DNA from: a virus
Taxonomy: Duplodnaviria; Heunggongvirae; Uroviricota; Caudoviricetes
Direction: 5' to 3' (one strand)
DNA length: 31,933 nt
IMG/VR virus record: IMGVR_UViG_3300028591_000112
Location: 1 to 31,933 of that record
The translations under genes were made by a program, and so were the position numbers. Shown in pieces: positions 1-31,933 of this stretch. Below the pieces are notes generated by a model. The model saw nothing but the letters and a program-made list of their open reading frames with translations, made no database searches and was not told the origin of the DNA. Positions within the stretch are counted from its first letter, which is position 1. Every line of letters starts with the position of its first letter.

Positions 1-123
1 TGTAATAAATTTATTTTTTCTATTTGTTCTATAATCATATTTTATTTTTATGATTTCAATATTTTTATTTTTTGCTAAAAATAAATTTAAATCACATTGA
101 AAATTAAATTCTACTTTTTCCAT
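1..123 (-). CDS. Small early hypothetical protein, 3' end runs off the window (MEKVEFNFQCDLNLFLAKNKNIEIIKIKYDY...)
   Basis: ATG at 123 with upstream AAGGAG and its own TTGACT/TATACT promoter; frame open to position 1. Confidence 0.7.
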   Translation of the reverse strand, partial: MEKVEFNFQCDLNLFLAKNKNIEIIKIKYDYRTNRKNKFIT

Positions 124-227
124 AATTGTCAACTCTCAACTCCTTACATTATAAGTATATCAAATTATAGATAATAAGTCAATACTTTTTAGGAATTTTT
201 TTTATTTTTTTAGTTTACACTTTTGAA

Positions 228-302
228 TGTAAAATAATTGTAAAGCGGCCGGTTATGCAAAAAACGGCTGGCATGCGAATTTATGAGCGCCCGCCAGCCG
301 CC
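228..302. repeat. Intergenic element U1: TGTAAA-N5-TGTAAA plus GC hairpin CGGCTGGC-N20-GCCAGCCG
   Basis: Direct repeats 228-233 and 239-244; inverted repeat 265-272 / 293-300; T-tract follows on the minus strand. Confidence 0.85.
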
Positions 303-305
303 AAA

Positions 306-516
306 TAAAAAAAACTCAATACTTAGGATATTGAGTTCCATGCCTTTTGCTATCGTTAAAGTCCTACAAAAAGTTGTATAACACGCTATTTCTACGCCTT
401 AAATAGTAAAGCTTACGCCTGATTTCATCCGCTAGATAGTGATAGGGAAGTCCTAAGTCCCTAACTTAAAACCTATTGTGAAATAAATTTTAAGTTAAGG
501 ACTAAGTCCTTATTAC
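306..516 (-). ncRNA. Candidate structured ncRNA, copy 1 (about 200 nt)
   Basis: Own sigmaA promoter (546-551) but no RBS/ORF; long 5' hairpin GTCCTTAACTTAAAA/TTTTAAGTTAGGGAC; ends in terminator 313-337 whose loop TCCTAAG is complementary to CTTAGGA at 451-457; architecture shared with 2718-2988. Confidence 0.7.
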
Positions 517-533
517 ATTATAATTATATCATT

Positions 534-962
534 TTAATATTTATTTGTCAATAGTTTTTCTATAATTTTATTAAATATTTCATTATCTTTTGGAATAGAC
601 CCACAAGAATAAATTGTTAAATTATCTTTTTTTTCTCCTAATACAAGATATTCAATTAACATTTCTTCTTTTGAAATTTGATTAAAAGATAAAACTTTTA
701 TTTCTTGATAAATATAATCATGACAATGAATATCGGCATAATAACATTTTTCAACACTAACATGCTTAAATGATTTAATAATACAAGGGTTATCACTAGC
801 AATTAAATCAAATTCTTGACTATGAATTTTTATTTTTTTAAATTTACTTTCTTGATTACTTCTTACAATAGGTTTATAATCATTAATTTCATTATTTACA
901 TTACTATAACTTTTTGCACTACTATTACTATTACTATGACTTACACTAATACTATTAAACAT
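534..962 (-). CDS. Early hypothetical protein, 142 aa, Ser/Asn-rich N-terminus
   Basis: ORF with own promoter and AAGAGG RBS. Confidence 0.8.
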   Translation of the reverse strand: MFNSISVSHSNSNSSAKSYSNVNNEINDYKPIVRSNQESKFKKIKIHSQEFDLIASDNPCIIKSFKHVSVEKCYYADIHCHDYIYQEIKVLSFNQISKEEMLIEYLVLGEKKDNLTIYSCGSIPKDNEIFNKIIEKLLTNKY

Positions 963-1001
963 TTTAATTACCTCTTTTCTTATTACATTATTATTATATC
1001 A

Positions 1002-1202
1002 TTAAAACTTTCTATTGTCAATAAGTTTTTTTATATCTTCAAAAGTTTTTTTGTAATCACTATCCCAATTAAAACATAATGCCGATATTTCCTCACATTG
1101 AATAGTCCAGTCCCAATTATCAAAACAAGTTAATGTAAAAGTATAATTAGGAAAAACACAATGTAAATAATTAAAAATTAATTCCAATTCTTTAATATTC
1201 AT
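1002..1202 (-). CDS. Early hypothetical protein, 66 aa
   Basis: ORF with own promoter and AAGGAG RBS. Confidence 0.8.
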   Translation of the reverse strand: MNIKELELIFNYLHCVFPNYTFTLTCFDNWDWTIQCEEISALCFNWDSDYKKTFEDIKKLIDNRKF

Positions 1203-1243
1203 TTTATCTTTCTCCTTACATTATTATTATATCAAATTAGGTT

Positions 1244-1435
1244 TTATTTGTCAATATTTTTTTTCAAATAATTGTTATAAAAAACATTTTTACTAACTAT
1301 TTCACTATTCCAAATATAAATATTATTTCCTTTTGATACTTTTGCAACAAAACAATTTTCTTGTATTTCCATTTCAAACTCAACTTTAATTCCTGCACTT
1401 TTAAATAGATTTTTTATATTCTCTTTATTATACAT
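1244..1435 (-). CDS. Early hypothetical protein, 63 aa
   Basis: ORF with own promoter and AAGAGG RBS. Confidence 0.8.
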   Translation of the reverse strand: MYNKENIKNLFKSAGIKVEFEMEIQENCFVAKVSKGNNIYIWNSEIVSKNVFYNNYLKKNIDK

Positions 1436-1530
1436 TTTGATTACCTCTTTTCTTTACATTATAATTATCTCATACTATAAGAAAAAAGTCAAGTATTTTT
1501 TGGGAATTTTTTAAATTTTTTTAAAAACAA

Positions 1531-1613
1531 TGCGGCAAGTGTAAAAAAGTGTAAAGTTTATTTATAACAAAAATGCGGCTGGCGTAAGGTAAAATGGTCG
1601 TGCGCCAGCCGCC
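1531..1613. repeat. Intergenic element U2: tandem TGTAAA plus hairpin GCGGCTGGCG-N18-CGCCAGCCGC
   Basis: TGTAAA 1540-1545 and 1550-1555; inverted repeat 1575-1584 / 1603-1612; preceded on the minus strand by small terminator GGCGGCAACGCC-TTTTT. Confidence 0.85.
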
Positions 1614-1634
1614 AAATAAAAAAGGCGTTGCCGC

Positions 1635-2021
1635 CTATTCTCCATAAATTTTAAAATATTCTTTTTCACTTAATATTTTTTCATCTTTTAAAAATTCACA
1701 AAAATCATTTAAAAGTTCTAATCTTATTGGGTTACTTGCAAAAATTGTTAAGCCTACATTATAACTAGTTTCTTTTCCAATAAAATCACAATCTATACCT
1801 AATATTTGTAATTCCTTTTGTCTTGAAGATAAATCATAATCTTTAAATTTTTCTTCATACATTGTTACACAAATATGAGGATTTCCTTCATTAATTTTTT
1901 TATTAATTTTTTCTATTAAATCATAATAAAAATTTCTTTGTCCTATTTGCTTATTTAAATAAGAATTATATCTTATTTTATTTTTAGTATTTTCTAATTT
2001 TTCAATATTAATTTTTTCCAT
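1635..2021 (-). CDS. Early hypothetical protein, about 128 aa
   Basis: ORF with own promoter; ATG at 2021 preferred over GTG at 2030. Confidence 0.8.
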   Translation of the reverse strand: MEKINIEKLENTKNKIRYNSYLNKQIGQRNFYYDLIEKINKKINEGNPHICVTMYEEKFKDYDLSSRQKELQILGIDCDFIGKETSYNVGLTIFASNPIRLELLNDFCEFLKDEKILSEKEYFKIYGE

Positions 2022-2087
2022 TTTTATCACTTTCCTTATTACATTATAAGTATATCATTATTTAATAATTATGTCAAGAGCAAAATA

Positions 2088-2537
2088 TTAAAAGTTTAAT
2101 ATTTTGCTCATTTTTTCAACATAATCAACATTTCTTAAATAGAAATCTATACCCCATTTAGTTGCTTCGTATTCTCCTTTAATAGTAAAATAACGAACAT
2201 CAAATTCCCAATCTTCTTCAGGAGTTGTGTCAGGTTTTAATTCCATTTCTTTTTGTAGTAAAATGTATTCTACATACATTTCCGCTTGTCCTATTGGAGT
2301 GCTAGTTTTATAATGTCCTATTTCATGTAGTAAGTGAGCAAACCACCAATTAATATTAGCACATTGCGGAAACTCTTGTTGATACCATTTAGTATAAGAT
2401 TTTTCTTCTTTTGTTCCTATACTAATTAGATTATTTTTTCTAAACCACATATTTTTTTTAAATGATACCTTTAAATTACTATCAATGCTTTTTACTATTG
2501 TTTTAATTAAGATTTTTTCTTTTCTTGTATATTCCAT
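2088..2537 (-). CDS. Putative Zn metallopeptidase (HExxH; ImmA/IrrE-like), 149 aa
   Basis: Motif FAHLLHEIGHY plus downstream E-x-E-A; own promoter and RBS. Confidence 0.7.
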   Translation of the reverse strand: MEYTRKEKILIKTIVKSIDSNLKVSFKKNMWFRKNNLISIGTKEEKSYTKWYQQEFPQCANINWWFAHLLHEIGHYKTSTPIGQAEMYVEYILLQKEMELKPDTTPEEDWEFDVRYFTIKGEYEATKWGIDFYLRNVDYVEKMSKILNF

Positions 2538-2640
2538 AATACAACCTCTTTCCTATTACAATTATATTATACTATTATTTAATAAAAAAGTCAATAGATT
2601 TTAGGAAAAAATTAAAAAAATAATAGAGTAAATATTAAAA

Positions 2641-2714
2641 TGTAAAAAAGTGTAAAGTAGTTAAATAAATAAAAAACGTGTGGTTTGCAAAGGGACTGCC
2701 GCAAACCACACGCC
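2641..2714. repeat. Intergenic element U3: tandem TGTAAA plus hairpin CGTGTGGTTTGC-N12-GCAAACCACACG
   Basis: TGTAAA 2641-2646 and 2651-2656; perfect 12-bp inverted repeat 2677-2688 / 2701-2712. Confidence 0.85.
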
Positions 2715-2717
2715 AAT

Positions 2718-2988
2718 TAAAAAGAGTTGACACTTGGTTTGTCAACTTCTTTCCTATCTCTATTTAACTAGTATTTTTTAACGAGATAGCCCTATTTTTC
2801 CCCTTTAAACGCTCAAGAAATAAGGAAAACTCAATATACTTCTTTAAGGTAAAAGTTCCCCGAGTTTCAAGATTATTCACCAGTTATGTTTCTTTACTCT
2901 GAACTCAACATAAAGGATAGAGATTACCAAGTTCCCTATCAAAAGTCTATAAGCAATTTTATAAACTTTTGATAGGGACAAACCCTTA
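2718..2988 (-). ncRNA. Candidate structured ncRNA, copy 2 (about 265 nt), downstream of a 50-aa basic ORF
   Basis: Long hairpin TCCCTATCAAAAGT/ACTTTTGATAGGGA, then CTTGGT (2926-2931) complementary to terminator loop AACCAAG (2733-2739); same layout as 306-516. Confidence 0.7.
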
Positions 2989-3138
2989 AGCATATTTTAA
3001 TGCTCTTGGGTTTGCATTACGACCATGTAATTTTTTATTAGTCTTACCCTTTCTTTTTAGATTTGCTGCAGTTCTCATAAATTGAGCAGCATTTTTGTCA
3101 ACAACAATTTTGTTTGTGATAGGTTTTCTTTTTGCCAT
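2986..3138 (-). CDS. Small very basic protein, 50 aa (MAKRKPITNKIVVDKNAAQFMRTAANLKRKGKTNKKLHGRNANPRALKYA)
   Basis: Manually translated, absent from the ORF track; own promoter (3194-3199) and AAAGGAAAG RBS. Confidence 0.8.
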   Translation of the reverse strand: MAKRKPITNKIVVDKNAAQFMRTAANLKRKGKTNKKLHGRNANPRALKYA

Positions 3139-3181
3139 AAATACCACTTTCCTTTCTTTATTACATTTATATTATAGCAAA

Positions 3182-3427
3182 TTATTGAATATTTGTCAAT
3201 GCTTTTTTATAATTTTTTTCAAAATTCTTTATTAATAATATTTCACTTAACATTTTGTTAAGTTCTTCTTTTGTATGGACGCCATCAATTCTTTTTCTTA
3301 AAGTTGTAGCATAATTTAATAATTCTTCAAAAGGACAATTTTTTCCAATTATTCTTCTAATAGAATATCTTAATCTAACTGATATTTTATCACTTTCTAA
3401 ATAATTTTCTTTTAATGTTAATTTCAT
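3182..3427 (-). CDS. Early hypothetical protein, 81 aa
   Basis: ORF with own promoter and AAAGGTG RBS. Confidence 0.8.
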   Translation of the reverse strand: MKLTLKENYLESDKISVRLRYSIRRIIGKNCPFEELLNYATTLRKRIDGVHTKEELNKMLSEILLIKNFEKNYKKALTNIQ

Positions 3428-3472
3428 AATTAATCACCTTTCCTTTATTACATTATAATTATAACATAGTTA

Positions 3473-3670
3473 TTAATTATTGTCAATAGTTAAATTACAT
3501 TTTTTTAAAACTTCTTCTAAACTTTCATTATTATAAACCGGAATATTCCATTGATACCAATTACGATAACCCATAGCATGAAATTCATAAATTGTTCTTT
3601 TAAAAATATTATCATAATAAACTCGTTCTAATTCAAAAACTCTTTTTGTTTCATTATCTATTACTTTCAT
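3473..3670 (-). CDS. Early hypothetical protein, about 65 aa
   Basis: ORF with own promoter; ATG at 3670. Confidence 0.8.
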   Translation of the reverse strand: MKVIDNETKRVFELERVYYDNIFKRTIYEFHAMGYRNWYQWNIPVYNNESLEEVLKKCNLTIDNN

Positions 3671-3756
3671 TTCTATCACTTCCTTACATTATAATTATAT
3701 CATTATTAAGTTTTTTTGTCAATAAATTTTTGTATTTTTTTAAATAATTTTAGGAA

Positions 3757-3884
3757 TGTCAACTTTACATGTAAAGATCAGCTTGCCATTGGTTTTTTCC
3801 CAAAAGTATGTTTAATTAATATAATGCGGCGCGGTTCCCATATTACATCTGACCGCGGGCCGCCGCATTGTAAAGTTATGTAAA
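3757..3884. repeat. Intergenic element U4: bulged GC hairpin with TGTAAA repeats and palindrome CTTTACATGTAAAG
   Basis: Arms 3823-3835 and 3852-3869; TGTAAA 3869-3874 and 3879-3884; palindrome 3763-3776. Confidence 0.8.
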
Positions 3885-3892
3885 TAAAAGAA

Positions 3893-4117
3893 CTACTCAT
3901 TATCAAGTAGTTCATTTGCATAATCAATAATGTCTTGATTAATAAAACTTGTTAAAGTATCATTATCATAATACCAAGTCATTACTTTTTTCATAAGTTC
4001 ATTATTGATTTCAGTAGCGCCTAGTTCATAAGCAAGTAATGCGCAATAAAGTTCTATAATATCACTAGGTGCGCACTCTCTATTAAGACAATTAAGTAAG
4101 TCTTGAGCATCCCACAT
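3893..4117 (-). CDS. Small acidic hypothetical protein, 74 aa
   Basis: AAAGGAG RBS; second gene of a two-gene unit; terminator hairpin overlaps its 3' end. Confidence 0.8.
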   Translation of the reverse strand: MWDAQDLLNCLNRECAPSDIIELYCALLAYELGATEINNELMKKVMTWYYDNDTLTSFINQDIIDYANELLDNE

Positions 4118-4131
4118 AATTATACTCCTTT

Positions 4132-4323
4132 CTAATTAAAATAACCAAAACCAACAGTTGCATAGTCAGTTAAAGTAACACCAACAACACAAGCAATATT
4201 TTTGTGTGCCTTTTCATTTATTTTTTGCATAATAGCAAGAGCATGTTTTTGAAATCTTGTTTCAAAATTACCTCCAAGTCTTTTGCCATTAACAATAACA
4301 GTATAAATATAATTTTTTCTCAT
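4132..4323 (-). CDS. Early hypothetical protein, 63 aa
   Basis: ORF with own promoter and AAGAGG RBS. Confidence 0.8.
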   Translation of the reverse strand: MRKNYIYTVIVNGKRLGGNFETRFQKHALAIMQKINEKAHKNIACVVGVTLTDYATVGFGYFN

Positions 4324-4397
4324 AATAATTACCTCTTTCCTTATTACATTTATATTATATCATTTTAATATTTACTTGTCAATAGTTTTTTGAAAAA

Positions 4398-4589
4398 TTA
4401 TCTAAATAATTTTCCCCATTTATAAAGTATTTTTAGTATAACTAAATTAATAATTATAGTAGCAAATACAATTTTGTTATAAGTTGGATTTCCTAATGTA
4501 TCAAGAAATGCACCTACACTTAATGTATCAAAAATTACTATCCCAATTAATGTATTTTCTAACCAAGTTTTTAAATATCTTTTTTTCAT
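4398..4589 (-). CDS. Small two-TM membrane protein, 63 aa
   Basis: Basic N-terminus and two hydrophobic segments; resembles 5462-5674. Confidence 0.8.
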   Translation of the reverse strand: MKKRYLKTWLENTLIGIVIFDTLSVGAFLDTLGNPTYNKIVFATIIINLVILKILYKWGKLFR

Positions 4590-4693
4590 TTAAATTACCT
4601 CTTTCCTTATTACACTTATATTATATCACTATACCAAAAGCAAGTCAATAGGTTTTTGTGATTTTTTTAATATTTTTTTACATTTGACATTTA

Positions 4694-4806
4694 ATGCGGA
4701 AAAAGTGTAAAGTTAATCAACCTCCTAAAATGCGGCGCGCAAGGTAGTTTATGTCTGTCAGCGCGCCGCCGCATTTTGTCAATTAATTGTAAAGCATTGC
4801 CGCATT
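4694..4806. repeat. Intergenic element U5: bulged hairpin AAAATGCGGCGCGC-N20-GCGCGCCGCCGCATTTT with TGT(A/C)AA repeats
   Basis: Arms 4727-4740 and 4761-4777; TGTAAA 4706-4711; TGTCAA-N5-TGTAAA 4777-4793. Confidence 0.85.
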
Positions 4807-4816
4807 TAAAAAGAGA

Positions 4817-5053
4817 CTAATCTCTAGTTAAGTAGTTGTGTATGTCTCTTTCAAAGTCTAATCTACTTAATTCTCTTGTAGTCTCTCTTAAATAATAACA
4901 AGTATGATTTTCTATGAAATCTCTACCAAGAACAAGATTTTTGTCTTTATAGTCCTCGTTTTTTCTTTCTCTTGCTTCAGTAGCAATTATATCACTTGGA
5001 CCTTCAATAATCTCTCCTGATACATAATCATAAAATAGTGCACTTTTTTTCAT
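4817..5053 (-). CDS. Early hypothetical protein, 78 aa
   Basis: ORF with own promoter and RBS. Confidence 0.8.
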   Translation of the reverse strand: MKKSALFYDYVSGEIIEGPSDIIATEARERKNEDYKDKNLVLGRDFIENHTCYYLRETTRELSRLDFERDIHNYLTRD

Positions 5054-5152
5054 AACTCATTACCTCTTTCTTTATTACAATTATATTATATCAAATTTTT
5101 ATTTATTTGTCAACAACTTTTTATTATTTTTTTATTTTGAAGAATAGGATTT

Positions 5153-5410
5153 TTAGTCCCACTCTTCAAAATCAATTGAAGTAACTTTAAAATCATCATT
5201 GAAATATACACAAGTATGGTCTCCCCAATAACCACCTATGTAAATCCAATCACCTTCAAAACTATATTCTTCAGGTTGTATTTTACATTTTTCTATAAAA
5301 TCTAATATACTTTCTAATGTTTCATCTTCGCCAAAATCAAATTGAATATTTTTTTCTTTTAAAACTTTTACACACTCTTCAAAACTTAAATCTTTTAAAT
5401 AATCATACAT
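5153..5410 (-). CDS. Small highly acidic early protein, 85 aa
   Basis: ORF with own promoter; D/E-rich. Confidence 0.8.
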   Translation of the reverse strand: MYDYLKDLSFEECVKVLKEKNIQFDFGEDETLESILDFIEKCKIQPEEYSFEGDWIYIGGYWGDHTCVYFNDDFKVTSIDFEEWD

Positions 5411-5461
5411 AGTTTTTCAACTCTCTTTCTTTATTACATTATTATTATATCATTTAAATAA

Positions 5462-5674
5462 TTATTTGTCAATGTTTTTTGTATCAAAAACATTAGAATA
5501 TTTGTATAGTATTAATGTAGTTATTACCATTATACCAACATTAACTAGGAAGAAAATAAAGTATTCTTTAGTCCAATTACTTTCTATTGTTGTTGCAATT
5601 AACATAAATGCTAAACAATCAATCATAAATAAAACTTTTACTATACTTTCTTTTAAAACTAATCTTCTTTTCAT
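5462..5674 (-). CDS. Small two-TM membrane protein, 70 aa
   Basis: Basic N-terminus and two hydrophobic segments; own promoter. Confidence 0.8.
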   Translation of the reverse strand: MKRRLVLKESIVKVLFMIDCLAFMLIATTIESNWTKEYFIFFLVNVGIMVITTLILYKYSNVFDTKNIDK

Positions 5675-5829
5675 TTGAATTTCCTTCTTTCTTTATCTTA
5701 CATTTATATTATATCATTAATTGTTTTGCTAATCAATAGTTTTTGATTAATTTTTTGTTTGTTTACACATTTATTTTTAGGAGTTTTTTGTTTTAGTCCT
5801 TTTTTGCCAGTCAAGATAAAAAAGTACCG

Positions 5830-5902
5830 AAGTGTCAAATAAGTGTAAAGTCCGGACTTTTTTGGCGTGAAGCGGAAATGCCTTAATAAAGTATTGCCGC
5901 AA
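5830..5902. repeat. Degenerate intergenic element U6
   Basis: TGTCAA-N5-TGTAAA 5833-5849; GCGG/CCGC cluster; ATTGCCGCA shared with U5; hairpin weak. Confidence 0.55.
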
Positions 5903-5944
5903 ATTCTCAAGAAAAAATTATATTAATTTTTAATAATGCAAAAT

Positions 5945-5980
5945 AAAAACAACAAGCAAATTTATTATTTTGCTTGTTGT
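5945..5980 (-). terminator. Intrinsic terminator
   Basis: ACAACAAGCAAA / TTTGCTTGTTGT stem followed by a T-tract. Confidence 0.8.
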
Positions 5981-6141
5981 AAAGTTTTGATTAACTTAAT
6001 TGAATAACCAATTATAAGAACAAAATTATTATATTTATTATTTTGATTTGCAATTAGTTCATCTCTTTTTTTATCTATCTCAATATAACTTTTTGCATAA
6101 CAAATAATTTCCTTTGTAACTTTATCTTCAATGTAATACAT
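5965..6141 (-). CDS. Early hypothetical protein, 58 aa (MYYIEDKVTKEIICYAKSY...)
   Basis: Manually translated; own promoter (6197-6202) and GAGG RBS. Confidence 0.75.
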   Translation of the reverse strand: MYYIEDKVTKEIICYAKSYIEIDKKRDELIANQNNKYNNFVLIIGYSIKLIKTLQQAK

Positions 6142-6209
6142 AATTCATTACCTCTTTCCTTTATTACATTATTATTATATCATTAATTAGTCTTTTTGTC
6201 AACTAGTTT

Positions 6210-6344
6210 TTAATCAATTGGTTTAATTTCTAGATACTCTAATTTAAAACCTCTTCTCTCAAGTCTTTCTCTTTCTTCAACTGCTTGAGAATAAGTTTTA
6301 AAACTATTTAAATAACTACCTTTGTATAATAATTGATATTTCAT
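6210..6344 (-). CDS. Early hypothetical protein, 44 aa (MKYQLLYKGSYLNSFKTYSQAVEERERLERRGF...)
   Basis: Manually translated; own promoter (6398-6403) and AAGAGG RBS. Confidence 0.75.
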   Translation of the reverse strand: MKYQLLYKGSYLNSFKTYSQAVEERERLERRGFKLEYLEIKPID

Positions 6345-6574
6345 TTTAATTACCTCTTTCCTTTTCTCAATTATAGTATACCACTATTAAGGAATAATGT
6401 CAATACTTTTTTAATAATTTTTTTATTTTTTTTATCATAAAAGTTATACAAGTTTTACGATAAAATTTCATTAGTACATTTGTTCGGTTTCTTGTTTGTG
6501 TTGATACTAAAAAGAATTATAGGAATGTTTGTTCGCTATTGCAGTATAAATGTTCGATTTACAAATTCTTGACA

Positions 6575-6623
6575 TGTAAATTAAATGTAAAAAATCGCAT
6601 CCTTGTTATCGTTCAGGATGCGA
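6575..6623. repeat. Intergenic element U7: TGTAAA-N5-TGTAAA plus hairpin TCGCATCCT-N11-AGGATGCGA
   Basis: Direct repeats 6575-6580 and 6586-6591; inverted repeat 6595-6603 / 6615-6623. Confidence 0.75.
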
Positions 6624-6796
6624 GCAAGTATGTTATTTTTGTAGACACCTACATTTTATTTCGAGTCGGTTCGGAAGATTAAAGGTGGGGGTACATTTCT
6701 AGGAAAAATTTTATTAAAAATGTGAAAAATAGTTTTGCCACGGCATAAAAATCTCCAAATAAAATCTAAAAATCTAAAAACGAGAAAATCTCCAAA

Positions 6797-7051
6797 TTAT
6801 TCTTCTATATCTCTCCACTCATAATTTTTACAATATTCTTCTTCATAAGTATCATATGTTGTTGTTATACTAAATATTCTTTCTCTAGTAACAACTCTTT
6901 TACCATATTCAACACAAACAAATTCTTGACCTTTATGAGCATCTTCCGCAGTTTTTATCCCACTCAATAAATAAAAACAAAATAAAATTGCTAAACAAAT
7001 TTCAATAATTATTAAAAACATTCCAATAATAAAATCTTTATTACTTGTCAT
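6797..7051 (-). CDS. Membrane-anchored hypothetical protein, 84 aa
   Basis: N-terminal TM segment; last gene of the leftward operon. Confidence 0.75.
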   Translation of the reverse strand: MTSNKDFIIGMFLIIIEICLAILFCFYLLSGIKTAEDAHKGQEFVCVEYGKRVVTRERIFSITTTYDTYEEEYCKNYEWRDIEE

Positions 7052-7277
7052 TTTTATTTGTTCCTTTCAATAGCGCCAACCAATAATTAACAACACTAAT
7101 GTCAATAACATCATCAATATTTTTATGTTTATCTATATAATCTTGCATTTCTGCGGCAACCCTATTTCTTCTATTAATTAATTTTTTATTTCTTTTTCTT
7201 AATTTTTTTAATTGCTTTATGAATAACCACATTTTATGCGCGCTTACTTTCACTCTTATTATATTATTACCTCTCAT
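7041..7277 (-). CDS. Hypothetical protein, about 78 aa
   Basis: ORF overlapping both neighbours; start uncertain. Confidence 0.65.
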   Translation of the reverse strand: MRGNNIIRVKVSAHKMWLFIKQLKKLRKRNKKLINRRNRVAAEMQDYIDKHKNIDDVIDISVVNYWLALLKGTNKNDK

Positions 7278-7656
7278 CTTTATCACTCATTTCATTTATC
7301 TTATCTATTATTGCATTTATTTTCATGGCATAAAGTATTCCCGCCTCAGATTTATCTATATCTTGCCAAAATTTATTTTTAACACAAAGTTCTTTATCAT
7401 CATTTTCATCTAATATTATTTTTTCAAGTGCGGGAGCCGCCGGTTCTAGAACCTCAACCACGTCATTTAAGCATTGATCGAGAACAAAATCAAGCCCAAG
7501 CGTACTAGTATATTCGCCATATTTGTTATATCTTTTATATATTCTATCCTTTTCATCTCATGTATAGATATAATCATCTACCCCATTTTTATATCTAATT
7601 TTTTTAGGCATTTCCGCATTAAATGCAGAATCTACAAGTAAAGTTATTATTTTCAT
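7267..7656 (-). CDS. Hypothetical protein, 129 aa under code 4
   Basis: ATG 7656 with GGAG RBS; one in-frame TGA (7558-7560) joins it to track ORF 7267-7461. Confidence 0.8.
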
Positions 7657-8057
7657 TTTTTATTTTCTCCTTTATTTAATACATTTATTATTTCATTGAT
7701 TTTATCAACAATTAAATCGGTATCAGTTTTACCTGTCCATACATCACATTTACTTAATACTAACTTTTCTATCTTCTTATTAAATAAAGAACTACTATAG
7801 TCACTTTGTGGTAATTCACAATTAGTGTTATATTCTTCTATTATTTCTACTTCATCATTTAATTTAATTGCATCTTGTAAAGGATAATCATCACTTACAT
7901 TTTTTAAACAATCTAATTCATTTTCTTCATCGGCATCATAATAAAAATCCCTATAACAACTTTCACTTATCCCTCACCACGTTATTCTAAATTTGGTTTT
8001 ATCTTTTATTTTCTTATCTCTAATTAAACCTAATAATTCATATATTGTTATTTTCAT
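7647..8057 (-). CDS. Hypothetical protein, about 136 aa under code 4; paralogue of 9606-9980
   Basis: MKITIYELLGLIRD...; internal TGG-TGA; motif YYDADEENELDCLKNVSDDYPL. Confidence 0.8.
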
Positions 8058-8254
8058 ATCTTATACTCCATTTCACTAATTGAAGTTAGTTCTGCTGATT
8101 TGGTACTATCTTTTATTTCCCAAGTTGAATATCCACCATCAGAAGCGTCATAAATAAATTCTGTACCATCTTCTAATAATAGAAAAATACCAAAACCATC
8201 TACTTTTATATCCTTAATTTTTTTTCCCACTAAATCATTAAATGTTTCTTCCAT
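8048..8254 (-). CDS. Hypothetical protein, 66-68 aa
   Basis: Ends TGA-AAA-TAA overlapping the next ATG. Confidence 0.75.
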
Positions 8255-8543
8255 CTATATCACTTCTTAATATACTTAATAATTCATCATAAATTCCAGG
8301 GTATTCAAAGAAACCTTGGTCATCAAATTCGATAATTCTTTCTTGTATAATGTTTATTACTTCTTTTATAATATTATTTAATCTTTCTATTTCTTTTTGT
8401 TGATGTTGTATTTTCCCTATAAAATGTGGTAAATCTAAACTTTCTATATTAATAAATGATGATAAATCATTTTGTTCCATATAAACTATATAATCATCTA
8501 TAATTCCATTTGTATAATCATTATATATTGGCTTTAATTTCAT
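8238..8543 (-). CDS. Hypothetical protein, 101 aa
   Basis: TAATG coupling and GGAG RBS; shares KEIERLNNII with 9079-9381. Confidence 0.8.
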   Translation of the reverse strand: MKLKPIYNDYTNGIIDDYIVYMEQNDLSSFINIESLDLPHFIGKIQHQQKEIERLNNIIKEVINIIQERIIEFDDQGFFEYPGIYDELLSILRSDIDGRNI

Positions 8544-9079
8544 TATTTATCTTCTCCTAAAATGTTTTTAATTTCCTTTTGCAATACTTTTGAAAGGTTA
8601 ATATTATGTTTTATTGCTTCCTCTTTTAAATACTTAGGCATTGTTATTATTGTATTGACACTTGTAGTATCTCCTTCTCTTAATTCATTAATCATACCCA
8701 AGATATATGCGTCCTCTAATATAGAATTATAATATGCTAAATCTTTATCTTTATCCTTTGAATTCATCCATTCTTCTAAACGATTATTTAAATAATTTTC
8801 TATTTTTTGCAATATTTCGATATCACTCATTACTTTATCTTCTCCTTTAAGTATGTTTAATAAATCCCCTAATTCTCTTATACTAATTGGTGCTTCGCCA
8901 AATCTGCAATTTTTAAAATCGGTATTATAACTTTCTAGATATTCTATTGCTTTATTTACTTTAGATTTATAATCTTCTTTTTCATTATACATTTCTTGTA
9001 TTAAAGTAACTAACTCTTTTAATTCAAGATTATAAGTACTATTTTTAAATATTTCAAATATTTCATTTACTTCTTCCAT
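8543..9079 (-). CDS. Hypothetical protein, 178 aa; apparent two-gene fusion with a C-terminal ribbon-helix-helix (HicB/CcdA-like) segment
   Basis: Internal RBS and ATG at 8830; C-terminal NTIITMPKYLKEEAIKHNINLSKVLQKEI. Confidence 0.75.
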   Translation of the reverse strand: MEEVNEIFEIFKNSTYNLELKELVTLIQEMYNEKEDYKSKVNKAIEYLESYNTDFKNCRFGEAPISIRELGDLLNILKGEDKVMSDIEILQKIENYLNNRLEEWMNSKDKDKDLAYYNSILEDAYILGMINELREGDTTSVNTIITMPKYLKEEAIKHNINLSKVLQKEIKNILGEDK

Positions 9080-9381
9080 TATTTATCTTCTCCTTTTATC
9101 TCTCTAAGTATTAGAAAAAATTTTCTTGTTAATTTTGTAGTTGCTTCATCATAATATTTAAAAATTCCTTCATTACCATTACAATCAATATATAATTCAT
9201 TTTTCACCTCAATTATCCAATCAAAACTATCTAATTTATTTATGATATTATTTAATCTTTCTATTTCTTTATCTTTTTGTAAATTGTCTAATGATAATGC
9301 TTGAATTATTCTTGCTTGTCCTGTTGCTATTTCACCAATACTTTCTATATGGTCATCACTTACATAATCTCTCATATTCAT
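9079..9381 (-). CDS. Hypothetical protein, 100 aa
   Basis: ORF in a tightly coupled operon. Confidence 0.8.
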   Translation of the reverse strand: MNMRDYVSDDHIESIGEIATGQARIIQALSLDNLQKDKEIERLNNIINKLDSFDWIIEVKNELYIDCNGNEGIFKYYDEATTKLTRKFFLILREIKGEDK

Positions 9382-9385
9382 TTTT

Positions 9386-9604
9386 TTACTCGTCTTTCCA
9401 TTTTAAATATTTTATTATTTGATTAATTGCGGCAATAATTTGCTCATTTTCTACTTTTTTCCAACCTTTTACACAAACATATCCATTTTCATTAACGTAA
9501 GTATTCAATTGTTTTTCTTCAGGTAATAAATCAGGTAATTTTGGTTTATCTCCTTTTGTTAAACTTTTTATATAATTATTTATTGTTTCATCTATATCAA
9601 ACAT
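9386..9604 (-). CDS. Hypothetical protein, 72 aa (MFDIDETINNY...)
   Basis: ATG 9604 with GAGGAG RBS; track start at 9682 is probably too long. Confidence 0.75.
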   Translation of the reverse strand: MFDIDETINNYIKSLTKGDKPKLPDLLPEEKQLNTYVNENGYVCVKGWKKVENEQIIAAINQIIKYLKWKDE

Positions 9605-9605
9605 A

Positions 9606-9980
9606 TTAATTGTCAACTCCTCATGTAATTTTTGGATACTTTTGTTCATGTTGTGGCGGAAAGCTAGTAGTATGTATAACAATTCTTTGAGGTGGATTAT
9701 CTTTTATTTTTTCATATTCTTTTTCTATATCTAATAGTCTTTTATATTCTGCAATAGGAACTGCAATGCGGTCAGTGTTTATTTCAACCTCATCATCAAG
9801 GCGGAGACCCTCTCCTTTAATAGGTAAATTATCATCTACATTTTTTAAGCAACATAATTGGTCTTCTTCATTTTCATCATAATATATATCTTTTACTAAA
9901 TCGCCATAATACCATTTAAAATAAGTATTATTTTCTATTTCTCCTAAAGCAATTTTATTTCATAAATCTATCATCATCAT
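9606..9980 (-). CDS. Hypothetical protein, about 124 aa under code 4; paralogue of 7647-8057
   Basis: MMMIDLW(TGA)NKIALGE...; GGAGG RBS; motif YYDENEEDQLCCLKNVDDNLPI; two TGA codons. Confidence 0.75.
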
Positions 9981-10308
9981 GAGCTCTATTCGCCTCCACA
10001 TAAAACATTAATTCTTTTTGTTCTTTTTCTAAAAGCGGCAATATTTTTTTACGATTACACCATACTGAACGCCAACTAAAATAATCTTTAAATTCTAATT
10101 CAAATCTTTTATCATATCTATGTTTAAAAGTTATTGGAAGAAAATTATCTTCATCTAAATTTCCATAAATAATATATCTATGTCCTAAAAAATATTCTAT
10201 ACATTTAATACGGTAATAATCTTCTTTATCTAATGCCATAAAAGCGGCAATATATACTACATTTATTATTAATAAAATTATAATAATATAATATAAATAT
10301 TCTTTCAT
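9955..10308 (-). CDS. Membrane-anchored hypothetical protein, 117 aa
   Basis: N-terminal TM segment; GGAG RBS. Confidence 0.8.
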   Translation of the reverse strand: MKEYLYYIIIILLIINVVYIAAFMALDKEDYYRIKCIEYFLGHRYIIYGNLDEDNFLPITFKHRYDKRFELEFKDYFSWRSVWCNRKKILPLLEKEQKELMFYVEANRAHDDDRFMK

Positions 10309-10320
10309 TATTTATTCTCC

Positions 10321-10587
10321 TTATTCTTCATATCAAAATTCCTTTACACTAATTTTACCTCCATAGGTTCTATCACAAATTAGTTTTCCACTATCAACCC
10401 AACATTTATCAGCTACTCCTAAATTATTATCTCAATCTCTATAATAATAAATGCGGGATTCAGCTCGAAGAATGTAAAAGCTAGCTATCGCCGCAATAAT
10501 ACCTAGTACGATAACAAATTTCAACCACGGTCTTTTATGATTAAGTAATGCTATATCTAAAATAATTTTATATACTGTAGTTTTCAT
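10321..10587 (-). CDS. Membrane-anchored hypothetical protein, 88 aa under code 4
   Basis: Manually translated MKTTVYKIILD...; two in-frame TGA; fills the gap between neighbours. Confidence 0.75.
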
Positions 10588-10720
10588 TATTGAACTCTTC
10601 CTCTTGTTCCCATTCTTCTATACGTTCATCGCTTAAGCGAGCTGCGGCCAATAAGAATAATATTAACACAAAGAAAATAACTCCACAAATAGCTCCCAAT
10701 AAAAATATTCCCCAATTCAT
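10568..10720 (-). CDS. Small single-TM protein, 50 aa
   Basis: ATG 10720 with AAAGGAAG RBS; hydrophobic N-terminus and acidic tail. Confidence 0.75.
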   Translation of the reverse strand: MNWGIFLLGAICGVIFFVLILFLLAAARLSDERIEEWEQEEEFNNENYSI

Positions 10721-10744
10721 ATATTTTCTTCCTTTCTTTATATA

Positions 10745-10811
10745 TATTATATTAAAAATATTAATAAAAATCAATTTTGTCGTTGATAAACTGAAAATTT
10801 TCGATTATAAT
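10745..10811. promoter_or_regulatory. Divergent sigmaA-type promoters
   Basis: Rightward TTGATA(10783-10788)-N17-TATAAT(10806-10811); leftward TTGATT(10775-10770)-N17-TAATAT. Confidence 0.7.
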
Positions 10812-10857
10812 ATCATTAAGAGAGGACAAAAATGTTTAACTAGAAAGGAGAGTAACA

Positions 10858-11937
10858 ATGGATATTAAAAAATTAGATTATTCTATTAAAGATGCGGAAA
10901 CCCGCAAACAAATAGTAGAAGAAATTATTACACAAATTCCGCCTAATCAATTAACAGAAAAATATATAGAAATTTTATCTAATTATATTGTATTAGCTAT
11001 GGATAAAGAAGAAAAAAAGAAAAAAGAAATTATTACTGACAATAGATTAATCACAATTAATAAAAGAGAAACTTCTTATCAAGGATTGGCTATGAAATTT
11101 GAAAATGGCGAAGATGGAATTTATAATATTGCAATAGATAATGATAAAAATGTCCTATTAACACCTAAAGTATCCATTACTCCTAAAGATGTTGCGGAAA
11201 TGCCCGCGCTTAGTGATTTAAAATGCGCTATAGATACTGTTAAACAACAAGAAAAAAATGCTAAAGGTAAAAATAAATATAAATTAAAAAAACAATTAAT
11301 AGAAATGTATCAAGAACAATATACAATTAAAAATGATATAAGACAACCAATGGCATTTTCTAATACAATAAAATCATTTGCAAGAGCGGATTTTAATGAA
11401 GAAATTATAATTAATGAAAATGGTCTACCTGAAAGTAAAGGATTATGTTCGTTATTTAATCCTAAACATATTTCAGTGCTATTGTGTAATTACTCAATGT
11501 TAAAACAAGAGAGTTGAGATAAGTTTGATGGAGATTGTTATTATTTAATGTTAGATTTAGAAAATATTGTTGATGGAGCATTAAAAGATAAATATCCGCT
11601 ATACTATGATTTATTAATTTATAAAATAGATGGTAGAAGTAATGCGGAAATTCAGTTTCTATTAGAATTAAAATATGGAATTAAACATTCTATTGAGTAT
11701 ATTTCTGCATTATGAAGAAATAAAATTCCTAAATTAATTGCGGAATATGAAACAAAAGAATATTTAAATTGATATTATACTTATAAAGAAAAAGGAAAAT
11801 GGAAAAAATGTTCACGTTGCGGAGAAATAAAATTAGCTCATAATTTATATTTTTCAAAAAATAAAACTTCTAAAGATGGTTGATATTCTATTTGTAAAGA
11901 ATGTCGAAATAAAAAATCTAAAGGAGATGAGAAATAA
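10858..11937 (+). CDS. 359-aa protein (code 4) with HTH-like region and C-terminal CxxC...CxxC zinc finger; possible late regulator
   Basis: Four in-frame TGA (11515, 11713, 11770, 11881); CSRC...CKEC; TAATG coupling to the next gene. Confidence 0.85.
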
Positions 11938-13157
11938 TGGCAACAGCTACAAGAGAAAAATATTATTGTCAAAAATGCGGCAAATGGATGGGAGAAGACC
12001 AATTTTTTACTTACCCAGATGGTTCTAAAACTGAATTATGTAAAGAATGTTTGACAATGCATATTGATAATTTTGATGAGTCAACTTATGTATGATTAAT
12101 TCAAAAAATGAATATACCTTTTATTCCTCAAGAATGAAATAAATTAAGAGATAGAATTTATGAGCAAAATCCAGAAAAATTGACAAATAAATCTGTTTTT
12201 GGTAGATACTTATCAAAAATGAAATTAAATCAATGAAAAGATCCTGAAACGGGTCGAAGATATACTTGAGAAGATACTGAATGATTACAAGAGAAATATA
12301 ATAAATTAGAAGAAGAACATAAAAAAGAGGCGGAAGAAAGAGAAGCTAAAGCAAAAGAACAATTTGAAAAAGGGGAAATTTCTGAAGCTGAATTTAAAAC
12401 AATGCTTAGCGCAACTACTCAACATGCGGCGGAGCCAGTTGAGCCAATGGGGCAAAAAGGTGGAGCTCCTACTCAAAATGGGCTAGATGAATCTCAATTT
12501 ATGAGTGAGGATGAACTAATTAATACTGCCGCAGATTTAACTCAAGAAGATAAAATCTATTTAGCCATGAAATGAGGTAGATTATATAAACCAAGTGAAT
12601 GGGTTGAATTAGAAAAAATATATAATGATATGACTGAGTCTTTTGATATACAAGACGCGGATACAATTAATACATTAATTTTAATTTGTAAAACTAATTT
12701 AAAAATGAATCAAGCTCTTGATATTGGAGATTTAGATGGATACCAAAAATTATCTAGGGTTTCAGATGGATTACGTAAATCCGCAAAATTTACTGCAGCT
12801 CAAAATAAAGAAGATAAAAATGATTTTGTTGATTCTGTTGGTGAACTAGTTACTATTTGTGAAAAAGATGGTTATATTCCTAGATATGCTACTGATATTC
12901 CTCAAGATAAAGTAGATTTAACTTTAAAAGATATGACGGATTATTTAAATAAATTAGTTACTCAAGATTTGGGTTTTGGTCAACAAATTGAAGATGCTTT
13001 AAAGAAAATTCAAATACAAAAAGAAATGAATGAAAATGAATCAATTGTTGCTAACGCAGATGAACTAGAAAATGAAGATTATGAAGCATTTATTGAAGAA
13101 ATGGAAAACCAAAAAAATCAAGATTTAGAAATGTATAATGAGGAGAGTGATTCATAA
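11937..13157 (+). CDS. 406-aa protein (code 4) with N-terminal Zn ribbon; putative terminase small subunit
   Basis: CQKC...CKEC; several TGA-Trp; in frame with track ORF 12630-13157; TAATG-coupled to TerL; function inferred from position. Confidence 0.7.
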
Positions 13158-14917
13158 TGGCATTGGCGGATATTATGAATCTCTCTAAAAATAAAACACT
13201 TTCTTTAAAAAAGGTTGGTATTTCAGAAGAGAGAATTCAAGCACAGAAAGAAACTATAAGACAGTATATTGCCTTTTGAAGAGAATATCCTGATATTTTT
13301 GTTGAGTTCTTATGCGGAAGTAATCCAGAGAATTTTCATTTATTTTTTTATCAAAGGGTATTTTTAAGAGCTGTTATGCGTCATAGATATGCATATGCTA
13401 CGTTTCCTCGTGCTTATTCTAAATCATTTTTATCTGTTTTAGTTTTAATGTTAAGATGTATTCTTTATCCAGGTTCACATTTGTTCGTTACAACAGGCGG
13501 AAAAGAACAAGCTGCGGGAATTGCTAGAGAAAAAGCGGAAGAACTATGTAAATTAATACCTGGATTAAAAAATGAAATAGATTGAACAAGAGGTCAAACT
13601 AAAGCTAGTAAAAATATGGTTGAGTATAAATTTAAAAATGGTAGTAGGTTAGATATTATTGCTGCACAACAAAGTTCACGTGGTAAACGTGCTACTGGTG
13701 GATTAATGGAAGAGTGTATTTTAATTGACCAAACTTTATTAAATGAAGTTATTATTCCTACAATGAACGTAGATAGACGTTTGGCGGATGGTAGTAGAAT
13801 TGAAGATGAGACTGTAAATAAATCTCAAATATATGTTACTACCGCAGGATGGAAGAATAGTTTTGCATATAGTAAGCTAATTCAACTATTAATACAACAA
13901 ATTATAGAGCCTTCTGAGTCTATTGTTCTTGGCGGAACTTGAAGAGTTCCTGTTATGGAAAAATTATTAAAAAAGAGTTTCATAGAAGAATTAAAATTAG
14001 ATGGAACATATAATGATAGTTCATTTGCTAGAGAATATGAATCAGAGTGAAGCGGCGATGCAGAAAATGCATTTTTCTCTGCAGAAAGAATTGATAAACA
14101 TAGAATATTATTACAACCTGAATATGAATTTAGCGGAAGAAGTAGCAAATCTGCTTATTATATACTAGGAGTTGACGTAGGTCGTTTAAAATGTACTACT
14201 GAAATTTGCGTATTTAAAGTAACTCCGCAAGTTCAAGGTTCTGCCCTTAAAACTTTAGTTAATTTATTTAGTTATGAAGCAGAAGATTTTGAGCAACAGG
14301 CAATTAAAATTAAACAATTATTTTATAAATTTAAATGTCGTTGTGCGGTAATCGATGCCAATGGTTTAGGTATTGGTTTAGTTGATTTTATGACTAAAAC
14401 ACAAATAGATCCAGAAACAGGAGAAGAATTGCGTCCTTTTGGCGTTGAAGGTGGAACATCAGAAGATGTTGTTGAAACCTATAAAAAAATTAAGGGAGAC
14501 GGAGTTGAAAATGATGCTATGTATTTAATGAAAGCTAATTTACCAATTAATACAGAAGCTCATAGTTATGTTCAAACTCAATTATTTAGTGGTAAAATAA
14601 AATTTTTAATTGATGAAAGTCAAGCAAAAGTAAAACTAATGGCTACTAAACGCGGACAACAAATGAATAGTACAGAAAGAGGAGAATATTTAATGCCTTT
14701 TACTTTAACTACTATTTTAAGAGAACAATTATTAAATTTAGTAGAAGAAAATGAAGGTTCAAATATTATTTTAAAACAGGCTAATAGAGCAATTCCTAAA
14801 GATAAATTTTCAGCATTTGAATATGGATTATACTATATTAAACAGGAAGAAGATAGAAAAAAGAAAAGAAAGAAGAGAAGTATTGGAGACATGATTTTCT
14901 TCACAAATTCAAAATAA
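13157..14917 (+). CDS. terL: Terminase large subunit, 586 aa (code 4)
   Basis: Walker A-like FPRAYSKS, RGKRA, Walker B-like GLMEE, coupling motif YVTTAG, RNase H-like YILGVDVG and KDKFSA; four TGA join three track ORFs in frame. Confidence 0.92.
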
Positions 14918-14999
14918 AACATGGACAAAATTCAATTATTTATTTAAACAAATTTTTAAAGAATAATAGAAATGAATCCATCTAGATGGAGGTAATAAG

Positions 15000-15368
15000 A
15001 TGCGTGCAAGTCGAGGAGAAATTAAAATAGAAGATATTCTTAGAACTGCGGGACTAAATTTTCAAGAAGAGTATTCTTTTCCTGATTTATTTAGTTCAAA
15101 TGGCCGACCTTTAAGATTTGATTTCGCTATATTTGATGATGATAATAATTTGATGTTTTTAATAGAATATCAAGGAGTTCAACATTATATAGCAAAGAGC
15201 AAATTTGGCGGCAATAGTGGATTAAAGAAACAACAATATAATGATTTACTTAAACGAGAGTACTGCCGCAAGCATAATATAATTTTAATTGCAATTCCAT
15301 ATACTGATGAAGCAAAGGTTAATTATGATTATATTATGAATTCTTATTACGCTCTTGGTGGATTTTAG
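15000..15368 (+). CDS. PD-(D/E)XK-type endonuclease-like protein, 122 aa
   Basis: SRGE...LRFDFAI...LIEYQGVQHY...D-x-x-K pattern. Confidence 0.8.
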   Translation: MRASRGEIKIEDILRTAGLNFQEEYSFPDLFSSNGRPLRFDFAIFDDDNNLMFLIEYQGVQHYIAKSKFGGNSGLKKQQYNDLLKREYCRKHNIILIAIPYTDEAKVNYDYIMNSYYALGGF

Positions 15369-15378
15369 GTAAAGGAAG

Positions 15379-16986
15379 GTGTCGAAATTGATAACTAATA
15401 GATTAAAAGAAATAAAACAAAAAGGTTTTAAGATGACTCAAGAAGACACCGTCGAACCTTTCTCACCAGAATTTAACCCTATTGATTTTTCTAAAATCAG
15501 AGTTGGAGTTAAAACATTAGATGATGCGGTAATCAATTTAGGAACTTATAAAAAAATTGACCCAAGATTAGGTGATAAGGAAGTAATTATTAGAGCTATT
15601 GCTCAAAATGATTTAGAAACTATGAGAGATATATCTAATTTCTTTTATAGAACAAGTGGTATTTATAATAGATTATGTAGATATTTAGCATATATGTATC
15701 GTTATGACTGGATGGTTACTCCTTATATTAATGATGAGCAACAAAAAGTTAAAGATAAAGCATTAACTAACTTTCATAGAGTTTTAAATTATTTAGACAA
15801 TTTTGGGGCAAAAAGATTTTTTGGAGAAGTAGCTTTAAAAGTTATTAGACATGGTTGTTATTATGGTTATTTAATTGAAAATGGGGATAAAATTCAAGTA
15901 CAAGATTTACCAATTAAGTATTGCCGCTCACGTTTTTCAGTAAATGGAAAACCTGCAGTAGAATTTAATATGAGATATTTTGATGATGCGTTTAAAGATG
16001 CTAATCAAAAAATGAGAGTATTAAATTTATTTCCTAAAGAATTTAAAAAAGGATATATTTTATTCAAAGAAGGAAAATTAATTCCAGATTTTCAAGGAGA
16101 TACTCAAGGTTGATATTTATTAGATATTAATAGTACTGTTAAATTCAATATTAATGGAGAAGATTTCCCAAATCTTATTTCTGTTATTCCAGCTATTGTT
16201 GATTTGGACGCAGCGCAAGATTTAGATAGAAAGAAAATGGCTCAAAAATTATTAAAAATAATAATTCAAAAAATGCCATTAGATAAAAATGGAGATTTAG
16301 TATTTGACGTTGATGAAGCTCAACAACTTCATAATAATGCAGTTAAAATGTTAAGTAAAGCAATAGGAATAGATGTATTAACAACATTTGCAGATGTAGA
16401 TGTTGCGGATATGGCTGATAGAAATACCACAACTACTGTTGATGACTTGGCAAAAGTAGAAAGAACTGTATTCAATGAGTCAGGTGTTTCTCAAATGCAA
16501 TTTAATACAGATGGAAACATTGCTCTTGAAAAATCTATATTGAATGATGAAGCTTCTATTTATAATTTAATTCTTCAATTTGAAGCTTTTTTAAATACTA
16601 TTATAGGTAGATTTAATTCTGCTCCTAAAAAAGTATATTATAGAGTTCAAATGTTAACTACAACTATTTATAATTATCAATCATTATCTAAATTATATAA
16701 AGAACAAATGCAAGTTGGATTTAGTAAATTACTTCCGCAAATTGCGCTTGGTCAATCTCAAAGTTCAATTCTTGCAAATGCATACTTTGAAAATGATATA
16801 TTAGATTTAGTTAATGTATTTATTCCACCAATGATGTCAAGTACAATGAACTCTGATGTATTAAATAGAGTAAATCAACAAAATAAACAAAACAGTGAAA
16901 CTGGTGAAGCTGGTAGACCTACTAATGAGTCACAAGGAAAAGAAGTTACTGAAAAGACAATTCAAAATAAAGAGTCTCAAAGTTAG
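15379..16986 (+). CDS. Portal protein, 535 aa (code 4)
   Basis: Position after TerL, size, and GRP motif near the C-terminus; one TGA (16111) joins two in-frame ORFs. Confidence 0.85.
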
Positions 16987-17045
16987 GACATTTTTTAATA
17001 ATTATATTAATATAATTTTAAAAATAATTAATAGGAGGAATTACT

Positions 17046-18413
17046 ATGATGCATCAATCAATTGCAACAATTGCTTCCCCTGAATTTATAAATTTACAAC
17101 CTTTAGATATTAATCCATTAATGTCTAAATGTGAAATTAAAGTTTTATATTTAGGAGAAAATAGAAATCACAGTTATATAACTGAAGATGTTGCTAGAGA
17201 CATGGCAAAAACATTAAGAGGAGCTCCTATTGTTGGATATTACAAAGAAGAAAATGAAGATTTCGCTGACCATGGAGAACAAGTAATTTTTGATGATGAA
17301 GGTATCAAATTTAACTGTTTAACAAAACCTTATGGATTTGTTGCTCCAGATGCTCAAGTATGATTCCAAGAGTTTGAAGATACTGATGAATTTGGAAATA
17401 AAATTACTAGAAAATATTTAATGACTACTGGATATTTATGGACAGGTCAATACGAAGAAGCAAAAAGAGTTATTGAAAAAGGAAATAATCAATCTATGGA
17501 ATTAGATGAAGAAAGTTTACAAGGACATTGGTCAACTGATAATAAAACTGGTATGGATTTTTTCATAATAAATGATGCAATATTTTCTAAATTGTGTATC
17601 TTAGGAGAAGATGTTGAACCTTGCTTTGAAGGTGCAAGAGTTACAGCTCCTCAAATAAGTAATTCATTCAGTAAAGTGGATGAAGGTTTCAAACAAACAT
17701 TATTTACTATGATGCAAGATTTAAAATTTGCATTAGAAGGAGGAAAAAACATGGAATTAGAAGAAAAAACTAATGAAGTTGTTGAAGAAGTTGCGGCAAT
17801 AGAAGAAGAAACTCCTGTAGCTGAAGAAGAAGCAGTAGTTGAAGAACCTGTTGTTGAAGCTGAAGAAGTAGCAACTGAAGAAGAACCTTCTATTGAAGCT
17901 GAATTTACAGCTGAAGAAGATGGAGAAGAAACTCCTTCTGAAGAAATAGAAGAAAATGTTACTGCTGAAGACGCAGAAGAAGAAGTTGAACCTGAAGTTG
18001 AAGAAACTGAAGAAGAGGCTTCTGAAGAAGAAGTTTCATTAGAAGAATATCAAGCATTAAAAAGTTCTTATGCTGATTTAGAATCTAAATATAATGAATT
18101 ATTAGAATTTAAAAATGCAGTTGAATTAAAAGAAAAAAGTGCTTTAATTGATAGTTTCTATATGTTATCTGAAGAAGATAAAAAAGAAGTAAGAGAAAAT
18201 ATCAATTCTTATTCTAAAGATGAAATTGAAGCAAAATTATCTGTAATTTGTGTTAGAAATAAGGTAAATTTTGAACAAGACAATTCAGATAAAAATGATA
18301 TAAATGTAGAAGAAGAAAATTCTGCAATAACTACTTTCAATTTAAATAATAATGAAGAAAGTATTCCTGCATGGATTTCTGCTTGCATAAATACTCAAAA
18401 TAGCAAAAAGTAA
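17046..18413 (+). CDS. Prohead protease/scaffold, 455 aa (code 4), with probable internal scaffold start at 17751
   Basis: N-terminal domain with GYLW, QSMEL and LCILGEDVEPCFEGA; Glu-rich C-terminus; TGA at 17361; GGAGG-ATG at 17751 in frame. Confidence 0.85.
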
Positions 18414-18433
18414 AATAGAGGAGGAAAAAAGCT

Positions 18434-18952
18434 ATGGCAAAAATGACAAGAATAGGTTATGGACAAGTTGAACCTAATCATTTATCTGCTCAAAGAACTG
18501 GACAAATTTATGCTCAATTACCTGCTGCTAGTTCATTAAAAACATTAGAAAATGGACAATTCGTTAAATACGATTACGCTAATGGTGAAGTAAATTTAAC
18601 TGGTGCTGGCGAATATATGTTAGTATTCAATGAAGTTAAATTATATGATGGTTATAGAGAAACTTATAAAGATTTCGCTATGAAAGCTGATAACGCAGTT
18701 GATGGCGAAATAGTTCCTAGACTATTTAAAACAAATATTGGTGATATTTATACTACTAACTGTTTATTAGCTCCTGCTACTTCTAATACAGCTGAAACTG
18801 AAATGGAAGATTTAGCAGTTGGTAATGTATTAGGTATTGCTTCAAATGGATATTTAAAGAAAGACGAAAACAGCGATATTAAATTCAAAGTTGTAAAAAG
18901 ATATACAATGGCTGATGGACAAGAAGCTGTTAAGATTCAAAGAATCGCTTAA
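18434..18952 (+). CDS. Putative head decoration/capsid-associated protein, 172 aa
   Basis: Lies between scaffold and MCP; strong RBS; highly-expressed codon usage. Confidence 0.7.
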   Translation: MAKMTRIGYGQVEPNHLSAQRTGQIYAQLPAASSLKTLENGQFVKYDYANGEVNLTGAGEYMLVFNEVKLYDGYRETYKDFAMKADNAVDGEIVPRLFKTNIGDIYTTNCLLAPATSNTAETEMEDLAVGNVLGIASNGYLKKDENSDIKFKVVKRYTMADGQEAVKIQRIA

Positions 18953-18970
18953 TTGAGGAGGTAAAGAATT

Positions 18971-20005
18971 ATGTTAGTAAAAAGTGATTTAATACAATTA
19001 GCTAAAACTGTAGCTAACGCAAATCCTGCTTCTCAAGTTGCATATTCTTATAAAGATACAAATTTAAGCTATTCAGCTTTAAATGAAACATTAAGAAAAG
19101 AATTAAATGAATTAGCAGGTACTAATACATTATTCAGAGCTAACGCTCCTGTAGTATTCGAAATTATCGAAGAAACTATCAATGATGTATTACCTAAAAA
19201 AGTTGAAGAACAATATGGAATGTTTGCTGAAGTAAGAACTTTTGCTCAAGGTGACAGACCTAGATTCGTTCAAAAAATTACTACTGCTGCAAAAAGAAGA
19301 GCTAAACAATTCGTTACTAAAGTTGGTTTAGCTGGCGTTTATGAAGTATTCAAATTAGATGGAAAATATGTAGATGTTAATACTGAAGCATGGGGCGGAG
19401 CTGCTCAAATCGGATTTGAAGAATTCTTAGATGGTAGAGTTGATTTTGCAGACTTAACTGAAATTATTATTGAAGGATTAGATGAAGCTGTTTATAAAGA
19501 AATAGCTAAAGCATTAATTGCAGCTGTAACTAGATTACAAGATGCAAATAAATCTACTCAAACTGAATTCGTAGAAGCAGAAATGGATAGATTAATCCAA
19601 ATCGCAGATTCTTATGGTAAAGCTACAATTTATTGTACTTATGAATTTGCTGCAACTATGGTTCCAGCTGAAGGTTGGAGATCAGATGAACATAGAAATG
19701 AAAGATGGAATAAAGGTTACATTGCTAACTACAAAGGACACAATGTTATCGTATTAGATCAATCATTCGTAGATGAAACAAATACTACTAAAGTTATTGA
19801 TCCATCTTATGCATATATTATCCCAACTGAAAATAGTAAACCAGTTAAAATCGCATTTGAAGGCGGTACTTTAGTTAAAGAAGTTGACAATCAAGATTGG
19901 TCAAGAGAAATGAGATTCTATAAAAAATTCGGTGTTGCTACATTAATTACAAACAATGTCTGTGTTTATAGAAATACTAGTTTAACTATTGAAAGTACAA
20001 TTTAA
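18971..20005 (+). CDS. Major capsid protein, 344 aa
   Basis: Size, position, biased codon usage, downstream terminator. Confidence 0.85.
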   Translation: MLVKSDLIQLAKTVANANPASQVAYSYKDTNLSYSALNETLRKELNELAGTNTLFRANAPVVFEIIEETINDVLPKKVEEQYGMFAEVRTFAQGDRPRFVQKITTAAKRRAKQFVTKVGLAGVYEVFKLDGKYVDVNTEAWGGAAQIGFEEFLDGRVDFADLTEIIIEGLDEAVYKEIAKALIAAVTRLQDANKSTQTEFVEAEMDRLIQIADSYGKATIYCTYEFAATMVPAEGWRSDEHRNERWNKGYIANYKGHNVIVLDQSFVDETNTTKVIDPSYAYIIPTENSKPVKIAFEGGTLVKEVDNQDWSREMRFYKKFGVATLITNNVCVYRNTSLTIESTI

Positions 20006-20018
20006 TTATAAAACACTT

Positions 20019-20060
20019 GGGAAGAAATAAATTAGTATTATTTCTTCCCTTATTTTTATT
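20019..20060 (+). terminator. Intrinsic terminator after MCP
   Basis: GGGAAGAAATA / TATTTCTTCCC stem plus T-tract. Confidence 0.85.
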
Positions 20061-20063
20061 AGG

Positions 20064-20092
20064 TTGAAATAATTAAAATTTTCAATTATAAT
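20064..20092 (+). promoter_or_regulatory. sigmaA-type promoter
   Basis: TTGAAA-N17-TATAAT. Confidence 0.7.
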
Positions 20093-20125
20093 AAAATAAA
20101 GAGAGATACAAGGAGGCTATATAAT

Positions 20126-20695
20126 ATGATTGAAAAAGATAGAATTATAGATGTTACAAATAGAGATAATGGTACTGTAGGTTATACTATTCCAGATTTA
20201 GGAAACTTACATAGATCTTTCCAACCAAATGAGACAAAACATATTTCTTTTGATGAATTACAAAAATTATCTTGGATAACAGGCGGAAAAAAATTAATTA
20301 AAGATTATCTTACTATTAATGACAAAGAAGTTGTTAATGAATTATTAGGTAATGTAGAGCCTGAATATTTTTATACAAAAGAAGATGTTGAAAAAGTGTT
20401 AAAAGAAGGTAGTTTAGAACAACTACAAGATACAATTCAATTTGGTCCAGATGGAGTAAAAGATTTAATTAAAGATGTTGCGGTAGAAATGCCTCTTAAT
20501 GATGTTGCTAAAAGAGAAGAAATTAAAAATAGTTTAAATTTTGATGTTACTAAGGCAATTGAAATTAATAAGGAAACTAAAGATTTAGAACAATCTAGCG
20601 CAGCCAGACCTATAAGAAGAGTACAATCTGTGGCTGCCACAAGTTCAGAGGAACCCACTGGCAGAAGAACTATACCAATGAAAATAATTAAATAA
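20126..20695 (+). CDS. Conserved-looking hypothetical protein downstream of MCP, 189 aa
   Basis: AGGAGG RBS; intact ORF. Confidence 0.85.
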   Translation: MIEKDRIIDVTNRDNGTVGYTIPDLGNLHRSFQPNETKHISFDELQKLSWITGGKKLIKDYLTINDKEVVNELLGNVEPEYFYTKEDVEKVLKEGSLEQLQDTIQFGPDGVKDLIKDVAVEMPLNDVAKREEIKNSLNFDVTKAIEINKETKDLEQSSAARPIRRVQSVAATSSEEPTGRRTIPMKIIK

Positions 20696-20711
20696 GTATG
20701 GAGGAATTTAT

Positions 20712-21410
20712 ATGGACAGAGCTGGAGTAACACTATTCTCTGACATATATGAATTATTTTTATCGAAGATAACTGACGATATGTATATGGAATTAACAGA
20801 AGAAGAAACAAAAAAATTATTAGAAGAGTTATTAATTTCTAGTATTCCAAAATTTGAATTTCCTAGATTTAATATTTTTGATTATCAAAAAGGAAAACAA
20901 AATATAGTTACGATAAATAGTATTGATAATTTTCCAGATCAAGGAGATATAGATACTTTTTATGTATATAATAATCAAATTTATATATGGAAAAAAGATG
21001 AGTCTAAATATCAAGTTATTTCTACTCCTACATGAAATACAAATGTAGAAGAAGAAATTGATATGGATAATCCAGTAGACATGGAAAAAATAACCAACGG
21101 ATATACGGTTGGTTTTTTTAATTCAATTCTTACTTTAGAAGAACAAAATATTTTAGCTACTTATATGATAGTTGAATGGATGGGACAACAATTAGCTAGT
21201 GTAGAAAATATTAGAATGAAATATAGCGGAACAGATTTTAAGTTTACTTCTCAAGCCAATCATATGCAAAAAATATTAACGATAAAAAAAGATTATGAAA
21301 GAGAAGGTTTTCACTTACAAAGATTGTACAAAAGAAGATTAGTAGATGAAAATGGAATCCCTCGTTCTACTTTTGGTGATGTTATGGAAACTCCTAGTAC
21401 TCAGGTATAA
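20712..21410 (+). CDS. Putative head-tail adaptor, 232 aa (code 4)
   Basis: TGA at 21033 joins two in-frame ORFs; function from position and helical character. Confidence 0.65.
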
Positions 21411-21421
21411 GGAGGTATAAT

Positions 21422-21745
21422 ATGGTATTAAAATATAATGTTGAAATTGATAATGCGGTTATCGCAAATCGACTAAAGCAATTAATTAATTTAACATATA
21501 AATTACTTCCAATAAGAGAAGAACAAGGCGAATGAGAATCATTGCTTTCGACTATTGTTACTGAAATTGCGGGAATGAATGAATTATTACCCGTAGAATA
21601 TCAAGATATTATTTTTCCTTTGTTATGTAAATTAGAAGGCTTATTCAAATTAACTTTTGAAGAAGATTTCTTTGAGTTTAGACGTGTAATATTTGAATGT
21701 TTAAATATGATGGGTAAGGTGAGAGATAATGTCACTAACCAGTAA
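21422..21745 (+). CDS. Hypothetical protein, 107 aa (code 4)
   Basis: AAGGAGG RBS, ATG 21422, one TGA, in frame with track ORF 21542-21745. Confidence 0.85.
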
Positions 21746-22676
21746 AATGAATACGCGTATTGCCTATATGGGCGGAGCTGCGCAAGAGTCAAGAATGAAC
21801 GAAGGAAAATTAATAAGTTTAAAACGTGCTTTATTATATTCTTATCAAGCACAAACAGCTATCCTAGAAGATGAAAGAGAATTTAAATGTTTAATTAATC
21901 ATGACAAGTTAAAAGAAGATTATGATGATAAAATTATTTCTATTCCTTATGCGGATGTGTGTTTAAATGCGGACGACCCTACTGAGATTCAAGATATTGG
22001 AATGAAAGTTGGGGATGTATTTACTTGGAAAGAAACCGATACTCACTGGATTGTTATTCAAGAGATACTAGAAGAAAATGCTTATTTCCGCGCAACTATT
22101 AGAAAAGCTGAAGACACTATTGTTATAGATGGTAAGTCATACTATGGTTATTTGGGCAAATGGTCTCATGACGCATTATGGCATACTAAGAAATTAAATT
22201 CTTGGAGTGAAATGGGATATGAGGTTGTTTTATACATAAAACGAGATGAATCAACTGAAGGTTATTTTGAGAGATTTAAAAAAGTTACTATTAATGGTAG
22301 ATTATATGAAGTTCAAATGGTAAATGATGTTACATCAGATACATTATTAATAGTTTATTTAAAAGAAACATTTATTAACGAATTTGATACAGAACCTGAG
22401 ACAGTGACACCAGAACCAGAACCAACTGAGCCTACTTTAGATCCTTATATTGAAGGACCTGATTCTGTATATCCTTTTGATAAAAAAGAATATACTATTC
22501 ATAATGCGGCAAATGGAATTTGGTTATTAAGTAATAATAAAGCTACAATTAGTAGTCAAAATAATACGGTTGTTAATATTACTGTTGTAACTGCTAAGAG
22601 TGGTTCAATAGATTTGATATATAAAGTAGAAAATGAGGAAATTGTAAGAAAAACTATTACAATTAATTCATTATAG
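21729..22676 (+). CDS. Putative head closure/neck protein with Pro/Glu linker and C-terminal Ig-like region, 315 aa
   Basis: Position; beta-rich; PEPEPTEP linker. Confidence 0.6.
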   Translation: MSLTSKMNTRIAYMGGAAQESRMNEGKLISLKRALLYSYQAQTAILEDEREFKCLINHDKLKEDYDDKIISIPYADVCLNADDPTEIQDIGMKVGDVFTWKETDTHWIVIQEILEENAYFRATIRKAEDTIVIDGKSYYGYLGKWSHDALWHTKKLNSWSEMGYEVVLYIKRDESTEGYFERFKKVTINGRLYEVQMVNDVTSDTLLIVYLKETFINEFDTEPETVTPEPEPTEPTLDPYIEGPDSVYPFDKKEYTIHNAANGIWLLSNNKATISSQNNTVVNITVVTAKSGSIDLIYKVENEEIVRKTITINSL

Positions 22677-22699
22677 GGATATAAAAGGAGCTAGATATT

Positions 22700-23287
22700 A
22701 TGCAAAGAGATGTTTTAAAATTATCAACAGATTTAAATTCATCATTTTTATCTATTGAAAAAGATATAGAAAGAATATTAACTAAATTGTTTTTTGATAA
22801 TCAAATTAGAAATAAAGAATTATTAAGATTATTAGTAATTCCGCAAAAAGATTGTTTAACTAATCAAACTAATTTAGATTATTTAAAGAAAATTAATGAT
22901 ACAAGTCTAGCAACATTAATTGCGGAAGGTTATATTAAACTAGCCCCAAAAATTGCAATGCCAGAACACGAAAAGGTTAAATCTTATATAATATTATCAT
23001 TTGATAATTTTACTCCAAATGCTAATAATCCGCAATTTAGAGATTGCACAATACATTTTGATATTATTTGTCATACTGACTATTGAGTAATGAATGATTA
23101 TCAAATTCGTCCAATTAAAATTGCTGGATATATTGATGGTATTTTAAATGAGTGTAGATTAAGCGGAATTGGTACATTGAATTTTATGGGTATGAATGAA
23201 TTAGTTTTAGATGAAGTTTTATCTGGATATACTTTGACATATAGAGCAGTACATGGCTCTGATGACAAAATAGAAGATGAAGAATAA
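22700..23287 (+). CDS. Putative tail terminator/completion protein, 195 aa (code 4)
   Basis: TGA at 23084 joins two in-frame ORFs; position before the tail tube. Confidence 0.6.
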
Positions 23288-24078
23288 TGATTAATGAATT
23301 GTTACTATTATCTGGTAATGATGTCCCTATAGAAGAAATTAACTTATTATTACATCCACCAACAATAAAAGAGATAGCTTTAATCGGTGAAGATAATTTT
23401 TATGCTGGGTGCGAGTTTTGAAGATTTACTAAAAATAGATTAAGTCAAGAGGACAAAAGTCGTTTAGAAAATATAACAAATTTTGAAATAATAATGTCAA
23501 TAATGAGAGAAAATAATCCAAGTGTACAAAGAAATAAAACTTGTGCCTTGATGGTATTGTCTTTATTATTTCCTATTTATCAAGTTCAAATAGAAAAAGA
23601 CAAAATATTGCTAAAAAAAGATGATTTAATTTTTGAATTAAATAAAAATAATTTTGATAGTTTTGTAAAAGTTTTGAATGAGATATTGTGTCTGGGCGGC
23701 GGCGAGGATGAAGCTGGTTATAATCCGTCTGGATCACTAGCAGAAAGAATTGCCGCAAAGTTAGAGGAAGGCCGCAGAAAAAGAGCAGAGCTTCATCGTA
23801 ACGAAGAAAATAACCAGAAAATTGCTATTTTGAGTAGATATGTTTCAATTCTTGCAGTGGGAGAAAATAAAGATATAAATACTTTATTAAATTATACAAT
23901 ATATCAACTATTTGATGAATTCCAAAGATACCAATTAAAATTTAATTGGGATATTCATTTAAAGGCTCAGATGGCTGGTGCTAAAGATTTACAAGAAGTT
24001 GATGACTGGATGAAAGATATTCACTCTGATATTGATGGTAATAATGTTAATGATAATAAAAAAGTGGAAATTAAGTAA
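23287..24078 (+). CDS. Hypothetical tail-module protein, 263 aa (code 4)
   Basis: TAATG coupling; one TGA (23419); in frame with track ORF 23494-24078. Confidence 0.8.
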
Positions 24079-24149
24079 TTTCCATTAAGAGAAAAAAGGA
24101 ATTTTTCAAAAATAAATAAGAAAATAAATTTTAAAAGGAGGAATTTTAT

Positions 24150-25022
24150 ATGAAGTTCGGAATCCGTGAGATTGCAAACGTTGTTTTTAAAGCTAAAAAT
24201 GATGTTAAAATTGGAAATACAACTTTCAAAGCTGGACAACCAGTTTTATATATCGATAGTGCAAAAACTTCTACATTAGAAGGCGCTTCTACTACTGTTT
24301 ATGCAACAGGTGGAAGAGGAAATACTAGATTAATATCTTGGGAAGGTGAAAAAACTTTAACATTTACTGTTGAAGATGCTTTATTATCACCTATTGGTTT
24401 CTCAATCTTATCTGGTGCTGGATTAATCAAAAATAGTACTGAAACTGTTCACGTACATTTAACTTCAAATGCTATTGTAGCTAATGGACAAATTGATTTA
24501 TCTACAGCATTAGACAGCGGAGAATCTATTGATTCAACTGCTCCAATTTATATTGCTGAAACTGAATCTGATGGTTCTTTAACTGGAACAACTATTACTC
24601 ATACTGCTGCATCAGCCCAAGCTTTAACTGTTCCATCAACTGCTAATGGAAAAACAGTATTTGTTGATTTCTATATCACTAAAAATGGTGCAAATGTATC
24701 TGAATTACAAATCGATGCTGAAAACTTCGCAGGATATTACTATGTTGAAGCTAGCACATTAGTTAGAGATACTAATGGTAAAGATTTACCTTATGAAATC
24801 ACATTACCTAATGTTAAAATTCAATCTAGCTTCACATTCTCTATGGCTGCAACTGGAGATCCTTCAACATTTACATTCACTATGGATGCAATGCCTGGAT
24901 ATACTTATTTTGATCAATCAAGAAAAGTATTATGCGTAATGCAATTAGTTGAAGATGCTAAAATAAATGAAAAGAATATTGATTCAGTAATGCAACACCC
25001 TGGAGATGCAGAATCTGTTTAA
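24150..25022 (+). CDS. Major tail tube protein, 290 aa
   Basis: Thr/Ser/beta-rich; strong RBS; highly-expressed codon bias; terminator downstream; no sheath gene nearby. Confidence 0.75.
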   Translation: MKFGIREIANVVFKAKNDVKIGNTTFKAGQPVLYIDSAKTSTLEGASTTVYATGGRGNTRLISWEGEKTLTFTVEDALLSPIGFSILSGAGLIKNSTETVHVHLTSNAIVANGQIDLSTALDSGESIDSTAPIYIAETESDGSLTGTTITHTAASAQALTVPSTANGKTVFVDFYITKNGANVSELQIDAENFAGYYYVEASTLVRDTNGKDLPYEITLPNVKIQSSFTFSMAATGDPSTFTFTMDAMPGYTYFDQSRKVLCVMQLVEDAKINEKNIDSVMQHPGDAESV

Positions 25023-25079
25023 TTAAAAATATAGTACCTTATATAATAAGGGAAGATGTTTTGAAAGGAATTGTTTGGT

Positions 25080-25115
25080 GGAGGAGGCCTATTTGGTCTC
25101 CTCTTTTTTATTTTT
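25080..25115 (+). terminator. Intrinsic terminator
   Basis: GAGGAGGCC / GGTCTCCTC stem plus T-tract. Confidence 0.8.
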
Positions 25116-25132
25116 AGAAATTAGGTGATGAA

Positions 25133-26698
25133 ATGAGTGCAATAGGAGATTATATTCACTTAACTTATAGTGGTTATGCATCTGGTCCAAAAGAAGGGTC
25201 TGGAAAGCCTCCTTTTGTTAAGGGTGTTGGGAAAATTATTGGAGATCATCAAAAACATTTTTATCAAAAAGTTGAAAAAATGAGAAGTAGAATTATTAAT
25301 GATTTGCAGGAACAGATGAATAAAGATTTAGCTTTATTAAATACTTTTCAAATGGCAAATAAAGGAAAAATAGATTATCCTGAAACAAATGAATTAATTG
25401 ATGCTTTTTTACAAGATTTAGATGCAGAATTAACAAGTAAATGATTTTCAATAGATTTAGTTGCGGCAACTGCAAATGGATTATTAAGTTCAGCAGGATA
25501 TTTTTCTGGTTTGGCTAAAAAGAGTAAAAAAAGAGGTCAAGAATTTACTTCTTATCAACAAACTGTTATTCAAAAGGTTAATCAAAATATAGAAGGAATT
25601 TTATTAAATACTGTTGCTGAAATCGAAGGAGTATTAAATAAACAGGGATTACCAGCAGAAAAAGTTAAAAATAATATTAACCGTACTAAAAATAAAATTC
25701 AAACTTTTATTAATAATTTACAAAAAGATATAAAAACTATTGATCCGTCTAATAAAAAAGCACAACAAAAAATTAAAGATTTGTTTAATAATTTATCTAA
25801 TATGGTTTTAAATTCAGAAGATAAACAAAATGCAGATGTAGTTGGAATTATAAATGCTTTATTAACAGGTATCTCTATGGGTATAGAAGGAAAAGGAACC
25901 TATAAAGGAGACATGGGTGAAGCAGTTACTACTGTAATAGCAAAACGATTAATGGCAAGTGCAGGACTTGGGATTCAAAATGTTGTAACAACTGGTACAA
26001 CAGGAAGATCTCAAAGAGGTATAGTTTCTAGTAGTTTTAGCGAAAATATTGATTGAAAACAAGTATTAGGAGAAGATATAGGTCAATACGAATATGGAGA
26101 TTATTTATTGACAACCTCAGGTACACAAGCAGATAAAGTCGATGTTGAAATTACTTTACGAAATAAAGAACATGCATCAATATCTGTTAAAAATTATAGC
26201 CCAACATCTTTAGAAGCAGGTATCCGTAATACAAGTGCCAATTTATTAATGTTATTACAAAATGAAAATAATGATGATTTTATTAATCATTTTTTAAATT
26301 TAAGTTCTTTAAAAGAATATTATAATGACTTTAATAGAATTGCAGCATATAATTTAATTAAAGAAATTGTTATTGCAAAATTAATTACAGGATATAATAC
26401 TGTCACTTCTGCAACTGGAGATACAATGACAACAGCAAATATTTTTGCTGTATATAATGCACAAGGAACAACATTGGCAGATGGAAGTAAAGGAGCTTCA
26501 GTTAAATTATATGATATGAGAGACATATTAATGAATATATTTGAAGGTAAAAGATATAATAATTTATATATTCCTCAGTTTTTCTATGAAGCTAACAGAA
26601 AACAATCAAATTATATGATGCGTATTACAAATATTATGAAACAACTTTCAGTTAAAGTTTCTTATACTTTAAAAGAAGAAGATTATGCTAAAAAATAG
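25133..26698 (+). CDS. 521-aa protein (code 4) with a possible C-terminal PD-(D/E)XK nuclease-like motif
   Basis: Two TGA (25442, 26054) join three in-frame ORFs; KGDMGE...KVDV...ISVKNY. Confidence 0.75.
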
Positions 26699-26709
26699 GC
26701 GGCAATCGT

Positions 26710-26738
26710 TTGACAAAAATAATTTTTTATAGTAAAAT
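26710..26738 (+). promoter_or_regulatory. sigmaA-type promoter
   Basis: TTGACA-N17-TAAAAT. Confidence 0.75.
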
Positions 26739-26767
26739 TATATTAAGAGAGAAAAGGAGAATGTTAT

Positions 26768-27301
26768 ATGGCAAAAACAACATATACAAGTTTAAAATTG
26801 AAAACTAATGATGAGGTTAAAGAAATCGATTTTAATGGAAGTAAAATTGAAGTTAGACAATATTTACCAATTGCTGATAAAATTGATTTAATAGATATTA
26901 CTTTACAAAATTCTGTAGAAGGAAAATTATATAATCCCTTAAAAGTAGATATGTATTTTCATTTAAATATGATTTATTTATATACCAATATTTCATTTAC
27001 AGATAAACAAAAAGAAGATGAATATAAATTATATGATACTATTTTAAGTACAGGTTTATTAAATGCAATTATTGAAGGCATGAATGATGATGAATATAAT
27101 AATTTATATGATATTTTACAAAATAGAATGGCAGATATTTTAAAATATAATACAACTGCTGCCGCAGTAATATCTACTTTAATAGAAGATTTACCTAAAA
27201 ATGCGGCTGCCGCAAAAGAAATAGTAGATACTTTTGATAAAGGTAAATTTCAAGAAGTTATAGATTTTGCTAGTGCGGCAAATGGAAATAGACCTATATA
27301 G
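26768..27301 (+). CDS. Putative tail assembly chaperone, 177 aa
   Basis: Immediately upstream of the tape measure gene; AAAGGAG RBS. Confidence 0.6.
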   Translation: MAKTTYTSLKLKTNDEVKEIDFNGSKIEVRQYLPIADKIDLIDITLQNSVEGKLYNPLKVDMYFHLNMIYLYTNISFTDKQKEDEYKLYDTILSTGLLNAIIEGMNDDEYNNLYDILQNRMADILKYNTTAAAVISTLIEDLPKNAAAAKEIVDTFDKGKFQEVIDFASAANGNRPI

Positions 27302-27329
27302 TTAATTGGGTAGAATAAGATAATTTATC

Positions 27330-27368
27330 ATTCCTTTTTATCATAATAGATAAGAAGGAATTTTTTAT
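27330..27368 (+). terminator. Hairpin with T-tract upstream of the tape measure gene
   Basis: TTCCTTTTTATC / GATAAGAAGGAA followed by TTTTTT. Confidence 0.6.
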
Positions 27369-27411
27369 TTGGAAGAAAAAACTTTTATATAATAAAAGGA
27401 GGAAAAAGGAT

Positions 27412-30400
27412 ATGGCTACAGGAGGAACAATTCATTATGGCGTTAAGTTTGATGTCGATCAATCCGGATTAACGTCTATAAGAAATGAATTAAATACATT
27501 AAAATCAACTTTACAAGATATTCAAACGCAATCTAAAAAAGCTGATTTACTTGGCGAAGGAACTGCAGAATTAACTAAAGCCGCACAAGAAGCTAAGAAA
27601 TTAGAAGATATTTTAAAACGTTCTTGAAATGTAAAGTTAGACCAGTTAAATCTTGGTAAATTTCAACAAGAGATAAATAAATCTTATGGTTCTCTTGAAC
27701 ACATGAGACAATCTTTTAATCAAATTGGTCAAGCAGGAACATTTAATAAAGTTGCTAATGAAATATTAGGTACTAATATACAATTAAAACAAACTAGTAG
27801 TTTATTAGATAAAATGTCTATTACTTTTGCTAATACTGTTAGATATGGTATATCATCTAGTGTATTTAATAATTTTACTAATTCTGTATCAAAAGCATAT
27901 AATTATATTAAAGATTTAGATAAATCTTTAAATGATATTAGAATTGTATCTGAAGCATCTGCTGCAGATATGGAGCGTTTTGCGAAATATGCAAATCAGG
28001 CTGCTGGACAACTAGGTGCTAGAACATTAGATTATACTGAAGGTGCTTTAATTTATTATCAACAAGGTTTAGCAGAAGATGAAGTTAAAAGAAGAACTGA
28101 TGTTACTTTAAAAATGGCTAATGTAATTGGAAAATCCACTCAAGAAGTTTCTGATTATATGACTGCTATTTGAAATAACTTTGATGATGGTAGTAAATCA
28201 TTAGAGTATTATGCTGATGTATTAACTAAATTAGGAGCAGACACTGCTTCAAGTGCAGAAGAAATTTCTGAAGGTTTAGAAAAATTTGCGGCAGTTAGTA
28301 ATACTGTTGGATTAAGTTATGAATATGCAGCAGCCGCATTAACTACAGTAACTGATAGAACTCGTCAAAGTGCAGATATTGTAGGTACAGCATTTAAAAC
28401 TTTATTTGCTCGTATTCAAGGTTTAAATTTAGGTGAAACATTAGAAGATGGAACTACATTAAATAAATATTCTGAAGCATTAAAAGCTGTTGGTATTAAT
28501 ATTAAAGACCAAACAGGTCAATTAAAATCAATGGATAGTTTATTAGATGAAATGGGTTCTAAATGGAAGACATTAAGTAAAGATCAACAAGTTGCATTAG
28601 CGCAAACAGTTGCTGGTGTTCGTCAATATAATCAATTAATGTCTTTGATGAATAACTGAAATTTCTTTCAAAAGAATTTAAATACAGCATTAAATTCTAC
28701 TGGAGAATTACAAAGAGAACAAGAAATATATATGGATAGTATGAAAGCTAGTTTTGAAAAATTAAGAACTGAAGCTGAGCGTACTTATGATATATTATTT
28801 AATGAAGATGATATTAAAAAATCAACAGGATTATTAACAAAAGCATTAAAAGGTATTAATGATTTATTAGAAGCTACTGGTGGAGGTTTAAATACTGTTG
28901 TTAATTTAGCATCTCAATTAGCGCTAATATTTAATAAACAAATTGGTAATTCTGTTGTTAGAATGTCAGGGAATTTAAAAACATTTTTTGAAACTGCAAA
29001 AGCAATAAAATTTCAAGAAAAAGTAGCGCATCAAACAGAAGAAGAACGTCAAAGCAATTCTTTTGGAAATGTTGATGGAATGAATTCTAAGGTTCTTGAA
29101 GAACAAAAAGAATATGTTCAAGATTTGCTTAAAATAAGACAGGGCTTAACTACAGAAGAGTATAATGAAGGTTTGCAAATAGCAAAAAATATAGCTTTAT
29201 TAAAACAACAGACTATAGATAGACAAAATGCTCTAAAACAAGCTCGAGTAGAAAATATTACCTCTCAAAAAGCAGCAGAAAATGAATTTAAAGAAAATAA
29301 AAAACAAGCAGAAGAAGCATTAAAAGAAATCGACACATTAAGAAAAGAATTACAAGAGCTTGGTAACGATTATGAAGATGGAAATATTCCAGAAAGTGTT
29401 AGAACTGAATATAGAGAAAAAATTGGAAATATTATAGGCCGTTGAGAAGCTGAAGCTCCAAATAGAGTTATGGATGGAAAATCTGAAGAGCTTCAAAAAA
29501 TATTTGAAGAAAATTCAGTTTCTATAGATGAACTTATAAAAAAATATGGAGAAGCTCAAGAAGGCGTTAAATTATCTTTTGAAGAAAGCGGCAATAAATA
29601 TGCTGGTATGGCTAAAGCTTTTGAAGATATGAATAAAGGACAGCCAGCAAATGATAAAGAAGCAATAGATGCTTACGCAAAAAGATGAGATGAAATACAA
29701 ACAAAAGGACAAGCACAAAAAAATGCTCAAGATATAGTTGCAGGAATTTCAATTATTACTCAAGCTATTACTACATTAAATGGAGCATTAGAAGTTTTTA
29801 ATGATTTAGAAGCAACAGGAGAACAAAAAGCAAGCGCAATTGGAAATATTGCTTCTACAACTTTTACTGCAATTGGTACATTAATTGGTGGACCTGCAGG
29901 AGGAATGATTGGTGCAGGAATTTGGGCAGCAGTTAAAGGTAGTTTAGATTTATTGGGTGTTTGAGATTCTCTTGAAAGAACTTTAGGAAAAACAGACAAT
30001 GCAATAAAAAAGAATAATGAAGAAATTGAAGAAATAAAAACATCTAAAGAAGAATTAAAAGCAAATCAAGATTTATATAATACTTATTTACAAACTTTTG
30101 AAGCCTATAAAAAAGGTACAACCTCTAAAGAAGAAATGGCTAAAGTTACTGCAACTTTAACAGATTTAATTGATTCAGAAGCTCTTGCTGTAGCTAAATT
30201 AACAGGTAATTATGATGATTTAACTGCCACTGTTGAAAAAGCTCAATTAGAATCAATAAAAGAAAATAAACAAAAAGCAACAGAAGAAAGAGAGCTAAGG
30301 CAAAAAAATCTTAAATTAAAGAATGAAAAAATGGGCAGTTGAACTGCTATGACAAATGGAATATATACAGATACTGATGAAAATGGATTTACGTATATTG

Positions 30401-31933
30401 CATTTGATCCTGGAGTTTCTAGAGATGATGAAGGTAGTATTATTGGTGAATTTGAAAAATTAAATTGATTTCAGGAATATGAAGGAATGAATGGACTTTC
30501 AGGCTTTTCATATAACCAAAATACAATGGTTGATAAATATAAGCAATTAAAAAAGGTATATGATCAAATAGGAACAAATAATGATATTAGTGCAGATACT
30601 ATAAATAAATCTGAAATTTATGCTAATATTGGGAAATGATTAGATTTTGTAGGAGAAGATATTGAAGCATATGAAGCTGCAGCATTAGACGAAATAAATT
30701 TATTAATTCAAGAACAGATTTATAGTCAAAAATTTGAAACTATTGAAGATTTTGAAGCTTTTTATGAAAAAAATAAAGACGTTATTAAAAATAAAATAAA
30801 AGAAACTGGAATTGAAGTTGAAGGCGGAATTAAAAAGAAATATCAAGAAGCCTTAATTGCAAAAGATTCTTCATTTGAGGCTTTGTTTGCTGAACAAAAT
30901 GTTAATAGTATAGAAAATGAATCTGCTCGATTAAAAGCTCAAGCAGGTGTAGCTAAAACTCAAAGTTCTTATTTAAGTGAAGGTATTGCAACAACCTTAG
31001 CTGGACAAGATATAAAAGCTGGTTCTGAAATTGATAATCGTTTAAATGTAATTGAAAAAAAATATAAAGATTTTTTTGATAATTTAAAATTACAATATGG
31101 AGAAAATTATCGTAAAACAGAGGAATATTGAAAAGCGTTAATTGAATTAGAAGAACAATATGATAAAGAACGTATTAATAATTTAAAAGAGGCAAATGCA
31201 ATACAATCTAAAGAAACTTTAGAAAATATTAATAATCTTTCAGAAACAATTAAAACTTTAGATGAATATAATAAAGAATTTGAAAAAGTTTATAAACAAG
31301 CTGAAGAAACTGGAAATTGAAATTTAATAGATGATTTTGAAAGCTCTCATGGTAGTATTCAAAATTTAGATAAAGATATCCAATTATTAAAAGATGATTT
31401 AGTAGAACTAGTTTCAGGCCAATATGATATTAAATTAGCATTTGAGTCAGATATTCAATCAGATTTTGATAATATTACAACAATATTTGATCAAATGGAA
31501 ACTGCAGCAAAAATGATTGGTGATGATTTTAAAGTTGCCGCAGAAAATCTAGAAGAGTTAGATACTGCTTTCCCTGGAATTTTAGAGGGAATGACTTTAT
31601 TAGAAGATGGCTCTGCTCAACTTAATAAGAGTATTGTTGAAGATTCTATGGCTTCTGCTCAAGCAGAAATTCAAAATAATAAAGAAGTTGTTATAGCGAA
31701 ATTAGAAGCTCAAAGAGATGAGTTATTGGCAAGAGCGGATGCAGCTCAACAAATTGCCAATATTGCCGCAGAGCAGGCTAAAAGTGAAGGCTTATCAGAA
31801 GAACAATTAGCAACATTAAAAACTAATTTACAAATATTAGAACAAAGTAATGCAGAACAAACTGCTACAGATGAAGAAAATTATTCTAAAGATGTTGCGG
31901 ATACTGCCGCAATGAATGCATCTTCAATGGGTT
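27412..31933 (+). CDS. Tail tape measure protein, over 1500 aa, runs off the window (code 4)
   Basis: TP901-type core (LDKSLNDIRIVS, RQSADIVGTAFKTLFARI, AQTVAGVRQYN); all six plus-strand track fragments share one frame; 11 in-frame TGA. Confidence 0.92.

Follow-up and report, generated by a model that had tools for sequence, protein, structure and literature searches.

A family of predicted small structured RNAs, in which a fixed frame encloses exchangeable interiors, was found in a small set of uncultured phages, a TGA-recoded one (G000, 131.6 kb) and its relatives, and two copies lie in the window analysed here, a stretch of 31,933 nucleotides. Comparison of the copies revealed covarying helices, a covarying pairing between a loop of the 5' part and the loop of the terminator, a promoter and terminator context, and a mixture of interior types. 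The sequence comparisons thus support an RNA family with 5'-3' loop pairing that is absent from Rfam. These elements are likely early, stand-alone small RNAs, which the predicted loop-loop kiss would protect and which would act in trans, luring RNA-binding proteins of the host, most plausibly those of its defence, as decoys; we give this explanation as a whole a probability of about 0.4, the decoy role being its least supported step.

Copies, cassettes and distribution

In total, 12 distinct copies of 175–290 nt were collected from 8 related phage records, with 1–3 copies per carrier genome; comparisons of structure and covariation rest on 11 of them. A sequence-only reading had placed two copies at 306–516 and 2718–2988. 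Their coordinates and minus-strand orientation were upheld and their number was not, since G000 has three, at 0.3, 2.7 and 128.5 kb, the third (G000:C1 128,511–128,779, minus strand) lying beyond the window. A profile built from eight copies of other phages ranked the three G000 copies top in 131.6 kb (E-values, 5e-14, 8e-5 and 3e-3), a test that is not wholly independent, because patterns from the G000 copies had helped to find its rows. Strong model matches were obtained in 3 of 48 and 4 of 47 related records, with no detectable copy in most, many of these records being fragments and about 90 candidates being scored per record. Weak matches were seen in G005 and G013 (E-values, 0.016–0.05).

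The sequence-only reading had not recognised the family. In the Rfam 15 check, no family reached the gathering threshold in the window or at copy-bearing loci; the top matches in E-value mode were miRNA models with 27 bits, against thresholds of 80–90, and the scan of 20 further loci gave tRNAs only. BLAST gave chance fragments or nothing, both for copies 1 and 2 in annotated phages and for copy 3 in plasmids. None of the 49 matches of an exact 15-mer scan of viral contigs was real, and a terminator-only scan, in which 120 of an estimated ~340 loci were examined, produced almost entirely chance matches. In the genome collection, a search with the subtype-A pattern, which is blind to G-type and distant forms, yielded three matches, none of them model-supported, and neither a binding partner nor a host-encoded counterpart. 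Viral loci with a GTCCCTA...TAGGGACTTAG hairpin (L148, L166, L168 and L172) were also tried as candidates, and none of the three that were scored matched the models. No description of the element family was found in the literature; motif searches of four supplementary files of PMC10690425 were negative, and its other files could hold a listing.

Table 1. Features of the two window copies and their cassettes
Feature	Position	Strand	Remarks
RNA copy 1, interior type alpha	307..516	-	Straight behind promoter; no ORF from promoter to terminator
Copy 1 early sigma-70-type promoter	523..551	-	TTGACA-17-TATAAT, extended TG; 12/12 consensus matches
Copy 1 predicted transcription start	~516	-	
Copy 1 P1	496..512	-	5' hairpin TAAGGAC/GTCCTTA; 3' strand able to extend P2 instead
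Copy 1 P2	464..495	-	Long, AU-rich hairpin
Copy 1 P3	443..463	-	TAGGGA/TCCCTA, loop CUUAGGACU; kissing strand 457-451
Copy 1 interior, type alpha	342..442	-	~100 nt; common to G047a and L413, more weakly L348
Copy 1 terminator	307..337	-	9-bp stem, loop UCCUAAG (328-322), U-run
Second GC-rich hairpin and T-run behind copy 1	259..302	-	Family D11; precedes next promoter
142-aa ORF of preceding cassette	534..962	-	Stop codon within copy 1 promoter
RNA copy 2	2719..2988	-	G-type kissing code; one interior module in common with L345
Early promoter of copy 2 cassette	3171..3199	-	12/12 matches
50-aa basic ORF	2986..3138	-	TAA stop is the TAA of copy 2 TAAGG
Copy 2 5' frame	2916..2988	-	Weak P1 (one A-C mismatch), P2, P3 GATAGGGA/TCTCTATC
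Copy 2 kissing strand CUUGGU	2931-2926	-	
Copy 2 terminator	2719..2747	-	8-bp stem, loop AACCAAG (2739-2733), U-run
Further terminator-like, GC-rich hairpin downstream of copy 2	2675..2714	-	16 pairs, T-run

The strong promoter proposed for copy 1 is present at 551–523, with 12/12 matches to the sigma-70 consensus, and its cassette is one of 12 repeats in positions 1–6400 (family D1); copy 1 occupies the position held by a ribosome-binding site and an ORF in every other cassette. The proposed lack of ORFs in both copies holds under code 11 (at least 50 aa) and fails under code 4, where copy 2 is overlapped by an ATG frame of 49 codons (2844–2993) that has no ribosome-binding site. The 142-aa ORF ahead of copy 1 has no PHROG, Pfam or PADLOC family. 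For the 50-aa basic ORF no family was found, and its ortholog sits ahead of copy G001b. One RNA run contained a small share of the sequence words; placed on positions 1–1630, it gave short AT-rich fragments only, outside copy 1, a result that speaks neither for nor against expression. Copy 1 could also have been left behind when a deletion joined two TAAGGA words.

Predicted frame and loop pairing

From 5' to 3', a copy consists of a P1 hairpin, a long P2 hairpin, a short P3, the interior and the terminator. Several short motifs described in the sequence-only reading were confirmed, namely the TAAGG starts (512–508 and 2988–2984), long hairpins closing in TAGGG (463–459 and 2938–2934), the segments CTTAGGA (457–451) and CTTGGTA (2931–2925), and the terminator loops TCCTAAG (328–322) and AACCAAG (2739–2733). 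The CTATC...GATAG helix described with them was rejected: the probability of its pairs is no more than 0.001 for copy 2 and 0.03–0.20 for copy 1, the motif is missing at that place in other copies, and the first CTATC serves as P3's 3' strand.

The P3 loop begins with CUU(A/G)G, and the terminator loop is complementary to this segment in all 11 analysed copies, across a span of 120–230 nt. One position of the kissing helix is A:U in six copies and G:C in five, another is G:C, A:U or U:A in 10 of the 11, and predicted duplex energies range from -6.1 to -10.5 kcal/mol. The 11/11 concordance of the loops has a permutation p of 0.0008, kinship being ignored; the A/G switch takes two changes on the tree, and one in 25% of bootstrap trees, and the covariation may stem from merely one or two evolutionary events. 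Since the terminator loop covaries with the P3 segment across 11 copies, the proposed conserved 5'-3' pairing stands. As to its geometry, covariation makes a loop-loop kiss of P3 with the terminator, in which P1 and P3 are both formed, more likely than the proposed pseudoknot next to the long hairpin, which is energetically close to it.

In P1 and P2, 90.8% of positions are paired and 16 of 20 pairs show two-sided changes (P1, 6/9; P2, 10/11), a level of pairing matched by none of 500 shuffles and by slid controls to 55% at most, on an alignment that had been fitted to the tested structure. In a blind control, a P3-only pattern gave 108 matches, eight of them with the long hairpin, and a terminator with a complementary loop followed in seven of these eight versus none of the 100 others, full flanks having been fetched for 80 loci only. 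Within G000, 16 perfect-stem hairpins adjoin U-runs, and only in copies 1 and 3 is an 8-nt complement of the loop found 60–250 nt upstream, while the remaining 14 have complements of at most 6 nt. None of 200 dinucleotide shuffles folds as well as copy 1 or copy 2 (z = -4.6 for both). For copy 2, a shifted closing helix ATCTCTAT/ATAGAGAT is preferred in the computed ensemble (probability, 0.8–0.93); its likeness to L345, with which it has in common a loop with the palindrome ACUAGU, suggests a local hairpin in place of that helix.

Interiors, gene neighbourhood and possible roles

The interiors are 62–172 nt long and of several types, which fits the earlier idea of a scaffold with variable cargo. 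Different types are mixed within each of the genomes G000, G001 and G047, and two kissing codes occur side by side in each. The copy 1 interior aligns locally with those of G047a, L413 and L348 at z values of 13.9, 19.9 and 6.2, respectively. A coding role was rejected, as alpha-type alignments hold indels of 1–4 nt. An antisense target was not found in the phage's own genome, where the longest outside match of 12 nt is at shuffle level. The interiors match no Rfam antitoxin family, and copies 1 and 2 hold no tandem repeats. As regards the earlier, speculative idea of an antitoxin mimic, the search for type III antitoxin features (tandem repeats, adjacent toxin gene, Rfam family) was negative. 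By-eye likenesses to anticodon loops, T-box, pistol ribozyme, tracrRNA nexus, Cas12a repeats and telomere repeats were dropped, being inconsistent across copies and without an Rfam score.

The neighbours of the copies are a winged-helix protein and small ORFs. Eight of the 11 copies sit behind a winged-helix gene and two behind a basic ORF, 0–7 nt from the stop codon, and 10 of the 11 fall in a 3' UTR, a position that fits a cis role as well as a stand-alone RNA. No toxin family was found in 15 neighbouring ORFs (PADLOC) or 15 early ORFs (PHROGs), and no partner gene of a guide or template RNA among 32 window ORFs (PHROGs); such a partner could be encoded by the host. ARAGORN detected no tRNA or tmRNA fold in the window or at the copies; the tRNA island of G000 lies at 100.7–112.2 kb, and 4 of 60 scanned loci have a tRNA gene no more than about 200 nt downstream of the winged-helix gene, in the slot used by eight of the 11 copies. 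This use of the slot and the position of copy 1 favour a stand-alone RNA.

Given the placement of most copies in a 3' UTR, the element could be a cis-acting 3' end that stabilises the short early mRNA ahead of it, for the winged-helix or small basic protein, with copy 1 as an orphan. The element ends in the cassette's own terminator, and at locus L230 this gene is found with a TTGACA/TGTCAA terminator and flanks much like those of the copies, yet no RNA. However, a plain terminator suffices for most winged-helix genes (the element stands directly behind the matched gene in 5 of 66 loci and is usually absent there), several conserved interior types would be superfluous for a stabiliser, and copy 1 retains compensated helices though its own cassette has no ORF. 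This reading is considered unlikely, if still worth serious attention; even a mere 3' stabiliser would be an unusual terminator, with its loop held by a covarying long-range pair.

It is distinctly unlikely that the 5' frame is a two-state switch, in which a terminating ribosome or a protein would shift processing or termination by exchanging P1, P2 and P3 for one long hairpin. The two states are at most 5 kcal/mol apart in 9 of 11 copies with the kissing strands kept free, indels of L348 and L362 have counterparts both in the strands of P1 and in the competing strand, and copy 2 prefers the long hairpin by 11.5 kcal/mol. However, the extension helix of the long-hairpin state has a two-sided change in only one of six pairs, compared with 6/9 in P1, and all but one of the 11 copies carry a U-G pair in it; L519 and L491 lengthen P1 within a near-identical background. 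Read-through would gain little, since a second terminator-like hairpin stands behind copies 1 and 2. The argument for ribosome-coupled switching from the short distance to the stop codon was rejected, because almost every winged-helix locus has a hairpin that begins near this codon and the spacing is not special.

The loop pairing could instead be intermolecular and join the RNAs into dimers or rings as in ROOL and GOLLD, and the covarying kissing loops of ROOL did prove intermolecular (10.1101/2024.12.08.627333). The coexistence of two kissing codes in three genomes and the ACUAGU palindrome are consistent with this, and sequence accommodates intra- and intermolecular pairing equally; but an RNA of 175–290 nt is far below GOLLD, for which the available part of that source gives many lengths above 800 nt, and interior variation of 62–172 nt poorly suits a fixed cage. 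We regard such assemblies as improbable.

A function as DNA, in the form of a hairpin-rich mobile element, recombination cassette or part of an origin, is very improbable. Presence is patchy, several copies occur per genome amid repeated promoter cassettes, and template switching could maintain nested inverted repeats. However, all copies point the same way as their promoter and U-run, the sense strand outfolds its complement in 10 of 11, and the U-G pair is conserved. A Pfam scan of 76 G000 proteins (those of at least 90 aa from outside the window, less the two longest) revealed no transposase, TnpB, IscB, Cas or reverse transcriptase, and no nuclease, reverse transcriptase or recombinase cognate of omega RNA, retron, DRT or bridge RNA. 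Least credible of all is a role in switching the host to TGA as tryptophan: coding density gains on TGA read-through in 5 of 5 carriers tested versus 5 of 15 non-carriers, early cassette genes have no in-frame TGA and a UCA-anticodon tRNA pattern is absent in 13 records, but the association may be ancestry, since the carriers are close kin, five TGA-recoded relatives (one of them 91% complete) have no detectable copy, and no tRNA-like fold is present.

As trans-acting decoys, the RNAs would be transcribed from host-type early promoters, directly in copy 1 and, in the others, at the 3' end of a short mRNA, after which a 5'-3' exonuclease would trim the transcript back to P1. P1 and the terminator would shield the two ends, and the RNA would be compacted by a kiss between the terminator loop and a YUNR-type loop (CUUR) exposed on P3, leaving the interiors to capture host RNA-binding proteins. 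To our knowledge, very few phage RNAs that counter host defence are known. If the explanation is true, the fixed frame with its exchangeable interiors could serve as bait for RNA-binding targets of defence or host takeover in uncultured gut-type Bacillota hosts. It is a speculative extension that the family forms a natural RNA chassis, one self-locking frame with interchangeable structured modules and several versions per genome, as the RNA counterpart of an anti-defence protein array; the two kissing codes would then prevent cross-pairing between versions. The frame may also find use in the RNA engineering of Gram-positive bacteria, as a compact scaffold with a stabilising effect.

Comparison with known systems

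Phage K, a large lytic phage of Bacillota, also encodes ncRNAs, one of them from its own early promoter (PMC9241854); these have no sequence likeness to the element in the phage collection, and the available part of that report does not mention a kissing frame. The AbiF RNA antitoxin/RCd22 (RF03085) is likewise a small hairpin-rich RNA running from a SigA-type promoter to a terminator in a phage of Bacillota, and in the portion consulted is described as 132 nt long, with two repeated motifs, and acting by protein binding (10.1101/2025.04.15.648962). In contrast, the element has 175–290 nt with a variable interior, and neither the abiF motif nor a downstream abiF gene was found at its loci.

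The precedent for a phage RNA decoy is pseudo-ToxI of phage PhiTE (PMC3594212), which, like the element, is phage-encoded and, as far as the available text goes, a candidate decoy aimed at an RNA-binding protein of host defence. A non-coding RNA with tertiary base-pairing in a promoter and terminator frame is common to the element, pseudo-ToxI, ToxI, TenpI and CptI (PMC3594212, PMC12283969). Unlike these RNAs as described in the sections available, the element is without tandem repeats of ~36 nt, a toxin gene or an Rfam match, and has one long-range loop pair over 120–230 nt rather than a compact pseudoknot per repeat. The toxin-gene position holds a second hairpin and a new promoter; a phage mimic needs no toxin gene.

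ROOL and GOLLD are likewise phage-encoded structured RNAs that combine a variable region with covarying kissing loops (10.1101/2024.12.08.627333). Going by the parts of that source consulted, the element differs from them in being much smaller, in lying in early promoter cassettes instead of tRNA islands, in having no Rfam match, and in using the terminator loop as its kissing partner. Finally, the region resembles the PeSL cassettes of T4-type phages in its repeated strong sigma-70 promoters, stem-loops and small shuffled genes; PeSLs, in the available description, are promoter-terminator DNA cassettes, whereas the element would be a transcribed unit of 200–290 nt inside such a cassette (PMC2839356).

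Copies of the RNA and their carrier phage

The sequence-only reading had described two copies of a structured RNA in the window. Both were confirmed at their positions and outfold all 200 shuffles (z −4.6), but the count fell short, as a third copy is found elsewhere in the whole phage record (G000). Using pattern scans, a neighbouring-protein scan and two covariance models, 12 distinct copies were gathered across 8 phage records (three in G000, two each in G001 and G047, and one each in L345, L348, L362, L413 and L519), near-duplicate records G092, L411, L491 and L564 being left out of the count. The in-depth analysis covered 11 copies, all but that of L519. Among related records, 3 of 48 and 4 of 47 gave strong model hits; absence from relatives is soft, because many of the records are partial sequences and scoring covered only about 90 candidates in each. 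A subtype-A pattern scan of a bacterial and archaeal genome collection yielded no true copy.

The G000 record (131,615 nt, 28% G+C), of which the window is the first 31,933 nt, has direct terminal repeats and 26 tRNA genes. Reading through TGA raises its coding density from 0.56 to 0.80 and recovers a portal of 535 aa and a tape measure protein of 2,722 aa. Its probable major capsid protein shares 52% identity with that of Phass-1 and 40% with that of Enterococcus phage EF1, a group described in PMC10607447; this kinship suggests a Bacillota host. G000 also encodes RtcB, an RNA ligase and a four-region sigma-70 factor, and GIY-YIG-type ORFs, likely introns, split gyrB, nrdD and the DNA polymerase III alpha gene.

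Conserved frame, loop pairing and interiors

The copies share one order of elements: P1 (a hairpin at the 5′ end), P2 (a long hairpin rich in A and U), P3 (a short hairpin), an interior of 62–172 nt, and a terminator. In P3 (4–8 pairs by direct count), TAGG pairs with CCTA or with a variant of it; the base of this hairpin varies between T–A and G–C or G–U, and its loop begins CUU(A/G)G. In the 11-row alignment, which was fitted to the P1+P2 structure that its covariation figures score, P1 and P2 are 90.8% paired, with two-sided changes in 16 of 20 pairs; none of 500 shuffles match this level, and slid controls stay at or below 55%.

Alternatively, the 3′ strand of P1 pairs with the 5′ strand of P3 to give a single long hairpin. 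The sequence-only reading had proposed this hairpin, which holds as the minimum-energy fold, but its extension helix covaries weakly (two-sided change in 1/6 pairs, a U–G pair in 10/11 copies) compared with P1 (6/9 pairs). Apart from a lengthened P1, the L519 copy is almost the same as that of L362. With the strands of the loop–loop (kissing) contact left free, the two folds differ by no more than 5 kcal/mol in 9 of 11 copies, the long hairpin being favoured by 11.5 kcal/mol in copy 2 and by 8.0 in L348. Based on the covariation of P1 relative to the extension, the L519 copy and the small energy gap, the fold judged to be under selection is P1+P2+P3, with the long hairpin as its close alternative. 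The CTATC/GATAG closing helix, also proposed earlier, is no feature of the family.

The predicted 5′–3′ pairing was borne out: P3 loop and terminator loop are complementary over 6–8 bases in each of the 11 copies. The fourth position is A:U in six copies and G:C in five, matched in every copy; the sixth is G:C in six, A:U in three, U:A in one and mismatched in one, and the first pair is lost in G001a. Cognate loop pairs outscore permuted ones (p 0.0008, with states shared among kin). On a tree from which the kissing strand was left out, the A/G switch takes two changes, or one in 25% of bootstraps. Despite the shared states, loop pairing is supported by a blind control, in which 108 viral loci matched a P3-only pattern: a complementary terminator loop follows in 7 of the 8 loci with the long hairpin versus 0 of the 100 others (full flanks for 80 loci). 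The CUUR of the P3 loop fits YUNR, a U-turn motif known from kissing loops.

The interiors fall into several types. Type alpha is common to copy 1, G047a and L413 (z 14–20) and, more weakly, L348; type beta is common to copy 3 and G001a (z 17). A 13-nt word in a predicted hairpin loop is common to copy 2 and L345, G001b and L362 have just 10-nt words in common with other copies, and G047b has nothing. Interiors of different types occur side by side in every multi-copy genome, as do the two kissing codes, and no interior complements above chance were found within G000. The RNA might tentatively be seen as a chassis, a conserved frame loaded with interchangeable modules in several versions per genome.

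Early region and neighbouring genes

The single minus-strand early region of G000 is built of repeated consensus sigma-70 promoters, mostly with one small gene each, a layout similar to the PeSL regions of T4-type phages (PMC2839356). TTGACA (the −35 hexamer) paired with TGTCAA recurs in many terminator and interior stems of G000 and related phages.

Copy 1 begins immediately after its promoter. Upstream of 8 of 11 copies lies a gene for a 116–127-aa protein with a predicted C-terminal winged helix (pLDDT 84; the top structural hits are Fur, PadR and Z-alpha, each at E > 0.01), and a 50-aa basic ORF precedes two. The winged-helix gene is common and usually ends in a plain terminator, as does its paralog about 0.7 kb beyond copy 3; the RNA stands directly behind it in 5 of 66 loci among the matches listed, and RNA and protein are therefore not obligate partners. 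The short distance between the stop codon and P1 is nothing unusual. In 4 of 60 loci, tRNA-Lys or tRNA-Glu genes occupy the same slot, which suggests a site for RNA genes. These tRNAs, distant from any tRNA island seen, are possibly early counter-measures against anticodon nucleases.

Other elements were observed in relatives and in unrelated virus records. In L350 and L361, winged-helix paralogs are followed by about 220 nt that contain no gene and are rich in hairpins; these stretches, with a similar G-run/C-run start, match neither Rfam nor the copies' model and are a possible second RNA family. A shorter version (L377, L378; 27 bits), with a P1-like hairpin, an AT-rich stretch and CTTGG/CCAAG as one stem, could be a deletion product or the ancestral state. 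In L230, a TTGACA/TGTCAA-stem terminator with G047a-like flanks and no RNA follows the winged-helix gene, possibly an empty site or a deletion. The unrelated virus records (L148, L166, L168, L172) carry another repeated element rich in hairpins, which begins with CCGTTTGTCCCTACAC and occurs twice within one contig in opposite orientations; it has no Rfam match and may be a non-autonomous mobile element.

Coordinates of the RNA copies and of associated features
Feature	Record	Position	Strand	Remark
RNA copy 1	window	~306–516	minus	
RNA copy 2	window	~2718–2988	minus	
RNA copy 3	G000:C1	128511–128779	minus	L050 2012–2280; behind winged-helix gene
Early region	G000	127,000–131,615 and 1–6,400	minus	
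GC-rich hairpins with T-runs	window	259–302, 1570–1623, 2671–2724		~100 nt before next promoter; also in L050
tRNA-Ser	G000:C1	103855–103946		unusual anticodon ACT
Interrupted tRNA	G000:C1	106277–106978		apparent CCA anticodon; nuclease-family ORF inside
Genes split by GIY-YIG-type ORFs; RtcB, RNA ligase, sigma-70 factor	G000:C1	69000–97000, 115000–123300		
tRNA-Lys (UUU or CUU)/tRNA-Glu	L357	3395		behind early winged-helix gene
same	L373	3407		same
same	L399	3406, 3549		same
same	L405	3361		same
Hairpin-rich stretch	L350	3363–3600		
Hairpin-rich stretch	L361	3357–3570		
Short version	L377, L378	3293–3382		

Possible function and relation to known systems

The best-supported reading (probability about 0.4) is a predicted stand-alone early RNA. 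Its frame, the covariation of that frame and its genomic context are established; transcription, processing and stability we infer. The RNA would be produced directly or by trimming of a short mRNA, P1 and the terminator would protect it, the kiss would compact it, and the exchangeable interior would be displayed to host proteins as a decoy. The decoy role is suggested by early-cassette position, within-genome diversity and the precedent of pseudo-ToxI, a phage decoy RNA (PMC3594212). Against this reading, no partner of the RNA was found, and 10 of 11 copies are located in a 3′ UTR; an element stabilising its mRNA in cis is a less probable reading. A two-state switch, in a family with two folds so close in energy, is unlikely. 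The kiss may, as far as sequence goes, be intra- or intermolecular, and the covarying kissing contact of ROOL was found to be intermolecular (10.1101/2024.12.08.627333); an intermolecular assembly is nevertheless doubtful here. Action as a DNA element is improbable.

A role in TGA recoding is very improbable. TGA is read through in all five of the carriers that were tested, but also in 5 of 15 non-carriers. Relatives of G000 comprise code 11, TAG-recoded and TGA-recoded phages, and no tRNA with a UCA anticodon was found in G000 or 12 relatives. In-frame TGA is absent from the early cassette genes of G000 and encodes tryptophan in middle and late genes; 10.1101/2021.08.26.457843 reports the same pattern, recoded phages whose early genes lack the recoded stop.

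As to known systems, the Rfam check proposed by the sequence-only reading returned zero matches, no description of the family was found in the literature searched, and motif searches in four supplementary files of PMC10690425 were negative. Among 76 G000 proteins, none was identified as a reverse transcriptase, TnpB, IscB, a Cas protein or a transposase, and no toxin was found among 15 neighbouring ORFs. The testable features of guide or template RNAs, of ROOL/GOLLD and of AbiF RNA (10.1101/2025.04.15.648962) are absent from the copies. Copies 1 and 2 likewise lack the tandem repeats of type III antitoxins (PMC12283969). Despite these differences, the RNA may work like a decoy antitoxin, and it is filed as an uncatalogued family, a phage-encoded structured RNA of predicted role only.

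Follow-up and report, generated by a model that had tools for sequence, protein, structure and literature searches.

Genome organisation and the promoter array

The phage genome is a complete record of 131,615 bases (about 131.5 kb) with direct terminal repeats, and the window, the whole stretch of 31,933 nt that was analysed, corresponds to its bases 1–31933. The main features are as follows, with window coordinates unless marked as genome positions.

534..6344 (−): promoter array, 16 short ORFs (1,279 aa in total), the majority each preceded by a sigma70-type promoter
2986..3138 (−): 50-aa basic peptide, best conserved of the array genes (71–90% identity in relatives)
6797..10720 (−): operon of 13 small ORFs adjoining the array, with TGA already in use (9 TGA, 18 TGG)
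10858..14917 (+): three TGA-rich genes, the last a probable large terminase (14 TGA, 4 TGG); relatives have Trp aligned at the TGA sites
18971..20005 (+): major capsid protein, late, TGA-free (TGA:TGG 0:4)
24150..25022 (+): probable tail tube, named by position, TGA-free (0:1)
27412..31933 (+): 5′ part of the tape measure gene (11 TGA, 2 TGG in the window, the same as counted before; 22:7 over the whole gene)
genome 105828–105856 (+): early-type promoter ahead of the split tRNA, matching the consensus at 11/12 positions
genome (G000:C1) 106277–106978 (+): split tRNA gene, outside the window; exon 1 to 106309, intron 106310–106914, exon 2 from 106915
genome 106336–106797: endonuclease ORF inside the tRNA intron
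genome 107031–107270: paralogue of the 50-aa peptide, directly behind the tRNA

The array region (first 6.5 kb) carries 13 strict promoters of the form TTGA(C/T)-N16–19-TA(T/A)AAT, and a repeat finder returned a 13-copy family there. The array extends over the genome origin, with eight ORFs at 127–131.5 kb. Its ORFs are likely the earliest genes of the phage. None matched a Pfam family, and 12 of the 16 in the window had no match in 13 relatives, with one more having a single match.

Genes were called with our own script and curated by hand, with 24 candidate frames dropped and 10 put back. On these calls, the 16 window ORFs contain 20 TGG codons, distributed over eight ORFs, and no TGA; a preliminary description of the sequence had counted 19, all TGG. 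The eight ORFs beyond the origin contain eight TGG and no TGA. Four of the dropped frames lie within 534–6344 and two of these carry one TGA each: 3706–3921, which is without a Shine-Dalgarno site and overlaps 3893–4117, and 5086–5211, a different frame on top of 5153–5410. A 49-aa frame with one TGA (2844–2993) was not chosen by a second caller. The array genes stop at TAA (12) or TAG (4). That none ends in TGA, as stated previously, is correct and a weak indicator, standard-code relatives ending only 2/73 to 22/94 of their long genes in this way.

About 40% of the phage's Trp codons are TGA, none of them in array genes; the 120 genes outside both parts of the array have 170 TGA and 248 TGG. 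A Fisher test by gene class over the full genome, as the preliminary description had proposed, bore out the deficit (0:20 against 170:248, p = 6.1e-5 for the 16 window ORFs; p = 9.6e-7 for all 24 array ORFs), as did resampling at the level of genes (p = 1.1e-3 and 3e-5, respectively). Promoter-led small ORFs look TGA-poor in four relatives (TGA:TGG 1:7 in G001, 1:12 in G002, 1:24 in G006 and 1:11 in G018) but not in three others (5:13 in G003, 9:11 in G004 and 5:12 in G023), and general avoidance among relatives is only partly shown. Automatic calling of promoter-led ORFs in relatives also yielded spurious short, TGA-rich frames.

Meaning and distribution of TGA

At positions where the phage has TGA, 80 related loci (1,083 cells) show TGG in 719 cases, TGA in 148, Tyr or Phe in 144, Ser in one, and neither Gly nor Cys. 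In these alignments, TGA thus falls at Trp positions, not at those of Ser or Cys/Sec. Codes 11, 4 and 15 interleave among the relatives, and of the 80 loci 19 are recoded at TGA and 11 at TAG; the tree is a quick one, and the recoded relatives are kin, so these counts are not independent.

The suggestion that TGA gates late genes specifically could not be upheld. Replication and metabolism genes (56 TGA, 77 TGG) use it as do virion and lysis genes (90:103; p = 0.43), and Pol III alpha, RecJ, a RecD-like helicase and RNase H all contain TGA and need read-through. The capsid, tail tube and endolysin (0:7) are TGA-free, and the holin has one TGA. In 19 recoded relatives, the major capsid gene has a TGA:TGG ratio of 1:62, compared with 300:409 in adjacent genes of the same loci, and in 14 recoded relatives the probable tail tube has 0:14. 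The avoidance in the capsid speaks for a suppression that is costly and incomplete. The base following TGA was considered as a sign of RF2 competition and set aside: T is depleted there (odds 0.61), largely through GATC avoidance (TGATC 13, TGGTC 109), and control codon pairs shift similarly.

An intron-split tRNA with a UCA anticodon

The computed splice product of the split gene is a 97-base tRNA with a UCA anticodon and an additional hairpin that copies the Trp CCA loop. It is identical to an intronless gene in L151. ARAGORN misses the split gene and labels the intronless genes 'SeC'.

The intron is inserted inside the anticodon. As read from the sequence, its 5′ splice site follows a U paired to a guide G, it ends in a terminal G, and a CUU/GAG guide pairing can be drawn; the boundaries are the same in all eight endonuclease loci. 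Rfam gave no group I match at E ≤ 0.05 (L005, 3000–19000), and the intron of the neighbouring tRNA-Leu was likewise missed. These features point to a group I-type intron that would splice itself out. In RNA run X24, one 60-base contig (depth 15.6) links the last base of an intron to its own 5′ end, as expected for an excised circular intron closed through the terminal G; its source is the intron of a close relative, with 16 differences in 599 bases. For this phage's own tRNA, the RNA contigs contained unspliced junctions and no spliced junction. An X8 contig in which exon 1 is followed by a variant exon 2 was not counted as splicing, as it may come from the intronless gene of another phage. 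The intron is optional: DNA run X2 contains a near-identical intronless allele with the same flanks (joint 10309–10915 on L005), and most close relatives are without it.

Among TGA-recoded contigs that have a tRNA cluster, 10 of 11 carry this tRNA, against 0 of 22 others; the contigs are not independent. The pattern used on the 22 negatives had overlooked one true case (G018), and ARAGORN was applied as well to only five of them. The tRNA occurs in the recoded phage G669 and was not found in its standard-code sister G670. No release factor or TrpRS gene was found in the genome (no match to PF00472 or PF00579). The split tRNA is probably the installer of TGA read-through, and not a gene of the early array, where the preliminary description had thought that the installer could lie. 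Since it lies behind an early-type promoter, read-through probably starts early.

The second hairpin

Collecting intron-bearing UCA tRNAs by criteria that made no use of the CCA loop gave 22 distinct sequences, 19 of which have the extra CCA-loop arm. The 34 distinct long-arm genes have 20 different stems, with G73 and the loop-to-T-stem spacing fixed in all 34, and the hairpin is spaced from the T stem exactly as a normal anticodon arm. Four of six pairs of the extra arm change on both sides. The remaining stems (7-pair acceptor, 5-pair T and 4-pair D) also show covariation, while the minimum free energy fold of the 97-mer is no more stable than those of shuffled sequences (z = −0.53). The acceptor stem has the Trp identity set A1-U72, G2-C71, G3-C70, G4-C69 and G73, the last four of which are reported for B. 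subtilis (PMC9976931, PMC2965240).

A tentative reading, which we hold at somewhat below even chances, is that the tRNA is a two-state adaptor: the CCA-loop hairpin would dock host TrpRS for charging, and the UCA arm would then be shown to the ribosome. The literature searched gave no description of a two-armed tRNA. It is just as conceivable that the hairpin is no TrpRS handle at all: it could be a relic left by duplication of the anticodon arm, could serve to lure anticodon nucleases away, or could be a variable arm of the SerRS type. A long variable arm with G73 is the SerRS signature (PMC9976931, PMC5389517), but TGA aligns with Trp and not Ser; a relic would hardly keep its loop constant while the stems turn over. 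A handle is perhaps unneeded, as Borges et al. (bioRxiv 10.1101/2021.08.26.457843) cite work in which E. coli tryptophanylates ordinary UCA suppressors, and one distinct long-arm member has no CCA loop; against this, the Trp identity pairs of B. subtilis and G73 are present in the acceptor stem. Some 23 short-arm UCA tRNAs of other phages are without the extra hairpin, so it is not generally required. The mechanism of PMC13092985, a 4-pair anticodon stem, does not apply to the ordinary tRNA-Trp(CCA) at 105177, which has the full five pairs.

Host code and timing of read-through

The host probably uses the standard code (11), with the phage bringing its own read-through, and the earlier proposal of a code 11 host thus stands by inference. 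The closest relatives bin with a family in which 94 of 101 genomes have prfB, codes 11, 4 and 15 are mixed among the relatives, and a standard-code phage has accessory genes in common with this one (73–78% nucleotide identity). Bins containing relatives are taxonomically scattered. The endolysin (M23 + SH3) is of peptidoglycan type. A search for the host by CRISPR spacers, as had been suggested, was unsuccessful: 20 kb of the window gave no spacer in 300 sampled genomes of the candidate family and its two centres, and the eight short matches retrieved were not within a repeat array. The phosphoesterase was too weak as a host-derived marker (4/61 family genomes at only 28–38% identity, 0/301 phylum genomes).

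The explanation we favour, and consider fairly probable, is that in a standard-code host the phage must first make its own UGA reader, the split tRNA, which is likely why the array is without TGA while TGA serves for Trp across most of the genome. Host polymerase would transcribe the tRNA from its early-type promoter soon after entry, the intron would excise itself from the precursor, host TrpRS would charge the product, probably aided by the CCA-loop hairpin, and the charged tRNA would compete with host RF2. Under a strong bias for A-ending codons, two costs may shape where TGA accumulates. Genes whose translation precedes maturation of the tRNA (the array and ORFs of the tRNA region) could not afford it, nor could genes needed in very large amounts, the capsid and tail tube presumably avoiding TGA because suppression is probably incomplete. 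The outcome would be a constraint on order that is lifted early, in this genome ahead of DNA replication, with no dedicated late-gene timer.

The model of Borges et al. would instead have a designed timer, in which read-through is held off to a late stage, perhaps through slow or regulated splicing, and TGA holds back virion and lysis proteins. The TGA-free array, the single TGA of the holin and the unspliced as well as excised intron forms in RNA would suit it. Ten core replication genes are nearly TGA-free in three of the four recoded relatives compared (TGA:TGG 0:51 in G002, 1:49 in G003 and 0:58 in G006), and these three fit the published late-gene model better; the same genes have 10:39 in the phage studied and 15:34 in G004. 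The TGA-free endolysin and capsid, the 11/12 promoter match ahead of the tRNA and the dispensable intron also speak against a timer, which is unlikely here. The TGA avoidance more likely reflects lag and incomplete suppression.

An early-array protein, such as an RF2 inhibitor, might install or boost read-through, the best candidate being the 50-aa peptide. The first association was strong: the peptide or its paralogue occurs in 11 of 12 recoded contigs and in 0 of 31 others (43 relatives), 24 of 27 peptide loci have TGA at Trp sites, and the paralogue adjoins the suppressor tRNA. It was broken by G670 (98% complete, 0 TGA in its 12 longest genes, no UCA tRNA found), which has both paralogues. 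The two-armed tRNA occurs without a peptide match in 15 contigs of other phage groups, and most other array genes are unmatched in relatives, making an array installer very unlikely. Pfam, PDB and Atlas gave no lead on the peptide, which more likely marks a shared host.

That the host itself uses code 4, with the array reflecting the ordinary codon bias of highly expressed genes, is more improbable still: capsid and tail tube likewise avoid TGA, as expression bias predicts, and code-4 bacteria exist in the gut (Mycoplasmatales and two Eggerthellaceae genera; PMC13695967), but codes interleave among relatives with the suppressor tracking the code, the candidate family mostly carries prfB, 5 of the 62 long ORFs in G044 stop at TGA, and the endolysin is of peptidoglycan type.

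Comparison with known systems

Group I introns are known from the anticodon loops of bacterial tRNAs, including Anabaena tRNA-Leu, Azoarcus tRNA-Ile and an endonuclease-bearing tRNA-fMet (PMC3984707, PMC13168695). The insertion within the anticodon, terminal G, CUU/GAG guide pairing, endonuclease ORF and post-splicing circle are alike; unlike those cases, the interrupted gene here is a phage suppressor tRNA, and Rfam gave no group I match. In 2014, all phage introns then known were in protein-coding genes (PMC3984707).

With tRNA-Sec and the allo- and selC* tRNAs (PMC5389517), the tRNA shares the UCA anticodon, long variable arm, G73 and the ARAGORN label. It differs in its ordinary 7/5 acceptor/T stems and 4-pair D stem, with neither extended acceptor branch nor long D stem, in its Trp-type acceptor stem, in the variable-arm loop fixed as a CCA anticodon loop, and in the absence of Cys from the 1,083 cells. 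If the second loop is a charging handle, a single molecule would carry aminoacylation identity and decoding on separate anticodon arms, a matter of consequence for tRNA biology and suppressor tRNA design, and in many phages the switch would sit behind a self-splicing intron, hidden from tRNA scanners and possibly delayed.

The phage phAss-1 (proposed Phassvirus; PMC10607447) is a 136-kb recoded gut phage with suppressor tRNAs and no synthetase, and its capsid is 52% identical to that of this phage; its TAG is read as Gln, whereas here TGA is read as Trp.

A close published description is that of the 'Agate' clade of TGA- and TAG-recoded gut phages by Borges et al., where the early-standard, late-recoded pattern is already published. 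The likeness, drawn from that description, includes genome size (clade about 127 kb, here 131.5 kb), TGA read as Trp, relatives with codes 11, 4 and 15, recoded virion genes, and a phage-encoded suppressor with no release factor or synthetase gene found. For the clade's standard-code Firmicutes host, the binning, prfB and shared genes of this phage and its relatives point the same way, while the spacer search gave no link. The Agate representative has DNA replication genes in standard code, a feature the paper calls variable across clades; here they are recoded as heavily as virion genes, and the capsid and endolysin are not recoded. The fit to this model claimed in the preliminary description is partial: phage-driven recoding of Agate type is likely, and a late-gene switch fits poorly.

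Published work leaves open how a code is installed without the phage's own synthetase, and why most recoded phages show no suppressor. According to Borges et al., just 35% of code-4 genomes yielded a suppressor, and they expected non-canonical tRNAs; the available text mentions no suppressor split by an intron and no additional anticodon arm. The intron-split, two-armed tRNA answers part of the missing-suppressor question, as ARAGORN overlooks the gene when split and labels it tRNA-Sec when intronless. The installation question is now directly testable with the 97-base RNA, and TGA avoidance in the capsid is relevant to the choice between adaptive timing and tolerated drift as accounts of recoding.

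TGA Avoidance in the Promoter Array

The complete phage genome is 131,615 bases long (the window is its first 31,933) with a GC content of 28%. The best named relatives of its capsid protein are phAss-1 (52% identity) and phages of Enterococcus and Bacillus (26–41%). One sequencing run, labelled sheep gut, contains 98% of the sampled words and is a possible origin of the DNA. Genes were taken from our own ORF calls with hand curation, in which some candidate frames were dropped. The 16 ORFs of the promoter-rich array at 534–6344 (minus strand) contain no TGA and 20 TGG codons, and end in TAA (12) or TAG (4), which agrees with the preliminary description of an array lacking TGA both in frame and as a stop. 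The genome-wide Fisher test it had proposed separates these ORFs (TGA:TGG 0:20, with Trp present in only 8 of the 16) from the remaining 120 genes (170:248; p = 6.1e-5; gene-level resampling p = 1.1e-3). The continuation of the array beyond the genome origin adds 8 ORFs with 0 TGA and 8 TGG. Base composition does not explain the lack of TGA, because the A-ending share of Lys, Glu and Gln codons is 86–91% in every gene class. The array genes would be early, as deduced from their consensus promoters. The TGA pattern is real, and is already published knowledge.

At three places along the array (259–312, 1570–1623 and 2671–2724), a GC-rich hairpin of repeat family D10 precedes a run of A; these related elements are probably terminators. 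The ORF at 2088–2537 carries an HExxH motif, presumably metallopeptidase-like, with matches in seven of eight recoded relatives and a weak match in one standard-code relative.

Meaning and Distribution of TGA

At the TGA positions of 14 window genes aligned with 80 related loci (1,083 cells), the relatives carry TGG in 719 cells, TGA in 148, Tyr in 74, Phe in 70, Leu in 42, Ser in one, and Gly or Cys in none. TGA recoding is seen in 19 of these loci and TAG recoding in 11; on a quick capsid tree, the TGA-recoded loci are intermixed with those in the standard code.

It had been suggested that TGA restricts late genes only. This was not borne out, as TGA:TGG is 90:103 in virion and lysis genes and 56:77 in replication and metabolism genes (p = 0.43); the tRNA region (7:35) and the small-ORF operon adjoining the array (9:18) were counted separately. 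Pfam-supported genes with TGA include NrdD/NrdG, RNase H, RecJ, a RecD-like helicase and the pieces of Pol III alpha; in this genome, DNA replication must therefore come after the onset of read-through. No TGA is present in the genes for ligase, DnaB, the two gyrase subunits, the major capsid protein and endolysin. Across the 19 recoded loci, the capsid gene has 1 TGA to 62 TGG versus 300:409 in 14 neighbouring genes, a comparison whose p value is too strong because the loci are related. The window genes 7647–8057 and 8048–8254 both terminate TGA-AAA-TAA, the TGA lying within the start overlap of the next gene, and therefore have near-identical ends under both codes.

A Candidate Intron-Split Suppressor tRNA

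The early array had also been proposed to encode the factor installing UGA read-through. No array ORF matched a Pfam family, and the one real candidate, a conserved 50-aa peptide (2986–3138), failed on the standard-code phage G670; the array was thus not upheld as the location, and may contain a helper protein. This basic peptide and its likewise basic paralogue (genome 107031–107270), which are 71–90% conserved, share KGKTNKKL. Such peptides also occur in a distant phage group and have 270 database relatives, with no functional name or Pfam family among the 120 matches listed; they are probably a host-takeover factor.

Release-factor and class Ic synthetase families gave no match in the phage genome, and ARAGORN predicted 26 tRNAs, with Trp as CCA only. 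A split tRNA gene was spotted by eye in the tRNA cluster, outside the window, and is the candidate installer of UGA reading:

Features of the candidate suppressor tRNA locus (genome coordinates; exons and intron read by eye)
105828–105856, promoter (11/12 consensus), about 450 bases upstream of the tRNA
106277–106309, plus strand, exon 1
106310–106914, plus strand, intron of 605 bases
106336–106797, PD-(D/E)XK ORF in the intron, TGA-free
106915–106978, plus strand, exon 2

Joined by script, the exons give a 97-base tRNA with a UCA anticodon, identical to an intronless gene found elsewhere (L151). No terminator-like site lies between promoter and tRNA. The intron boundaries are common to all eight endonuclease-bearing loci, and the anticodon stem shows compensatory changes. 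DNA run X2 contains an allele without the intron whose flanks are those of this phage. In RNA run X24, contigs carry a close relative's intron stopping at the 3′ splice site, together with both unspliced junctions, and a 60-base contig links intron end to intron start; intron circles are known to form after splicing (excerpt of PMC13168695). In one contig of RNA run X8 (depth 4.1, no differing letters), exon 2 follows, from its first base, directly on a CTT located downstream, which is read as mis-splicing. Being contigs, the RNA-run sequences give no information on level or timing; they include no correct splice junction of this phage's own tRNA.

The endonuclease ribosome-binding site and start codon could form a 13-pair helix with sequence beside the guide sequence (106310–106750). 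A decayed intronless paralogue of the suppressor tRNA (genome 105748–105821; 9748–9821 in L005 numbering), with TTA at the anticodon position and broken stems, was detected only with a relaxed ARAGORN threshold.

Of 43 related contigs, 9 contain the suppressor gene according to a pattern search. Among the 33 with at least five tRNAs, the pattern alone placed it in 8/10 recoded versus 1/23 other contigs. One contig (G018) carries a suppressor missed by the pattern and another (G005) is weakly recoded; the corrected tally is 10 of 11 versus 0 of 22. The one recoded contig without a match is G023, whose listed tRNA matches sit at the contig end. In a second phage group, the suppressor is present in recoded G669 and absent from standard-code G670.

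A Second Arm with a CCA Loop

The variable region of the suppressor forms a hairpin with a loop that reproduces the CCA anticodon loop of tRNA-Trp. In 13 intronless genes, 96.6% of cells are paired, four of the six pairs changed on both sides, and 0 of 500 shuffles reached the observed values; the search pattern had pre-fixed the loop and closing bases, and relatedness inflates the shuffle control. Genes found via the intron alone have the CCA-loop arm in 19 of 22 distinct cases (48 of 53 loci, a count in which some contigs occur twice), the others being one long arm without the loop and two short arms. The 34 distinct long-arm genes have 20 different stems, with G73 and nine bases from loop to T-stem invariant; this spacing is that of the phage's ordinary tRNA-Trp. 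The acceptor stem carries the Trp identity pairs of B. subtilis (as given in part of PMC9976931), and CCA is described as a major TrpRS identity element (excerpt of PMC2965240). Given these elements and the conserved loop and spacing, the arm's likeliest role would be a charging handle, a reading with about an even chance of being right. No publication describing a phage opal suppressor that is split by an intron or has two arms turned up in the literature searched, outside which most subscription journals lie.

Other Features of the Genome

The tRNA-Leu(UAA) gene is interrupted by a second group I-type intron (genome 107390–108255) whose HNH ORF has two TGA; introns in phage tRNA genes were not known in 2014, according to a passage of a review of that year (PMC3984707). 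The cluster also contains a tmRNA match (109521–109967) and a partial OLE RNA match (110821–110970; 91 bits, model positions 438–593 of 616). A second PD-(D/E)XK ORF (110181–110606) immediately follows tRNA-Lys, and is followed by an apparent stray tRNA 3′ half. Rare anticodons occur in tRNA-Ser(ACT) (103855–103946) and tRNA-Ile(TAT) (111184–111259). GATC is depleted genome-wide (86 observed, 270 expected), as in G669 (0 versus 225).

Host

Genome bins holding relatives (39 loci) are spread over unrelated taxa, so the binning is noisy. The two closest binned relatives (capsid identity 74% and 71%) fall in one family with genomes of about 1.1 Mb, titled Erysipelotrichaceae and Bacilli, which we suspect to be RF39; G044, among the sequences compared, has a GC content of 26–28%. 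Related phage DNA was found in two more of 300 sampled family members, and prfB scored above cut-off in 94 of 101. Standard-code G670 and this phage have seven common blocks at 73–78% identity. No CRISPR spacer for this phage was found when 20 kb of the window was compared with the 300 sampled genomes and two centres. The RF39 genomes examined in a portion of PMC8629427 mostly retain RF2. The host very probably uses the standard code.

Comparison with Known Recoded Phages

Summed over ten core replication genes, TGA:TGG is 0:51, 1:49 and 0:58 in three relatives (G002, G003 and G006), which is the published pattern and counts against the reading given here, whereas G004 (15:34) and the present phage (10:39) use TGA in these genes. 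The recoding boundary therefore shifts between lineages; virion genes are always within it and the array is mostly outside. In code pattern, as distinct from clade placement, the phage resembles the Agate phages, for which the portion of Borges et al. (10.1101/2021.08.26.457843) consulted likewise describes mixed-code relatives and TGA read as Trp.
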